From contig CBDUZW010000015.1 in the NCBI GenBank assembly GCA_965371805.1, positions 24,287-88,286 of the forward strand: a DNA stretch of 64,000 bases. The letters run 5' to 3'. Shown piece by piece: positions 1-64,000 of this stretch. The translations under genes and the position numbers were made by a program. Each line of letters starts with the position of its first letter. Position 1 is the first letter of the stretch. The stretch is from an uncultured bacterium. GTDB taxonomy: Bacteria; Acidobacteriota; Aminicenantia; UBA2199. The notes beneath the pieces are model-generated. The model was not told the origin of the DNA and made no database searches. It worked only from the letters and a program-made list of their open reading frames with translations.

Positions 1-1
1 C

Positions 2-163
2 AATAAAGGAAACACCCAACTTATATTTTTACAATCTTTTGACACAACTGAAATATTCAGACAATCTATTCTAAAAGGCGTTCAGATCAGACATTTTAAA
101 AAACGGAAAGCAACCCTTGAGGATACTTTTGTATCAGCAATTGGAGAATCAAATGCAAATTAG
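2..163 (+). CDS. 3' end of an ABC-transporter ATP-binding protein (5' part lies outside the window)
   Basis: Frame 2 is open from the window edge to TAG 161-163. It ends ...RKATLEDTFVSAIGESNAN, a LED(I/T)F-type C-terminal tail typical of ABC-2/DrrA-like ATPases. It overlaps the next ATG (153) by 11 nt. Confidence 0.4.
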   Translation, partial: NKGNTQLIFLQSFDTTEIFRQSILKGVQIRHFKKRKATLEDTFVSAIGESNAN

Positions 164-1016
164 GGAAAAAGGTTATTATCAATGGGATGGAGAACTTAAA
201 AAAGATGGGATTAAATGGCTCCCCATTTTTAAGAACGGAATAAAGAGCGTTTATAATAAAAGATTTTCGAAATTACTGTTTGCATTTTCTTCAGGATGGT
301 TTTTTATTTTTCTAATAGCAATATATCTTTCAGAAATGGATGAAGTTAAAACAGCTGGAAATATGCTTGGCGGACTTATAAAAAAAATAATAGTTTCAGA
401 CGCACATCTATTCCATCTTTTCTATACAGTTGGGTTTTTTATATTTATGCTGATGATATTAAGTTTATTTGCCGGAGCAGATCTAATCTCCTCAGACTTG
501 AAATTTAAGTCATATACGCTCTATCTTTCAAGACCAATAACTGTCTTGGACTATCTAAAGGGTAAATATTTTATAGTGCTGTTCTACCTGCTTCTTTTTT
601 CGTTGATCCCTGGTTTACTTTTATTAATTGCCAAAGCAGTATTTGCAAAAACAATCTCAATCTCACTCTATGTTCTATTTGCATCAATTGTGTTCCCAAT
701 AATTGTATCACTATTTTTTGCTTCAATGAGCCTTTTCTTCTCTTCCCTATCTGAGAATGGAAAAACGGTTAAAATACTTTTGTTTTCATTTTATTTTTTC
801 ACAGATATGTTAGGAGGAATTTTTTACGGGATTTTCAGAAACGAGGATTTCTTTTTTCTTTCAGTAACAAAAAACATAAAACAATTCGGAACATTTCTAT
901 TCAGGACAGAAGAGAATTTTTATACTACGGGATTTATATCAGGGTTAATTATTATTGGGTTAACAATATTTTTCTTTATGTTCATGTATTCAAAAATGAA
1001 GAGAACGGAGGTTTAA
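153..1016 (+). CDS. ABC-2 type transporter permease (multi-pass membrane protein)
   Basis: The ORF track gives 117-1016 with a TTG start; the ATG at 153 is more plausible. There are several long hydrophobic segments. The gene is sandwiched between ABC ATPase genes, and its stop lies 1 nt before the next start. Confidence 0.6.
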   Translation: MQIREKGYYQWDGELKKDGIKWLPIFKNGIKSVYNKRFSKLLFAFSSGWFFIFLIAIYLSEMDEVKTAGNMLGGLIKKIIVSDAHLFHLFYTVGFFIFMLMILSLFAGADLISSDLKFKSYTLYLSRPITVLDYLKGKYFIVLFYLLLFSLIPGLLLLIAKAVFAKTISISLYVLFASIVFPIIVSLFFASMSLFFSSLSENGKTVKILLFSFYFFTDMLGGIFYGIFRNEDFFFLSVTKNIKQFGTFLFRTEENFYTTGFISGLIIIGLTIFFFMFMYSKMKRTEV

Positions 1017-1017
1017 T

Positions 1018-1959
1018 ATGGAAATACAAAAAACTTCTGAAATTGTTCAAACTAATAATGTCTCAAAATGGTACGGAAACGTTCTGGGTGTCAGTGAAAT
1101 ATCTATTAAAATCAGTAAAGGTGTCCATGGTCTCTTAGGACCTAATGGCGCCGGAAAATCAACATTTCTTAAACTTATCTCCGGACAACTCAAAACTAAT
1201 ATTGGTAATGTAAAACTCTTTGGAGAAGAAATAGACAATAATTACAATCTATTTAATAGAATTGGACTCTGCCCTGAGAACGACTCATTTTATAAAGGGA
1301 TAACTGGATGGGAGTTTATATTATTCAGTTCAAAATTATATGGATTTATTGGCAAAGATGCAGAGAAAAAAGCTGAGAGAGCCATAAAAAGAGTCGGTCT
1401 ATTTGACAGCAGAAATAAATTGATCAGCGAATACAGTCTTGGAATGAGACAGAGAATAAAATTGGCTTCAAGTATAATTCATGAACCTGATCTTCTGATT
1501 CTTGATGAACCACTTAGAGGTATTGACCCACTATGGCGGGTCAAAATCATTGAACTTATTAAAGAATTTGAAAATATGGGAAAAACAGTGATTGTTTCCT
1601 CTCATATTCTCTCTGAGGTAGAAGATATGACAGACAGTATAATTCTGATCCATCAGGGAAAAATCTTTGCCCAGGGAAAAATTGATCAGATCAGAGACCT
1701 TCTGGATTCCCACCCCCATCAAATCTCTATAAAATCTAATGATCCAAGATTGATTGCTGGAAAAATAGTAAACGATAAGCATATCCTCAATATTAATTTT
1801 AATGACAATAAAGATCAAGTAATCGTAAACACAAATAATAGAGATCAATTTTTTAATGATTTAGGCAAAATAATTGTAGATAATAAATTAAAGATAGAAG
1901 AGATAACCTCTCCGGACGACAATCTTCAAGCTGTTTTTGATTATTTAATAGGGAGATAA
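1018..1959 (+). CDS. ABC transporter ATP-binding protein
   Basis: Walker A GPNGAGKST, signature-like YSLGMRQR, Walker B LLILDEP, H-loop SSHIL. Confidence 0.9.
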   Translation: MEIQKTSEIVQTNNVSKWYGNVLGVSEISIKISKGVHGLLGPNGAGKSTFLKLISGQLKTNIGNVKLFGEEIDNNYNLFNRIGLCPENDSFYKGITGWEFILFSSKLYGFIGKDAEKKAERAIKRVGLFDSRNKLISEYSLGMRQRIKLASSIIHEPDLLILDEPLRGIDPLWRVKIIELIKEFENMGKTVIVSSHILSEVEDMTDSIILIHQGKIFAQGKIDQIRDLLDSHPHQISIKSNDPRLIAGKIVNDKHILNINFNDNKDQVIVNTNNRDQFFNDLGKIIVDNKLKIEEITSPDDNLQAVFDYLIGR

Positions 1960-1963
1960 TTAG

Positions 1964-2725
1964 ATGCATATTTTTAATCAGATAAAGACAATCTTTTCTT
2001 TTTTTTTAACTACCACACTAAAATCACGACGGACAAAAACCTTCTTTTTCATATCTTTGATTCCGTCAATTATTATTATTATAGTAAATATAGCTGGAAA
2101 AGGAGATATAAATCCTGAATTTAATAATCTGTTTCAAAAAATTGGAATAATCTTTTTCTTTGGATTCTTCATACAAATCCTTGCATTGTTTTATGGAACA
2201 TCAATTATAAATGATGAGGTTAATGATAAAACACTTATTTATCTTACTACAAAGCCTATATCAAAAAGTTCCATTCTACTAGGTAAATACCTGGCTAATT
2301 TTGTTATATCACTTTTAATCATGGTAATCGGTTTAGCAATATCATATATTGCAGCATTGAAGGGACATACATTTGATCCCTTTGAGATACTGGCAACCTT
2401 TGGAATAGCAGCCATAACCATTCTCTTATATATGGCATTATTTACATTATTCGGAACAACACTAAAAAGACCTATAATGATCGGACTTATGTATATTTTC
2501 GGATGGGAATTAATTCTTACCCCCCTTATTGGAGGCACTCTTCAAAAATTTTCATTTGCTTTTTATTTAAATAAGTTATTACCTGGAAATATATTTGAAT
2601 ATAAGTCATACCCTTCTTCTGTATCTCTTTCTCTTATAGTCCTCTTTATTTCATCAATTATTTTTATGGCTATTTCTATATTTGCTTTTAAAAAAAAAGA
2701 ATATAACATGTCGGATGCCTCTTGA
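1964..2725 (+). CDS. ABC-2 type transporter permease
   Basis: 253-aa protein with about 6 hydrophobic helices. It starts 4 nt after the ATPase stop. Confidence 0.65.
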   Translation: MHIFNQIKTIFSFFLTTTLKSRRTKTFFFISLIPSIIIIIVNIAGKGDINPEFNNLFQKIGIIFFFGFFIQILALFYGTSIINDEVNDKTLIYLTTKPISKSSILLGKYLANFVISLLIMVIGLAISYIAALKGHTFDPFEILATFGIAAITILLYMALFTLFGTTLKRPIMIGLMYIFGWELILTPLIGGTLQKFSFAFYLNKLLPGNIFEYKSYPSSVSLSLIVLFISSIIFMAISIFAFKKKEYNMSDAS

Positions 2726-2750
2726 CAAAACCCTGATTTTTTTATATCCT
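2722..2750 (+). promoter_or_regulatory. candidate sigma-70 promoter for the tRNA-Gly/tRNA-Cys pair
   Basis: TTGACA (2722-2727), 17-nt spacer, TATCCT (2745-2750). It ends 12 nt upstream of the tRNA-Gly 5' end. Confidence 0.35.
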
Positions 2751-2762
2751 ATGTTTTTTCAA

Positions 2763-2837
2763 GCGGGAATAGCTCAATGGTAGAGCACGACCTTGCCAAG
2801 GTCGATGTCGCGGGTTCAAGTCCCGTTTCCCGCTCCA
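2763..2837 (+). tRNA. tRNA-Gly (GCC), CCA encoded
   Basis: Cloverleaf read by hand: acceptor GCGGGAA/TTCCCGC, D stem GCTC/GAGC, anticodon stem CGACC/GGTCG with loop TTGCCAA, T arm GCGGG-TTCAAGT-CCCGT. Confidence 0.9.
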
Positions 2838-2846
2838 TAAAACTTC

Positions 2847-2918
<72 letters not shown>

Positions 2919-2942
2919 TTTTTCACTCTCAAATAAAATCAT

Positions 2943-2969
2943 TCAAGTTATTTTTATTATTTCCGATAT
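2943..2969 (+). promoter_or_regulatory. candidate sigma-28 (FliA)-type promoter upstream of the rod-protein gene
   Basis: TCAAGTTA-N11-TCCGATAT compared with the enterobacterial FliA consensus TAAAGTTT-N11-GCCGATAA: 6/8 and 6/8 matches with exact spacing. It lies 31 nt upstream of ATG 3000. Confidence 0.35.
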
Positions 2970-2999
2970 AATAACCATATAGAAACAAAGGGGAGAGGT

Positions 3000-3641
3000 A
3001 TGGGAGTAAATCTTAGTATTTTTTTTCAAGGACTTCAAAGTTCTCAGAATATTATCAATAGAAGTGGACATAATGTCGCCAATGTTAATACAAAAGGCTT
3101 TAAGGCAACCAACTCATTAACTGGATCAACAAACTTTTCAGTTTCAAGTTTTCAATTTTCAGGTCAAAATCTGGATCTTGGCATTGAGGGTGACGGTTTT
3201 TTTAGAGTAAAAGATCAAAATGGAGGATCTCTTTATTCTCGCAAAGGAGATTTTTCGCTAAACTCTGAAGGAGAGATAGTTGATTCTAAGGGATATAAAC
3301 TTGATGTTGATTTTAAACTAGATGCCAATCAACCTTTTGCAATTAATAAGGATGGTTCAGTTTATCAAGATGGCCAACAGCTTGGAAAAATTGATATTTA
3401 TAGTTTTAATGGGAAACAGGAGCTCTTAAAAACCTCCGGAGGTTATTTCTCTCCACTCAGAGAAGATCCGGGAATTGCAAGCGGCTCCCTGATTGCGTCA
3501 GGTGTTCGGGAGGGGTCAAATACTGATATAGCTGAAGAGATGGTAGCACAGATCCTCGGTTCAGTTTCCTACGAGGCAAATATCAAGGGCATGAAGGTTA
3601 TGGATGAGATCCTAGGGGAGACACTGGATATAAAAGGTTGA
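3000..3641 (+). CDS. flagellar basal-body rod protein, FlgF/FlgG family (short, 213 aa)
   Basis: N-terminal rod motif HNVANVNTKGFKA, central LDLGIEGDGFFRV...YSRKGDF, C-terminal REGSNTDIAEEMVAQILGSVSYEANIKGMKVMDEIL. Strong RBS GGGGAGAGG. Confidence 0.75.
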   Translation: MGVNLSIFFQGLQSSQNIINRSGHNVANVNTKGFKATNSLTGSTNFSVSSFQFSGQNLDLGIEGDGFFRVKDQNGGSLYSRKGDFSLNSEGEIVDSKGYKLDVDFKLDANQPFAINKDGSVYQDGQQLGKIDIYSFNGKQELLKTSGGYFSPLREDPGIASGSLIASGVREGSNTDIAEEMVAQILGSVSYEANIKGMKVMDEILGETLDIKG

Positions 3642-3655
3642 GGCATTCAGAAGTA

Positions 3656-6600
3656 TCAGAAAGTTTCTAAAATCTTAAGAATTGTATTTGGAGTTGGTCT
3701 TGATTCAGGTGACTTTGACAGCATAGACATGATCATATCGTTTATTTGTTCAGGTATTCTCCAATTAAATTTTATTGGATCTATGGGTTCAACCTTAAGT
3801 ATTTGATTTATAATATCAATTGATGTTTCTGCCAGAAAAGGTTTCTCACCGGTTAACATCTCATAAAAGATAACCCCAAGTGAATAGATATCACTGGCCT
3901 CAGTTGCAAGCCCTGAAATTTGTTCCGGAGATATATAGTTGATCGTCCCCATAATAATACCCGATTCGGTTAATTGGGTCAGGCTTCTGGTTTTTGCAAG
4001 TCCGAAATCAAGTATTTTAACCACATCGCCACTACCATTTTCATTGACCAGCATTATATTCTCAGGCTTCAGATCTCTATGAATCACATCAGATTGATGA
4101 ATGACGACAATTGCTGATATCAGCTGGCCGGCAATTTTCAGAAAATCGATTAGCGAAACCTTTTGATCCTTCTTGATCTTTTCTGAAAGCAACTCTCCTT
4201 TCAGATACTCCATTACCAGAAATAACTGCTTATGGCGTTCCCCCCTTTCAATTACATTTACAATGTTTTTATGGTTCAGTTTATCAATAATAGCTGCTTC
4301 ATTCATAAAGCGCTTTCTCTGCTCCTGATTTTGGATATACTCTTCTCTTATCAGTTTTATAGCAACAAATCTTTTTTTATCCAATAAACTCACCGATTTA
4401 TATACGATTCCCATACCACCGGATGCGATCTTATCAAGAATTTTATAATGAGCGATATAATGGTTGTGTTTCCAGAAGGCAATCAGTTTTAGATGTTTTT
4501 TTAAAATCATTACCAATAAGTATGACAAGCAGATTATTATCACTGCGGATAGAATTGTAAACCACCAGGTTTTCCAGAATGGCGGCGTAATGATCAGTTT
4601 TAATTCAAATCCTTCATTGTTCCAGACGCCATCATTATTGGAACCCCTCACCTTTAACATATAACTCCCGGGGTCCAGGTTTGTAAATGTTATATCACGC
4701 CGGGTTCCTAAATCTATCCACTGATTGTCAAGCCCCTCCAGGAAATAGGAATACTGATTTTTAGAGGGGTTCGAATAGTTCAAAGCTGAAAATTCAAATG
4801 ATATTGTTGACTCTTTATAATCCAATTGCAGTAATTTTATTTCTGAAATATTTTTCTTAAGATCTATATCCTTATAGTATTTTTTAATCCCAACCAATTT
4901 TACAGGAGGAATATATGGATTATTCTTAATATCCTCTGCATAGAAAAAATTAAACCCTTTCTTCCCTCCAAAAAACATTTTACCCTCTTTACTCTTAAAG
5001 TTTGCCATTTGCCGATAAACATTTGTTAACAATCCGTCATCAATTGAAAAATTTTTGACCTTTTCTTCTTTTGGACAGAACCTGGATATCCCTTTATCAG
5101 TGCTAAGCCATAACTTGTTATTTCCATCTTCCAATATTCCATGAATAATATTGCTGGCAATACCGTTTTTTTTTGTATATCGGATAAATTGCTTCCCGGA
5201 AATTAACTTATTTAATCCACCATCTGTCCCAACCCACAGGGTTCCGGATTCTGATTCCATTATACAGTTGACAAAATTATGACTTAAACTATTCTTATCT
5301 GAAATCTGATGTCGATATGCTGTAAAAGAGTCTGTTTTTCTATTATAAAGGTTAAGTCCTCCGTTTCTTGTTCCGATCCATAAACGTCCCTTCCTATCCT
5401 CATATATTGATTTGACACTACTATCAGCCAATCCATTATTACGACCCGGTAAACGAATAAACACTTTCTTCTCCCTTTCAAACCTATTTAATCCACCTCC
5501 CTGAGTTCCAATCCAAATGACACCAAGACTATCTTCATAGACAACATTTATATAATTATGACTTAAGCTGGAAGGTTCTTCTTTAGCATTCCTAAAGTGA
5601 ACAAAGGTCTTTGGCCGAGGGTCATAACAAAAAACACCCTCATCAACCGTTCCAACCCACAATATTCCCTTGTGATCTTCATAGATCGAGGATACCGAAC
5701 CAAATATATCTTCTGTCTTAATCAATTTATTGTCTATTGGAAGAATTTCTTCTCCCTTTTGAACATACTTTAAAATCCCTTTATTGGTACCCACCCAAAT
5801 AGTACCGGAGTTCTCTCTAGAGAATGCAGCTGTCAAGTAAGTATCACTCTTTGGAAAGAGTATTGCCGAAGAAAACTTTCCCTTTTCCGGATCTATTTTT
5901 TGAACTCCCGCCCCAACAGTTCCAATCCAGATTATCCCTGATCGATCCTCAAAGACGGATCTTATCCGATTACTCTTTATACTTTCAGGAAAATTAAAGT
6001 CCACTTGATAATGAGTCCTCTTTTTCCCTTCAATTTTAAAGAGTCCGCCCCCTCTTGATCCAACCCAGATTTTTTTGTCACTTGCCTTTAGAACTGTCCA
6101 GACTCTTTTTATGTTAGGAAAAAGCCTTTTCATATGGATTTTTTTGTTTTTTGTATCCAGAAGATATAAGCCACCACTCTCTTTGTCAAGACTATCGATG
6201 CCAACCCAGAAAGTACCCGGTTGAGATTCAACCAACATACGTATTTGAGTCGGGGGGGTGCTTGTATCTGAATTTAGCAGATATTTATTTGAGTCGAAGT
6301 CATTCTTAATCAGATTGAATTCATATACACCAACCTTTGTACCAATTAGTAGAGATTCAGATTTATCCTCAATAATATCACGAATGACATTACAAGATAG
6401 GTCTTCCTTTCCCGACTTATTCCAATAGACCTTGAACTGATTTGTCCGTTTATCAAATTTATTTAATCCATTGGATGTACCGATCCACATTTTATTTGAA
6501 CTGTCTTCATATATTTTCAAAATCCAATTATTTGAAATACTATTTGGATCATCCGAATTATGCCTGAAACAGGTAAAATCATCGGTTTTCATATTATACC

Positions 6601-6916
6601 GACACAATCCACCGCCATCAGTTCCCACCCACAAAACACCCTGACTATCCACAAAGAGGGTAAGAATATAATTATGACTCAAGCTTTTCTGATCATCCAG
6701 ATCATTATAATATACCTTCATATTATATCCATCAAACCGATTCAAACCATTCATTGTTCCAAACCACAAAAATCCTTCATGATCCTGAACAATGGAATTA
6801 ACTGTGGACTGAGACAAGCCCTCTTTAACTGAGAGTTGATCAAATCTCGTGTTCTTATCTGACAGCAATGAGATAGAAATAAAGATAAAAAAAACAAGAG
6901 ACAATCTTAGCTTCAT
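3656..6916 (-). CDS. transmembrane Hanks-type Ser/Thr protein kinase with extracytoplasmic double beta-propeller (two-component-regulator propeller repeats) and a Y_Y_Y-like domain
   Basis: The ORF extends to 6988; the ATG at 6916 gives the signal/TM sequence MKLRLSLVFFIFISISLL. There are about 14 repeats of the W(V/I)GT..GL..F/Y type, then NQYSYFLEGLDNQW, then TM WWFTILSAVIIICLSYLLVMIL. Kinase motifs follow: GGMGIVYK, VAIK, HRDLKPENIM, DFGLAK, YISPE. Confidence 0.85.
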   Translation of the reverse strand: MKLRLSLVFFIFISISLLSDKNTRFDQLSVKEGLSQSTVNSIVQDHEGFLWFGTMNGLNRFDGYNMKVYYNDLDDQKSLSHNYILTLFVDSQGVLWVGTDGGGLCRYNMKTDDFTCFRHNSDDPNSISNNWILKIYEDSSNKMWIGTSNGLNKFDKRTNQFKVYWNKSGKEDLSCNVIRDIIEDKSESLLIGTKVGVYEFNLIKNDFDSNKYLLNSDTSTPPTQIRMLVESQPGTFWVGIDSLDKESGGLYLLDTKNKKIHMKRLFPNIKRVWTVLKASDKKIWVGSRGGGLFKIEGKKRTHYQVDFNFPESIKSNRIRSVFEDRSGIIWIGTVGAGVQKIDPEKGKFSSAILFPKSDTYLTAAFSRENSGTIWVGTNKGILKYVQKGEEILPIDNKLIKTEDIFGSVSSIYEDHKGILWVGTVDEGVFCYDPRPKTFVHFRNAKEEPSSLSHNYINVVYEDSLGVIWIGTQGGGLNRFEREKKVFIRLPGRNNGLADSSVKSIYEDRKGRLWIGTRNGGLNLYNRKTDSFTAYRHQISDKNSLSHNFVNCIMESESGTLWVGTDGGLNKLISGKQFIRYTKKNGIASNIIHGILEDGNNKLWLSTDKGISRFCPKEEKVKNFSIDDGLLTNVYRQMANFKSKEGKMFFGGKKGFNFFYAEDIKNNPYIPPVKLVGIKKYYKDIDLKKNISEIKLLQLDYKESTISFEFSALNYSNPSKNQYSYFLEGLDNQWIDLGTRRDITFTNLDPGSYMLKVRGSNNDGVWNNEGFELKLIITPPFWKTWWFTILSAVIIICLSYLLVMILKKHLKLIAFWKHNHYIAHYKILDKIASGGMGIVYKSVSLLDKKRFVAIKLIREEYIQNQEQRKRFMNEAAIIDKLNHKNIVNVIERGERHKQLFLVMEYLKGELLSEKIKKDQKVSLIDFLKIAGQLISAIVVIHQSDVIHRDLKPENIMLVNENGSGDVVKILDFGLAKTRSLTQLTESGIIMGTINYISPEQISGLATEASDIYSLGVIFYEMLTGEKPFLAETSIDIINQILKVEPIDPIKFNWRIPEQINDMIMSMLSKSPESRPTPNTILKILETF

Positions 6917-7050
6917 CTGTAATCCGGATTCATATTTAAGGTTTTCATTATATAAAATATTATAACCTGTTTTTAGTGATTTTCGCAATAAATTAATTGA
7001 AAAATGGGTGAAATTTGAGTATGATATAGAATATTCTTTTCGGAGGCGAA

Positions 7051-8460
7051 ATGATTGACCCTATTAAAAAAAAAATCTGGGAGCTTATTAAAGAAAAAAA
7101 AGTCTCACTTGCTATGATATATGATATTGATGGTGAAATAATCTGGTCAATCGGTAGAGATATAATCAGTCTAAATGTGTTTGAAGGAGACGGCTTCTGT
7201 AAAAGCTATATTCAGGAAAGTTTGAGAATTAAGGATCGAATATTTAAAGAGAACGGTATTGTTTCCTCGACAAGTGACGGCCTTTCAACCTCGGCTAAAA
7301 ACTTGCTGATTAGAAATATCGTCATCCAGCCATTGAATAATAAATATTTTTTATACATTGACAGCGGTATAAAGACCTCTTTTAGTAAAATAGAACTTGA
7401 ACTTTTTAAACTGCTGGGCAACCTCCTCAAGGATTCAATACAGGCTGTCAGAATTAAGGGAAATGGATTTGGGGGTATTACCGGAAACTCTGTCCATATG
7501 AAAACAATCAAAGAGAAGGTAGTAAAGTATTCAATGGTTGACTCTCCAATCCTCTTAACCGGAGCAACCGGAACCGGAAAAAACCATCTGGCTGAATTAA
7601 TTCATAATTATTCAGGCAGAAAGGGAAAGTTTAAGGTCATTAATGTTCCAGGAATACCGGAGACCCTCTTTGAAAGCGAAATGTTTGGACATAAAAAAGG
7701 GGCTTTCACCGATGCCCGCTCAGATAAAAAAGGCCTGATTGAAGAGGCAGAGGGGGGTACGCTGCTGATTGATGAAATCACAGAGATTCCCATCTCCATA
7801 CAGGCCAAATTACTCCGGTTCATTGAACAGAAGAAGTACTCTATGCTGGGGGAAACGACTGAAAGAGAAGCAGATGTCAGAATCATCACTTCCACAAATA
7901 GAGAGATTGAAAGGGAAATTAAAGAGAAAAATTTCAGAGAAGATCTTTTCTACCGTCTGAACACTCTGGAAATAAAATTACCGCTTCTGAGGGACCGAAA
8001 AGAGGATATTAAGGAATTGGTTTTGCAAAAGATAAATTTTCTTTCCGGTAAAAAGACCGGACCGGGATTTTGGGAAGCTTTGCAAACCTATGACTGGCCG
8101 GGAAATATCAGGGAACTTTTTGGATTTATTCAACGGATCGGAATCGAGTGTGAGAGCCCGATTAGCGGGAAGGTCATTATTGACTATATCTCAAATTATA
8201 AAAACCGGCTGTTTCTTCAAACTGAGAAATGCATGATAAATGATATCTGGCATAAAATTAAAAACGGTGGCAGTTTCTGGAACCTGGTTAAAGACCCCTT
8301 TCTTGAGAGGGACCTTAATAGACGAGAGGTCATGGAAATCATCAATAAGGGAATGGTGGAAGCCAAACATAAATACGTCAACCTTGTAAAAGTTTTTAAT
8401 CTAAAAGAAAATGAATATAAAAAGATGATGAATTTTTTAAAAAAAAACAAATTACAATAA
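7051..8460 (+). CDS. sigma-54-dependent transcriptional activator (bacterial enhancer-binding protein), no receiver domain
   Basis: AAA+ core with Walker A GATGTGKN, GAFTGA-loop variant GHKKGAFTDA, Walker B LLIDEI and WPGNIREL. About 145-aa N-terminal sensory region without a response-regulator Asp pocket. Divergent C-terminal HTH-like tail. RBS GGAGG. Confidence 0.88.
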   Translation: MIDPIKKKIWELIKEKKVSLAMIYDIDGEIIWSIGRDIISLNVFEGDGFCKSYIQESLRIKDRIFKENGIVSSTSDGLSTSAKNLLIRNIVIQPLNNKYFLYIDSGIKTSFSKIELELFKLLGNLLKDSIQAVRIKGNGFGGITGNSVHMKTIKEKVVKYSMVDSPILLTGATGTGKNHLAELIHNYSGRKGKFKVINVPGIPETLFESEMFGHKKGAFTDARSDKKGLIEEAEGGTLLIDEITEIPISIQAKLLRFIEQKKYSMLGETTEREADVRIITSTNREIEREIKEKNFREDLFYRLNTLEIKLPLLRDRKEDIKELVLQKINFLSGKKTGPGFWEALQTYDWPGNIRELFGFIQRIGIECESPISGKVIIDYISNYKNRLFLQTEKCMINDIWHKIKNGGSFWNLVKDPFLERDLNRREVMEIINKGMVEAKHKYVNLVKVFNLKENEYKKMMNFLKKNKLQ

Positions 8461-8490
8461 AGTTCTCCTTATAGGAAGAACTTTTCTCCC
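8461..8490 (+). terminator. possible intrinsic terminator after the activator gene
   Basis: Imperfect hairpin AGTTCTCC-ttat-AGGAAGAACT directly after the stop codon, followed by TTTTCT. Confidence 0.35.
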
Positions 8491-8645
8491 TATTGGCAGA
8501 AGACGAAAGCCACGTATCAATCAGGCTTTTGAACTCTTTTTTCAGATTAAAAACAGATATCTCCCTCAAAGGAGAACTTTCAGTAAAACCTAAAACTCAT
8601 ACACTCCAAAACCCCTATTATAAGAGGGTTCTGAGCAAATACATT

Positions 8646-8661
8646 TGGCATTATTCTTGCT
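8646..8661 (+). promoter_or_regulatory. sigma-54 (-24/-12) promoter
   Basis: TGGCATTATTCTTGCT matches TGGCAC-N5-TTGCW, with GG and GC exactly 12 nt apart. It lies 36 nt upstream of ATG 8697 and about 185 nt downstream of the bEBP gene. Confidence 0.7.
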
Positions 8662-8696
8662 TCTTATAATTTTACTTAGACATAGGAGATTTTTTC

Positions 8697-11600
8697 ATGA
8701 AAAGGATTTTTATTTTTTTATCTGCATTTATACTGTTTTTTAATTTATCCACATCTCTTTTTGGAGATATACCTGCCACCGAGAGAGCTGCTCTGATTGC
8801 ACTCTATAACAGCACCAATGGAGATGGATGGACCGATAATACCGGTTGGAAAACAGCCCCCCTGCATACAGATGGGTTTGCCATGCCCGGAACAGAAGGA
8901 TCCTGGCATGGTATTACAGTTGAAACAGACAGGGTAACATCTATAAATCAATTTAATAACAATCTGAATGGAACCACCCCTTCCAGCCTTGAAAACTTGA
9001 CAAACCTCAGGGAACTGAATCTATCCTATAGTGCAAATTTATCAGGAAATATCCCTCCAAGCCTTTCCAATCTGACAACTCTGGAAATCCTGAATTTTGA
9101 TTTTGATCAATTAGATGGAACCATTCCTACATCAATTGGAAACCTTATTAACCTAACAGATCTTCGCCTCACTGCTAATCAACTATCTGAAACCATTCCT
9201 ACATCATTGGGAAATCTGTCAAAACTTGAATATCTAGGTCTTGAAAGAAATGATTTAACCGGAACCATTCCCCCTTCACTTGGAAATCTGACTGCAATTA
9301 AATATCTCAAACTAAACGACAATGACTTAACCGGAACGATTCCTACTGAACTGGGTAATCTAGCAAATCTCCAATTCCTTTATCTTTCAGATAATAGGCT
9401 TAGCGGAAGTATCCCGGCTTCTCTAGGAAACCTGTCTAATCTCTGGATACTGGATTTGACAATAAATGATTTAACCGGCACCATCCCCACAGAACTGGGG
9501 GATTTAACAAAGCTGCAATACCTAAAACTGAAAGCAAACAGACTCAGTGGCACCATCCCCGCTTCACTGGGAAACCTGACAGACCTGAGAAATCTATCGT
9601 TAGGTTACAATAAACTGACAGGAGAAATCCCGGTCAATCTCTCCAATTTGAATATATCGGCCTCAAGCCTTGAGATTGGATATAACGGATTGTATACTGA
9701 CAACTCCACCTTAATCAGCTTTTTAAATAACAAAGACCCTGACTGGTCTGACAGCCAGACAATTGCTCCAGATGGAATTACAGCCACTGTGGTCAGCAAT
9801 ACCGCAATTTACCTCTCCTGGCAGCCAATTGTATATACAGGAGATACCGGCGGTTACCGAATTTTTTACAGTATGACCCCCGGTGGCCCCTATACTTTTT
9901 TCTCTCAAACAGCAAACAAGAGCACAACTACAATTTCTGTAACTGGATTATCAGGAAATACAACCTATTATTTTCTTCTAAAAACACAGACAGACGCTCA
10001 TGACCATGGATGGCCGCAGGATAGTACCATCATAAGCGATCCATCAGATGAGGTCAGCGCAAAAACCTTCATCGATAGCTTTACAATTTCAGGCAGAATA
10101 ACAGTTAATGGAAATCCACTTAAAAATGTTGTCATCAATATAAATAACGGATTTCCAGGCAAACCGGCAACTGATAATAATGGAGACTATATTGCCCCTG
10201 TCCCCTATAACTGGTCAGGCACCATCAGTCCGGAACTGAACGGATACATTTTCACTCCTGCCAATCGAAGCTATAGCGGTGTCACATCAAGCATCACAGA
10301 TCAGAGCTTTACCGCAACCACAGCCCCAACCCTAACAACAGCAGCGATCTCAAATATAACAACAACAACAGCCAATAGCGGTGGAACCATTTCAGGATCT
10401 TCTATCACTGCGAGGGGAGTCTGCTGGAACACCTCAGCTTTTCCAACCACTGCAGGATCTCATACCTCAAATGGTGCCGGGTCCGGTAGTTTTATCAGCG
10501 CAATCACGGGTCTTGAGCCCTATACAACATACCATGTCCGTGCCTATGCAACCAATAGCAGCGGGACCGTTTATGGCAATGAACTCAGTTTTACAACAGC
10601 TGGATTAACACCCACCGCCATCACCAGAAATGCTGTCAATATTGGATACAATTTTGCTACCCTGAATGGACGAATCAATGCAAATAGACAAAATACCAAT
10701 GTCACATTTGAGTATGGAACAACCAATTCATATGGCACCTCTATCTATTCAATACCAAATATCGTCAGCGGCAGCACCATAACTTCTGTTGAGAGAACAC
10801 TAACTGATTTGACATTAAACACAACCTATCATTACAGAGTCGTTGCTCAAAATAGTGCGGGCACCACATATGGGACCAACATGACCTTTACAACGGGGGC
10901 CGCAGCACCCATTGCAATCACCCAGGTGGCCAGTGCCGTTGGAACCAACCAAGCTACCCTGAACGGTAGGGTCAATGCAAATAACCAGAGCACCAATATT
11001 TCCTTTGAATATGGATTAACCACTGCCTATGGCACCACTGCCGCTTCAACACCGTCAACAATTACTGGAGTGACAGATAGATCGGTGTTACTTAATCTAA
11101 CCGGACTAAGCCTGAATACCACTTACCACTATAGGGTGATAGCTCAAAATGGAACCGGGACAACATATGGTTCAGGCATGATCTTTACAACCGGAGCCAC
11201 AGTGCCCATAGCCATCACAAATGCAGCCAGTGGAATTGGAACTACTGAGGCCATCTTAAATGGAAGTATCAATGCAAATAACCAGAGTACGAATGTTACT
11301 TTTGAATATGGCACCACGACAGCATATGGGACCACCATTATTTCGATACCGAATATAGTTGCCGGCACTACAATAACACCTGTCAGTCGAACAATAAATG
11401 GATTAACATTGAACACAAGCTACCATTATAGAGTGGTCGGTCAAAATGGAACCGGCACAACAAATGGTGCTGACATGACATTTACAACAGGGGCAGCAGC
11501 TCCCATTGCAATAACTGAGGTGGCCGGCAATGTTGGAACCACCAGTGCTATATTGAACGGTATCATAAATGCAAATAATCAGAATACAAATATTTCCTTT

Positions 11601-13577
11601 GAATATGGGACCACAACTGCATACGGAAACTCTATCACAACCTCCCCATCGACTGCATCAGGAACAAACAATCAGCCTATCTCCTATAACCTGACCGGAC
11701 TGGCTTTAAATACCACCTACCATTATCGAATCAGCGGTCAAAATACAAGCGGAGTCTCAAATGGCGCCGATATGAGCTTTACAACCGGAGGCATCATTCC
11801 ATCAGTTACAACCCTCGCTGCAAGCAATATCAGTGGCAGCAGTGCCCTGCTAAACGGGACTATCAATGCAAATACCCAGAGTACCAGTGTCACATTTGAA
11901 TATGGCCCGACAACCGCCTATGGAAAATCTGCTCAGGCAATTCCCAATATTATAAACGGTACAACCGATACCCCTGTCAGCTATATATTGACAGGACTGA
12001 AGCCGGAAACCATCTACCATTTCAGGGCAATTGGTCAAAATGGAATTGGTAGGGCAACTGGGTCTGACATGACCTTTACAACAGGAGAGGGATCACTGGA
12101 AGTCTATACCGAAGAGGTATCTGATATCACTTCAAAATCTGCAATGGCATATGGAAATATCGTATCGACCAAGACCGTAAATATCACCTCAAGGGGCATC
12201 TGCTGGAGCAGATCCGATAATCCTTTGGTTTCAGGCAATCATACTGAAAATGGTTCTGGAGTTGGCAGTTTCTCCAGTATTCTGACAGGATTAAGCCCGA
12301 AGACAACATACTATGCAAGAGCATATGCAATTGATGACAAAAAATTTGTATACGGCAATATAGTCGTATTTAAAACATCCGGGTTTATTACTGAACTGGC
12401 CATCATCACACCGGAAAATGGCGCTGTTGTCCAGGGAAATGAAAAAATCTTTATTGCTTCATCCCTTGATTCAGATTATATAGAGTTACACATTGATGAT
12501 GTTCATCTGGGATATGGAACACTAAGTACAGACATCGATCATTTTGGCTTAAAACTGATTCAGACCGAGTTCAGTTTAAAAGATATTGTCTATCTTTATT
12601 TGACCGAAAATAATTCCCTCAGAGGAATAACAGGGACCGGAATGGTTCTAAATATTTTTTCAGAAAAGATTGGAGTAGAAAACTTTCACATAGAACCCTC
12701 TGGAGAAATTTATATTCAGCTGGAATCAGCCCGCTATTTTGATGGGCAACAACCTTTTCAAAGCATAATCGTCGATCCGCTAGATAAAAGTATATCAGGA
12801 CTTGATAAAAAAGATTGCTATCAGCCGGAGATTAAATATACAGATAAACTTGAAGATGACATCATTGGCTCCTTAAGCAGAAATCATAATTTTGATCATG
12901 ACATAAAAAATGCATTCACAATAGACGAGGATGAAGTAATCTCTCTTGGAAGATATAAAAACGCAAACTATTTTTCACTTCATTCAAGTTCTAAAAACTT
13001 GAGCGAAAAGAGGCCAACCCTGATCGCATATTTACAGGACAGACCGGTAAAGATAACAAAAATCTTGAATATGACTTCAGAGCAATCCTCAATTCCAATA
13101 GATTTATTTGTACCGGATGAGACTTCATTTTTAAAGAATGCCGGAATAAAAACATATATACTTGAATGGAATACATTAGATTATCCAGATGGGATGCATA
13201 AAATACAGGCATCATCCCAGGATAAGTACGGGCAGAAACTTGTTGATTCAGTAGATGTGGTGGTGAGAAATTTCATCATTGACCTGAGTGTAATTAGAAA
13301 AGAGGACGCTGCCTATACATTTAGTGTCCATTTTGGCGAAATCAGTTTTAACATTGATAACCCCAAAAATCTTCCAGTCACAAAATATGTGATTTATCGA
13401 AAAGAAATGGACGGAGATTACGAACCACTTACAGAAATCGAGAGCCTTTCTATAATTGAACACAAATACACTCATATTGATAATAATATAACAAAGGAAA
13501 ACAATTATACATACAAGATTATTGCCACCGACAGTAACGGTAAAGCTCTGTCTGAATCAAATGAAAAATCAATTTAG
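8697..13577 (+). CDS. giant secreted/surface protein: plant-type leucine-rich repeats, FN3-like domain, seven tandem ~97-aa beta-sandwich-like modules, Ig/FN3-like C-terminal region
   Basis: Signal peptide MKRIFIFLSAFILFFNLSTSLFG and cap ERAALIALYNSTNGDGW. Nine consecutive 24-residue repeats LGNLxxLxxLxLxxNxLxGxIPxx. FN3-like ITATVVSNTAIYLSWQP...TYYF. Repeated ...FEYGTTxxYG...LNTTYHYR...MTFTT modules. RBS AGGAG. Confidence 0.85.
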   Translation: MKRIFIFLSAFILFFNLSTSLFGDIPATERAALIALYNSTNGDGWTDNTGWKTAPLHTDGFAMPGTEGSWHGITVETDRVTSINQFNNNLNGTTPSSLENLTNLRELNLSYSANLSGNIPPSLSNLTTLEILNFDFDQLDGTIPTSIGNLINLTDLRLTANQLSETIPTSLGNLSKLEYLGLERNDLTGTIPPSLGNLTAIKYLKLNDNDLTGTIPTELGNLANLQFLYLSDNRLSGSIPASLGNLSNLWILDLTINDLTGTIPTELGDLTKLQYLKLKANRLSGTIPASLGNLTDLRNLSLGYNKLTGEIPVNLSNLNISASSLEIGYNGLYTDNSTLISFLNNKDPDWSDSQTIAPDGITATVVSNTAIYLSWQPIVYTGDTGGYRIFYSMTPGGPYTFFSQTANKSTTTISVTGLSGNTTYYFLLKTQTDAHDHGWPQDSTIISDPSDEVSAKTFIDSFTISGRITVNGNPLKNVVININNGFPGKPATDNNGDYIAPVPYNWSGTISPELNGYIFTPANRSYSGVTSSITDQSFTATTAPTLTTAAISNITTTTANSGGTISGSSITARGVCWNTSAFPTTAGSHTSNGAGSGSFISAITGLEPYTTYHVRAYATNSSGTVYGNELSFTTAGLTPTAITRNAVNIGYNFATLNGRINANRQNTNVTFEYGTTNSYGTSIYSIPNIVSGSTITSVERTLTDLTLNTTYHYRVVAQNSAGTTYGTNMTFTTGAAAPIAITQVASAVGTNQATLNGRVNANNQSTNISFEYGLTTAYGTTAASTPSTITGVTDRSVLLNLTGLSLNTTYHYRVIAQNGTGTTYGSGMIFTTGATVPIAITNAASGIGTTEAILNGSINANNQSTNVTFEYGTTTAYGTTIISIPNIVAGTTITPVSRTINGLTLNTSYHYRVVGQNGTGTTNGADMTFTTGAAAPIAITEVAGNVGTTSAILNGIINANNQNTNISFEYGTTTAYGNSITTSPSTASGTNNQPISYNLTGLALNTTYHYRISGQNTSGVSNGADMSFTTGGIIPSVTTLAASNISGSSALLNGTINANTQSTSVTFEYGPTTAYGKSAQAIPNIINGTTDTPVSYILTGLKPETIYHFRAIGQNGIGRATGSDMTFTTGEGSLEVYTEEVSDITSKSAMAYGNIVSTKTVNITSRGICWSRSDNPLVSGNHTENGSGVGSFSSILTGLSPKTTYYARAYAIDDKKFVYGNIVVFKTSGFITELAIITPENGAVVQGNEKIFIASSLDSDYIELHIDDVHLGYGTLSTDIDHFGLKLIQTEFSLKDIVYLYLTENNSLRGITGTGMVLNIFSEKIGVENFHIEPSGEIYIQLESARYFDGQQPFQSIIVDPLDKSISGLDKKDCYQPEIKYTDKLEDDIIGSLSRNHNFDHDIKNAFTIDEDEVISLGRYKNANYFSLHSSSKNLSEKRPTLIAYLQDRPVKITKILNMTSEQSSIPIDLFVPDETSFLKNAGIKTYILEWNTLDYPDGMHKIQASSQDKYGQKLVDSVDVVVRNFIIDLSVIRKEDAAYTFSVHFGEISFNIDNPKNLPVTKYVIYRKEMDGDYEPLTEIESLSIIEHKYTHIDNNITKENNYTYKIIATDSNGKALSESNEKSI
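10602..12083 (+). repeat. five in-frame tandem ~297-nt coding repeats (about 99 aa each) inside the giant gene
   Basis: Each unit reads ...AIT..A...G...A.LNG.INAN.Q.TN(V/I)(T/S)FEYG.T.AYG......P......T....S..L.GL.LNT(T/S)YHYR..(A/G)QN..G...G..M.FTT. The array is flanked by two related units of a second subtype (about 10321-10601 and 12090-12380) containing (V/I)CW... Confidence 0.85.
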
Positions 13578-13586
13578 GAGACCATA

Positions 13587-14186
13587 ATGAAAATAAAAAA
13601 ACTTGGACAGACAAATAAACACATATTTAATTTGCTTTTAGTATTATTAATTCTCTTCTCTATTTCAATTAGTTTAACAGGAGCCGATAAAAATTTATTT
13701 TTTGACCTATCCTTAAGTGCATTTTCCAATTCAGATGAAGAATTTAAAAAAATCTATATGGATTCTATGTGGGTGCCTGAAATCGGGATCGGTTATTTGT
13801 TTTCAAATAATTTCTATGTCAGGACCAATCTTAGTTTGATTTCTATCAATGGCCAAACTCCCAAATGGCTCTACGATGTTAAAATGAAGCAGAAACGTCT
13901 CTCATTAAATGGTGGTTACAAACATAAATTATCTAAAAAGATAAGCCTTTCCGGAGAAGTTGGATTCGTTTTCTTAATGTATGATGAACAGATCACCCAG
14001 CTGAATTATATAAACAAAGATAATTCCCCGGGATTTAAAACCGGAATAGATTGTCAATACTCAGTAAATAGTATCTTTAGACTGATTATAAATCTTGATT
14101 ATTCAATTATCAATAAATCAATTGACGCTGGGTCCAAACGTTTCGGAGGCATAAAAGCCGGCCTTGGAATTAGATTCTTCTTATAG
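13587..14186 (+). CDS. small outer-membrane beta-barrel protein (OmpA/OmpX-like barrel, no periplasmic domain)
   Basis: Signal-peptide-like N-terminus, alternating-hydrophobic strands, and aromatic C-terminus ...GLGIRFFL. It starts 10 nt after the giant gene, with RBS AGGAG. Confidence 0.6.
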   Translation: MKIKKLGQTNKHIFNLLLVLLILFSISISLTGADKNLFFDLSLSAFSNSDEEFKKIYMDSMWVPEIGIGYLFSNNFYVRTNLSLISINGQTPKWLYDVKMKQKRLSLNGGYKHKLSKKISLSGEVGFVFLMYDEQITQLNYINKDNSPGFKTGIDCQYSVNSIFRLIINLDYSIINKSIDAGSKRFGGIKAGLGIRFFL

Positions 14187-14225
14187 CCGACCTTTATTTC
14201 TGAATTTAAGATTATGTATTAGTGC

Positions 14226-14723
14226 CTATAATTTAGCTAAAACCGCATCATAGTTGGGTTCATCAACAATTTCAGGTACCAGTTCCGTGTATTTCACAAC
14301 ACCCCCCTCATTTAAAAGAACCACCGCTCTTCCCATCAGGCCGGCCATTGGGCCATCTGAAATTCCAATGCCATAATCATTAGAAAACTTCGTATCTCTC
14401 ATCTCAGAAAGAGTAATCACATTATTTAAACCTTCCGCACCGCAAAACCTTGCCTGTGCAAAGGGTAGATCTCTTGAAATGCAGAGAACAACCGTATTAG
14501 GCAGCTTGTCTGCCTTTGCATTAAATGTTCTGACAGAGGTCGCACATGTACCTGTGTCAAGACTTGGAAAGATGTTTAAGATAACTTTTTTTCCACGGAA
14601 ATCACTTAACTTAGCATCCCCCAGATCATTCTTTGTCAGGACAAATTCTCCTGCCGTTTCTCCAACTGCCGGTAAATCACCGATTGTATTTATTGTATTT
14701 CCCTGTAATGTAATTTTTGCCAT
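14226..14723 (-). CDS. tpx: thiol peroxidase (atypical 2-Cys peroxiredoxin Tpx)
   Basis: MAKITLQGN..I...G..P..G, peroxidatic SLDTGTC and resolving-Cys region ISRDLPFAQARFCG. The ORF runs to 14735, but GGAGG sits 6 nt upstream of the ATG at 14723. Confidence 0.88.
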   Translation of the reverse strand: MAKITLQGNTINTIGDLPAVGETAGEFVLTKNDLGDAKLSDFRGKKVILNIFPSLDTGTCATSVRTFNAKADKLPNTVVLCISRDLPFAQARFCGAEGLNNVITLSEMRDTKFSNDYGIGISDGPMAGLMGRAVVLLNEGGVVKYTELVPEIVDEPNYDAVLAKL

Positions 14724-14805
14724 TTTTTCCTCCATTTATTTTTATTTTTTTAAAGCAAATCATAAAAAAGATAATAACAAATTAAAATTTTATATTCAAA
14801 TATTA

Positions 14806-16152
14806 TTAATTTTCCTCAATATTGGATAAATTAGGATCACTCTTTACCTTTAACTTTCCGGAAACAATTCCATCCAGAGTTTCAACGCTCTTTAGTTTTC
14901 TTTGAATTGCCCTTGTCCTTCGGCCAACCACTTCATCTAATTGATCCAATCCGGTCCGGATATTATTCTGTGCTTTTTCCATCATGCCGCCAAATTTATT
15001 AAATTCGTTCTTTACCTCTCCCAATACTTTCCAGACCTCACTGCTTCTTTTCTGAATTGCCAGAGTTTTAAATCCAATTTGAAGACTGTTTAAAATTGCT
15101 GCTAAAGTTGTAGGTCCGGTAATAATAATTTTATAGTCTCTCTGAAGTTCTTCTAATAACGAAGCTTTCCTTACTATTTCAGCGTAAATACCTTCAAATG
15201 GGAGAAACATTATTCCAAAATCTGTTGTATTCGGAGGATCAATATATTTGCTTTCAATATCTTTTGCCATTTTTTTAATCGTAGTTTCCAAGTTTTTCTG
15301 GGCCGCTGTGATCTTATTTAAATCTCCATCCTCATAGGCATCCTGCAATGTCATATATACATCTTTTGGAAATTTAGCATCAATTGGAAGCCATACGACT
15401 GAATCAGAATCGCCTCTTCCAGGTAATTTAACAGCAAATTCTACTGATTCTGAACTATTGAGTTTTGTTTTAACATTTGTTTCATATTGATCAGGGGCAA
15501 GGATCTGCTCAAGCAGCATTTCCAGTTGTATCTCACCAAATCCGCCTCTCATTTTTACATTACTTAATACTTTTTTTAACCCACCCACATCAGCTGCAAT
15601 CGTTCTCATCTCACCAAGTCCCTCTTGTACTGCTCTCAGTTGTTTGCTGACTGTATCAAAGGATTGACTCAGTCTTTCATTCAATGTTTTTTGAAGTTTT
15701 TCATCAACTGTCATTCGCATTTCATCCAGTTGTTTGGTATTGTCTTCCCTGATAAATTTTAATTGTTTCTCAACAGCATCTTTTACCTCTTTTACATTAT
15801 CAGTATTCTGTTTATTTAATTCAGACTGCTGTCTAGAAAAATTATCAAATTTTTGTTTTATTAATTCATTCAGTTCCTTAGTGTTTTCTGAAAATTCAGT
15901 TTTAAAAGAATGCAAAGACTTGCTGAGTTCTTCCCTGTCATTTTTTGAAATATCATTTATTTCAGTTCTATTTCGTTGAAACTCATCCTTTATCGTTCTA
16001 TCAGTTCTCTCAAGAGTCCTGTCAAATTGAAATACTGCCTTCTCAACATCTTTCAATTGTGGTTTTATGTCAAAATTAACTTTCTTTTTTAAAATTAATA
16101 TTATATTTACAATCGAAAGAATAACTATAGTAATTAATAACGCTTCAACCAT
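14806..16152 (-). CDS. rmuC: DNA recombination protein RmuC
   Basis: N-terminal TM helix and long coiled coil. C-terminal RmuC nuclease-like block VEFAVKLPG...LPIDAKFP...KYIDPPNTTDFGIMFLPFEGIYAE...IIITGPTTLAAILN. Confidence 0.85.
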   Translation of the reverse strand: MVEALLITIVILSIVNIILILKKKVNFDIKPQLKDVEKAVFQFDRTLERTDRTIKDEFQRNRTEINDISKNDREELSKSLHSFKTEFSENTKELNELIKQKFDNFSRQQSELNKQNTDNVKEVKDAVEKQLKFIREDNTKQLDEMRMTVDEKLQKTLNERLSQSFDTVSKQLRAVQEGLGEMRTIAADVGGLKKVLSNVKMRGGFGEIQLEMLLEQILAPDQYETNVKTKLNSSESVEFAVKLPGRGDSDSVVWLPIDAKFPKDVYMTLQDAYEDGDLNKITAAQKNLETTIKKMAKDIESKYIDPPNTTDFGIMFLPFEGIYAEIVRKASLLEELQRDYKIIITGPTTLAAILNSLQIGFKTLAIQKRSSEVWKVLGEVKNEFNKFGGMMEKAQNNIRTGLDQLDEVVGRRTRAIQRKLKSVETLDGIVSGKLKVKSDPNLSNIEEN

Positions 16153-16234
16153 TACATTCTCCTTAATTTAATTAGGAAACAATATGCTCAATTTTGAAAA
16201 ATTATAGCACATAAAACAAAAAAAACAATTACTA

Positions 16235-16263
16235 TTGACAATCATTTGTAATTTCATTATCAT
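16235..16263 (+). promoter_or_regulatory. candidate sigma-70 promoter upstream of the hybrid kinase gene
   Basis: TTGACA (16235-16240), 17 nt, TATCAT (16258-16263). Confidence 0.35.
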
Positions 16264-16346
16264 TAATCGATGAAGTACAATCAGAATAAATTGATAACTA
16301 ATCTATCCCGAATCATTATTCTTCTAATTTTAGGAATTTAGTACCG

Positions 16347-19300
16347 ATGGAGACTATTTTTTTAAGTTCTTGCAAAAATGCACCTGTTGGATTCAAATAT
16401 AAGACACCAACTGAACATGATCTTTTATACAACCGAATTGCTCTTTATACCGATTCATTAGAAGTCTCTTACTCACTCCTTGATAAATTTCCTGAGAGAG
16501 TAAATGGGCTGGTAATTTCAAAAGGTGAAGCTGTTTCACATTCCCGGATCGGTCCTGAACTCTGGCATTTTGTTATAACCAAAAATATGATTCCAGATCT
16601 ACACAAAACAGTTTTGTTTTTTTTTGAAATGCTATCTAATTCTCAAAATGAAGAAAATGACTCTAAGCAATCTGAAAAAACATATGCCTCACACTTACAT
16701 CTTTTAAAGAATAAAGAAAAAATTAACAATACTATCCTGAAAGCGAATGATATAAAACAGATGATGTCAGACGTATTACAGGCTACACTTGAAATGTTTG
16801 ATTGTGATCGATCCTGGCTTCTTTATCCTTGTGATCCAAAAACAGAAACATGGCGTGTCCCAATGATGCGCACTACTCCAGATTATAAAGATGATCAGGT
16901 TATGGAAACCGATATACCTGTTCTGCCAGAAGATCATGAAATAATGGAAGCTGTCCTTAAAAAAAAAGGCCCTGTCGGATTTGGTTCAGATAATGAAAAA
17001 CCGCTTCCTTCATATATGACACCGGAATTTGGTGTTAAGACACAGCTGCTTATATCTTTGTATCCAAAAACTGGAAAACCATGGATATTTGGACTGCACC
17101 AATGCCGTAATAACCGTTGTTGGACCAAGGAAGAGAGGGAACTTTTAAAGGAGATCAGCCATAGGCTTAGTGATGCTCTAAGTAGTTTGCTTTTTTTGCA
17201 TGATCTAAAAGAAAGTGAAGAAAACTTACGAATTACTCTTAATTCTATCGGAGATGCGGTTATTTCTACTGATACCGAAGGTATCGTTACAGAGATGAAT
17301 CCAGTTGCTGAAAAACTCACAGGATGGTCAATTCAAGAAGCAAGGAAAAAACCTCTGACTGAAATCTTACATGTTCTTAATTCTCATACAAGAGAGCCAG
17401 CTTCAAATCCAGTTAGAAAAGTTTTAGAAAGTGGAGAAGTAATTGGTCTTGCCAATCATACTTTACTTATTTCCAAAGATGGCAGTGAATATCAAATTGC
17501 TGATTCTGCGGCCCCTATAAGAAATACAGATAATCAAGTAACCGGTGTAGTTATGGTATTCAGAGATATATCAAAAGAGTATCAATTGCAGGAAGAATTA
17601 ACTTCAAGTGAAGAAAAATTCCGTACTCTTTTCGAATCATCAATGGATGCAATTCTTTTGTTGGATTTAGATAAAGGATATATAGATTGTAATCCAGCTG
17701 CCTTAAATATGTTTGCCGTTCCAACAAAAAAAAAATTCCTGCAATTAACTCCAGCTGACCTCTCGCCTATATATCAACCAGATGGATCGCTTTCTGTAGA
17801 TTCGGCTAAAAAAGAGATCCAGAAATCTATTGAAAATGGAGTAAACTATTTTGATTGGCAGCATAAAAGATTTGATGGGGATGAGTTTTCAGCATCTGTT
17901 CTTGCTACGAAAGTTAAAATAGACAACAAAATTTTTCTTCAAGGTACGATCCGGGATATTACAAAAAGAAAACAGAGTGAAGTAGAGTTGAGTCATCTAC
18001 GTAATTATCTTTACAATATCATTAACTCAATGCCATCCATATTAATTGGTGTGGATAAAAATTGTAAAATTACGCAATGGAATAAGAAAGCGGAAGAGTC
18101 CACAGGTATTATTGCTGATGAAGCACAAGGTAAAATCCTTTCTAATGTGTTTCCAAGAATGGCGTCGGAAATGGAAAAAATAACTAAAAGTATGAATACC
18201 CGGAAAATAGAGAAAGATTCAAATAGACCTTTTCAGACTGAGAAAGGAATCCAGCATGAAGATGTGACCATATATCCTCTTGTTTCCAACGAAATTGAAG
18301 GTGCTGTTATACGTATTGATGATGTAACAAAAAAGAATAAACTTGAGGAGCAGTTAAATCATAGTAGAAAATTGGATGCCATTGGTCAGCTTGCTGGAGG
18401 AGTGGCCCATGATTTTAATAATATGCTTGGTGGAATAATGGGAGCAGCAGAGCTTCTAAAACATTCCACAAGAGATCTTGATAAAAAAAGTGAGAAGCTG
18501 GTAAAAATGATAATAGAAGCATCAAAACGAGCAGCAGATCTCACATCCAAACTCTTAATATTCGGACGAAAAGGTAAAATAACTTCTAAAAACATTGATT
18601 TACATAGTGCCATAGACGATATAATTGCAATTCTCAAAAGGACAATTGATAAAAGAATATCAATAAGTGTTAATAAAAATGCAAAAATAAGTATAATAAA
18701 AGGAGATAGATCAGAACTGGAAAGTACATTTATCAATATGGGTATAAATGCCAGCCATGCAATGCCAAAGGGCGGAGAATTACATATTAAAACGAAAAAT
18801 GTAAGATTAAGTAAATCATATTGTGATTTGAGTCTCTTTGAAATTAAACCTGGTGAATATATCGAAATTGAAGTAAGAGATATAGGCTTTGGAATACCTA
18901 AGGAAAACCTTAACAAAATATTTGATCCATTTTTTACGACAAAAAAGCAGGGAAAAGGATCAGGACTTGGTTTATCTGCTGCTTATGGGGCTGTTCTGGA
19001 TCATAATGGTGAAATTAAAGTATACAGTGAATTGGAAAAGGGAACTGTATTTTATATTTTACTACCCTGTGCAGAAGAAAAAATTGATTTAGCGACTAAA
19101 GATGAGATCGTTATCATTGGGTCAGGTCATATTCTATTAATTGATGATGATGATATTATTCGTGACACAGGAAAACTTATGCTGGAAGCAATGGGTTATA
19201 ATGTAACTCTCTCAGAAAATGGAGAGAACGCATTGAGAATATTTCGGGAACAACATAATAATATTGATTTGATAATTTCTGATATGATTATGCCCGAAAT

Positions 19301-19490
19301 GAATGGACGTGAAGTGTATTTCGAAATGAAGAAAATTGATAAAAACTGTAGGGTAATGATTTCATCAGGATTCTCAAAAAGTGAGTATATTGATGAATTA
19401 AAAAAAGCAGGACTCTCTGGATTTATCCGAAAACCATTCAGAAATTTTGAGTTGAGTCAACTAATAGCTAATATATTATTAACCAAATAA
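16347..19490 (+). CDS. cytoplasmic hybrid sensor histidine kinase (GAF-like, three PAS, HisKA, HATPase_c, receiver)
   Basis: PAS blocks (NSIGDAVISTD.., FESSMDAILLLD.., INSMPSILIGVD..), H-box GGVAHDFNNML, N/G boxes INASHAM, DIGFGIP, GKGSGLGLS. Receiver with ILLIDDD and IISDMIMPEMNG. No TM segment. Confidence 0.88.
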   Translation: METIFLSSCKNAPVGFKYKTPTEHDLLYNRIALYTDSLEVSYSLLDKFPERVNGLVISKGEAVSHSRIGPELWHFVITKNMIPDLHKTVLFFFEMLSNSQNEENDSKQSEKTYASHLHLLKNKEKINNTILKANDIKQMMSDVLQATLEMFDCDRSWLLYPCDPKTETWRVPMMRTTPDYKDDQVMETDIPVLPEDHEIMEAVLKKKGPVGFGSDNEKPLPSYMTPEFGVKTQLLISLYPKTGKPWIFGLHQCRNNRCWTKEERELLKEISHRLSDALSSLLFLHDLKESEENLRITLNSIGDAVISTDTEGIVTEMNPVAEKLTGWSIQEARKKPLTEILHVLNSHTREPASNPVRKVLESGEVIGLANHTLLISKDGSEYQIADSAAPIRNTDNQVTGVVMVFRDISKEYQLQEELTSSEEKFRTLFESSMDAILLLDLDKGYIDCNPAALNMFAVPTKKKFLQLTPADLSPIYQPDGSLSVDSAKKEIQKSIENGVNYFDWQHKRFDGDEFSASVLATKVKIDNKIFLQGTIRDITKRKQSEVELSHLRNYLYNIINSMPSILIGVDKNCKITQWNKKAEESTGIIADEAQGKILSNVFPRMASEMEKITKSMNTRKIEKDSNRPFQTEKGIQHEDVTIYPLVSNEIEGAVIRIDDVTKKNKLEEQLNHSRKLDAIGQLAGGVAHDFNNMLGGIMGAAELLKHSTRDLDKKSEKLVKMIIEASKRAADLTSKLLIFGRKGKITSKNIDLHSAIDDIIAILKRTIDKRISISVNKNAKISIIKGDRSELESTFINMGINASHAMPKGGELHIKTKNVRLSKSYCDLSLFEIKPGEYIEIEVRDIGFGIPKENLNKIFDPFFTTKKQGKGSGLGLSAAYGAVLDHNGEIKVYSELEKGTVFYILLPCAEEKIDLATKDEIVIIGSGHILLIDDDDIIRDTGKLMLEAMGYNVTLSENGENALRIFREQHNNIDLIISDMIMPEMNGREVYFEMKKIDKNCRVMISSGFSKSEYIDELKKAGLSGFIRKPFRNFELSQLIANILLTK

Positions 19491-19497
19491 AATTATA

Positions 19498-20169
19498 TTA
19501 ATTTACTGATGCAATCATATTATAATAGAAGACAGGAACAAAATTTTCCATATTTTCAATGTTTATCAGTGATGTATTATGTGTAATTAATATTATTGAA
19601 GTCTTGTATGTCTTATTGATTTTAATAATAATTTCAAGCATCTTTTTTTGCGTGTCAACATCCAGGGCTGTAGTTGGCTCATCCAGAATAAATAATTTAG
19701 GTTTTAGTAGTATTCCCATTATTAAAATAATTCTCTGACATTCTCCTTCACTTAATTCAAAAGGATAAGATTCTAATATTCTTTTAGGATCAGGAAATTT
19801 GAGCTCTTTCATCAAATTTTCAATTTCATTAAACTCAATGCTTTTAATATCTTTAAACTGTGTTCTAATCTTTAATACAGGATTTAGAGAAGCTTTTGCA
19901 TTCTGGGGAGAATAAAAAACACCTTTTCCAGTCATTTTTTTTATTTCACTATATTCAACTTCTTTATTATTTAAATAAAACAAACCATTCGTAATTATAA
20001 AGTCTTCTGATAAGAGTCCGGATATAGTCTTTGCAAAAATAGTTTTACCGACTCCTGATTCTCCTGTTAAGACAGTTATCAGGCCTTCAGGAATTTCAAT
20101 ATTTATTTCATTTAGAATATTCTCTTTATGTTTTCTTGCTCTTATTGATAAACCTGATACTTTAATCAA
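19498..20169 (-). CDS. orphan ABC-type ATP-binding protein (DppD/OppD-like, short)
   Basis: Walker A GESGVGKT, signature LSEGECQR, Walker B LFILDEPT, H-loop ITHN. No permease gene is adjacent. Confidence 0.8.
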   Translation of the reverse strand: MIKVSGLSIRARKHKENILNEINIEIPEGLITVLTGESGVGKTIFAKTISGLLSEDFIITNGLFYLNNKEVEYSEIKKMTGKGVFYSPQNAKASLNPVLKIRTQFKDIKSIEFNEIENLMKELKFPDPKRILESYPFELSEGECQRIILIMGILLKPKLFILDEPTTALDVDTQKKMLEIIIKINKTYKTSIILITHNTSLINIENMENFVPVFYYNMIASVN

Positions 20170-20194
20170 TTATAGTTCTCTACCAAATATCCCT

Positions 20195-20572
20195 CTACTT
20201 CATTGCAATAACTTCAATTTCAATAGAAACTGACAAGGGAAGCTCTTTAACAGCAAAAGCTGATCTTGCAGGATATGGTTTATTAAAATATTGAGAATAT
20301 ACTTCATTCACTTTTTTAAAGTCTCCCATATCTTTTAATAAAACTGTGACTTTTACGATGTCATCAAGGCTGGCGTCCTCTTCAAGTAAAACAGCTTTAA
20401 TATTTTTGAATATCTGGTGAGCCTCTGCCTCAACGCCACCCGAAACCAATGCTTTTTTTTCAGGATCAACACCCAGTTGCCCCGATAGAAAGATCATATT
20501 TCCATTTCTGATTCCCTGGGAATATGGTCCGATTGCTGCCGGTGCATTTACAGTTGAAATTTCTTTTTTCAT
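20195..20572 (-). CDS. ridA: RidA/YjgF family reactive-intermediate deaminase
   Basis: 125 aa: APAAIGPYSQG....N.IFLSGQ...DP, ...PARSAFAVKELPL...IEIEVIA. Confidence 0.88.
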   Translation of the reverse strand: MKKEISTVNAPAAIGPYSQGIRNGNMIFLSGQLGVDPEKKALVSGGVEAEAHQIFKNIKAVLLEEDASLDDIVKVTVLLKDMGDFKKVNEVYSQYFNKPYPARSAFAVKELPLSVSIEIEVIAMK

Positions 20573-20583
20573 GTTTTTTCTCC

Positions 20584-21345
20584 TTATGGTATAAATTCAA
20601 TTATATTTGTATTTTTATTTTTTATTCTATTTTTCCAATAATAAATCAATCCCAAACCAGCTATAAACCCTCCAATATGAGCAAGAAAAGCAACTCCGTC
20701 TCCTGCTCCATATGTAAACTGAAAGACAAACCATATAATTAAAAAAACTGATGCGGGAATATCCAAAAAGGTTATAAATATCAAAATAAAAACAAGTGTT
20801 TTTACCTTTGCCTTTGGATATAGTACCAGGTAGGCTCCCATTATCCCAGATACAGCTCCACTCGCCCCAATCACCGGTATCAAAGAGTTCCAGTTAAAAA
20901 CAATGTGCGTCAAACCTGCGAGAATACCAACCAGTAAATAAAAAACAATAAATTTTATTTTCCCAAGATAGTCTTCAATATTGTTTCCGAATATCCAGAG
21001 AAATATCATATTGCCAAACAAGTGCATAAATGATCCATGCATAAACATTGAAGTTAAAAGTGTAGATAGTATTGGAATTTCTCTTTTTACAGAATACACT
21101 CTTCCATAAATATCTTTTACTATTGGTAAATTATACTTTTTTAAATGGGTAATCTCTTTTGGAATCAATGCAAATTTAGATATATTATATCTTAAAGGAT
21201 CTACCTTGCTATCAAATTTTACTTTTATTTCAGATGGGATCGAATAAGATTGAAAAACAAAAATAATAATATTAATAAGAATAAATATTATTGTAATTAT
21301 TGCTGGTTTTTTTGTAGGATTATAATCCTTAATCGGGAATAACAC
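20584..21345 (-). CDS. rhomboid family intramembrane serine protease
   Basis: Multi-TM protein with HGSFMHLFGNM, catalytic GASGAVSGIMGAY and HIGGFIAG. Confidence 0.85.
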   Translation of the reverse strand: MLFPIKDYNPTKKPAIITIIFILINIIIFVFQSYSIPSEIKVKFDSKVDPLRYNISKFALIPKEITHLKKYNLPIVKDIYGRVYSVKREIPILSTLLTSMFMHGSFMHLFGNMIFLWIFGNNIEDYLGKIKFIVFYLLVGILAGLTHIVFNWNSLIPVIGASGAVSGIMGAYLVLYPKAKVKTLVFILIFITFLDIPASVFLIIWFVFQFTYGAGDGVAFLAHIGGFIAGLGLIYYWKNRIKNKNTNIIEFIP

Positions 21346-22753
21346 TTTCTTTTACCTGCTTAATAAAATTGTTTAATCTCTCAATCGAATCCTCTTTGCC
21401 AAAAAACTCAAAGACTTCAAAAACACCCGGACTCACAGTCTCAGTCGTAATGGCTAATCTGGATGGATGGATTAAATCAGCAGCCTTTATCCCATAATCC
21501 TCTGCTATCTTCCTCAAGATTACTTCCACATTTTCTGCATTAAACTGGGTTAATTTTGAAAGACTGTCTACAAGCATGGCCATTCCTGAAATTATTTTTT
21601 CTGAAGAGACAACTTTTTTGATATCTTCTAATTTATAAGTCAGATTTTTTTTAAAATATATAGAGAACTTCTCCTTTATATCCAGGAGTGTTTTCGTTCT
21701 TGGCCTGATCAAGTTAATAAATTTTTCTTTTTTTATTTTGTCAATTTCCCTATAATTATCGTCAAATTTTTCATCTTCTATAAGAAGTCTATAAATATCT
21801 GATACCGGTTTATTTTGAATTGCCTTTGAATTTAAAAAACGCAACTTCTCATAGTCAAACTCAGGACTGTTTTTAGATAATTTTGAAAAATCAATTTTTT
21901 CAATTAACTCTTCCATAAAAAAAATTTTTTTATAATCTCCAGGATTCCAGGACAGTTGAGCTAAGTATGTCAGGAATGCTTCAGCAAGATATCCCCTGCT
22001 TTTAAATTCCAATATAGACGTTTCCCCATGCCTTTTACTTAATTTCTTCTTATCTTGACCAAGTATCAGTGGTAGATGAAAAAATTTTGGGATTTTAAAG
22101 TTCATTGCCCTGTATAAAAGTATTTGTTTAAAAGTATTTGACAAATGATCATCACCTCTTATGACATGAGTAATATCCATATCATGGTCATCAGCTACAA
22201 CAGAAAGATGATATGTAGGTGAACCATCAGATTTTAACAGAACAAAATCCTCAAGTTCTTCGTTTTCAACTTTCAATTCTTTATGTATTTTGTCTTTAAA
22301 AGTGGTTCTTCCCTCTGGAATAAAGAACCTCAACATTGGCTTTTTTCCATTATTTACATGTGTTGCTATCTCTTTTTGGGATAAATTCAAACATTTTCTA
22401 TCATATTTGTATAATTTGTTTCCTTTTCTATTTCTACGTTCCTCGATCTCTTCTGCTGAACAAAAACATTGATATGCAAATTTATTTTTTTCTAATAAAT
22501 CTGCATACTCTTTATATTTTTCAAAATTATCAGATTGATAATAAGGACCTTCATTCCAGTTTATCCCAAGCCATTTCAAACCACCTAAGATTTCTTCAAC
22601 CATTTCTTTTGAGGATCTCTTTATATCAGTATCCTCTATCCTTAAAATCAAAGAACCTTCATTTTTTTTTGTAAATAAGTAGTTTAGAAGAGCGGTCCTT
22701 GCTCCTCCTATATGCAGAAAACCTGTTGGTGATGGTGCAAATCTTACTCTCAT
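21329..22753 (-). CDS. gltX: glutamate--tRNA ligase
   Basis: RFAPSPTGFLHIGGARTAL (HIGH) and KLSKRHG (KMSKS). Confidence 0.95.
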   Translation of the reverse strand: MRVRFAPSPTGFLHIGGARTALLNYLFTKKNEGSLILRIEDTDIKRSSKEMVEEILGGLKWLGINWNEGPYYQSDNFEKYKEYADLLEKNKFAYQCFCSAEEIEERRNRKGNKLYKYDRKCLNLSQKEIATHVNNGKKPMLRFFIPEGRTTFKDKIHKELKVENEELEDFVLLKSDGSPTYHLSVVADDHDMDITHVIRGDDHLSNTFKQILLYRAMNFKIPKFFHLPLILGQDKKKLSKRHGETSILEFKSRGYLAEAFLTYLAQLSWNPGDYKKIFFMEELIEKIDFSKLSKNSPEFDYEKLRFLNSKAIQNKPVSDIYRLLIEDEKFDDNYREIDKIKKEKFINLIRPRTKTLLDIKEKFSIYFKKNLTYKLEDIKKVVSSEKIISGMAMLVDSLSKLTQFNAENVEVILRKIAEDYGIKAADLIHPSRLAITTETVSPGVFEVFEFFGKEDSIERLNNFIKQVKESVIPD

Positions 22754-23532
22754 GACAAGGACATCAATACTCTCTGGCGTTCTGTTACATACCGCATAAT
22801 TTTATTTCTATGTTTTTTGAGTTGTTTATTTGTATCTCCTGAGATAAAACTACATCCCCATAGCATTATTTCTGTCCCCTTATATTTATGCTTACTTCTC
22901 ACAATTGAGTAGATCTCCATCTCCTCATAATCTGTTTTTAATTTGAAAGTTGCAGTAATTTCATCTCCTCTTTCCAACTCCCTTTCCAACATTTTACTAC
23001 CTTCAGATGATTTTAGAGCAAAACCTCCACCTGAGATATCAACCATGATCGCTTCAAAAACTTCAGGTTTATGCTCAAGTACAGAAGACATTACAGTTCT
23101 TTTTCCTTCCCTTTTTATTATATTGAACTTTACAATAACCTGTGGTTTCATAGGAAGTCCAACCCTGAAATATTCCCGCCTTTCTCCATCATTTAATACC
23201 GTTGGAAGGGAAATTTTTAATGCATAGATTCCTCTATCATTTATCTTAAATCTTGTATGTTCAAGTACTTCTGAATTAAAAAGATATCTAAAAGTCTTAA
23301 ATTCAAAAAAAACTTCAATTCTCTCTCCCTTCATCAAAGGTTTTGCATCTGGAGTCTCAATGGAGGCCTCGTCAATAATAATAACTTTTTTTTTAAAATT
23401 CACTTCAAGCATCCGGCTAAGATATACAAATATGTTCCCTTTTTCATAAACAGTAAGGGTAAGATTTTCATTTAGACCGGCGGTATTATCTAAGACATCT
23501 CTCTCCAGTGAACTTAATTCGTTTTTGGCCAT
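22750..23532 (-). CDS. PilZ domain-containing (c-di-GMP-binding) protein
   Basis: PilZ motifs RREYFRV ... MVDISGGGFAL. ATGA overlap with gltX. Confidence 0.7.
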   Translation of the reverse strand: MAKNELSSLERDVLDNTAGLNENLTLTVYEKGNIFVYLSRMLEVNFKKKVIIIDEASIETPDAKPLMKGERIEVFFEFKTFRYLFNSEVLEHTRFKINDRGIYALKISLPTVLNDGERREYFRVGLPMKPQVIVKFNIIKREGKRTVMSSVLEHKPEVFEAIMVDISGGGFALKSSEGSKMLERELERGDEITATFKLKTDYEEMEIYSIVRSKHKYKGTEIMLWGCSFISGDTNKQLKKHRNKIMRYVTERQRVLMSLS

Positions 23533-23778
23533 TTTTATTTTTGCTGTAATTAAAGGATAATTCTATCATTTATATAATTTTTTTTCAATAAACCATTATA
23601 TCCTAAAACTTTTATCAAAATTGTAGCGAAATGTCCAAGATGTCGGTTATAACAAATAAAACGATTGAATCGAATGAAACATAGTTAAACTATTTTGAAA
23701 TAAAAATGATTGAGTTTTATACAGTTAGAATGGGCATATTGGGCATTGCAGTAGAGTTTGATTAAAATTTTAGGTATA

Positions 23779-24711
23779 TTAAAAAACAGGAAAAATTGCC
23801 ATTACAGGACGATGATCTGAAATAGTTGACAAATAATCTGATATTTGATCATCTAATCGTAATGTTTTTATTGAACCTCCTGAATATTCAAAAAAAGCAT
23901 CTCCTGATATAAGGATATGGTCTATCAACTCGCCCCAGGAAGGGTAGGAAGCATTCTCATCTGTTCCCAATAGAGAATCAGTTAAAAACCTATATGAGTT
24001 TGAAGCATCCAGAAAAACCTGGAAAGCATTATCTTCAGGAACTTCATCTATCAGGTCGTTCCAGTCCCCTGCAATTATATAATCTTTTTCTGTCTCATTC
24101 GGGTTATCTATTTTCTCATCAATATAATTCTTCAACTTCAATGCAGCAGCTATTCTGCGGTCAACATTTTCCTGCCCGCTAAATGCCTTTAAATGTATAA
24201 TTATCAGATAAAAATCAAAGTTTTTTCCATTGCTTGCTGCATTTAGATAAAGCAAAAGAGGAGGTCTTGGAAATGCATAATTATCATCTGAAAAAAGCAG
24301 TTCGGAAGATAGAATGCTAACTGTATCTTTTTTATAGATAATCCCTGTTTTCTGATACTCACCACTACTATAAGTATGAGATGAAAGAAAACCATCATAT
24401 TTATCCATTTTATCAGTTAATTTTTTAAATTCATCCTTATCTTCTATCTCCTGAACAGCATATAGATCAATATCAAGTTGTGGAATTATCACTTCCAATT
24501 TTTCAGTAGTATTTGAAGTGAGAGGAAAATTTTCAATATTCCAGGTTGCAATCTCAAGAGTGTCAGAAAATCCTTCAGGATCAACCTTTATTTGAACTAT
24601 GTTATTTTCATTATTCTCTTGTTCAATTTCATCTTGAGGGGAACAGGCAAATAAACCTAGAAACAACATTAATATAACTATTTTATTTAAATTTGTAATA
24701 TTCGATAACAT
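23779..24711 (-). CDS. endonuclease/exonuclease/phosphatase (EEP) family lipoprotein
   Basis: Lipobox LGLFAC. EEP motifs IATWNIENF, GDWND, SDHRPV at the C-terminus. Confidence 0.7.
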   Translation of the reverse strand: MLSNITNLNKIVILMLFLGLFACSPQDEIEQENNENNIVQIKVDPEGFSDTLEIATWNIENFPLTSNTTEKLEVIIPQLDIDLYAVQEIEDKDEFKKLTDKMDKYDGFLSSHTYSSGEYQKTGIIYKKDTVSILSSELLFSDDNYAFPRPPLLLYLNAASNGKNFDFYLIIIHLKAFSGQENVDRRIAAALKLKNYIDEKIDNPNETEKDYIIAGDWNDLIDEVPEDNAFQVFLDASNSYRFLTDSLLGTDENASYPSWGELIDHILISGDAFFEYSGGSIKTLRLDDQISDYLSTISDHRPVMAIFPVF

Positions 24712-24713
24712 TA

Positions 24714-25616
24714 TTAACTCCTGGGATGATGTTTTTGATATGATTCCTGTATTCTGCTTTTTGCAAGATGAGTGTATATTTCTGTAGTTGAGATACTTGA
24801 ATGCCCTAACAAAAGCTGAATAGATCTAAGATCAGCACCATTCTCTACAAGATGGGTTGCAAAAGAATGTCTTAATACATGTGGCGACAAATCAAAGGAA
24901 ATCCCAAGTTTTAATCCATACCCTTTGATTATTTTCCATGCACCTTGCCTTGTAATACTCTGTCCTCTTGAATTCAAATAAATAAAGTTACATGTCTTAT
25001 CCTTTAGAATCAAATTTCTTCCATTATCATAGTATTTCTTTAGATATTCACCAGACTTTTCACCAAAGGGAATAACCCGCTCTTTATTTCCTTTTCCCAT
25101 TACTCTTATAAAGCTTTCATCCAGATAAACATTATTATTCTTCAATCCAATGAGTTCAGATATCCTCAAACCCGTAGCATACATCATTTCAAGAATTGAT
25201 TTATCTCTAATCCCCAGAGGGGTTGATATATCTGGCAGTTCTAACAATTCTGAAACTTCATTTATTGTTAGGTATTTTGGAAGAGTCTGCCATTTTTTTG
25301 GAGTAGAAATACCAGAAAGAGGATTATAGTCCATCAACTCTTCATATATTAGAAAATTATAAAATCCTTTTAAAACTGAGTGCAGGTGAGCTCTTGACTG
25401 CACCTTATTATCACTGTTAATCTTATCTCTAAAAAAAGTCAACACCAGATCTTCATCAATTTTCTGATGATCAAAACCTCCTGTTTTCAGAAAAAATCTA
25501 AATTTTGTAAGTGCTTGCGTGTATGAAACAATTGTATTCTCAGCAAGCCCTCTCTCTATTTGTAAATATATAGTATATTTTTTGAGATTCTTTTCAAATT
25601 CAATTTCGTTAAACAT
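24714..25616 (-). CDS. xerD: site-specific tyrosine recombinase XerD-like
   Basis: GLAENTIVSYTQAL (XerD-type N-terminus), ATGLRISEL, HVLRHSFATHL, LLGHSSISTTEIYTH. Confidence 0.8.
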   Translation of the reverse strand: MFNEIEFEKNLKKYTIYLQIERGLAENTIVSYTQALTKFRFFLKTGGFDHQKIDEDLVLTFFRDKINSDNKVQSRAHLHSVLKGFYNFLIYEELMDYNPLSGISTPKKWQTLPKYLTINEVSELLELPDISTPLGIRDKSILEMMYATGLRISELIGLKNNNVYLDESFIRVMGKGNKERVIPFGEKSGEYLKKYYDNGRNLILKDKTCNFIYLNSRGQSITRQGAWKIIKGYGLKLGISFDLSPHVLRHSFATHLVENGADLRSIQLLLGHSSISTTEIYTHLAKSRIQESYQKHHPRS

Positions 25617-25629
25617 TATTAAACTCGAA

Positions 25630-26247
25630 TTATAGAAAAGGATTTATCTTCTTTTCCTGACCTATGGAAGTAAAGCTTCCATGCCCGGGTAGCACAATGG
25701 TATTATCTGGAAAATCCATTAGTTTTTCAAGAGATTTTTTTATAGTTCCAAAATCACCACCTGGCAGATCTGTCCTGCCTATAGAACCAAAAAAAAGCGT
25801 GTCTCCTGAAAAAATCACATTATCAAAGAGAAGAGATACTGATCCAGGAGTATGGCCCGGGGTATGCAGTACTTTTAGTTTCAAAACACCTTCCTCTATT
25901 AATTCATTATTGCTTAATAATCTCTTTGGTTTTGGTGGTGAGGATAAGCCCAGATTATTTTTTAACTCCATATTAATCGGGGAAAATATTAAATCTTCAT
26001 CATCCTTATGAACCATAATATCAATTTTATATTTTTCACAGCACTCCTTTGCCCCGCCACAATGATCCATATGCCCATGGGTAAGTACTACCGAAAGTGG
26101 ATTTAATCCATTTTCTGAAATAAAGTCATCCATTTCTTCCGACTTATCAGCTGGATCAATTATAAAGCAGGTTTTTGAATCTTCTGAGTAGAAAACATAA
26201 GAGTTGGTTTCTAATTGACCAATAACAAATCTTTTATATTTCAGCAT
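25630..26247 (-). CDS. MBL-fold metallo-hydrolase (glyoxalase II-like)
   Basis: THGHMDHCGG, HTPGHTPGS, GDTLF, PGHG. Confidence 0.8.
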   Translation of the reverse strand: MLKYKRFVIGQLETNSYVFYSEDSKTCFIIDPADKSEEMDDFISENGLNPLSVVLTHGHMDHCGGAKECCEKYKIDIMVHKDDEDLIFSPINMELKNNLGLSSPPKPKRLLSNNELIEEGVLKLKVLHTPGHTPGSVSLLFDNVIFSGDTLFFGSIGRTDLPGGDFGTIKKSLEKLMDFPDNTIVLPGHGSFTSIGQEKKINPFL

Positions 26248-26248
26248 T

Positions 26249-27766
26249 CTACTCTCCCTCTATTATCAGAGAATCACCCGTCATCTCATCCGGCTGATCT
26301 ATATTCATTATTTCAAGAATAGTAGGGACAATATCACAAAGACTCCTGTCATCTTTAAGTTTTAGATCTCCATTATTTATTATTGTCAGAGGAACCGGGT
26401 TTTTTGTATGCGCAGTCATAGGACTTCCATCTTCAAGGGTGGTTTTGTCTGCGTTTCCATGATCTGCCGTAATAATAGAGACACCACCCTTTTCAGTCAT
26501 CTTTTCTACTATCTCTCCAACACACTTATCAACAACCTCAACAGCATCTATAATTGCAGAATACACACCAGTATGTCCTACCATATCACAATTTGCAAAA
26601 TTACATATAATCACATCATATTTATCCGACTCAATAGCCGTCAATAACTTATCTCTAACTTCATAAGCGCTCATCTCAGGCTTCAAATCATAAGTTGCAA
26701 CTTTTGGGCTTTTTACAAGTATCCTGTCCTCGCCTTCAAAAGGATCATCATTTAATGCATTAAAGAAAAAAGTGACATGAGCATATTTTTCAGTTTCTGC
26801 ACACCTCAATTGCTTAAGATCATTTTTTTCAAGAATTTTTCCGAATATGTTTTGATACGCTAGTTCAGGAAAAGCTTCTTTAAAGTTTCCATTATCATAA
26901 TAATGAGTCATTGCTATAAAATGAAGATTATTTGGAACTATTTTGAATTCAGAAAAACCAGGTTCAACCATCGCCCTGGTTATCTGTCTCGTCCTGTCAA
27001 ACCGGAAGTTAAAAAATATTATTACATCATCTGTACCAACACCCTCATACCCAAATATTCTTGGTTTTATGAACTCATCTGTTTCATCATTTGCATAGGC
27101 ATCTTCTATTGCATCCTGCCAATTTGTAATATTTTTGCCCTTTCCTTCCATTATTGCCCGATATCCGATCTCTGTCCGTTCCCAATTAGTATCTCTATCC
27201 ATTGTAAAGTATCTACCCGTTAGAGAAACTATTTCCCCAATCCCGGTCCTGGTTATTCCTTCCTGTAAAAAAGATAAATGCTTAACTGCAGATTTTGGAG
27301 GAGTATCCCTCCCATCAGTTATGGCATGTATTTTGACATTTGAGAAATCGTGAGATTTTATCAGCTCCAATAAGCTGATACAATGTCTTGTTACTGAGTG
27401 AACACCTTCTTCCTGAATCAAACCTATTAAGTGTATTGCAGATTTTTTGTTTTTTGCTATTCTGATGCCTTCTAGAAACGTTTCATTATTGAAAAAACCT
27501 CCATCTGCAATTGATTTATCAATCCTTGTTAAACTTTGATATACAACTCTTCCAGCCCCAATATTTAAATGCCCTACTTCACTATTTCCCTGATAACCCT
27601 CCGGCAAGCCAACACTCTGTCCTGAAGTATTTATAAGAGTGGTAGGATAATCTCTTTCATACCTATCAGTATTAGGTGTTTTTGCCATATATATTGCATT
27701 CCTTTTTTCCTTTTTTCCTTTACCCCATCCATCCCGGATAATCAAACAAATCTTTTTCTTTTTCAT
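26249..27766 (-). CDS. gpmI: 2,3-bisphosphoglycerate-independent phosphoglycerate mutase
   Basis: 505 aa: LIIRDGWG, NSEVGHLNIGAGR, HLIGL.. GVHS, TDGRDT, ADHGNA. Confidence 0.93.
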   Translation of the reverse strand: MKKKKICLIIRDGWGKGKKEKRNAIYMAKTPNTDRYERDYPTTLINTSGQSVGLPEGYQGNSEVGHLNIGAGRVVYQSLTRIDKSIADGGFFNNETFLEGIRIAKNKKSAIHLIGLIQEEGVHSVTRHCISLLELIKSHDFSNVKIHAITDGRDTPPKSAVKHLSFLQEGITRTGIGEIVSLTGRYFTMDRDTNWERTEIGYRAIMEGKGKNITNWQDAIEDAYANDETDEFIKPRIFGYEGVGTDDVIIFFNFRFDRTRQITRAMVEPGFSEFKIVPNNLHFIAMTHYYDNGNFKEAFPELAYQNIFGKILEKNDLKQLRCAETEKYAHVTFFFNALNDDPFEGEDRILVKSPKVATYDLKPEMSAYEVRDKLLTAIESDKYDVIICNFANCDMVGHTGVYSAIIDAVEVVDKCVGEIVEKMTEKGGVSIITADHGNADKTTLEDGSPMTAHTKNPVPLTIINNGDLKLKDDRSLCDIVPTILEIMNIDQPDEMTGDSLIIEGE

Positions 27767-27860
27767 GTATCAAAAATAGCAAAGGGCCCATTAAAAGTCA
27801 AATGAAATAAAGAGCCATGTTTTTATTTGATTTAAACGTAGTTTTAACTTATTCTTTAGT

Positions 27861-28781
27861 ATGAAATTTTTTATTATTATTTTGAGTGTATTATTGTTGT
27901 ATACACATGTATTCAGTGAAAAAGAGACAAAAACCTTGAAAAAGACTTCAATTCTTGCTCAATGGAAACAATCACCCCATGCAAATTCCATGAACACTCC
28001 TGATGAAAGAATTAAAATGAATACAGAAGCCTGTGCACATTGTCATACTACTCAAGGTTTTATAGAAGTTATTCTGGAGGGAAAAGAATCTACAGCCCCC
28101 TATAAGAATGTTAAGGGATTAGGCTGTAATTCCTGTCATTATTCTAAAAAAGAAAGAGTTAATAAGGCGACATCACTACGTGCCGGATCTGTTGGAGATG
28201 CCTGTAACGGTTGTCATGACCTGATCTTTTTAAATAATACAGAGGAATTCTCAACCTGTCCACAGGGATCCCTGGTAAAGGGAACGGGGGGATCTGAATT
28301 TAAAAACAAAGAGTATAAATCTCATGCCCACGGAAAACTTAAAAAAAACTGTGTCTCCTGCCACATGGCACAATCTGAAAAAAGCAAGATCTCTCTAAGG
28401 GTTGGTGGCCATATATTCAGGGTCGTCTCCAAAGGTAAAAAACCAAGGATCTTGAATTCAAATGCATGTATTGACTGTCATAAAGTCATGACCTATGAAA
28501 TAATGCAGCAAAGCCAGAAAAAAACCAAAAAACTGATGGAAGAACTTGCCTCATTATTGCCTTCACGGGATAAAACAGAATATAAAAAAGCAGAAGAACG
28601 CCCCAGGTTACCAAAAGATCCATCTTTAAACATTAACCAGGCAAAAGCGTCGTATAATTATTGGACAATTCTAAAAGATGGTACCTATGGTATTCATAAT
28701 CCGGTTTATATTCGACAGTTATTAACTCACTCTATAGAAGTATTAAAAAAAAGTAAATCTTCTTATCTAAAAACATTATAG
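27861..28781 (+). CDS. secreted pentaheme c-type cytochrome
   Basis: Signal peptide plus five CxxCH motifs (CAHCH, CNSCH, CNGCH, CVSCH, CIDCH). Confidence 0.8.
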   Translation: MKFFIIILSVLLLYTHVFSEKETKTLKKTSILAQWKQSPHANSMNTPDERIKMNTEACAHCHTTQGFIEVILEGKESTAPYKNVKGLGCNSCHYSKKERVNKATSLRAGSVGDACNGCHDLIFLNNTEEFSTCPQGSLVKGTGGSEFKNKEYKSHAHGKLKKNCVSCHMAQSEKSKISLRVGGHIFRVVSKGKKPRILNSNACIDCHKVMTYEIMQQSQKKTKKLMEELASLLPSRDKTEYKKAEERPRLPKDPSLNINQAKASYNYWTILKDGTYGIHNPVYIRQLLTHSIEVLKKSKSSYLKTL

Positions 28782-29435
28782 TAGTTTTCTTAAAAGGGAT
28801 TTATTGTCAGTACATTTCGTATAGGCTGTAGTTACTATCTGCAATGCTGTACTTAAATTGGGACCATATGCTATAACACCTTCCTCATGCCCCATCATAA
28901 CGAAAATTCCTTGAGTTTTATTGCCTACACATTCCCTTACAGCCATTGCCATCTCATAAGTTCCATATTCAATCCACTTATTAATAGACGTTGTATCAGA
29001 CTTTATCAGTTCTTTCCAGATATCCAGATTATGAAAATGAATTATTGCACCAATATTCGGGTTTTGCTGGTATATGGCAGCATGACTCATTGTCTCAGAT
29101 GAGGCTTGAACAGCTCCATTGGATACTAATGAGAAATCTTCTATATGAAAATCCAGAACCCGGGCGTAGTGTGTCCCATCAAGATCAGGGAGGTGTCCTG
29201 TTTGAGATCCGGTTATTATAAACTGAGGCTTTTGGGTAGCATGTAATTGCTGATAGTTTTTTTTATGTGATATATTACCGAACCCAAAACCATTATCATA
29301 GGCAGATACCAGGTTTAATCGGTTAAGTACCTTCCGATATTTTTCAATTACAGTATATTCATAGTGTGGAATTGAAGATATAAAGGTATAATTCGATTGA
29401 TCATACTTAATTACTCCTTCATCCTCTTTTTTCAT
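28776..29435 (-). CDS. class II aldolase/adducin-family protein
   Basis: ITGSQTG..., ASSETMSHAAIYQ....GAIIHFHN, MMGHEEGVIAYG fits the zinc-ligand and fold pattern of class II aldolases. Substrate unknown. Confidence 0.6.
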   Translation of the reverse strand: MKKEDEGVIKYDQSNYTFISSIPHYEYTVIEKYRKVLNRLNLVSAYDNGFGFGNISHKKNYQQLHATQKPQFIITGSQTGHLPDLDGTHYARVLDFHIEDFSLVSNGAVQASSETMSHAAIYQQNPNIGAIIHFHNLDIWKELIKSDTTSINKWIEYGTYEMAMAVRECVGNKTQGIFVMMGHEEGVIAYGPNLSTALQIVTTAYTKCTDNKSLLRKLL

Positions 29436-29531
29436 ATATCTATGATATCAAATCATTATTATGAATACAATAAACCTTAGTCTGCTCTCTCTGACTTTGC
29501 TTAATAAGTATGTTAAAATATCAGATATTAT

Positions 29532-30161
29532 ATGAGACAATTAAAGAAACAGATTATGAAACTATTACAGAAAAGTAACTCCCCTAGATTAAGTCAGACT
29601 AAACCTCTTTTTATAAACATGAACGACATAGGTCTTGTTGGCTTTAAAAGAAGTTATAAGGCAAAGAGATTGATATTAAAGATTAAAGAAGATAGTTCAG
29701 TTTTTGTCTCTGTTCCAAGAGGAGTTTCTTTTGAGATAGCTATGAGCTTTGCCATGAGTAAAGCTCAATGGATCAATGACACTATTAAGAAGATGTCATT
29801 ACATAAGCAAAAGAGAGAAAGTTCCAGTATAAAAATCAATCTAATTGACAGAGATCATGCAAAGAGGATCATTAAAAACAGGGTTGAGGATATAGCAGAA
29901 AAACATGGCTTTTTTTATAATAGGATAGCAATTAAAGATCAAAAGACAATTTGGGGTAGCTGTTCGTCAAAGAATAATCTGAATTTTAATTATAAAATAG
30001 CAAGCCTGCCGGAACAATTAATGGATTATATTATATTGCACGAACTTGTTCACACAAAAATAAAAAATCATAGTAAACTCTTTTGGAATACCCTTGATCA
30101 GTATGTCCAAAATTCAAAATCTTTAAGAAAAGAGTTAATAAACATTCAATTTTCTGGTTAA
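29532..30161 (+). CDS. YgjP-like (DUF45/M48-type) metal-dependent hydrolase
   Basis: HELVHTKIKNHSKLFW zincin-type motif near the C-terminus, and WGSCS block. Confidence 0.7.
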   Translation: MRQLKKQIMKLLQKSNSPRLSQTKPLFINMNDIGLVGFKRSYKAKRLILKIKEDSSVFVSVPRGVSFEIAMSFAMSKAQWINDTIKKMSLHKQKRESSSIKINLIDRDHAKRIIKNRVEDIAEKHGFFYNRIAIKDQKTIWGSCSSKNNLNFNYKIASLPEQLMDYIILHELVHTKIKNHSKLFWNTLDQYVQNSKSLRKELINIQFSG

Positions 30162-30164
30162 TAC

Positions 30165-31415
30165 TTAATTATCTCTCATACTTCTGCCGGCAATATATCC
30201 GGTTGAAAATGCTGCCTGAAGGTTAAATCCACCTGTGTCGGCATCTATATCAATTATTTCTCCGGCAAAGTAGAGTCCTTCTACTATTTTTGATTCCATT
30301 GTTTTTTGGTTAATTTCTTTTGTAATAATTCCACCATTTGTAATTATTGCATTATTATACGATAAAAAACCTTTTACTTTCAGTGTAAACTCTTTTAATA
30401 ATAATCGTATTTTTTTTCGTTCATTAGAATTAATTTGATTTAGTTTTTTCTTTTCAGGTATATCTAATTCATTTAGAAAAACCGATATCATTTTTATTGG
30501 CAGAAGTTTTGAGATCAAGTGTTTCAGATCCAAATTAGGATTTTCCTTTATTTCTCTTAAAATTCTATTATCAATTTTTTTATGATCAAGTGCCGGTTTT
30601 AAGTCAATTAAGATCGAAACTTCAAAATTTTCATTTAATAGTTCAACAATATCTTTACTTATTGTCAAAATAACCGGGCCTGTGACTCCATATTGCCTGA
30701 ACTCCATCTCTCCAAATTCTTCTCTAGTTTTTTTTTTTACTCCATTTTTCTCAGACCAGACTGATACTGAAATATTTTTTAATGCAAGGTCATTTAAGTT
30801 TTTTGGAATATCACCATATATTGTTAATGGGACTAAAGCAGGAAAGACAGGGCTAATTAAATGACCAAATTTCGCAGCAAATCTATATCCGTCTCCACTT
30901 GATCCTGTATTTGGGTAGGATTTTCCACCCGTTGCAATAAGAAGTTTTTTACAGGAAATAGTTTTATTGTCTGCCTGAATATAGAATTTATCTTCTTTTT
31001 TTGAAATATTTGAGACTGAATAATTTGTAATAATTGGTATATTCAAATCCATTAACTTATTTAATAAAGCACGAACAAGTTCTTTAGAATCATCACTCTC
31101 TAAAAAATACCTGCCTCCCCTTTCAAGTTTAAATTTCACTCCCAAATCCGCAAAATATTTTAACAACTCTTCATTAAAAAAACTTGAAAACGAATATCTT
31201 AAAAATCTGCCGTTTTTCCCAAAATGTGATAAAAAATCTTTTAATTCCGCACTATTTGTAATATTGCACCTGCCCTTACCAGAAATCTCCAGTTTTTTTG
31301 CAGGCTTTTCCATCTTTTCAAGTATACAAATTTTATTTGAAGGACTATAGGACTCAATCGCCCCAATCAGACCGGCTGCGCCGGCTCCAATAATTATAAT
31401 ATCATATTCTTTCAT
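30165..31415 (-). CDS. HI0933/BaiN-like FAD-dependent oxidoreductase
   Basis: YDIIIIGAGAAGL dinucleotide fold, GKGRCN(I)TN, C-terminal GEIIDIDADTGGFNLQ. The ATG at 31415 gives an ATGA overlap with the glgP stop; the ORF track extends to 31442. Confidence 0.8.
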   Translation of the reverse strand: MKEYDIIIIGAGAAGLIGAIESYSPSNKICILEKMEKPAKKLEISGKGRCNITNSAELKDFLSHFGKNGRFLRYSFSSFFNEELLKYFADLGVKFKLERGGRYFLESDDSKELVRALLNKLMDLNIPIITNYSVSNISKKEDKFYIQADNKTISCKKLLIATGGKSYPNTGSSGDGYRFAAKFGHLISPVFPALVPLTIYGDIPKNLNDLALKNISVSVWSEKNGVKKKTREEFGEMEFRQYGVTGPVILTISKDIVELLNENFEVSILIDLKPALDHKKIDNRILREIKENPNLDLKHLISKLLPIKMISVFLNELDIPEKKKLNQINSNERKKIRLLLKEFTLKVKGFLSYNNAIITNGGIITKEINQKTMESKIVEGLYFAGEIIDIDADTGGFNLQAAFSTGYIAGRSMRDN

Positions 31416-33901
31416 TTTATATGAACAGGTTTTACCTTCCATATTTCTTTTGCATACTCAGCAATTGTTCTATCTGTTGAAAATTTCCCCATATTTGCAA
31501 CATTAAGAATTGACATTTTTATCCATTTTTCCTGATCTCTATAGGTTTCATCAACAATATCCTGACTCTTAATATATGAACCATAGTCGGCAAGAAGCAT
31601 ATAATTATCACCATGATTTAAGAGAGAGTCGATTATTGGATGAAACAGATCCAGTTCATTTTTTGAGAAATAACCGTTCTTGATCATATCTAATGCCTGC
31701 CTGAGCTCTCTGTTTGTATTATAAAAATCCCAGGGATTGTAATTTTCTCCTTTGAGTTTTTCAACACCCTCCTCATCAAGTCCAAAAATAAAGATGTTTT
31801 CTTCTCCTACCTCTTCCTTTATTTCTATATTTGCTCCATCAAGTGTTCCAATAGTTAATGCGCCATTTAATGCAAACTTCATATTTCCTGTTCCTGAGGC
31901 TTCAGTTCCTGCTGTTGATACCTGTTGTGAAAGATCTGCTGCAGGAATTATTTTTTCAGCATTTGAGACAGCATAATTCCGGAGAAATATTACCTTTAGT
32001 CTCTCCCCAATATCCGGGTCATTGTTTACAACATCTCCTATACAATTGATCAACTTTATTATAAGTTTTGCCATATGGTATCCGGGAGCTGCTTTTCCTG
32101 CAAAGATTACCGTCCTGGCCTGGAATATTCCGTCAGGATTTGCTTTTATTCTATTAAAACGGGTAATTACAGATAAGGCATTTAGTAATTGTCTTTTATA
32201 TTCATGTATTCTTTTTATATGACAGTCAAAAATAGAATCTGTGTTTATCTCTATTCCATTCCTTTTAGAAACATATTTTTGTAATCTTTTCTTATTTGCT
32301 TTTTTTATCTCCGCCCACTTTTCTTTAAACTTTATATCTTCAGAATATGGGATCAACTTCTTTAGTTTGTAAAGATCGACAATCCATTCATCTCCAATTA
32401 CTGATGTGATTAGATCCGATAGCCCCGGATTACATAATTCCAGCCATCTTCGCTGGGTAATTCCATTTGTTTTATTATTAAATTTTTCAGGAAAAAGTTT
32501 ATAAAAGTCAGAAAAAATATGTTTTTTTATTATTTCTGTATGAAGTGCCGCAACGCCATTCAATGAATGACTCCCAATAATTGCAAGATTTGCCATTCGA
32601 ACTTGTTTATGATCACCCTCTTCAATTATAGACAGACTTCTTAACATATTTTCATTCTTTTCTATAATAATTTTTATACTTTCCAGAAACCTATGATTTA
32701 TTTCATAAATTAACTGCATATGTCTTGGGAGCAGGTTCGTCATTAAAGATACTGACCATTTTTCCAGGGCCTCCGGTAATATTGTATGGTTCGTATATCC
32801 AAAAGTTTTTAATGTTACATTCCAGGAATAATCCCACTCTAATCCTTCCAGATCAACAAGTATCCTCATGAGCTCTGGAATGGCTATTGCCGGGTGTGTG
32901 TCATTTAATTGTATGGCTACTTTTTCCGGAAACATATTATAATTTTCATGGTTTAGTTTATATTCTTTTATAATATCCTGCAATGTTGCAGATACAAAGA
33001 AATATTCCTGTTTTAACCTTAGTTCTTTTCCTTCATCAATATTATCATTGGGGTATAAAACTTTAGATATGTTTTCTGAGGAGGATTTTTCAGCAACCGC
33101 CTTACGATAATTCCCATCATTGAAATATTGCAAATTGAACTCTCTTGAAGATTTTGCAGACCATAATCTCAAATTATTAACAGTTTTACAATTATATCCG
33201 GGTATCATTGTATCATTTGCCATTGCCATAACTTTGTCAGTATTTACCCATCTCTGCCTTAAATTCCCATTATTATCGCAATAATCTTCTACTGAACCAT
33301 AGAATCTCACCGGGTAAAGACGTTCTGGTCTTTGAAACTCCCAGGGATTCCCATATCGCAGCCAGTTATCAGCCTGTTCAACCTGATATCCATTTTTGAT
33401 ATCCTGAAAAAAAATCCCGAATTCATATCTGATTCCATATCCGGTTGCAGGGAGTTCAAGAGTTGCCATAGAATCTAAAAAACAGGCAGCCAGCCTTCCA
33501 AGACCACCATTTCCAAGGCCTGCATCATATTCCATTCCTCTCAATTCCTCCAGATCATACCCAAGATCTATCATTGCTTTATTTGTATTATCATAAAGAC
33601 CAAGGTTAATGAGGCTGTTACCAAGTGTTCTGCCTATTAAAAATTCAAGAGAGAGGTAATATATCTTTTTGGGATCTTTCTCATAATGCACCTTAAGAGT
33701 TTCTGTTCGTTTTTCAATCATCCTATCTCTTATTGAGTGGGCAAGGCTGAAAAATTTGTCCATTTCAGTTGCATTATATGAATTTTTTCCAAGTGAATAT
33801 TCTAAATGATTTACAAAAGATTTTTTTAATGACGGGATATCACTTCCTTTAAAATCATTTGTCTCAGGTGTTAAATTTATATTTTTTATTTTATCGTTCA
33901 T
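31412..33901 (-). CDS. glgP: glycogen/maltodextrin phosphorylase
   Basis: 829 aa: GLGNGGLGRLAACFLDS, EASGTGNMKFALNGALTIGTLDGANIE (PLP-Lys region). Confidence 0.93.
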   Translation of the reverse strand: MNDKIKNINLTPETNDFKGSDIPSLKKSFVNHLEYSLGKNSYNATEMDKFFSLAHSIRDRMIEKRTETLKVHYEKDPKKIYYLSLEFLIGRTLGNSLINLGLYDNTNKAMIDLGYDLEELRGMEYDAGLGNGGLGRLAACFLDSMATLELPATGYGIRYEFGIFFQDIKNGYQVEQADNWLRYGNPWEFQRPERLYPVRFYGSVEDYCDNNGNLRQRWVNTDKVMAMANDTMIPGYNCKTVNNLRLWSAKSSREFNLQYFNDGNYRKAVAEKSSSENISKVLYPNDNIDEGKELRLKQEYFFVSATLQDIIKEYKLNHENYNMFPEKVAIQLNDTHPAIAIPELMRILVDLEGLEWDYSWNVTLKTFGYTNHTILPEALEKWSVSLMTNLLPRHMQLIYEINHRFLESIKIIIEKNENMLRSLSIIEEGDHKQVRMANLAIIGSHSLNGVAALHTEIIKKHIFSDFYKLFPEKFNNKTNGITQRRWLELCNPGLSDLITSVIGDEWIVDLYKLKKLIPYSEDIKFKEKWAEIKKANKKRLQKYVSKRNGIEINTDSIFDCHIKRIHEYKRQLLNALSVITRFNRIKANPDGIFQARTVIFAGKAAPGYHMAKLIIKLINCIGDVVNNDPDIGERLKVIFLRNYAVSNAEKIIPAADLSQQVSTAGTEASGTGNMKFALNGALTIGTLDGANIEIKEEVGEENIFIFGLDEEGVEKLKGENYNPWDFYNTNRELRQALDMIKNGYFSKNELDLFHPIIDSLLNHGDNYMLLADYGSYIKSQDIVDETYRDQEKWIKMSILNVANMGKFSTDRTIAEYAKEIWKVKPVHIK

Positions 33902-33911
33902 CTCTTTCTCC

Positions 33912-36011
33912 TTAAATGAGCCTTAATACTATCATACTTTTTTCCGCTACCGATATACTCTTCCCATTATGTTCTAATTCTACTCCCATAGGTGTTATAT
34001 CAAATGGTGAGTATTTATCAGTATCAACTATTTTTTTCCATCTTTTTTTACCGGGTTTATAAGGAGCAGGGATATTAAAAAGCATATTATTATTACTATT
34101 AAACATTATATATATTTCCTGAAGATCTTCAGTTCTTAAAAGAACTCCAAAAGCCAGAGTATCTGTCTCCCAGTCCAATTTATTTCCATCATCTCCAAAC
34201 CACATAATTTCTTTTTTCTCTTCGTTATCAGAATAATCCTTTTTATAGAAATCTCTGTTAAAAAAAGCGGATAAAATTTTTCTTATCTCTATCATTCCTT
34301 TAAAAAAATCAAATATATGTCTGTTTGTCTCAAGCAGATTCCAGTCAAACCATGAAATCTCATTGTCCTGACAATATGCATTATTATTTCCCTTTTGAGT
34401 TCTCAAAAATTCATCTCCACCATTTATCATTGGAGTCCCAAGGGATAAGAAAAGTGTAGCAATAAGATTTTTTGCCTGTTTCTCTCTGAGTTTGATTATC
34501 TTTGTATCTGTGGTTTCACCTTCTATTCCATGGTTAAAACTAAAATTATGATCTTCACCATCTTCATTATCATGATCATTATCATTATTGTGTTTCTTAT
34601 TATAACTTGCCCAATCCCACATAGTATACCCATCATGACTGAATATAAAATTGATACCCTGCTGTGGCATTCTTTCATTATTAAAAAGATCTGAACTACC
34701 GGTAATCCTTGTTGCAAAATCCCCAAGTGACCCGGGATCACCTCTCCAGAATTTCCTGACATCATCTCTATACTTCCCATTCCATTCAGCCCATCTACCT
34801 TTAAAACCACCAACCTGATATCCACCTCCGGCATCCCATGCCTCAGCAATAATTTTAGTATCTCTTAATAAAGGAGATTCCTCAATTCTTTTCATCAAAG
34901 GAGAATATTCCAGAAGCTTTCCCTTCTCATCCCTGTTTAATGCTGAAGCTAGATCGAACCTGAATCCATCAACATGCATTTCCAGAACCCAATAGTGAAG
35001 ACAATCTATAATAAAATCACTTACAACCGGATGATTGCAGTTTAATGTATTTCCACAACCGGTATATTCGAGATAATCTCCATTTTTTGAATCAATCATA
35101 TAATATATGTCATTATCAATTCCTTTGAAGCTAAGGGTTTTATCAAGTTGCCCTCCTTCAACTGTATGGTTGAAAACAATATCAAGAATGATTTCAATAC
35201 CGGCCTTATGCAGTTCCTTTACCATTTGTTTAAACTCTATAACCTGCTCACCGGAATCATTTTTCACAGAATATCTACCATTAGGAGCAAAAAAGCCCAG
35301 GGTATTATATCCCCAATAATTATTTAATACCTCATCTGAATTTTGATTTTTACGATTATCTCTAAATATACTAAATTCATTAACAGGCAAAAGTTCAATC
35401 GCTGAAATCCCCAGCTCTTTAAAATATGGTATTTTTTCGACAAGACCACTATATGTTCCCGGATTTTTTACTTTTGACGTATTACCGGCAGTAAAACCCC
35501 TCAAATTTACCTCATAAATAATTGTATCTTGTAAAGATATTCGAAGCTGCCTGTCTCCTTCCCAATTGAAATCATCTAAGCATACAATCCCCTTTGCCAT
35601 TTTTGCCGGGTTATTAAAAAATTTTTGAGAGTCACTATTCTTCTCATCTGGAAATGAATCTATTCTGCCTGTAAAAGCTTTTGCATAGGGATCAAGAAGA
35701 AGTGCATCCTTATTAAAGATTTTTCCGGATTCCGGATCTAATGGACCATCCATTTTCCAAAGATAGTACCAGCCAGCAGAGAGACCTTCAATAAAAGCAT
35801 ACCAGTGATCACCTATTCTGTTCGTCTCCTTTGTCAATTCAAAAATATAGTCTGGTTCTTCTCCATCTTTTATTTTAAATAATAATAACCATGCACGCGT
35901 TGCATTGCGGCTGAATATTGAAAACAAGACTCCTCTCTCTTTGACAGTTGCTCCAGATTTTATACTACTAATATCAGTATTTATATTTATTCTAATTTCC
36001 CTTTCCATCAT
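33912..36011 (-). CDS. glgX: glycogen debranching enzyme (GH13, GlgX-type)
   Basis: IILDIVFNHT, VDGFRFDLAS, IAEAWD, FIFSHDG, the four GH13 signature regions. Confidence 0.88.
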   Translation of the reverse strand: MMEREIRININTDISSIKSGATVKERGVLFSIFSRNATRAWLLLFKIKDGEEPDYIFELTKETNRIGDHWYAFIEGLSAGWYYLWKMDGPLDPESGKIFNKDALLLDPYAKAFTGRIDSFPDEKNSDSQKFFNNPAKMAKGIVCLDDFNWEGDRQLRISLQDTIIYEVNLRGFTAGNTSKVKNPGTYSGLVEKIPYFKELGISAIELLPVNEFSIFRDNRKNQNSDEVLNNYWGYNTLGFFAPNGRYSVKNDSGEQVIEFKQMVKELHKAGIEIILDIVFNHTVEGGQLDKTLSFKGIDNDIYYMIDSKNGDYLEYTGCGNTLNCNHPVVSDFIIDCLHYWVLEMHVDGFRFDLASALNRDEKGKLLEYSPLMKRIEESPLLRDTKIIAEAWDAGGGYQVGGFKGRWAEWNGKYRDDVRKFWRGDPGSLGDFATRITGSSDLFNNERMPQQGINFIFSHDGYTMWDWASYNKKHNNDNDHDNEDGEDHNFSFNHGIEGETTDTKIIKLREKQAKNLIATLFLSLGTPMINGGDEFLRTQKGNNNAYCQDNEISWFDWNLLETNRHIFDFFKGMIEIRKILSAFFNRDFYKKDYSDNEEKKEIMWFGDDGNKLDWETDTLAFGVLLRTEDLQEIYIMFNSNNNMLFNIPAPYKPGKKRWKKIVDTDKYSPFDITPMGVELEHNGKSISVAEKSMIVLRLI

Positions 36012-36012
36012 C

Positions 36013-38913
36013 TTATTGAAAAAGGACAGTTTTTATGCTTTTCGATAGAGTTTCTACACTATACGGTTTTCGGATATATTTTGCAACACCTAATTTTATA
36101 GCCTCAGTAACTCTTTCTGTTTCGGAAAAACCACTAACAATTATTGCTTTTTGTTTCGGATTTTCAGATAAAATCTTCTTGTATGTATCAAGTCCATCTA
36201 TACCCGGGTCCATTATCATATCTAATAATAAAAGATCAACTTTATTCTGTTTTAAATATTCAATTGCCTTTTCACCACTCTCAACAAAAGTTACTGAATA
36301 CCCTATTCTTGTCAATATATCATATGCAAGTTCCCGCTGCTCTAATACATCATCAATAACCAGAATTTTCTCTCCATTCCCAAGAAATTCATTAACATTA
36401 AATTCACTATTTGCTCTTGTTAATTCTCTGTTTGTAACAGGGAAATAAAGAGTAAAAGTAGTTCCTTTATCTACAATACTGTTTATATCTATAAAACCTT
36501 TATGATCCTTTATAGTACCCCAGACAACAGCCATTCCAAGACCGGTCCCACTCTTTCCCATCTTCTTTTTTGTATAAAATGGCTCAAATATTCGTTCAAT
36601 ATCTGTGGGAGAAATTCCTACTCCACAATCTTTAACTTCGAGAACTGAATAATTTCCCTCCTTGATTATTTCATACTTTTTTATATCTTTTTCAAAATAT
36701 TTGTTTTTTGTAGAAATTATTATTTCACCACCTTTTTTCATCGATTCAGCTGCATTGGAAATAAGATTCATTAAGCTTTTCATAAGATGAACCTTTGAAC
36801 CGATGATATTGAATAGATTATCTTTTAAATTTTCTCTCACGATAATGTCAGGATGGAAAGATTGGAGCTTTTTAAATTCCAGACTGCTTAAATATTCATT
36901 TATTAAGCTATTTAAATTAACTACTGTCGTAGTTGAAACGCCTCTTCTAGCAAGAGTAAGGAGGTCCTGAACAATTGCAGCAGCTTTTTTTCCACTTTCC
37001 TTAATGGTTGTTAAGGGTCTTTTCATCGGGCTGTCTTGCGGAATTTTTGTTAATAGTAAATCAGGATAGCTGACAAGTCCGGATAAAATATTATTAAGAT
37101 CATGAGCAACACCACCAGCCAGGGTTCCGAGGGCTTCCATTTTTTTTGACTGCTCAAGTTTTTCTTCAAGCACCTCTTTCTCTTTTTTTGACAATTCCTG
37201 GTCTGTAACATCTCGAATTATTGACACTAAATACTGATCATTATTTAATTCAATCTGTTCAGAAGAAACCATACAATGTCTTATTTTTTTATCTTTTCTT
37301 CTAAGTAGAAAATTAAAATCCTTTACAAACCCCTCTTCATCGATTGTGTTAATCATATCTTCCCTCAGAGTAGGGTTTACCCACCAATCAAGTTCAAGAG
37401 CTGATCTTTCAATAGCTTCCTCTTTTAAATACCCCGTTACTGTTTCAAGATTTAAATTCACATTAACAATTTTGCTATCACTTTTTCTACTTAATACAAT
37501 CAAATAAGGACTATTTTCAAATACCTTTATGAATTTTTCATTTGATTCAAAGAGGGCTTTTTCTGTATTCTTTCTCAATAAAAGATCTCTCTCTAAATTG
37601 TCAAAGGACTCTTCTGTTTTTAATGCCATTTTATCAAAAGATAAAGAGAGTTCGCCTATCTCATCTTCAGTCCTTATATTCGACCTTGCACCTAGGTCTC
37701 CCTGATGGATTTCCCTTGAAACAGCTGTTATTTTTTTTATCGGACGTATAATAAAATAGAAAATAACCAAAATAATTATTATAAACAAAATAAATAGAAA
37801 GCCCAAACTACTTAGAATAAAGCGCAACCTTAATTCAGGAAATAACTCTAATATTTCATCTTCGGGAATAATAGATGCAATATACCAATTTAAAACATTG
37901 AGTTTTTTTGATAAAAAGATATTCTTTTTTCCACTCTTTTCCAAATAAGAGAGCATCATTGGATTTTTTTCTTCTGAGTTTTTAATAGCTAATGCCATTA
38001 CTTCATATAATTCAGGATTATCTGAAACCGAAATGTATAACTGGGTTCCCATTTCTGCTTTCCTTTTAAAATGTGACAAGTATTTTGGGCTTAGAATAAT
38101 GTTTTTTTCTGAATTGAAAATAAAAAAATACCCTGTTTTATAAATCTCTGATTTTAATAATTTCTCATATAATTTATTTAGAATGATATCGTGACCAACT
38201 GTTCCAATTAATTTATTTTCTTTATATAGAGGCGAAATATAGCTTGACATCCATTTTTTTAAGATTGAATCATAGTAAGGACTTATCCATTTTCCCATGT
38301 TTTTTTGACTTATATCATTATTAAACATATCAAAGTTAAAAATGCGACCTGGTTCGATCTCAAATGCCCAGTCTTTTTTGTACACTCTAATCATATTTTT
38401 TACAGAAATAAAATACATATTATGCACAAAGGTTAGTACTCCTTTTGCATAATCTTTAAATCCCGTTTCAGTCTGGAGTATAATTTTCTTTATTTCTTCT
38501 GTTACCTGGGTCCTGTTTGAGAGAAACACAGCAGATATATCATCATTTTTAAAGCCCTCAAGGTTGGTTCTGATTGCCCCATTGATTAGACTATATCTTT
38601 TTGAAAAAGCATTCATTTCCTTTTTACTTATATCGTTTTTTAGCAGTGTTTTGATAAAAAGAACAGACTCTTTTCCAATATTTTCAACATTATTGATAAA
38701 CGCTTCAATATGATTAACCTCATTATTAATTACATGTATCATTGGAGATTTGATGTTTTCAAAAATTTGTTCTTTTACCGTCCGGGTTATATAAAGTCCA
38801 ATGATCATAAAAAATAGAGAAAAAATAATCAGGAAACTAATAGAAAATTTTTTTATTAAACTGAAATTAAATTTATTTTTTTCTTTTGTAGTAATATTTT
38901 CATCATTTTTCAT
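36013..38913 (-). CDS. membrane hybrid sensor histidine kinase (Cache-like periplasmic domain, HAMP, PAS, HisKA, HATPase_c, receiver)
   Basis: Two TM helices flank a ~330-aa extracytoplasmic domain. H-box GGVAHDLNNIL, then DCGVGIS and GTGLGMAVV. Receiver ILVIDD ... LLLDMIMDPGIDG. Its stop lies 1 nt before the glgX start. Confidence 0.88.
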   Translation of the reverse strand: MKNDENITTKEKNKFNFSLIKKFSISFLIIFSLFFMIIGLYITRTVKEQIFENIKSPMIHVINNEVNHIEAFINNVENIGKESVLFIKTLLKNDISKKEMNAFSKRYSLINGAIRTNLEGFKNDDISAVFLSNRTQVTEEIKKIILQTETGFKDYAKGVLTFVHNMYFISVKNMIRVYKKDWAFEIEPGRIFNFDMFNNDISQKNMGKWISPYYDSILKKWMSSYISPLYKENKLIGTVGHDIILNKLYEKLLKSEIYKTGYFFIFNSEKNIILSPKYLSHFKRKAEMGTQLYISVSDNPELYEVMALAIKNSEEKNPMMLSYLEKSGKKNIFLSKKLNVLNWYIASIIPEDEILELFPELRLRFILSSLGFLFILFIIIILVIFYFIIRPIKKITAVSREIHQGDLGARSNIRTEDEIGELSLSFDKMALKTEESFDNLERDLLLRKNTEKALFESNEKFIKVFENSPYLIVLSRKSDSKIVNVNLNLETVTGYLKEEAIERSALELDWWVNPTLREDMINTIDEEGFVKDFNFLLRRKDKKIRHCMVSSEQIELNNDQYLVSIIRDVTDQELSKKEKEVLEEKLEQSKKMEALGTLAGGVAHDLNNILSGLVSYPDLLLTKIPQDSPMKRPLTTIKESGKKAAAIVQDLLTLARRGVSTTTVVNLNSLINEYLSSLEFKKLQSFHPDIIVRENLKDNLFNIIGSKVHLMKSLMNLISNAAESMKKGGEIIISTKNKYFEKDIKKYEIIKEGNYSVLEVKDCGVGISPTDIERIFEPFYTKKKMGKSGTGLGMAVVWGTIKDHKGFIDINSIVDKGTTFTLYFPVTNRELTRANSEFNVNEFLGNGEKILVIDDVLEQRELAYDILTRIGYSVTFVESGEKAIEYLKQNKVDLLLLDMIMDPGIDGLDTYKKILSENPKQKAIIVSGFSETERVTEAIKLGVAKYIRKPYSVETLSKSIKTVLFQ

Positions 38914-38975
38914 ATCATATAATATCCATATAACAAAACATTATAATAGTAATAAAAAATAATTTCAACTAAAAT

Positions 38976-39326
38976 TTACTTATTCGAGATAAACTGAATT
39001 TCCGATTTTATCAACTGTGTATATGCATCTGATATTTTTAATGCATCTGTTTTTGCCATGTGATTTTCTTTGTCATTTATATACTTTGCAAATACATCTT
39101 CAAGTTTCAATTTTTTTTCTGTTAGTACTTCTTCAATCTCTGATTCTCTTAGAATAAATGACAACTCTTTTCGGAATGAGTCAAGATCAATAGTGTTTGA
39201 AAAGGTAAGATAAATTGTAAAAAAGGAAACACCGAGTTCCTTATCAACATGAAGTTCTATTGTTATAATGGGGACTTCTATAAATGCAACAACCTTCTTT
39301 ACGACTTTTTCTCTTAATAATTCCAT
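38976..39326 (-). CDS. hypothetical protein (116 aa)
   Basis: ORF only; no recognisable motif. Its position between the kinase gene and recG on the same strand supports coding status. Confidence 0.4.
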   Translation of the reverse strand: MELLREKVVKKVVAFIEVPIITIELHVDKELGVSFFTIYLTFSNTIDLDSFRKELSFILRESEIEEVLTEKKLKLEDVFAKYINDKENHMAKTDALKISDAYTQLIKSEIQFISNK

Positions 39327-39365
39327 ATTATACTAAGGCATTCTATCATAAAAATTTTTATAAAT

Positions 39366-41408
39366 CTAAGAAAAATTTAAAAATTTACTTTTTTTTTTTA
39401 TCTGTAATAGATATTCTTTTAAATACCCGGTCAGAAGACTCTTGTCTTTTAATAAAATTACAGCATCTTCTTTTGCGCAGTTAAAGAGTTGGAGATCATC
39501 GATAACATTACCATTTTTAAAATTAATATCACCGGATTGTGAAAAGCCGGAAATAATCCCACCACCTCGTATTTTTAAATCAATTTCTGCTATCTTAAAA
39601 CCATCATTCTCTTTTTCAATAGTTTTTAATCTCTCTTTGCCGGTTTCTGTAATTTTTTTTGATGGGATGAGATAACAAAAAGATTGCTTCATGCCTCTCC
39701 CAACCCTTCCCCTTAATTGATGAATTCCAGCAAGTCCATATCTGTCAGCATCCTCAATTACTATTATTGTCGCATCTTTGACATCAATTCCAACTTCAAT
39801 TACTGTTGTTGATAAAATAACTCTCAAAGACCCTTCTTTAAAATTTTGTAAAACTTTGTCCCTTTTTTCTTTCTCTATTCTTCCAGAAATAATCCCTACT
39901 TTAAATGGTTTAAAACAGTCTTTTATAAAACTTTTTTCTTCCTCTATTGAGCGAAGATCAGAGAAAAACTCTGATTTTTCAATTAATGGCAGGATAATAT
40001 ATGCTTTTTCACCTTCCTCAATTCTTAATCTTAGCCATTTATAGAATTTATCTCTATCTAGAGACGGAATTATTTTGGTTTTGATCTGCTTCCTATTCAT
40101 AGGTTTTTCTTTTATTGAGAAAACCTTGAGGTCATTATAAACAGACAACAGCATCGTTCTTGGTATAGGTGTTGCTGTCATAACCAGAAGATCTACCCCT
40201 CTGCTTTTATAAAATAAGGAGGCTCTCTGGGTTACTCCAAATTTATGTTGTTCATCTATAATTATCATTGCAAGATTTTTGAATTTTATCCCCTCATTTA
40301 TTATTGAATGAGTGCCTATAATTATATGTATACTTCCTGTATGCAAATCATTTATTATTCTCTTTCTTTCTGAATCTGAACTACTTCCAGTCAACACTTC
40401 AATATTATAATCATGAAAAAAAGTTTTGCCTTTTTCTAAATGTTGAAAAGCTAGTACTTCAGTTGGTACAAGTATAGCCCCCTGATATCCATTAGTAACT
40501 GCAATTAAAATTGATAGAAAGGCTATTATTGTTTTTCCACTTCCTACATCTCCATGAAGTAAACCTGCCATACTACTCGGTCCTGAGAGTACATCTTTTA
40601 TATTGGAAAAAACTTCTATCTGATCTTTTGTCAGCGAAAAATCAACTCTTTTTTTCACATCCTGAGCCAGATTATTTGTAAATTTATACTCAAAAACTCT
40701 CTCTTTTTTTGAGAAAAGTTGCCTCAAAAATTGCAACTCAAGTTGAAAAAGCAGGAATTCATTATACTTAAAACGTGCCCTACACTTATCTATTTGATCC
40801 ATATCTAATAATCCAGGTTTATGAATATTGCAAAATGAGTCTAATAAACCATTAAACAAATGCTTTTTAACAATAAACTCCGGCAGTATTTCCTGATGCA
40901 CTACCAGGTTTTGCAATGCACTTGAAATGATCTTTTTTATATTGCCCTGCTTAATAGTTCCCATTTTTTTATATATAGGCAGAACCTTTTCACTCTCTTT
41001 AAAAGATATAAGTGGATTAATCATAGAATATTTCGACTCAATAAGTTTAATCTCTCCATAAATATAAATCAGATCATTTTTGTTTAGATTATTTTTCAAA
41101 TAAGGCTTATTAAAAAAAACAACTTCTATTTTTTCCTCGAGAATTAGCAGGTTTACTCTTAAAACCGAAACTCTGCCTCTAAAATTCCTGCCTGAATTAA
41201 TGGATAATATCTTTGCCTCAAAAACCCCATTTCCCTCAATTATCTCAGTTTCAAATTTTGAAAAATCAATATAAATGAAAGGGAACACCTGAAGAATATC
41301 AAATACATTTGTGATTTTTTTTTTTTTAAGGATTTCAGAATATTTCTGACCTACTCCCTTTATTTTTTCTACTGAGGACTCAAGGCCTAATTCTTCTGTC
41401 TTTTTCAT
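39366..41408 (-). CDS. recG: ATP-dependent DNA helicase RecG
   Basis: Wedge/OB N-terminus, LHGDVGSGKT, DEQHKFG, MTATPIPRT, HQLRGRVGRG. Confidence 0.92.
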   Translation of the reverse strand: MKKTEELGLESSVEKIKGVGQKYSEILKKKKITNVFDILQVFPFIYIDFSKFETEIIEGNGVFEAKILSINSGRNFRGRVSVLRVNLLILEEKIEVVFFNKPYLKNNLNKNDLIYIYGEIKLIESKYSMINPLISFKESEKVLPIYKKMGTIKQGNIKKIISSALQNLVVHQEILPEFIVKKHLFNGLLDSFCNIHKPGLLDMDQIDKCRARFKYNEFLLFQLELQFLRQLFSKKERVFEYKFTNNLAQDVKKRVDFSLTKDQIEVFSNIKDVLSGPSSMAGLLHGDVGSGKTIIAFLSILIAVTNGYQGAILVPTEVLAFQHLEKGKTFFHDYNIEVLTGSSSDSERKRIINDLHTGSIHIIIGTHSIINEGIKFKNLAMIIIDEQHKFGVTQRASLFYKSRGVDLLVMTATPIPRTMLLSVYNDLKVFSIKEKPMNRKQIKTKIIPSLDRDKFYKWLRLRIEEGEKAYIILPLIEKSEFFSDLRSIEEEKSFIKDCFKPFKVGIISGRIEKEKRDKVLQNFKEGSLRVILSTTVIEVGIDVKDATIIVIEDADRYGLAGIHQLRGRVGRGMKQSFCYLIPSKKITETGKERLKTIEKENDGFKIAEIDLKIRGGGIISGFSQSGDINFKNGNVIDDLQLFNCAKEDAVILLKDKSLLTGYLKEYLLQIKKKSKFLNFS

Positions 41409-41514
41409 TTAACTCAAGAGGTTATAATACTATTTTTAATTTAATGCAATGTAAGTCTCTCTTGATTATTTTTTTTTTTATGTTAAATTATTATTAATTA
41501 ATTGGAGGTAATAG

Positions 41515-41850
41515 ATGGAAGTCAGAAAAAACAAATTTCATGAATTATTGAGAGATGAAAAAATCACTGATTTTAATAACGATATTAAAGCATTAGATGA
41601 ACCTGTAAATCTGGAAAACTGTAATTTGAGAGGGGTTGATTTAAGAAAGGCAAACTTAAAAAATGCAAATTTAAAGAACAGCTATTTAAAATTGGCAGAC
41701 CTTAGAGGAGTAGATATGTCGGGAGCTCAATTAGAAGGAGCTTCATTTAATAAAGCAAGAGTCGGTGGAGTCCTCTTTCCCAAAAATGTTACCTCAGCTG
41801 AAATAAGGTTGTCTATTGAATTTGGTACAAGAGTTAGAGTAAAAGATTAA
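41515..41850 (+). CDS. pentapeptide-repeat protein
   Basis: CNLRGVDLRKANLKNANLKNSYLKLADLRGVDMSGAQLEGASF repeats of A(D/N)LXX type. Confidence 0.8.
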   Translation: MEVRKNKFHELLRDEKITDFNNDIKALDEPVNLENCNLRGVDLRKANLKNANLKNSYLKLADLRGVDMSGAQLEGASFNKARVGGVLFPKNVTSAEIRLSIEFGTRVRVKD

Positions 41851-42924
41851 TTAGTATTCCTTATCATTTTCATCTTGAATTTTCTTTTTTTTAATTTGCA
41901 GATAATTAATTGTCTCTAAAGCAATATTCCTCTCAATTCCAATTAGACCAGGCAATATTTTTTGCCATTTAGAGAGCAATATTAAAACCTGTTCATTTTT
42001 AAGTTTTCCAAAACTATTTTTAGTTTTATAGACAAATCCCTGCTTAGAGAGTAATGAAAAACTTGATTTTTTCTTCCATTTACCTGTATCTTTTATATAC
42101 TCTGTTTTGAATCTCATTTCTGAACTCTTAGAGATCTTATTTTCTTTTTTTAAAACTATGGCCTCTCTGACTATATCTTCATCATTAAAGGTTTTTTCCT
42201 CCATCTCTACTACAGTTTGAGGTTTTCGGGATCCGCGTTCTTTTTTTTGATTTATCTGTTTTCTCTCAATGGAATCTGTACTATTACCATATTTGGACTT
42301 CTCTCCTATCCCGCCCTCAATCGGGCTGCTTTTCGTTATGTTTACTCCATCAACATTCCATGTTGATTTTGATTTTATTTTATCTGCTAGAACAATTTTC
42401 GCTGGTTCTTTTTTCCTTCTACTCTTTTTTTTACTAAATATTTTTAATGTGCCTTTTGAATCTTTTTTGTCTTTTTCCATATCTTTGCTTCTATTTGCGA
42501 ATGATTCCTCTTTTGACAATCCGCCTTCTACCATGGGAATGTCTCTTTTTATTCTTTTGGTTTGGAATTTGAGACTTTCTTCTTTTACTTCCGGTTGAGT
42601 CTTATAAAAATTGCTGTAGTAAAATCCAATTAAGAAAACAAACATTATGCTAGCTGCTATTGACAGTGACCTGGTAATATTGGACTTTCTCACTTTTTTT
42701 AGCTCAGCTAAAGTTGAAGAGGTGATTTTATAAACATCAAAACAATCATGACATGAATTTAAATGTTTAAGGACTTTCTCCCTCTCTTCAAATGGAAGTT
42801 TATTTTCAATAAATTCAGAAAGAGTATTGTCAGATAGACATGTAGTCTCTTTTTTCTCTTCCATTTTAGTTGAAAGCAATTTCCCCAGTTTTACATTTTC
42901 TATACTCATCTCATAAACCTTCAA
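41851..42924 (-). CDS. anti-sigma factor (zf-HC2 N-terminus, single TM, Lys-rich extracytoplasmic part)
   Basis: HLNSCHDCFDVY zinc-finger anti-sigma motif and TM LSIAASIMFVFLIGFYY. Located directly downstream of a sigma-factor gene. Confidence 0.6.
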   Translation of the reverse strand: MKVYEMSIENVKLGKLLSTKMEEKKETTCLSDNTLSEFIENKLPFEEREKVLKHLNSCHDCFDVYKITSSTLAELKKVRKSNITRSLSIAASIMFVFLIGFYYSNFYKTQPEVKEESLKFQTKRIKRDIPMVEGGLSKEESFANRSKDMEKDKKDSKGTLKIFSKKKSRRKKEPAKIVLADKIKSKSTWNVDGVNITKSSPIEGGIGEKSKYGNSTDSIERKQINQKKERGSRKPQTVVEMEEKTFNDEDIVREAIVLKKENKISKSSEMRFKTEYIKDTGKWKKKSSFSLLSKQGFVYKTKNSFGKLKNEQVLILLSKWQKILPGLIGIERNIALETINYLQIKKKKIQDENDKEY

Positions 42925-42968
42925 TAATATTTGTCGGACAATTTAATAATAATTCTTTAATTTTAACA

Positions 42969-43823
42969 TTAAAATAGATCATTTGTATTTATCCCGTTTT
43001 TGGCTAATATTTTTTTACATTTTTTTAATATTCTATCTATTCTCTTATAAACAGCCCTTTTATTTATATTTAATAAAATTGAAATAGTTTCAACTCGTTT
43101 TTTTTTATCATCCTCTTCATTAAAAAACCTGAGTTTTATTATAAACTTTTCTTCAGCAGTCAGATTAGAAAGAATTAAATCCAGGTTTTTATTAATGGTC
43201 TCTTCTTTCTCTTCAGAAATCATTTGAAATTCCGGAGTTTTATTTTTATCCTTTACAAGGACCTCGCCTTCACTAGTATTTATACCTTTTTTTACAGGAG
43301 ATTCCGGGAAGTTTTCAAGGTCACTCTTATTATATTTTTTTTTCCCCTTTATCTTATCAACAATCTCTTCAATCTTATTCAAAGTGATTTTTTTTTCATT
43401 CTCATGTGTAACGATATTATAAAATTCCCTGATCGAATTCTTTTCGATAAAAACACTCTTATATATCCTTAAACCAAGATCTCCATATTCTTTTGCCCTA
43501 TCTTTTTCTCGACTTCTTCCCATTTTACCTCTGATAATATCTACAAACTTTCTTGAAATTATAGCTGTTAGATAGGTTGTAATCTTAGCTCTTCCATTAA
43601 AATTTTTTAAAATTTTGAAATCTTCCTTCCTCAGAGTGTCAAGAACCACATTTGATAATTCCAAAGACCTATTTTCAATTTCCAGTTTTTCGCTCTCACC
43701 GGTTTTAAAACTATCAGCAAAGTTTTTTTTTACTATCAAATAACTTTGTTTTTCAATAAACCCTAGATTCTCATGCAATATTTTTTCATATGGCTTATTG
43801 AAATTATAATTTATGGTAGTCAT
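42969..43823 (-). CDS. ECF-like sigma-70 family factor with a long insertion between regions 2 and 4
   Basis: Region-2-like ITTYLTAIISRKFVDIIRGK and region-4-like LTAEEKFIIKLRFF...ISILLNINKRAVYKRIDRILKKCKKIL. The ATG at 43823 avoids overlap with the upstream gene; the ORF track runs to 43907. Confidence 0.65.
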   Translation of the reverse strand: MTTINYNFNKPYEKILHENLGFIEKQSYLIVKKNFADSFKTGESEKLEIENRSLELSNVVLDTLRKEDFKILKNFNGRAKITTYLTAIISRKFVDIIRGKMGRSREKDRAKEYGDLGLRIYKSVFIEKNSIREFYNIVTHENEKKITLNKIEEIVDKIKGKKKYNKSDLENFPESPVKKGINTSEGEVLVKDKNKTPEFQMISEEKEETINKNLDLILSNLTAEEKFIIKLRFFNEEDDKKKRVETISILLNINKRAVYKRIDRILKKCKKILAKNGINTNDLF

Positions 43824-43828
43824 TTTTA

Positions 43829-44476
43829 CTATTTTATTTTTATATGAAGCTGAATTTCTACTAAATGAGATTCCTGCATATTCTGGGTAGTATTTGCCCA
43901 GGTCCAATTATATTTATTTACAAAAAACATCTTTGAGTAAAGTAATTTTTCTCTCCAAGAAATTTTATTTGACCCCTTTCTAATTCCCTTTCTGTATTTA
44001 AGATTAGGCTTTCTTTTCAATATTCCATAACTTTTTGGAAGATTTAATTTTGCGTTTATATCTTTATCTAATTTTGATATGTCTAACTTTTCTGCCCCAA
44101 ATTCAAGGAAAAGATTTCTTTTATTTCTTATAATAAATTCGATTTCCGGCAGAACAATGCTTTTATTGTTAAATACTTCGTTTTTATTCGTTTTAAAATT
44201 AAAGAATTTCATTTCAAAATCATTTACCTTTCCTTTTTTATAATAATAGATAAAATCTTTATCCTCATCAAAGCCAATTGTTCCATTAAGTTCTCCACTA
44301 TATGTATAATTACCTCTGATCTTTGTATCTCCATATGTTTTAAAGAAGCCTGTAATTTTAAAATCTATTTTTAGCTCCCATTCCATAGAATCATTTACCA
44401 AATTATTTATATCTCCATTTATTGATAAATTCAATAGAGGTAATAATATAAAAATTAATCTAATAAACTGTTTCAA
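43829..44476 (-). CDS. secreted hypothetical protein
   Basis: Signal peptide MKQFIRLIFILLPLLNLSING. Overlaps the dnaE stop by 17 nt. No recognisable motif. Confidence 0.5.
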   Translation of the reverse strand: MKQFIRLIFILLPLLNLSINGDINNLVNDSMEWELKIDFKITGFFKTYGDTKIRGNYTYSGELNGTIGFDEDKDFIYYYKKGKVNDFEMKFFNFKTNKNEVFNNKSIVLPEIEFIIRNKRNLFLEFGAEKLDISKLDKDINAKLNLPKSYGILKRKPNLKYRKGIRKGSNKISWREKLLYSKMFFVNKYNWTWANTTQNMQESHLVEIQLHIKIK

Positions 44477-47400
44477 CAGAGAGGACTCCTTTTATTTTTT
44501 TTAACTCAATTACAACTGTATTATCGGGCTTTAATCCCTGATCATTCGAATCAATCACCGTTTTATGTTTTTGCTCATTATTAATAATCATTATTTGATA
44601 TGGTGTTTTCCCAACATTATTAGTTAGAGTGCTTTCAAACTTGTCAGTAAAATCATCATCAATAAAAGAGTAATCTATTTTTATAAAGATCTTTTTTGCC
44701 TCCTTATTGATATAATCTTCCAATTTTACAATTTTACTAAGGAATAGATCAGGACTATTATTGTCATTATCTGATTTATTTCCTTCGATATAATAGGGTG
44801 CATCAACTTCTAAATTCAGCTTTATTTCATCCCATGTTACTTTTTTTTCACCATTTTTATTCCCATTTCCATTATTCCATGGTTTTTTTGTACTATTAAA
44901 GACTAAGATAGATTGTCTCCCAGTCAGATCTTCAAAAAAAATATTGCCATAAAAAGTACCTTTTTTTGATCTTTTCTGGATAAATTCAGTAATAACGCCA
45001 ACAAGTTTAACTACTTTACCCTTAAAATCAATTAATTCTGATATTGATGTATTAGAGAGCTTTTTTGTCTCTTTAGTATATTTTTCAAGTGGATGGTTAC
45101 TAATATAAATACCGGTTATCTCTTTTTCACCTTTAAGGATTTGTTGCTCTGTCCATTCATCCATATCCATGAATTTTTTCTGAATAATAATTTTATTAAG
45201 ACTATCTTCTCCGGTAAACAGTGACCTTTGACCATTACTCTTGTTTTTTTCTATCACTCCTGCCTGGGCTATCGTCTCTTCAACACTGGAGAACAAAGCA
45301 TTCCTCTTCAAATTAAATGAATCTAATGAGCCCGACTTAATTAAACTTTCTAAAACGGCTTTATTTACCTTTGAAAGTTCTATTCCTGTAATAAAGTCTG
45401 TATAACTTTCAAATCCTCCAGAACTGTTCCGGCATTCAATAATGCTTTTTAATGCTGCAGTACCTACATTTTTCAGTCCCTTAAGACCAAATCTTATTGA
45501 ACTATGTGTCTCAGCTCTGAAATTCTCAATACTCTTATTAATATCTGGAGGCAGTATATCAATTCCCATTTTTTTACTCTCGGAAATATACTGTATTATT
45601 TTTGATCCCTTTGATGCTTTTGATGATTCCGATGTGAGATGGGCAGCCATAAAATAAACGGGAAAATGCGCTTTTAAATATGCTGTTTGATATGCTATAA
45701 AACCATAAGCAGTTGAATGAGATTTATTAAAACCATATTGCGCAAACTCTTTCATCTGAGAAAAAAGTTTTTCCGCTTTCTTTTTATTGTATTTTTTTTT
45801 TACAGCTCCAGCCACAAATGCCGCTTCCAGAGCAGGGATTTTTTGTTCAAGCTTCTTTCCCATAACTTTTCTCATTTCATCAGCTTTTCCAAGAGAAAAC
45901 CCGGCTAAGGTAACCGATATCTGCATAACCTGCTCTTGATACACAATAACCCCAAATGTATCTTTCAGTATGGGTTCAAGTACTGGAAAGGCATATACAA
46001 CTTTTTCTTTGCCTAGTTTTCTCTTAACATAACTATCAGCCATTCCGGAATTTAATGGGCCCGGTCTATATAGAGCATTCAATGCAATAAGATCTTCAAT
46101 TCTTTCAGGTTTTGATCTTTTCAAAAAATCCCGCATCCCTGAACTTTCAAATTGAAAAATTCCATCAGTATTTCCAGCTTGAAAGACCTTATACGTTTTT
46201 TCATCATCAAGAGGGATTGTATCAAGGTCAATTTTCTTTTTTTCCACATCATAAATTTCATCTAGAATATTTTTTATAATTGTTAAGGTATTCAATCCCA
46301 GGATGTCCATTTTGAGCAGTCCAACTTCTTCGACTTCATCTTTCTCAAACTGTGTGACAATCTCATCCTTAGTTTTATAAAGAGGCATAAACTCAGTCAT
46401 CTTTCTTGGCGCAATTACAACAGCCGCTGCATGCATTGATGTATGCCTGACATTATTCTCCAGCTTCAATGCAAATTCAATCAATTTTTGTCTCTCAGGT
46501 TTTAATTTAATTGCATCTCGTAATTCTGAATTGGATTCAATTTCACTTTTTAGTTCTACTTTTGGCCCATCCTGGATCATCTTTGCAATTTGATTAACAT
46601 CACTTAATGGAAGTTCCAATACCCTGCCAATATCCCTGATAGCCATCTTTGCCTTCATTTTTCCAAAGGTTACAATCTGGGCCGTATTTTCCTTCCCATA
46701 CTTGTTTCTAATATAATCAATTACCTCGCCCCTTCGTTCAGTCTCAAAATCAAGGTCTATATCAGGCATTGAGATTCTTTCAGGATTTAAAAATCTTTCA
46801 AAAAGTAAGTCATATTCCAGCGGATCAACATTGGTAATTCCCATTACATAAGCTACTAAACTTCCAACAACTGAGCCCCTCCCGGGTCCAACAGGAATAT
46901 TATTATCTTTAGAAAATTTTATTATATCCCAGACAATTAAAAAGTATCCTGGAAATTCCATCTCCCTTATTTTATCAATCTCATAACTGAGTCTTTTTTC
47001 ATAAACATCAATACTCTGTCGCTTATTTAATAAAGAATCTCTCAGTCTTTCAAAACCATCTCTACAAATTTTTTCAAAATATCCATCAATTGTAAATTCT
47101 TCAGGAACGGAAAAAGTCGGAAGTGAAAGTTCCCCTAATTTAAAATCAAAATTACATTTTGCTGCAATATCAAAACTATTACTAATCGCATCAGGAATAT
47201 CTGAGAAAAGCTCACTCATCTCTTCAGTTGACTTAAGATACATTTCACTGGTTTGCTTTTTCATGGGTCTGTTCTGATCACTTAAAACATTGCCGGTTTG
47301 CAGGCAAATTAAAATCTCTCTCGCATCCGAATCTTCCTTTTCAAGATAATGTACATCGTTGCTTGCGACAAGAGGAATAGAGAGGTCTGAAGATAATTGC

Positions 47401-47975
47401 TGCAATTTTGGAATTACCTCAATTTGCTGACTCAAACCATGATCCTGCATCTCTAAATAATAATCATCTTTGAAAGTCTCTTTATACCATTTTGCTGCTT
47501 CATAAGCCTTTTCTTCTCTATTATGAAGTAAATTATATGGAATTTCCCCCTGAATACAGGCAGAAAGTATTACTAAACCGTCCTTATACTTTTCCAATAC
47601 TTCTTTGTCAATTCTAGGCTTTCTATAAAACCCTTCAAGATATGCTTCAGTTATCAGTTCACATAAATTTCTGTATCCCTGTTTATTCTTTACAAGAGCA
47701 ACTAAATGATGATAGTTTATCTCTCCTTTTTTTCTGTCCGGCTTACTGAACCTTGAGTTTTCTGCAACATAGAGTTCTGAGCCGATGATTGGCTTTATTC
47801 CGTTTTTTATTGCTTTTTTATAAAAGTTTACTGCTCCTAAAATATTTCCATGATCTGTCAAAGCGACTGCAGGCATATTCAACTGCTGAGCCTTTTTTAT
47901 TAAACCGGGAATCTTCAGGTTTGAATCTAATAGACTAAATTCAGAGTGTAAGTGTAAGTGAATAAAGCTATTCAT
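44460..47975 (-). CDS. dnaE: DNA polymerase III alpha subunit
   Basis: PHP domain FIHLHLHSEFSLLDS, palm PGRGSVVGSLVAY.. and PDIDLDF, fingers YRPGP, and an OB fold at the C-terminus. Confidence 0.95.
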   Translation of the reverse strand: MNSFIHLHLHSEFSLLDSNLKIPGLIKKAQQLNMPAVALTDHGNILGAVNFYKKAIKNGIKPIIGSELYVAENSRFSKPDRKKGEINYHHLVALVKNKQGYRNLCELITEAYLEGFYRKPRIDKEVLEKYKDGLVILSACIQGEIPYNLLHNREEKAYEAAKWYKETFKDDYYLEMQDHGLSQQIEVIPKLQQLSSDLSIPLVASNDVHYLEKEDSDAREILICLQTGNVLSDQNRPMKKQTSEMYLKSTEEMSELFSDIPDAISNSFDIAAKCNFDFKLGELSLPTFSVPEEFTIDGYFEKICRDGFERLRDSLLNKRQSIDVYEKRLSYEIDKIREMEFPGYFLIVWDIIKFSKDNNIPVGPGRGSVVGSLVAYVMGITNVDPLEYDLLFERFLNPERISMPDIDLDFETERRGEVIDYIRNKYGKENTAQIVTFGKMKAKMAIRDIGRVLELPLSDVNQIAKMIQDGPKVELKSEIESNSELRDAIKLKPERQKLIEFALKLENNVRHTSMHAAAVVIAPRKMTEFMPLYKTKDEIVTQFEKDEVEEVGLLKMDILGLNTLTIIKNILDEIYDVEKKKIDLDTIPLDDEKTYKVFQAGNTDGIFQFESSGMRDFLKRSKPERIEDLIALNALYRPGPLNSGMADSYVKRKLGKEKVVYAFPVLEPILKDTFGVIVYQEQVMQISVTLAGFSLGKADEMRKVMGKKLEQKIPALEAAFVAGAVKKKYNKKKAEKLFSQMKEFAQYGFNKSHSTAYGFIAYQTAYLKAHFPVYFMAAHLTSESSKASKGSKIIQYISESKKMGIDILPPDINKSIENFRAETHSSIRFGLKGLKNVGTAALKSIIECRNSSGGFESYTDFITGIELSKVNKAVLESLIKSGSLDSFNLKRNALFSSVEETIAQAGVIEKNKSNGQRSLFTGEDSLNKIIIQKKFMDMDEWTEQQILKGEKEITGIYISNHPLEKYTKETKKLSNTSISELIDFKGKVVKLVGVITEFIQKRSKKGTFYGNIFFEDLTGRQSILVFNSTKKPWNNGNGNKNGEKKVTWDEIKLNLEVDAPYYIEGNKSDNDNNSPDLFLSKIVKLEDYINKEAKKIFIKIDYSFIDDDFTDKFESTLTNNVGKTPYQIMIINNEQKHKTVIDSNDQGLKPDNTVVIELKKIKGVLSVETVY

Positions 47976-48258
47976 ATTTTATTTTTATTAACAATAATTA
48001 CTATAAAAAGATACTTGATTTTATTCATAGACTTATTTTAAAACGATTGTTTTTTAATTGCAATAGATAAAAAAGTATTTATTATGTTTTTAAAATTTCG
48101 AATTAGCTAAACTTTTTTAGGGACACACTCCATACGAATCATACTCTTGTTTAAACACTTTCTCAAATTTTGGAAAATTAAATAATTACAAAAAGAATAA
48201 TTTTTATCTATTCCATTTTGGAATTATTCTAACGTTATATTTTTTGACAAATCGTTAC

Positions 48259-48287
48259 TTGACAATCAATTAGTTTTATCCTAATAT
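48259..48287 (+). promoter_or_regulatory. candidate sigma-70 promoter of the three-gene operon
   Basis: TTGACA (48259-48264), 17 nt, TAATAT (48282-48287), 34 nt upstream of ATG 48321. A second TTGACA lies at 48244-48249. Confidence 0.45.
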
Positions 48288-48320
48288 TTAAACTACTTAA
48301 AATAAAAATAAGTTAATTAA

Positions 48321-49508
48321 ATGAAAAGTATTAAATTTGCAGTTATAGGTGATTTGCATTGTCAATCAGAAAGTGATTTAGACGACAGTCGAAGAGAATC
48401 TTTTTTGATTGCAGGAGTACCAAGGGTACCTTCTCAAAATCATCCCGTTCAGTCACTTTTTGACATAGAAACGAAATTTAAAACCGATATTGTAATATGT
48501 ACAGGTGATATTTCAAACAAGTCTTCCTCATCAGGATTATCTCATGGATGGGATCTATTACGTTATGATATAAAAGAGGTTTTTAATGCAGAAATAGTAC
48601 TACCAACAATTGGTAATCATGATGTAAATTCAAGATCAAAAGACATCTCTCCATTTGATGTTGCGAAAAACATTCATCCTAATTTTCCCTTTTCGGACAA
48701 TGATGCCAAAAATTCTTTTTGGAATAATGGATTTTATTTGTATCAATTTAGAGACACATCAAGTGTTCTAATATTAAACACAACTCACGATCATTATAAT
48801 GAAAAAAAAGCATTAAGAGGTACTTTTAGTAGCAAGCAAATCCAAAGCCTAGATAAATATTTAAAAAACCAGTCTTTAAATCCCATAAGAATTGCTAATA
48901 TGCATCACCATCCAATCCTTCATTCATTTGTAGATTATGGGTCTAATGATGTTTTGGAATTTGGTGATCAATTGTTAAAGGTTTTATCCAAACACAAGTT
49001 TAACTTTGTTATACATGGACACCGTCATCAACCAAGAATACAAAGATATATTGATGGAGGTAATCCTTTTCATATATTTGGTTCTGGATCATTTTCAGCA
49101 TCTTTAGCTGACAAACTATATACAAGAACTCGCAATGTATTTCATTTAATTGAACTTAAAACTGAGAATACTAATAAAGTATCTGGTTCAATTCTTACAT
49201 GGGAATATAATTTTGGTATCGGTTGGAATCCAACAACAAAACAATCTGCAGAATTTCCTCATTTTGTGAGTATTAATTCTTTACCAACAGTAGATCTAGC
49301 AACTAAAATCAAGAAGTTTTTTAACTCAAATAAAAATAAAAAAATGTTGATAAATTCTGAAATGAAATGTGAAATACCAGAAGTTCAAATGTTACTACCT
49401 AACGAATTAGAAGAATTACAAAGTGAGATAAAAACCGAAATGTTGCAGTTGGAAATTGATCATTATGGATTTGTAAAAAGTATTGGACGATTGGAGCATG
49501 TTATATGA
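48321..49508 (+). CDS. calcineurin-like metallophosphoesterase with ~100-aa C-terminal extension (operon gene A)
   Basis: All five metallophosphoesterase motifs are present: GDLH (D11/H13), GDISN, GNHD (98-101), MHHHP, HGHRH (232-236). The HHHP and GHxH spacing resembles Icc/CpdA-type more than SbcD/Mre11-type enzymes. Confidence 0.85.
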   Translation: MKSIKFAVIGDLHCQSESDLDDSRRESFLIAGVPRVPSQNHPVQSLFDIETKFKTDIVICTGDISNKSSSSGLSHGWDLLRYDIKEVFNAEIVLPTIGNHDVNSRSKDISPFDVAKNIHPNFPFSDNDAKNSFWNNGFYLYQFRDTSSVLILNTTHDHYNEKKALRGTFSSKQIQSLDKYLKNQSLNPIRIANMHHHPILHSFVDYGSNDVLEFGDQLLKVLSKHKFNFVIHGHRHQPRIQRYIDGGNPFHIFGSGSFSASLADKLYTRTRNVFHLIELKTENTNKVSGSILTWEYNFGIGWNPTTKQSAEFPHFVSINSLPTVDLATKIKKFFNSNKNKKMLINSEMKCEIPEVQMLLPNELEELQSEIKTEMLQLEIDHYGFVKSIGRLEHVI

Positions 49509-51340
49509 GTAATGGCACTTATGGTGCATTTAATGCAAGGCTATTAACCCCAATTCAGATTGCTAGAAAATTTGTCCCATTACCTCAATTTCAAAATTTA
49601 GTACATAGTTCACATTCAGTTTTACTGGGTCCAAGGGGTTGTGGCAAAACCACATTATTTAAAATGCTTAGTAGGCCAGCATTAGAAACGTGGAAAACAG
49701 AGAGAAGATCACAATATAAAAAATATAATCCATTTGAATATCCAGAATTTGAAGCAATTTATATACCTTCTGACTCTAGATGGTCTTATGAGTTATTAGA
49801 AATAGAAAACGTCCCAAAATTAGATAAAAAATATGCTACACGTATTCAAAGAGTTATGGTTTCTATTAGTGTTTTAACTGCTATTATTGATACATTAATG
49901 TATATTAAAGAAATAGACAATGAATTAGAGATTAATATATGCAGCTCCATAATAAAGATATGTAAACTTAAAAATTGCCTTCCTAGATTTTCTCGTGTAA
50001 AATTATCACTAAATTTTATTGTCACTGAATTACGTGGCACACTAAATATGGGAAATATTGATATTTTAGATGATTATTTTAGTAAATTATCTGTAAGTTT
50101 TCTTGCACATACAATGGATACTCCTGGGGATTTATTAGATGAGATTAGTTTTATTATAAAAAATAAAATAACAATTCAAAAATGGGCATTATGTTTTGAT
50201 GAATTAGAGATAGCACCAGAATGGCTAAGAACTGAATTATTCGACTCATTAAGAAGTGTTAAACAAAATTGTATTTTAAAATTAACATATTATCCGGTTA
50301 TTCCAAAGGAGTATATAAGTATAGCTGAGCCAGGTGACGATTGGCAGCCTATTAGATTATGGTACTCACATATAACTGATTCTAGATCTTTCTGTGATAA
50401 TTTAACTACAGACTTTCTCCAAAAGTATTTTAAAAATGAGAATCAAAAAATCAATCCATCAATCTTTTTTTCATCATCAGATCTAATAGATGAGGAAATT
50501 AAAGAAATGAACCCAAAATCATATGAAAGAGGCTCAACATTTTATAACTGTATGAACGAATTGCAAAAAACAGATCATTCATTTTACAACTTACTAAAAA
50601 AGAAGAAATTGTCTCCTGAAGATCCATATACTGAATCTACAGAATTTAGAGCTCAATTTTTCAGGAAAATCAAGCAGACTGTTATTATGAGAAAAGAATT
50701 TATGAAAGGTGAAAAATTTAGATCCAGAAAGATAACTGATGTTTATTCTGGCAAAGAATCTATTTATGCAATTAGTGAAGCGAATCCGAGATGGCTTCTT
50801 AGATTATTAACAGATTTTGTTAATAGATGGAAAAGTGATCCCAAGGTTAATAAAAACAATCATCCAATAATTTCCAAAACCATTCAAGCTACAGTCTTAA
50901 ATAACCATTCACGACGTTTTCAAGCTAAATTAGGAGCAACTCCAACACCATCATCAGACTTAATAAAACTTTATAATATACATAACCTAACTCTTTTTGA
51001 ATTTCTTGACGTAATAGGAAAAAAAATCCAAGGCGAATTCTACAAAAAAGAGTTCCCATTAGAACCAGTAGGAAGTTTTTATGTAGATCCAACTATTGCA
51101 AAACCATTTATTTCAGTGATAAGAAAAGCAATTAATATTGGTGCTTTAGTTTATATAGGGAAAGCTGATGAAGAAACACCTTATGAAATAAGGAAATCAA
51201 GATTCAGGCTATCCTTTATGTTGGCCCCATTATACAAAATCCCATTAAGAACTTTACGAAGTATTTCCTTAAGAAATCTTTTATGGAAAGAGGATGAAAA
51301 TGATACTCCGAACCTATTTAATAAGAAAAAATTAAAATGA
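49505..51340 (+). CDS. P-loop NTPase, family unassigned (operon gene B)
   Basis: Walker A LLGPRGCGKTT (G42-T50, nt 49628-49654) and Walker-B-like ALCFDELE (D232/E233, nt 50186-50209). ATGA start/stop overlap with gene A. Confidence 0.75.
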   Translation: MSNGTYGAFNARLLTPIQIARKFVPLPQFQNLVHSSHSVLLGPRGCGKTTLFKMLSRPALETWKTERRSQYKKYNPFEYPEFEAIYIPSDSRWSYELLEIENVPKLDKKYATRIQRVMVSISVLTAIIDTLMYIKEIDNELEINICSSIIKICKLKNCLPRFSRVKLSLNFIVTELRGTLNMGNIDILDDYFSKLSVSFLAHTMDTPGDLLDEISFIIKNKITIQKWALCFDELEIAPEWLRTELFDSLRSVKQNCILKLTYYPVIPKEYISIAEPGDDWQPIRLWYSHITDSRSFCDNLTTDFLQKYFKNENQKINPSIFFSSSDLIDEEIKEMNPKSYERGSTFYNCMNELQKTDHSFYNLLKKKKLSPEDPYTESTEFRAQFFRKIKQTVIMRKEFMKGEKFRSRKITDVYSGKESIYAISEANPRWLLRLLTDFVNRWKSDPKVNKNNHPIISKTIQATVLNNHSRRFQAKLGATPTPSSDLIKLYNIHNLTLFEFLDVIGKKIQGEFYKKEFPLEPVGSFYVDPTIAKPFISVIRKAINIGALVYIGKADEETPYEIRKSRFRLSFMLAPLYKIPLRTLRSISLRNLLWKEDENDTPNLFNKKKLK

Positions 51341-52275
51341 ACTTATCCAGTATTAATCAAATTGAGTTTAAAAATTTACTATCTATGGACATAGATCTAG
51401 TAATTTGTTCAAGCGGTTTTGAGACCAGATCTTCTATACTTGCAAAGAGTTTGTCAATTTATAAGAATAGAATAGTTATTGGATTTAAAGAGCATAAAAA
51501 TGAAAATTCTAGAACAAAAAATGACAAAATATTTTCTTCTTATAAATATGAATATAAAGAATTATCAGGAAACTCAAATTATGAAGCAGGGAATTTATTA
51601 AATTTCTTATTAAATGGAATAAATAAAAGTACATGCAATATACTAATAGACATTTCTTCAATGACAAGATCATGGTATGGCGAATTTTTAAAGACCTTAT
51701 CAAAAAATAACAAATTTTCTCATTTAAATTGTTATTTTACTTATGTTCCTGCAGCAAACCTACAATCACATAATCACTACCCACCAAATGAAATTGTTGC
51801 TCCAATTCAAGGTTTCTCTGGTTTGGGGCTTGCCAATAAGCCTGTAGCACTTGTAATTGGTTTAGGACATCACGAAAATAGAGCTCTTGGAATTAATGAA
51901 GAATTAGATCCTGCTTTAACTTCATTATTTATTGCTGATCCAAGTGTCAATGAAATGTTTCCAGAAAGAGTAAGAAAAATGAATAAAGATATATTAGAAA
52001 TGGCTAATCAAAAATTTCAATTCAAATATTCTATATTTAATCCAATTTCAACATTTAACAAACTATCTTCTTTTTGTTCTGGTTTGTCAAAAAATTACCA
52101 TGTTGTTTTGACCTCTTTGGGCCCTAAAATTTTTGGACTTTGCTGTTTTTTAACAGCAATAAATGAACCAGAAATAAGTGTTTGGCGTATATCTGCAGGT
52201 TCAAGGACAAAGCAAGAAGATATAAAACCTAGTAATTATAAGCTTGTTGTTGAATCGAAATGGGTTTTAAATTGA
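51337..52275 (+). CDS. hypothetical protein, no recognisable motif (operon gene C)
   Basis: 312-aa ORF. ATGA overlap with gene B supports co-translation. No TM segment or signal peptide. Confidence 0.55.
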   Translation: MNLSSINQIEFKNLLSMDIDLVICSSGFETRSSILAKSLSIYKNRIVIGFKEHKNENSRTKNDKIFSSYKYEYKELSGNSNYEAGNLLNFLLNGINKSTCNILIDISSMTRSWYGEFLKTLSKNNKFSHLNCYFTYVPAANLQSHNHYPPNEIVAPIQGFSGLGLANKPVALVIGLGHHENRALGINEELDPALTSLFIADPSVNEMFPERVRKMNKDILEMANQKFQFKYSIFNPISTFNKLSSFCSGLSKNYHVVLTSLGPKIFGLCCFLTAINEPEISVWRISAGSRTKQEDIKPSNYKLVVESKWVLN

Positions 52276-52395
52276 TTATATAATTAGTAATATTAAAGTC
52301 ATTAAATTCAATATATTTTAAGTCAACAAATAAAATCAACTACTATCTAGTAATGTAATCTGAGATCAATCATTTTTAAACTAAACAAATTTATT

Positions 52396-53061
52396 TTATA
52401 TTTTTATTCTTAATTCAGCCATATTTTTATTTAGAGATATAACTTTCTCAGATTGAGAATGATTTGAGTATGTTTCCCAATCCGGAGTATACTCTTCTGA
52501 TTGATTGCCCCAGGTTGTCCACCCTTTTCTTGTTCCTCTTCCAAAAAGTTCTAAAAACGGTCCCCAACTGCAAGATTCAATAAGATCATATTGTTCATCC
52601 GGCTTCCTGCTATGCTCCCTTTTCCGAGAAGATATAATGTTTTCCTGACTTCTTCCTGGTTGTAATGTTCTAATGTTTTTACCACGTACACCAAATAGAA
52701 TTATTTCAGTAACATTTCTAAAATAAAAACCGACCCCGCGCCTGTCAGGTCCCCCATCTTTTCTAATTTTGTACCAGATAAGATTTGTTTTATATTTAAA
52801 TCCCCAACTTTCCATTACCTGCATACCTTCTGCTAAGAGTGCGTTTGGAACCCATAAATACAGATGTGCTTTTTCTTCTGCAATTGATTCTACCGGTAAA
52901 TCTTTTATCTCTTGCAATTTCATTGTGGGATAGCGTGATAATCTTTTATGTTCAGGTGCCATTTTACCTGTTCTGTTTTGAAACTGCCACGGAGGGTCAG
53001 CTAAAATTGTAGAAAATTTTTTTTCTCCAATAAATTTTATTAAGTCTTTAGATGCATTCAT
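52396..53061 (-). CDS. MT-A70 family N6-adenine DNA methyltransferase
   Basis: Motif IV ILADPPWQF (DPPW at nt 52987-52998), then YPTM, HLYLWV and WGF.YKT.LIW.K blocks typical of MT-A70. Confidence 0.88.
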   Translation of the reverse strand: MNASKDLIKFIGEKKFSTILADPPWQFQNRTGKMAPEHKRLSRYPTMKLQEIKDLPVESIAEEKAHLYLWVPNALLAEGMQVMESWGFKYKTNLIWYKIRKDGGPDRRGVGFYFRNVTEIILFGVRGKNIRTLQPGRSQENIISSRKREHSRKPDEQYDLIESCSWGPFLELFGRGTRKGWTTWGNQSEEYTPDWETYSNHSQSEKVISLNKNMAELRIKI

Positions 53062-53072
53062 ATTTATTCTTC

Positions 53073-53873
53073 CTATTCATTTTTTTCTTTTTTCCAATCT
53101 GTTATTATATCAGGTCTTATACCAAAAACTAAAACAGGACAACCACCATGACGACCAGCATTAAGACGATAAAGTAGTTTTCCCATCCATGTAGTACTTG
53201 CTCCATATTTTTGTTTACATAGTTTGGGACTGCCGTCATTATTATAATTAATGCTGCCATCCTTTTTTAATAATGGTGTAGTATCAAAAACAGAATTAAG
53301 TTTTTCACTTCGAGTTATTAAGGCAGCAACACTTATAAGCCCACATTCGTGAAACATCCTGAAAGCATATAAGTCACGATCATAAGTCTGGTCTTTACTA
53401 TTCCACTCCATATCCAATGCAATTTTACCTTTTACATAATCAATTTTATGCCCATCAATATAGTTATATAGATAAATCGGTTCCTTTTTTGGCAATTTAT
53501 GTTTTTTTAATTTTCCACTTGATAAAATTTCTTCACTTTGTTCATCAAGATGAACAATTAAATCACCTTTAATACGAGTTTCCAACCAATTATACGGACG
53601 TAACCGCTCTGAAAACTGTTTTGGGATAACTGATTCGTTCCCACCCGGCATTGCAATATCTTTTAGAGTTATTCTAAATTTTAACAATGCTTCTTCAATC
53701 TCATCCATTTCATTTGGAAAAGAAGTTTTCAAAATAGATGCAGCATGTCTGTAACTATAGACATCATATAGCTCAAGGACTTCCTTCTTAATATGTTTGC
53801 TGATTTCTTCTTTTGAATCTGCATTATGATTTGGAACTTGTGCTACATCATTGTCACTTATTACTTCTGCCAT
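53073..53873 (-). CDS. putative type II restriction endonuclease (PD-(D/E)xK-like core; possibly BamHI/BglII-like)
   Basis: Lies 11 nt upstream of the methyltransferase on the same strand. Candidate catalytic block IDYVKGKIALDMEWNSKD (D...E-x-N/K pattern). The ATG at 53873 (MAEVISDN) is preferred over the hydrophobic ORF extension to 53975. Confidence 0.5.
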   Translation of the reverse strand: MAEVISDNDVAQVPNHNADSKEEISKHIKKEVLELYDVYSYRHAASILKTSFPNEMDEIEEALLKFRITLKDIAMPGGNESVIPKQFSERLRPYNWLETRIKGDLIVHLDEQSEEILSSGKLKKHKLPKKEPIYLYNYIDGHKIDYVKGKIALDMEWNSKDQTYDRDLYAFRMFHECGLISVAALITRSEKLNSVFDTTPLLKKDGSINYNNDGSPKLCKQKYGASTTWMGKLLYRLNAGRHGGCPVLVFGIRPDIITDWKKEKNE

Positions 53874-54060
53874 ATACAGATTATGCAAAATAATAAAAAT
53901 GATGTCAAGAAAAAATGTGATAATTATAATAATGTCATCATTTTTTTTGACATTTTCCTGCTTATATTTTATCATTAGACCTAGGACAGACTCCTAGATG
54001 AAGTTTTAAAAAAAAGTGACAGCAAAAATAGAGTCAAATGACTTAAAAAGGAGATAAATA

Positions 54061-55587
54061 ATGTCAATTATTTTAAACGGTTCAGGATTAACAATTGAAA
54101 AAGTAGTAAAGATCGCAAGATTTAACGAAAAAGTTGAGTTGAGTTCAGATGCTTTGGAAAGAATTAAAGTATGCAGGGCAATGCTGGAAAAAAAGGTTGA
54201 TGCAAAAGAGATCATGTATGGTGTCAATACCGGGATCGGAGAGTTTTCAGAGGTAGTACTCGAAGATGATCAAATAGAGGACTTTCAGAAATATCTTGTT
54301 TATAACCATGCTGCAGGTATCGGTGATCCAGCTCCTCTTGAATATGTAAGAGGCGCAATGGCAGGAAGAATAAATGTCCATGCTCACGGAAACTCAGGCT
54401 GCAGACCCATCATTACCCAGACACTTATAGAAATGTTAAATAAGGGAGTAACTCCCTTTGTATGTCAAAAAGGCTCTGTTGGGGCGTCAGGAGATCTGGC
54501 TCCAATGTCTCAGGTAGCACTCCTATTAATGGGAGAAGGAAAAGCCTATTATAAAGGTGAATTACTTGATGGAAAAGTCGCAATGGATAAGGCTGGAATT
54601 CCAATTCCAGGATTAAAAGCAAGAGATGGTCTTGCTACAATAAATGGTTCTAATGTTTTAACTGCAATGAGTGCAATCTTTCTTTATGATGCATTTAACT
54701 GGATGAAACAGGCTGAAATCGCAGCAGCTATGTCATTAGAAGCTCTAAAAGCAAATATGAAACCATATACTCCTCTCTTACATGAAGTAAGAGGATTTAA
54801 AGGTGCAATCCGTTCTGCAAAAACAATATTAAAAATGGTAAAAGGCGGAGATCTTGTTGAAGGCAAGGTTAAGTGTAAGGTTCAGGACGCTTACTCTATG
54901 AGATCAACACCACAGGTAATCGGAGCTGCTGTTGATGCCTTGGAATATGGAAGATCACAGGTTGAAATTGAATTAAATGGTGTTGGTGATAACCCGATAT
55001 TCTTCCCTGAAAAAGGAATTCAGATTTCAGGTGCAAACTTTCAAGGATCCCCTGTTTCCGTACCAATGGATATGGCAGGAGCTGTTGTAACAATGGTAAG
55101 TGTTATGTCAGAAAGAAGGATGAACAGATTAAATAATCCGGCATTAAGTGTGGGACTCCCGGCATTTTTAACAAAGGGTGCAGGTATGTTCTCAGGTCTT
55201 ATGTTAAGTCAATATACTGCTGATATGCAGATAGTTGAGCAGAGAATTTTGTCAGCTCCTGCCTCTATCCAGTCAATCCCTGCAGCAGCAGATCAGGAAG
55301 ACTTTGTCTCAATGGGCATGAACACTGCAATTAAGAATTTCCAGATTCTGGATAATGCCTATGGTATTTTAGGAATTGAATTAATGGCAGCGGCTCAGGC
55401 TCTTGATTTTAGAGAATTTAAATTTGGAAAAGGGGTTACAAAGGCAAAAGAAGTAATTAGAAGACATGTTGACTTTCTTGAAATTGACCGCCCACTCTAT
55501 GATGATCATACAAATATGAAAGAGCTTGTAAAATCATGTGAAATATTAGAAGAAGTGGAAAAAGAGATAGGAAGTTTGGATTTATAA
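54061..55587 (+). CDS. hutH: histidine ammonia-lyase family (MIO-dependent aromatic amino-acid lyase/mutase)
   Basis: MIO-forming GSVGASGDLAPMS, YGVNTGIGEFS, INGSN, QDAYS.R..PQV, NPALS and QEDFVSMG. Alignable by eye to Bacillus HutH along its full length. Confidence 0.85.
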   Translation: MSIILNGSGLTIEKVVKIARFNEKVELSSDALERIKVCRAMLEKKVDAKEIMYGVNTGIGEFSEVVLEDDQIEDFQKYLVYNHAAGIGDPAPLEYVRGAMAGRINVHAHGNSGCRPIITQTLIEMLNKGVTPFVCQKGSVGASGDLAPMSQVALLLMGEGKAYYKGELLDGKVAMDKAGIPIPGLKARDGLATINGSNVLTAMSAIFLYDAFNWMKQAEIAAAMSLEALKANMKPYTPLLHEVRGFKGAIRSAKTILKMVKGGDLVEGKVKCKVQDAYSMRSTPQVIGAAVDALEYGRSQVEIELNGVGDNPIFFPEKGIQISGANFQGSPVSVPMDMAGAVVTMVSVMSERRMNRLNNPALSVGLPAFLTKGAGMFSGLMLSQYTADMQIVEQRILSAPASIQSIPAAADQEDFVSMGMNTAIKNFQILDNAYGILGIELMAAAQALDFREFKFGKGVTKAKEVIRRHVDFLEIDRPLYDDHTNMKELVKSCEILEEVEKEIGSLDL

Positions 55588-55596
55588 TTAAACCGT

Positions 55597-55626
55597 AGAG
55601 ACACAAGGCGCAAGCCTTGTGTCTCT
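55597..55626 (+). terminator. perfect 13-bp hairpin with GCAA tetraloop between hutH-like and menG (terminator or RNA stabilising/processing element)
   Basis: AGAGACACAAGGC-gcaa-GCCTTGTGTCTCT. No T-run follows it (GGGAAAAAC). Confidence 0.4.
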
Positions 55627-55635
55627 GGGAAAAAC

Positions 55636-56343
55636 ATGGACATTTCAAATAAGGACAAATCCTTTAAGATCTTCGACAGTATCTATGCAAAATACGATCT
55701 CTTAAACAGATTACTCTCTTTTGGGCAGGATATCTTATGGAGAAATAAGATCTGTAAATTGCCTGTAAAAAAAGAACATCAGGTACTACTTGATCTGGCA
55801 ACAGGGACAGGAGATATTCTCTTTACTTTCTTAAAAAAGCGCAAGGATATCAAATATGCAATCGGTCTCGATATGTCAATAAATATGTTAAAAGAGGCAG
55901 AAAAAAAATCCATTTACAAAAATTTTAATAATAAATCCTCCTTTCTTAGAGGAGATGCTAATCTTATTCCAATTTCCAGAGAAAAAATTGATTTCGCTAC
56001 AATGGCCTTTGGGATCCGCAATATAACCAAACCGGAAGTGGCCTTAAAAGATATTAAAAGAGTATTAAAAATAGGTGGTAAAGCGATAATATTAGAGTTT
56101 TCACTCCCAAAAAATAGTATTATGAAGCTCCTTTTTCTCTTTTATCTGCGCAATATCGTCCCTCTGATCGGTAGAATTGTCTCAGGTGATAAATATGCCT
56201 ATAGATATCTCAATGAAACAATTGAGGATTTTCCATATGGAGAGAATTTCTGCAGAATAATGGAGCAGGTTGGATTCTCAAATGTGGACTTTAAGCCTCT
56301 TACATTCGGTATTGCAACAATTTACACGGGTGAAAAAAAGTGA
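55636..56343 (+). CDS. menG: demethylmenaquinone/ubiquinone-menaquinone C-methyltransferase
   Basis: YDLLNRLLSFGQDILWR, SAM motif LLDLATGTGD, and FGIRN. Confidence 0.88.
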   Translation: MDISNKDKSFKIFDSIYAKYDLLNRLLSFGQDILWRNKICKLPVKKEHQVLLDLATGTGDILFTFLKKRKDIKYAIGLDMSINMLKEAEKKSIYKNFNNKSSFLRGDANLIPISREKIDFATMAFGIRNITKPEVALKDIKRVLKIGGKAIILEFSLPKNSIMKLLFLFYLRNIVPLIGRIVSGDKYAYRYLNETIEDFPYGENFCRIMEQVGFSNVDFKPLTFGIATIYTGEKK

Positions 56344-57692
56344 CAAAGTCTTTTGATATAAAAAAACTTAAATCTGAATTATTAAAAAAAGTGACAAATA
56401 AATTTGAGAGAAAGCAGGTAAATGAATCAATATTAAGGGTTAAAGTTAAAATCCCTTTCATAGCGCCTCTAAAATGGTTATCTATGCAGTCAGAAAAAAC
56501 ACAGATATTTTTTTCCGGTAGAGACCGGAATGATGAAACAGTGGCGGCAATCGGATTTATACACATGGTCCAGGGGTCGGACATTCAAGATCAGAATAAC
56601 CTTTTAAAAGAGATGAAAACAAATCTAAAAGGGTCTGAATTAAAATATTACGGCGGTATAAGCTTTCCTGAAAAGACAATTGGCATGGAGTGGGAATCCT
56701 TCGGGACCTTAAAATTTGTTATTCCAAAATTTGAAGTCATAAGAAAAGAAGAAGACACATATTTTGCCTATAATTTTGTATGTATAAAAGATTTAGAAAA
56801 TACTCTAATAGAACTGGAAGAGGATTTTGATAAATTACATTTTGATTTGAAACAAATTAAACTTGAATTTGAGAAACCACAATCTACTATAACGACTCCA
56901 AATTATGATCAATGGGCTAAGACTGTCATTAACATAACAAATTCGATAAATTCCAAAAAATATAATAAAATTGTTCTGGCTAGAAAAAAGGACTATGGCT
57001 TTAAGAAGATTGCAAACCCTGCAGCCATCTTAATGAATTTAAAAGAAGCCCTTTTCAGCAGGTATAATTTTCTCTTTCAATTTAAAAAAGAAGCCGCTTT
57101 TATTGGTTCCTCAATGGAAAGATTATATAAGAGATCAGAGAGAAAAATAGAGAGCGAAGGAATTGCCGGTTCAATAGAAAGGGGACAGGATGAAGTCTCT
57201 GATAAGAATCAGTCAGATTTATTGTTGAAATCAAAAAAAGACAATCTGGAGCAGGATTTTGTTGTAAGTTTTATTCAAAAAAACCTCTCTGTTTTATGTG
57301 AGCAGTTAAATTATTCAAAAAAGGAAATTTTAAAACTAAAAGAGAGTTTCCATTTGAAATCAATCTTTACAGGATTTTTAAAGGCTGATGTTACAGATAT
57401 TGATATTATAAATAATTTACATCCCACTCCTGCCGTTGGCGGCGCACCATGGTCCGTGACCTCAGACCTCTTTTCGCAATACGAACCTTTTCACCGTGGC
57501 TGGTATGCAGGTCTGGTTGGCTACATCGGAGCAGACTCAGCTGATTTTTCAGTTGCATTAAGATCCGGACTAATTTATAATAATACCTTATCGCTCTATG
57601 CAGGTGTTGGAATTGTACAGGGATCTGAACCTGAGAAAGAGTGGGAAGAAGGAAATTGGAAAATTAAAAACTATGAAGAAATTTTCACCTGA
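56340..57692 (+). CDS. menF: isochorismate synthase
   Basis: GTG start in a GTGA overlap with menG. Chorismate-binding block LHPTPAVGGAPW, GWYAG.VGY, and LR. Confidence 0.85.
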   Translation: MTKSFDIKKLKSELLKKVTNKFERKQVNESILRVKVKIPFIAPLKWLSMQSEKTQIFFSGRDRNDETVAAIGFIHMVQGSDIQDQNNLLKEMKTNLKGSELKYYGGISFPEKTIGMEWESFGTLKFVIPKFEVIRKEEDTYFAYNFVCIKDLENTLIELEEDFDKLHFDLKQIKLEFEKPQSTITTPNYDQWAKTVINITNSINSKKYNKIVLARKKDYGFKKIANPAAILMNLKEALFSRYNFLFQFKKEAAFIGSSMERLYKRSERKIESEGIAGSIERGQDEVSDKNQSDLLLKSKKDNLEQDFVVSFIQKNLSVLCEQLNYSKKEILKLKESFHLKSIFTGFLKADVTDIDIINNLHPTPAVGGAPWSVTSDLFSQYEPFHRGWYAGLVGYIGADSADFSVALRSGLIYNNTLSLYAGVGIVQGSEPEKEWEEGNWKIKNYEEIFT

Positions 57693-57703
57693 AAACGATT
57701 AAA

Positions 57704-59446
57704 ATGGAAATTGAGAAAACACCAAATCTAAATATTCTCTGGGCATCATTGATGATAGAAGAGTTAGTTAGAAATGGAATTACAGATTTTTTTATTGCCC
57801 CGGGCTTCAGATCCGCTCCATTAACAATTGCTGCAGGATTAAATAAAAAAACAAAGACATATGTTCACTTTGATGAAAGAGGATTGGCATTTTTTGCCCT
57901 CGGAAAAATTTCTGCAACAAAAAAACCGGCAGTTATTATCTCAACTTCCGGGACAGCAGTAGCAAATTTTCTTCCTGCGATTATCGAAACATCAAAGAAA
58001 AAACTGCCGCTCATCATTCTAACTGCAGACAGACCTCCGGAATTATTAAATACCGGGGCATCACAAACAATAGATCAGAAACATATATTTGGAAAATATG
58101 TAAGATGGGAATTTGATATGCCCGTACCGGATATCAACATCAGTCCTGAAATGGTACTGACAACAATGGATCAGGCAGTATCGATGGCAAGACAGCCGGA
58201 GCCTGGGCCCGTTCATATAAATTGCGCCTATAGAGAACCCTTATCTTTAAAATATATTGCATTTGAAAAAGAAGAGTACCTGGAGACTGTGGATCAGTGG
58301 TTAAAGAGCAATGAGCCCTATACAAAATATTATAAGTCAGTAAGTCAGACTGACATGACTTCTAATGTAGAAATTATAAACCTCTTAAATAATAAAAAGG
58401 GAATTATAGTCGTTGGAAAACTGGCAACAGAGGCGCAACAGAAAAGTGTAATGGCAATTGCCGATAAGTTAAACTGGCCGATATTCCCTGACATCACATC
58501 AGGGCTCAGAGTAGGTGTGAAAGGTAAGAATATCATTCATTATTTTGACAGGATCCTAGGGTCTAAAAAGTTCAACTCTGAAAAAATTGAAACTATTCTC
58601 CATCTTGGCGGTAGAATAACAGCAAAATCATACTATGAATATATTAAACGGATCAAACCGGAAAATTATATTACAGTCCTGAATCATTATCTCAGAAACG
58701 ACCCTCTACACTGTGTAAACCATAGAGTTAAATCAGAAATATCATCATTTATCAATGCCATACTGCCCTCCCTAAAACCTCAATCGGATAGGTATATTGA
58801 TTATTTGAAAAATTATTCAGAAAAAATTAACAATTTATATTCAGATATTAAAAATGATAATAGAATAAGCGAAGTCTCGTTAGCAAGAATCATTTCACAA
58901 TTAATTACTAAAGATAATGGACTGTTTTTATCCAATAGTATGCCCATAAGAGATATGGATACCTTTGCAGACAGAGATGGAGCAATCGTATCAATTGGCG
59001 GGAACAGAGGAGCAAGTGGTATTGACGGAATAATTGCGACATCATGTGGCTTTGCTGAAGGCCTTGATAAACCAGTTACTGCAATTATCGGGGATCTGGC
59101 ATTCCTGCATGACATGAATTCTCTTGCCCTGTTAAGATCAACCAAAAACCAGATGATCTTCATTGTCATTAATAATCAGGGAGGTGGCATATTCTCATTT
59201 CTTCCTGTAAAAAATGATTCTGAAATATTTGAAGAGTATTTTGAAACCCCTCATGATTTTTCGTTTAAAAATACAGCAGAGATGTTTGGGTTAATTTATC
59301 ACAATCCAAAATCAAATAAAGACCTCATCGAGGTATATAAAGAGTCTCAAAAGAATAAAAACCATATAATTATTGAAGTAAATACCAATAGAGAAGAGAA
59401 CTATTTACTTCATAAGAAGATAGTGGATCAAATTAATAATTTATAA
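57704..59446 (+). CDS. menD: SEPHCHC synthase (2-succinyl-5-enolpyruvyl-6-hydroxy-3-cyclohexene-1-carboxylate synthase)
   Basis: APGFRSAPL, TSGTAVANFLPAIIE, LTADRPPEL, and ThDP motif GDLAFLHDMNSL...NNQGGGIF. Confidence 0.9.
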   Translation: MEIEKTPNLNILWASLMIEELVRNGITDFFIAPGFRSAPLTIAAGLNKKTKTYVHFDERGLAFFALGKISATKKPAVIISTSGTAVANFLPAIIETSKKKLPLIILTADRPPELLNTGASQTIDQKHIFGKYVRWEFDMPVPDINISPEMVLTTMDQAVSMARQPEPGPVHINCAYREPLSLKYIAFEKEEYLETVDQWLKSNEPYTKYYKSVSQTDMTSNVEIINLLNNKKGIIVVGKLATEAQQKSVMAIADKLNWPIFPDITSGLRVGVKGKNIIHYFDRILGSKKFNSEKIETILHLGGRITAKSYYEYIKRIKPENYITVLNHYLRNDPLHCVNHRVKSEISSFINAILPSLKPQSDRYIDYLKNYSEKINNLYSDIKNDNRISEVSLARIISQLITKDNGLFLSNSMPIRDMDTFADRDGAIVSIGGNRGASGIDGIIATSCGFAEGLDKPVTAIIGDLAFLHDMNSLALLRSTKNQMIFIVINNQGGGIFSFLPVKNDSEIFEEYFETPHDFSFKNTAEMFGLIYHNPKSNKDLIEVYKESQKNKNHIIIEVNTNREENYLLHKKIVDQINNL

Positions 59447-59473
59447 AATTATAGGGTTGAGCAGGAGAAAAAA

Positions 59474-59869
59474 ATGTTTAAATATAAGACAATGATAAAA
59501 ATATACGATGTTGACGCTGCAGGAGTCCTTTTTTTTGCAAATCAATTCAGACTGGTTTATGATGCCTATGAAGCCTTCCTTGAAGAGATAGGTTTTTCTG
59601 TTAAAAAAATACTTAATGAATCAAGTTTTTTATTACCGGTCGTTTCAGCAAAAACAAATTACCAGGCCCCCCTCTTTGTAGGTGATAATATATATATATT
59701 GATTGATGTCAAAAAAATAGGAGACACCTCTGTTACACTCTCCCATCAAATCTTCAAAGACAAGGACACACTTGTAGGAGAAGGCGAAACAGTACACGTA
59801 AGTATAGATAAAAAAACAAACAAAAAAATACCATTTCCAAAAGAATTAAAAGAACTCATCAAAAGTTGA
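59474..59869 (+). CDS. hotdog-fold (4HBT-type) acyl-CoA thioesterase, plausibly DHNA-CoA thioesterase
   Basis: 131 aa with YDVDAAGVLFFANQF N-terminal catalytic-Asp region. Located directly after menD. Confidence 0.7.
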   Translation: MFKYKTMIKIYDVDAAGVLFFANQFRLVYDAYEAFLEEIGFSVKKILNESSFLLPVVSAKTNYQAPLFVGDNIYILIDVKKIGDTSVTLSHQIFKDKDTLVGEGETVHVSIDKKTNKKIPFPKELKELIKS

Positions 59870-59894
59870 CAAAACACACCACTTATAATACAAT
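59866..59894 (+). promoter_or_regulatory. candidate sigma-70 promoter for initiator tRNA-Met
   Basis: TTGACA (59866-59871), 17 nt, TACAAT (59889-59894). The tRNA 5' end is 14 nt downstream. Confidence 0.45.
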
Positions 59895-59908
59895 ACTAGT
59901 TCAAGTAT

Positions 59909-59982
59909 CGCGGGGTGGAGCAGTCTGGTAGCTCATTGGGCTCATAACCCAAAGGTCATAGGTTCAAATCCTATCCCCGCTA
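59909..59982 (+). tRNA. initiator-type tRNA-Met (CAT)
   Basis: CGCGGGG...CCCCGC(T)A with an unpaired 1:72 position. Three consecutive G:C pairs close the anticodon loop (GGG-CTCATAA-CCC). T arm ATAGG-TTCAAAT-CCTAT. Close to E. coli tRNA-fMet. Confidence 0.88.
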
Positions 59983-60046
59983 TTTCTTTTATCCCCTACT
60001 AACACTAAGGGGAGATTACTAATTTAATACTTGGGTTATGAAAGAT

Positions 60047-60108
60047 ACCCAAAGGTCAGAGGTTCAGCCAGAACAAATCGATCTATATTTGTGGAGACCC
60101 CGCTATTT
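60047..60108 (+). repeat. disrupted copy of the tRNA-Met 3' half (att-like relic)
   Basis: ACCCAAAGGTCAGAGGTTCA (60047-60066), an unrelated 31 nt, then CCCCGCTATTT (60098-60108). This mirrors tRNA positions 59947-59966 and 59975-59985 with one T-to-G change. Confidence 0.6.
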
Positions 60109-60309
60109 TCCTTAATTCACCTAAATCTAAGTCGAGAGGATTTCTATATTAGGAACAGCTGTAAGTTTCTAATATCCTTTCTTTACTAAAATTTAATAAA
60201 AATGTTGACATAACTATTTACATGTATGTTACATGTTCTAAAATTATTCATGTAAGTTTTTGTTATTATATTTGACTATTTAACCTAAATGTGTTACATA
60301 ATCATTATT

Positions 60310-61452
60310 ATGGTTGATACATATATAAATAAACTTTTTGATATACCTGAACCTCAGTTTGACTCTAAGCTAACTGATCTAATAATTGAATTGGATTATT
60401 TAAGAAATAAACCCCTAAAAGGAACAACTAATCCTGAAATATTCTTTCAACTTAAAAACATATTTCATATTATGGAAAGTATTGGCTCTGCTAGAATTGA
60501 AGGAAACCGAACAACTATTGCTCAGTATATTGAATCTCATATTTCTAATTCAGATTCTAAAGACGAAAATATATTAGAAATCATTAATTCAATAAGTGCA
60601 ATGGAATTTATAGATGAAAATATTAATGACACAGTTATAAACAGGGCTTTTATAAGCGAAATTCATAAAACAGTAGTGAATAATCTTACTATAGAAGGAA
60701 GTAAAACTCCCGGATATTATAGAAATAATAATGTTGAGATTACACAATCTAAGCATGTCCCTCCTGATTATACACAAATAGATATTCTTATGAGTAATTT
60801 ATTTGAAATGATAAACAAGACAGTTAAACCAAAATATGATTTAATAAAAACCGCTATAGCTCACCATAGATTTGCATGGATACACCCATTTGATAATGGC
60901 AACGGAAGAACTGTAAGGTTACTGACTTATGCAATGCTTCTAAAACAAGGATTTAATGTAGGGGGGGTAGGTAGAATTTTAAACCCAACGGCAATTTTTT
61001 GTATAAATCGTAATAATTACTATGACCGCCTTGGACAAGCAGATCAAGATAATGAGCAAGGAATATTAGATTGGTGTGAATATATGCTGGAGGGACTTAA
61101 CGTTGAAATAAAAAAGATTGATAAACTTTTAGATTATCAGTACTTATCAAAGAATATTTTATTTCCAGCAATTGCTTATGCAAAAGAAAGAGAAAACATT
61201 ACTGATAAAGAAAAAAAAATTCTGGATATTGGTATTAAAAAGCAAATTTTTCAATCTTCGGATCTGAAAAGTTTATTCCCGGGTAGAGCTCATACAGAAA
61301 GATCAAGAATACTTAAAAAATTGAAAGACAACAAAATGATTAAAAATGCCCTTAATCATGAAAGAAAGTATGTTGTTTCATTTGATAATAATTATCTACT
61401 GCGCAGCATTATAAAAACACTAGGAGAAAATAATTTTTTGTCTATAGATTAA
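60310..61452 (+). CDS. Fic family protein (class II: N-terminal inhibitory helix, Fic core, C-terminal wHTH-like tail)
   Basis: Fic motif HPFDNGNGRTVR (nt 60883-60918) and inhibitory motif SARIEG matching (S/T)xxxE(G/N) (nt 60487-60504). The ATG at 60310 (MVDTYINK) is preferred to the ORF-track start at 60289. Confidence 0.88.
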   Translation: MVDTYINKLFDIPEPQFDSKLTDLIIELDYLRNKPLKGTTNPEIFFQLKNIFHIMESIGSARIEGNRTTIAQYIESHISNSDSKDENILEIINSISAMEFIDENINDTVINRAFISEIHKTVVNNLTIEGSKTPGYYRNNNVEITQSKHVPPDYTQIDILMSNLFEMINKTVKPKYDLIKTAIAHHRFAWIHPFDNGNGRTVRLLTYAMLLKQGFNVGGVGRILNPTAIFCINRNNYYDRLGQADQDNEQGILDWCEYMLEGLNVEIKKIDKLLDYQYLSKNILFPAIAYAKERENITDKEKKILDIGIKKQIFQSSDLKSLFPGRAHTERSRILKKLKDNKMIKNALNHERKYVVSFDNNYLLRSIIKTLGENNFLSID

Positions 61453-61655
61453 TTGTTTACTTTACAAACTGTTATTAAATAGAGTGAGAAAATAATGGAT
61501 TTATTACACCTTCTTTATAATAATTAATCAATTATAAAAACCACTTTTTTTATCATATGGGCACAATATGGACACAAAACACACTTATCAGCTTTTTGAC
61601 AATCTCACATAAGCCTTACATCACATTAAATACAGGTTTTTAAATTGACACCTGT

Positions 61656-61683
61656 TTGGGCTCATAACCCAAAGGTCAGAGGT
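61656..61683 (+). repeat. 28-nt direct repeat of the tRNA-Met anticodon-arm/variable region (attR-like)
   Basis: TTGGGCTCATAACCCAAAGGTCAGAGGT matches 27/28 positions of 59936-59963. It carries the same T-to-G variant as the 60047 fragment. Confidence 0.75.
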
Positions 61684-61806
61684 GAAGGTATCATCCAAAA
61701 AATTTAATCCTGATTTGTTGCTGTTGCAACCCTGCTGGCAATTGTCTTTTGTTCCATATCCGCGTTATTCCTCATCGACGATATTAAGTTTTTTTTATAC
61801 ACATTA

Positions 61807-63135
61807 TTATAAACAGATTTTTTTGATTGAAAACTCAAATCCAAATTTTTTCAATTCTTCTAATACAGGTTTATAAAGTTCAGGTAAATTTGGCGGCATT
61901 TTTAATCCGATTGCTTTTATCACTCCATCAACAACTAATCTTGTTGAAATAGCTGTTGGAAGAGCTACGGCTCTTGACATTGCTGTTTCTCCTTCGGGAT
62001 CTCCTTTTACAACCATTGTAGCAATTCTTTTTTCTTTTTTACCTCCGTCAAACTCTGCAATTATTTCAATGTGTAAAATAATCATATCTTTTTCGCCTGG
62101 TGCATATTTCATTTTTTCCAACATCCTGTTTAAGAGTACATCAAGATTAGTTCCTTTTTTTAGAGGAATTGTTTTATTATCAAATAATCCTAACCACTTT
62201 AAACGATGTATTATATCTGACTTAGAATCTGTTTTTAAATAATTTGCTACGTCTTTCTCAATGTTTTCGATTGAATTTGTATTTATAAGTGATGCTGTAA
62301 ATTGGAGAAAAGTCTTATCATTAAGATTATTTACTTTTTCACTATCAAACAAGCCAAGTGCTCCCATATAACTCATATTATTACAATATCCTGAATATCT
62401 TAAAAGTCCTCGATAGAAAGAAACGGTATTATCTAAACCAAAAGGTTTAATGTATTTTTCAACATCTTTATTAGGATATGTTTCAAAAGTGCCTAGGCCG
62501 TCAATCTCAACAAACCAAAATTTTTCAAATAGCTTATCGCCTGATATATAAGTTTTTTCGCCTTTAACAAGATATGCCCCTGCAGTTTGAGCAGCAACAA
62601 AAACAGTTCTCGGATCCCAGCTAAACTTATATCCCATAGGATTATTATTAGATTCAAATGCTGGTATTCCACTACCATATGAATTTAAACTTATAACACG
62701 TCCTCCATCTTTTTTTATTTCTTCAAGTAACATTTGAGTACCAAAATGATCCATGCCTGGAACTTCTCCAAGTTCATTTAATATTAGTATTCCCTGTTTT
62801 TCAACATCTTCTTTTAAATCCATTACTTCTGGAATTTCATAAGAAGCAGTTACCATATTCTTTTTAAACTTTAAACATGATTTAGCAATAAATATATGAA
62901 CTGGCTTTGGTACCATGCTTATTACTATATCTGAATCTTTTACAATATCATCTAATTGTTCTGTATTATTATTGCTCCATTCTAAGGCTTCACAGTCAGG
63001 TCTATTTCCTTTTATTTTAATAGCTTTATCCAATACTTGATCCACTAACAAAACTCTGTATTTATTTTTATTTAAAAAATAATCGACCATTGGTTTAACC
63101 ATTAAACCTGCTCCAATTATTGCAATAGTTTTCAT
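61807..63135 (-). CDS. saccharopine reductase-like (saccharopine dehydrogenase, NADP+, L-glutamate-forming family)
   Basis: MKTIAIIGAGLM Rossmann start with RBS AGGAG. LNELGEVPGMDH, GYKFSW, YPNKD, LRYSGY, LKWLGLF, alignable by eye to fungal LYS9 over the full length. The ORF track extends to 63192. Confidence 0.85.
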   Translation of the reverse strand: MKTIAIIGAGLMVKPMVDYFLNKNKYRVLLVDQVLDKAIKIKGNRPDCEALEWSNNNTEQLDDIVKDSDIVISMVPKPVHIFIAKSCLKFKKNMVTASYEIPEVMDLKEDVEKQGILILNELGEVPGMDHFGTQMLLEEIKKDGGRVISLNSYGSGIPAFESNNNPMGYKFSWDPRTVFVAAQTAGAYLVKGEKTYISGDKLFEKFWFVEIDGLGTFETYPNKDVEKYIKPFGLDNTVSFYRGLLRYSGYCNNMSYMGALGLFDSEKVNNLNDKTFLQFTASLINTNSIENIEKDVANYLKTDSKSDIIHRLKWLGLFDNKTIPLKKGTNLDVLLNRMLEKMKYAPGEKDMIILHIEIIAEFDGGKKEKRIATMVVKGDPEGETAMSRAVALPTAISTRLVVDGVIKAIGLKMPPNLPELYKPVLEELKKFGFEFSIKKICL

Positions 63136-63311
63136 GTGTTCTCCTTTAGTTTTTAGTCTTTTTAAAATTTGTTTATAACAATTGTGTATCATCTATTGTT
63201 GTTATACCGCCAATTTGATGGGACAACAACAACTCCGAAGGAATCAACGAAGTTAATTGTTTATATTATCATTTTAGTTCGGCTGGGCCAATTAAAAGCT
63301 AAGGGTGCAGA

Positions 63312-63584
63312 CTATTTTACTTTTTCTTTTAAAGCTTTTCCTGCTTTAAATGTAGGTACAGTTCTTGCAGAGATCTTAATTTTTTCTCCAGTAGCCGGAT
63401 TAATCCCATCCCTTGCAGCTCGATCAGAAGTTCCGAAAGTTCCAAAGCCTACTAGAGTTACTTTGTCTTTCTTTTTCATAACATCTGCAATGGTTTCAAA
63501 AACAGCATTGATTGCAGATTCTGCCTGTTTTACCTGAAGCCCGGCTACTGTTCCCACAATTCTAATTAGTTCTGATTTGTTCAT
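63312..63584 (-). CDS. hup: HU family DNA-binding protein
   Basis: 90 aa: MNKSELI...VTLVGFGTF....RAAR.G.NP.TGE.I.I.A...P.FKAGKALK. RBS GGAGG. Confidence 0.93.
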   Translation of the reverse strand: MNKSELIRIVGTVAGLQVKQAESAINAVFETIADVMKKKDKVTLVGFGTFGTSDRAARDGINPATGEKIKISARTVPTFKAGKALKEKVK

Positions 63585-63639
63585 TATAAAAATCCTCCAT
63601 AAAAAACGTATTACCTATAATGCTTACTAAGTTATTTAT

Positions 63640-63668
63640 ATTGTAAACCTCAAAATTTTGTCTGTCAA
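63640..63668 (-). promoter_or_regulatory. sigma-70 promoter of hup
   Basis: On the minus strand: TTGACA (63668-63663), 17 nt, TACAAT (63645-63640). Confidence 0.55.
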
Positions 63669-63933
63669 GAATTAAAAATATTTTAATATTATTAACACTT
63701 TGATATTTAGACTTTAAAAATCGTGACCGAGATCGGGTTTTGGACAATGTTGCCCGATTTTGGAGCTGTTTCACTTCAACTTAATCCCGCTATGAGCGTA
63801 ATAATGAACTTTGGCATATGGTGATTTCGAGACCCCTTGCACCAGATCTTCACATTCAAAAACACCTCTTTTTTTATGGTATAAGTCTAAGACAGGGAGA
63901 TTTATCCCTGATCCCAAATCAAAGGAGAAATTT

Positions 63934-64000
63934 ATGTTAATAACATCAGATGGTAGAGCTGCACCAAATTTAAGTCAGCCAATGGAACAAAGTTTGGTAC
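63934..64000 (+). CDS. 5' end of an unidentified CDS running off the window
   Basis: ATG preceded by AAAGGAGAAA with 4-nt spacing. A possible extended -10 (TGGTATAAG) lies at 63877-63885. Only 22 codons are visible. Confidence 0.3.
   Translation, partial: MLITSDGRAAPNLSQPMEQSLV

Follow-up and report, generated by a model that had tools for sequence, protein, structure and literature searches.

Three consecutive genes (A, B and C) lie between dnaE and the hutH/men genes in the 64 kb stretch of DNA analysed here (the window; Table 1), raising the question of whether they form an undescribed defence system and, if so, how it might work. An earlier note had described them as a translationally coupled operon beside a restriction-modification pair. 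Its positions are exact: all three open reading frames are full length on the plus strand, the two ATGA start/stop overlaps (49505-49508 and 51337-51340) are read directly from the sequence, and domain matches identify the neighbours as claimed. The expression signals are less clear. The proposed TTGACA-17-TAATAT promoter is present, but this AT-rich stretch holds 43 comparable matches against 34.3 ± 5.6 in shuffled sequences, which is no significant enrichment, so the candidate is plausible but unproven. Similarly, gene A does lack a Shine-Dalgarno site where hutH has AAGGAG; however, dnaE lacks one too, and the argument built on this difference is weak. Gene B has a GGAG 8 nt ahead of its ATG.

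Table 1. The operon and neighbouring features, with positions in the window
Feature	Position	Strand	Description
Promoter candidate	48259..48287	+	sigma-70-like TTGACA-17-TAATAT; 10/12 match; 34 nt 5' of gene A
Gene A	48321..49508	+	395 aa; calcineurin-like metallophosphoesterase (residues 1 to ~290) plus C-terminal wHTH-like domain
Gene B	49505..51340	+	611 aa; ORC/Cdc6-like AAA+ ATPase (PF24389)
Gene C	51337..52275	+	312 aa; stand-alone CARF/SAVED-superfamily protein, two Rossmann-like halves
dnaE	44460-47975	-	
Methyltransferase	52396..53061	-	MT-A70-family DNA methyltransferase (PF05063, 1.9e-33); DPPW motif in translation; convergent on gene C
Restriction endonuclease	53073..53975	-	BglII family (PF09195, 6.6e-48); partner of the MT-A70 methylase
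hutH	54061-55587	+	
ubiE/menG-type methyltransferase			among the neighbours of the trio

The trio recurs at 28 other loci, in identical order wherever the contig allows, across at least eight phyla and on conjugative plasmids as well. It is found in Bacteroidota, Gemmatimonadota, Actinomycetota, Acidobacteriota, Verrucomicrobiota, Myxococcota and Alpha-, Beta- and Gammaproteobacteria, a patchy distribution, with the nearest homologue at most 53% identical. Elsewhere its neighbours include mobile-element genes (integrase, resolvase, IS110/IS21/IS66 elements, a Tn7 TniB gene) and defence-like genes (Pycsar, KAP NTPase, PIN and SocA toxin-antitoxin genes, YhcG nucleases). Four of the 28 loci carry a disrupted gene (A in L012 and L037, B in L024, C in L015). 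In relatives whose dnaE is 81-87% identical, the synteny downstream of dnaE is kept and the trio is absent, confirming an accessory rather than a core location. These observations leave very little room for a housekeeping or regulatory operon lying near dnaE by chance, for example one for cyclic-nucleotide turnover or chromosome replication and partition, even if the proximity of dnaE, the ORC/Cdc6-like nature of gene B and the resemblance of gene A to Icc/CpdA would suit it: the absence from the dnaE position in close relatives, the patchiness and low identity, the plasmid copies, the integrase and IS neighbours and the frequent disruptions all argue against it. Genes A, B and C constitute a real accessory module, conserved, coupled in translation and horizontally mobile, and probably directed against phages.

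Two relatives show variation of the effector. The B protein of Methanoperedens (L011) is fused to a protein kinase, and its gene lies between an upstream methylase gene and a downstream C-like gene. L017 has the complete A-B-C set, preceded upstream by an additional PRTase-CE gene and a ParB_N gene. The effector is thus supplemented or replaced around a B-C core; effector swapping is, as a general principle, typical of conflict systems (PMC12871103).

Gene A, which matches PF00149 (6.5e-13), carries all five metallophosphoesterase motifs previously read in it: D11/H13, GD(62-63)ISN, GNHD(98-101), HHHP(195-198) and GHRH(233-236), invariant in 19-20 homologues. The wHTH domain PF24408 (wHTH-Calcineurin_assc), carried by 16 of 19 family members, is weak in the window copy (E = 0.063). 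The earlier note had left the choice between a nuclease and an Icc/CpdA-like phosphodiesterase. The second option is the more likely, the nearest solved relatives being Lmo2642 (6.6e-16), Rv0805/Icc (1e-9) and GpdQ, whereas Mre11/SbcD match weakly (6e-4 to 0.3), over the N-terminal motifs. Gene A resembles the Icc/Rv0805/Lmo2642 phosphodiesterases, and its curated or solved relatives (Lmo2642, Rv0805, Icc, GpdQ, SpdA, CpdA) hydrolyse cyclic nucleotides or phosphodiesters. The analogy drawn with SbcCD/Mre11-Rad50 has to be abandoned: a metallophosphoesterase gene beside an ATPase gene is common to both, but the ATPase of that complex is an SMC/ABC protein with a coiled coil, unlike the AAA+ gene B. 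Gene A is predicted to be the effector of the module.

Both nucleotide-binding motifs reported for gene B, the Walker A GPRGCGKTT (K48) and the Walker B CFDELE (D232/E233), are present and, together with many Arg and Lys residues, invariant in 26 homologues. The protein matches PF24389 over its full length (5e-93), and in its AF2 model (pLDDT 85) strand 2 is followed by a large helical insert, while the C-terminal domains are helical/winged. Its best Foldseek matches are ORC4, RdrA, MalT, PCH-2, Orc1 and RuvB, a consistent AAA+ and ORC/STAND-like set in which every match is weaker than E = 1e-3. Gene B is predicted to be an ATP-dependent switch, a scaffold or a DNA sensor.

Gene C had been thought to match nothing recognisable, but the PADLOC CARF6 profile PDLC01915 covers its full length at 7.4e-66. 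This profile, the modelled fold and a sequence signature together assign it to the CARF/SAVED superfamily. Foldseek aligns the AF2 model (pLDDT 94.3) to the Cap5 SAVED domain over about 300 columns (3.5e-4), with a modest TM of about 0.4, and also to the CARF domains of Cam1, Csm6, Can2 and Cad1. The CARF signature [DN]x[ST]xxx[RK] occurs after strand 4 as D105-x-S107-xxx-R111, invariant or near-invariant, and the first core strand (E21-26) ends in polar S25-S26 followed by a conserved G27; at the sequence level, an internal duplication cannot be detected. The family comprises at least 1039 clusters at 50% identity (E <= 1e-30), almost all of its members being stand-alone proteins of about 310 aa. 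Gene C is predicted to sense a nucleotide ligand.

Since CARF and SAVED domains are the canonical sensors of cyclic oligonucleotides (cOA) and cyclic dinucleotides, the trio could be an ancillary module of a type III CRISPR or CBASS/Pycsar pathway whose cyclase is encoded elsewhere, gene C sensing the messenger and gene A, which resembles cyclic-nucleotide phosphodiesterases, degrading it or other nucleotides as effector or off-switch. A Pycsar cyclase does lie directly upstream of the trio in one locus (L005), but it has its own PycTM effector and forms a separate unit. Moreover, cas10, CD-NTase and SMODS genes were not seen among the Pfam-scanned or record-annotated neighbours of the trio, and the window has no CRISPR array. 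Unlike the known sensors of this superfamily, with which it shares profile, Rossmann-like fold and DxSxxxR signature, gene C has no fused effector domain and is linked to an AAA+ ATPase, a phosphoesterase and a methylase instead of a Cas10, CD-NTase or SMODS cyclase. The enzyme consistently linked is a DNA methylase. A role in cyclic-oligonucleotide signalling is improbable.

This methylase, overlooked by the earlier note, is the usual fourth gene of the module. A DNA adenine methylase adjoins the trio in 20 of 25 assessable loci, in tight linkage and often with overlapping genes; five of these methylases were tested against NCBIfam and all scored above the TIGR00571 cut-off for the Dam family. 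It is present in 11 of the 12 taxon-labelled loci outside the gammaproteobacteria, in contrast to three gammaproteobacterial loci without Dam (Pseudoalteromonas twice, Aliivibrio), a difference with a rough hypergeometric p of 0.009 (4/455) under non-independent sampling. These three operons are intact, and their hosts belong to orders that presumably have a chromosomal Dam. The adjacency alters how the system is likely to operate: as its usual form includes an adenine methylase, it appears to depend on whether DNA is methylated at N6 of adenine.

We favour, with a probability of about 0.5, a horizontally acquired, methylation-linked and cyclase-less immune module against mobile elements, made of sensor, switch and effector. 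The gene structure, domain identities, intact motifs, conserved synteny, methylase linkage, effector variation and accessory status are observed; the roles of the components, the ligand, the substrate of gene A and the phenotype are inferred. Gene C would bind a nucleotide-derived ligand, and gene B, an active STAND-related AAA+ protein, would couple this signal, and probably DNA binding as well, to ATP-dependent assembly. Gene A, an Icc-like binuclear metallophosphoesterase tethered through its C-terminal wHTH, would be the effector, most likely hydrolysing nucleotides or other small phosphodiesters or phosphoanhydrides and not cutting DNA in the way of Mre11, with growth arrest or abortive infection as the likely outcome. 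The trio encodes no ligand-producing enzyme and the ligand is a guess; because a methylase and not a cyclase is linked, we prefer one derived from methylation-marked DNA, such as m6A-containing mono- or oligonucleotides. These could be released by DNA degradation during infection, like the m6-dAMP that triggers PUA-Cal-HAD. This system of E. coli ECOR28 senses Dam-derived m6-dAMP and depletes dNTPs via a calcineurin-type effector, and related modules of PUA and calcineurin proteins have N6-adenine methylases, but no restriction enzymes, as genomic partners (PMC12871103). The trio shares with it a calcineurin-superfamily effector, a small-molecule sensor and the lack of a cyclase. However, the sensor of PUA-Cal-HAD is a PUA rather than a CARF/SAVED-like protein, the trio has an AAA+ ATPase interposed and no HAD, and gene A, which is Icc/Rv0805-like, carries no assignment to the Calcineurin-CE type. 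PUA-Cal-HAD is also experimentally validated, while the function of the trio is predicted.

The tight methylase linkage with frequently overlapping genes would also suit restriction in the manner of R-M or BREX systems, a tentative alternative in which the Dam-family methylase marks self, gene B and the wHTH of gene A recognise unmethylated incoming sites, gene A cuts or blocks the DNA, and gene C is merely a regulator or adaptor. N6-methylation is the self/non-self mark in MADS, BREX and DISARM, and BREX and related methylation-based systems have ORC/Cdc6-clade ATPases among their core components (PMC12839542). The wHTH of gene A and the ORC-like gene B with its helical insert are just as compatible with direct recognition of DNA, a point in favour of such a model, and in the Dam-less copies host methylation could protect, their hosts being expected to have Dam. 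On the other hand, gene A is nearer to small-molecule phosphodiesterases than to Mre11/SbcD, the protein kinase and PRTase-CE effectors of relatives could not restrict DNA directly, and the strictly conserved CARF-type ligand pocket of gene C would be left without a role. The window methylase is moreover of a different family, so that strict site-matched restriction would be autoimmune unless the specificities coincide. The likeness to BREX is one of component classes (N6-adenine methylase, ORC/Cdc6-clade ATPase, phosphoesterase-superfamily protein), without family-level homology for any protein: PglX differs from the Dam-type methylase, the alkaline-phosphatase-fold PglZ from the calcineurin-like gene A and BrxC/DUF499 from PF24389, and the module lacks BrxA, BrxB and BrxL. 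In PADLOC, A and B have no BREX, DISARM or MADS profile matches except for the P-loop.

Regarding novelty, none of the named defence systems covered by PADLOC-DB v2 and NCBIfam r20 matches the trio, as had been suspected. It is nevertheless not wholly undescribed: gene B belongs to PF24389, the gene A family carries PF24408 and gene C falls in the CARF6 set, so the association has probably been catalogued before, and the module is nameless with components already catalogued computationally. PF24389, PF24408 and PF24390 (PRTase-CE) reportedly originate from a survey of nucleotide-targeting effectors (Nicastro et al., NAR 2023, from the Aravind lab). With the conflict systems predicted around these families the module shares the full-length PF24389 match of B, the PF24408 domain of most A proteins, the PRTase-CE gene of L017 and the same logic, an NTPase gating a nucleotide-degrading effector; the window copy differs in its weak PF24408 match and its missing methylase.

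No Dam-family gene is present anywhere within the window, and this copy may accordingly be incomplete or work differently. Under the preferred reading it would rely on another source of m6A, possibly the neighbouring convergent MT-A70 methylase, which occupies the place where the methylase of relatives would be. The MT-A70/BglII pair most likely forms a Type II R-M unit of its own within the same island, and a BglII-family endonuclease adjoins the trio in none of the other loci surveyed. GATC and AGATCT are neither avoided nor enriched in the window in a way that is informative on methylation. The window copy could instead be a silent or decaying remnant whose Dam was lost on insertion of the MT-A70/BglII cassette or through replacement by it. 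The methylase is indeed found in each of the three nearest relatives (L012, L013, L015), gene A lacks a Shine-Dalgarno site, and the disruptions in four relatives mean that any single copy may be decaying. This is unlikely, however, as the three frames are full length and have lost none of the invariant catalytic and ligand residues, the start/stop overlaps persist, the Shine-Dalgarno site of gene B is good, and the Dam-less gammaproteobacterial operons are intact. It is possible that the MT-A70 methylase is a non-orthologous stand-in for the methylase of relatives, its membership in the module being uncertain; L035 shows the geometry of the window with a D12 methylase, which directly follows gene C on its 3' side and converges on it.

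Genes A (metallophosphoesterase), B (ATPase) and C (sensor-like) represent a widespread, unnamed, cyclase-less CARF system that is tied to DNA adenine methylation and has a putative function in defence. In the window the trio is colinear, on one strand and with overlapping genes, which is the arrangement of the four-gene operon (the trio plus a DNA adenine methylase) of other genomes. The three coupled reading frames described in the earlier note are all present on the plus strand, both ATGA overlaps can be read in the sequence, and the neighbours named there (dnaE, a restriction-modification pair, hutH and a men-type gene) are as described. The expression signals attributed to the operon are less distinctive. 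A TTGACA-17-TAATAT candidate promoter is indeed present at 48259-48287, but the number of promoter-like matches (43 versus 34.3 +/- 5.6 in shuffles) does not exceed that expected of such AT-rich sequence. Similarly, gene A has no Shine-Dalgarno site, as claimed, but this does not separate it from the housekeeping genes, as dnaE has none either; hutH carries AAGGAG and gene B GGAG. The [G + C] content of the trio is around 29%, against 33-38% in the flanking housekeeping genes, a mild dip only, and no att-like direct repeats were found at the island borders, where only low-complexity AT-rich repeats occur. The whole window has a [G + C] content of around 30%.

Table. Genes of the trio and their neighbours in the window
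Feature	Position	Strand	Remark
Gene A	48321-49508	+	ORF, 395 aa
Gene B	49505-51340	+	ORF, 611 aa
Gene C	51337-52275	+	ORF, 312 aa
dnaE	44460-47975	-	Window neighbour
MT-A70 methylase, DPPW motif	52396-53061	-	Convergent, directly downstream of gene C
BglII-family endonuclease	53073-53975	-	Adjoins MT-A70 methylase
hutH	54061-55587	+	Window neighbour; ubiE/menG-type methyltransferase also in neighbourhood

Gene C, for which no match had been recognised from the sequence, is in fact hit by eleven CARF6 profiles of PADLOC-DB, one of them (PDLC01915) over its full length at 7.4e-66 and the ten others less strongly; Pfam gives no match to it. The structure model (pLDDT 94.3) consists of two Rossmann-like halves, and Foldseek aligns it with the SAVED domain of Cap5 (around 300 columns) and the CARF domains of Cam1, Csm6 and Can2, all with a probability of around 1.0, as well as with that of Cad1. 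With hhalign no internal duplication could be detected (probability 0.7%), so that the two-domain reading comes solely from the structure model. The CARF ligand-pocket signature that Makarova et al. (2014, PMC4012209) place behind strand 4, [DN]x[ST]xxx[RK], is found in gene C as D105-I-S107-S-M-T-R111, directly after the strand 99-105. Among 41 homologues two of these residues, D105 and S107, do not vary, and R111 is retained in at least 90%; the polar S25-S26 close the first core strand (E21-26) and precede G27, which is likewise retained in at least 90%, and the C-terminal half harbors a second invariant element, G262-P-K264. Gene C is thus predicted to be a member of the CARF/SAVED superfamily that senses a nucleotide ligand. 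Its family is large, comprising 1000 or more clusters when grouped at 50% identity (1039 representatives at E <= 1e-30 and 2651 at E <= 1e-3), and is spread over chromosomes and conjugative plasmids of many phyla, almost all members being stand-alone proteins of around 310 aa.

The assignment of gene B to the P-loop NTPases holds for its Walker A (GPRGCGKTT) and DE Walker-B-like (CFDELE) motifs, both intact, but a more specific one can be given, since the protein matches PF24389 'ORC-CDC6-like' over its full length (5e-93, 313 bits versus a cut-off of 27; residues 7-589 on profile positions 4-571 of 571). Walker A (G42-T50), the Walker B pair D232/E233 and a set of Arg and Lys residues are invariant in 26 homologues. 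The AlphaFold2 model (pLDDT 85) has a large helical insert after strand 2, and its best Foldseek matches, ORC4, RADAR RdrA, MalT, PCH-2 and archaeal Orc1, are weak (E of at least 3.6e-3, TM 0.2-0.36). The ATPase of retron Ec78, retrieved from the PDB by the gene B profile at 4e-4, is also a weak match and was taken as non-specific given the PF24389 and fold matches. No homolog of gene B was found in 50,697 phage genome records.

Gene A, an intact phosphoesterase of binuclear type, matches PF00149 (6.5e-13), followed by a C-terminal domain. All five calcineurin-type motifs reported as intact were found and are invariant among homologues (D11, H13, G62-D63, G98-N-H-D101, H195-H197 and H232-G-H234). 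PF24408 'wHTH-Calcineurin_assc' gives a weak match to the window copy, below the cut-off (E = 0.063), and is present in 16 of 19 aligned members of the family (best 8.1e-15), with whose C-termini that of the window copy aligns. When compared with the PDB, the A-family profile retrieves Lmo2642 at 6.6e-16, Rv0805/Icc at 1e-9 and also GpdQ, versus 6e-4 to 0.3 for Mre11/SbcD, where only the N-terminal motifs are matched. The best NCBIfam matches all fall well short of their cut-offs; they are the SpdA and CpdA phosphodiesterases and, more distantly, a 'DS9_1 anti-phage phosphoesterase'. DS9_1, the best antiphage family in NCBIfam r20, scores 34 bits against a cut-off of 420. Because both sets of matches favour phosphodiesterases, the sequence places gene A in an Icc-like clade acting on small phosphodiesters, not in the clade of Mre11 nucleases. 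Of the two activities previously proposed, that of a (cyclic) nucleotide phosphodiesterase agrees with the affinities to Lmo2642 and Rv0805/Icc, and that of an Mre11-like nuclease does not. The analogy with SbcCD/Mre11-Rad50 is to be abandoned, as a pairing of an Mre11/SbcD-type nuclease with a Rad50/SbcC ABC-type ATPase is ruled out by these affinities together with the AAA+ nature of gene B.

Loci related to the trio were sought from gene B homologues in genomes, metagenomes, assemblies, plasmids and phage genomes, the last without a hit; the locus frequencies describe a small, non-random sample, to which the pattern-based scans contributed at least 8 true loci in genomes and at least 10 in metagenomes. 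Co-occurrence of A, B and C elsewhere, proposed as a check in the earlier note, was observed in all 28 distinct loci outside the window, in the same order and on one strand as far as the contigs permit. Labelled hosts include Bacteroidia, Flavobacteriaceae, Longimicrobiaceae, Solirubrobacteraceae, Acidobacteria, Luteolibacter and Polyangia, as well as Gemmobacter, Methylobacterium, Sinorhizobium, Paucibacter, Cupriavidus, Pseudoalteromonas and Aliivibrio. Moreover, a fourth gene that had been overlooked lies beside the trio: among the loci listed, a D12/Dam-type methyltransferase abuts it in 20 of the 25 that could be assessed, and the five methylases compared with NCBIfam all score 189-220 bits on TIGR00571 'dam' (cut-off 115). 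The methylase is encoded on the strand of the trio in 18 loci, where it precedes A or follows C, and on the opposite strand in two (L007 and L035); the operons on plasmids are labelled 'Dam family methyltransferase / metallophosphoesterase / hypothetical / hypothetical' in RefSeq. It is absent from five loci with adequate flanks, namely three of Gammaproteobacteria (Pseudoalteromonas rubra, P. donghaensis and Aliivibrio finisterrensis), the decayed locus L037, and locus L017, where a ParB_N gene and a PRTase-CE (PF24390) gene are found instead directly upstream of A-B-C (2-1781). The orders of the Pseudoalteromonas and Aliivibrio hosts presumably carry a chromosomal Dam. Among taxon-labelled loci, the methylase is present in 11 of 12 outside the Gammaproteobacteria versus none of three within them, for which a rough hypergeometric p of 0.009 (4/455, by hand arithmetic) applies to a small and non-independent sample.

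The window copy is atypical in having no Dam gene, as no Dam-family ORF (TIGR00571 / PF02086) was found anywhere in the 64 kb. In its place stands the MT-A70 methylase, whose convergent placement mirrors that of the D12 methylase in the Acidobacteria locus L035; it is paired with the BglII-family endonuclease and may belong to an independent Type II restriction-modification unit. That the window copy is a decayed orphan appears quite improbable, and would be compatible with the other readings. The numbers of GATC (271 observed versus 246 expected) and AGATCT (37 versus 35, with no avoidance) in the window say nothing on Dam or BglII-type methylation, and since AGATCT is not avoided, the recognition site of the pair is probably not simply an unprotected AGATCT. 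The endonuclease ORF looks non-coding over its first 34 codons, and translation probably starts at M35, near 53873.

The effector varies among related loci. For example, in “Candidatus Methanoperedens” (locus L011, 7854-12782) a protein kinase is fused to the N-terminus of the PF24389 ATPase (858 aa), with a DNA methylase upstream and a gene C-like gene downstream of the fusion, and in a Thermoplasmatales contig (L009) B-like and C-like genes are adjacent; both archaeal loci come from iterated searches. An archaeal SAM synthetase gene lies convergent just downstream in L011. Locus L017, with its added PRTase-CE, may be a two-effector version of the module. From the kinase fusion, the B-C pair and the added PRTase-CE it follows that B and C, usually with the methylase, are the constant part of the module and that the effector is exchangeable. 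Exchangeable effectors around a core of sensor and regulator are the pattern expected in conflict systems (principle in PMC12871103).

We consider that A-B-C acts as a sensor/switch/effector defence against mobile elements, with a probability of around 0.5. Gene C would be the ligand sensor, gene B an ATP-dependent switch or scaffold that possibly also contacts DNA, and gene A an effector degrading nucleotides or small phosphodiesters, in response to a trigger that may be related to adenine-methylated DNA; we infer all of these roles as well as the trigger. A different mechanism, of BREX-like restriction-modification logic, would have gene B and the wHTH of gene A recognise unmethylated DNA, on which A would then act. 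The methylase linkage and the ORC-like ATPase suit such a mechanism, whereas the conserved CARF pocket, the alternative effectors that are not nucleases and the phosphodiesterase affinities of gene A suit it less well, and we regard it as conceivable but rather unlikely. An ancillary role in trans to cyclic oligoadenylate or cyclic dinucleotide (cOA/CDN) signalling is very unlikely, as no Cas10, CD-NTase or SMODS cyclase was seen beside the trio among Pfam-scanned or annotated neighbours of related loci and no CRISPR array was found in the 64-kb window. Within the sensor/switch/effector model, a bolder version, unlikely as it stands, is a cyclase-less form of CARF/SAVED signalling in which the alarm molecule is pre-written in the genome of the host. 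The Dam methylase that the operon itself encodes would mark the DNA, DNA breakdown during infection would free m6A-bearing (oligo)nucleotides, and the tandem-CARF gene C would read them, upon which the ORC/Cdc6-like AAA+ protein would assemble and the phosphoesterase would deplete nucleotides; in a variant, gene C would read the methylation state of the degradation products and so tell self from invader DNA.

Nearly all that is understood of CARF and SAVED sensors concerns their reception of cyclase-made messengers. Here a CARF-type sensor is instead connected with a Dam methylase, an ATPase of ORC-like type and an exchangeable effector, with no cyclase linkage seen. If the alarm is indeed derived from the methylome, a single operon would provide all that a damage-associated signal requires, from its writer and reader to the switch and the effector, and the ligands of CARF would extend beyond cyclase products. 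Knowledge of the ligand of gene C would test methylated-DNA breakdown products as a general bacterial danger signal, an idea put forward recently for PUA-Cal-HAD, and would assign a function to a CARF clade and two Pfam families whose members are mostly 'hypothetical protein' in RefSeq. The window locus itself is more modest, being one more copy of the module, methylase-less and beside a Type II restriction-modification pair.

The absence of a fitting named defence system, noted before, is borne out by PADLOC v2 and NCBIfam r20, neither of which gives a system-specific match; in NCBIfam r20, which holds many recent antiphage families, none is over cut-off for A, B or C. Membership in BREX, MADS or PDC was rejected, the PADLOC matches being at P-loop level only (mad8, 1.5e-4 over 32 residues; PDC-S68). 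The suggestion that the trio may be new is thus right in that no named system fits, but its parts are already in databases (PF24389, PF24408 and the CARF6 profiles). We take PF24389, PF24408 and PF24390 to stem from the survey of nucleotide-targeting effectors by the Aravind laboratory (Nicastro et al. 2023), and the CARF6 profiles presumably derive from Makarova et al. 2020. The former survey is cited as the source of the Calcineurin-CE analysis in the preprint on PUA-Cal-HAD (PMC12871103), the closest validated precedent for the module. In that system, m6-dAMP set free from Dam-methylated DNA during infection activates a calcineurin-type dNTP-depleting effector, and PUA+calcineurin modules are noted beside N6-adenine methylases in the absence of restriction enzymes (PMC12871103). 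It differs in its PUA-like sensor, which is fused to Calcineurin-CE, and in its HAD partner, whereas A, B and C have no PUA or HAD match. Novelty of the Dam linkage itself is not claimed. A full-text literature search found no description of the A-B-C(+methylase) combination, the surveys likeliest to treat it lying outside its scope. Because the parts are covered by Pfam and CARF6 profiles and no named-system profile fits, the locus is rated as a computationally catalogued, experimentally uncharacterised kind of module, here atypical without Dam; the finding is real, but less novel than the earlier note held.

The module is accessory, not core. The nearest homologues of genes B and C are 47% and 53% identical, respectively, and lie in contexts unrelated to that of the window. 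Fixation of the trio near dnaE, raised as a possible sign of core-genome status, was not observed, as both the trio and the restriction-modification pair are absent in all three metagenomic dnaE relatives (L026/27, L029/30 and L028, with dnaE 87%, 83% and 81% identical to that of the window). The next tier of dnaE relatives is around 65% identical and labelled Aminicenantes or 'Deferrimicrobium'. Two of the three relatives (87% and 81%) keep the block that follows dnaE, namely three small genes, a pentapeptide gene and then a helicase gene. Upstream of dnaE the relatives harbor thiG, purL or an unknown gene; since this upstream region differs in every relative examined, it may be an integration hotspot. 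In the window, dnaE, the small genes (a zf-HC2 anti-sigma motif is present in one) and the pentapeptide-repeat gene span 41515-47975, in the order kept in L026/27 and L028, and the helicase is RecG in the window and L028 and of DEAD/DbpA type in L026/27. A housekeeping role for the trio is hardly plausible.

In other genomes the module is found on conjugative or large plasmids (S. meliloti pSmeSM11b, Methylobacterium, Cupriavidus), next to mobile-element genes (integrase, resolvase, IS110/IS21/IS66, TniB) and defence-type genes (a Pycsar system, KAP NTPase, PIN/SocA toxin genes, YhcG-like nucleases). In Pseudoalteromonas rubra (L005), for example, a Pycsar pair, consisting of a cyclase with an AGS-C domain and PycTM, lies directly upstream of A-B-C (5563-7502) and a Tn7-type TniB gene directly downstream (11892-12722). 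Four loci carry disrupted module genes: A is frameshifted in L012 (8800-9989), C is split by IS110 in L015 (11813-14442), B is split in L024 (3355-5306) and, in L037 (3935-6023), a transposase fragment breaks up A. These disruptions suggest a fitness cost or rapid turnover, and agree with the turnover that defence genes usually show. Together, the trio and the Type II pair of the window form a small defence island. On a small Methylobacterium plasmid (L031, 8469-11869), a gene for a CHAT-domain protein adjoins the four-gene operon, as does a further metallophosphoesterase gene, unrelated to the first; the two probably constitute another conflict system. Finally, the window has no rRNA; it encodes three tRNAs (at 2763-2918 and 59909-59982) and three very large ORFs, at 3656-6988 (1110 aa), 8697-13577 (1626 aa) and 16347-19490 (1047 aa).
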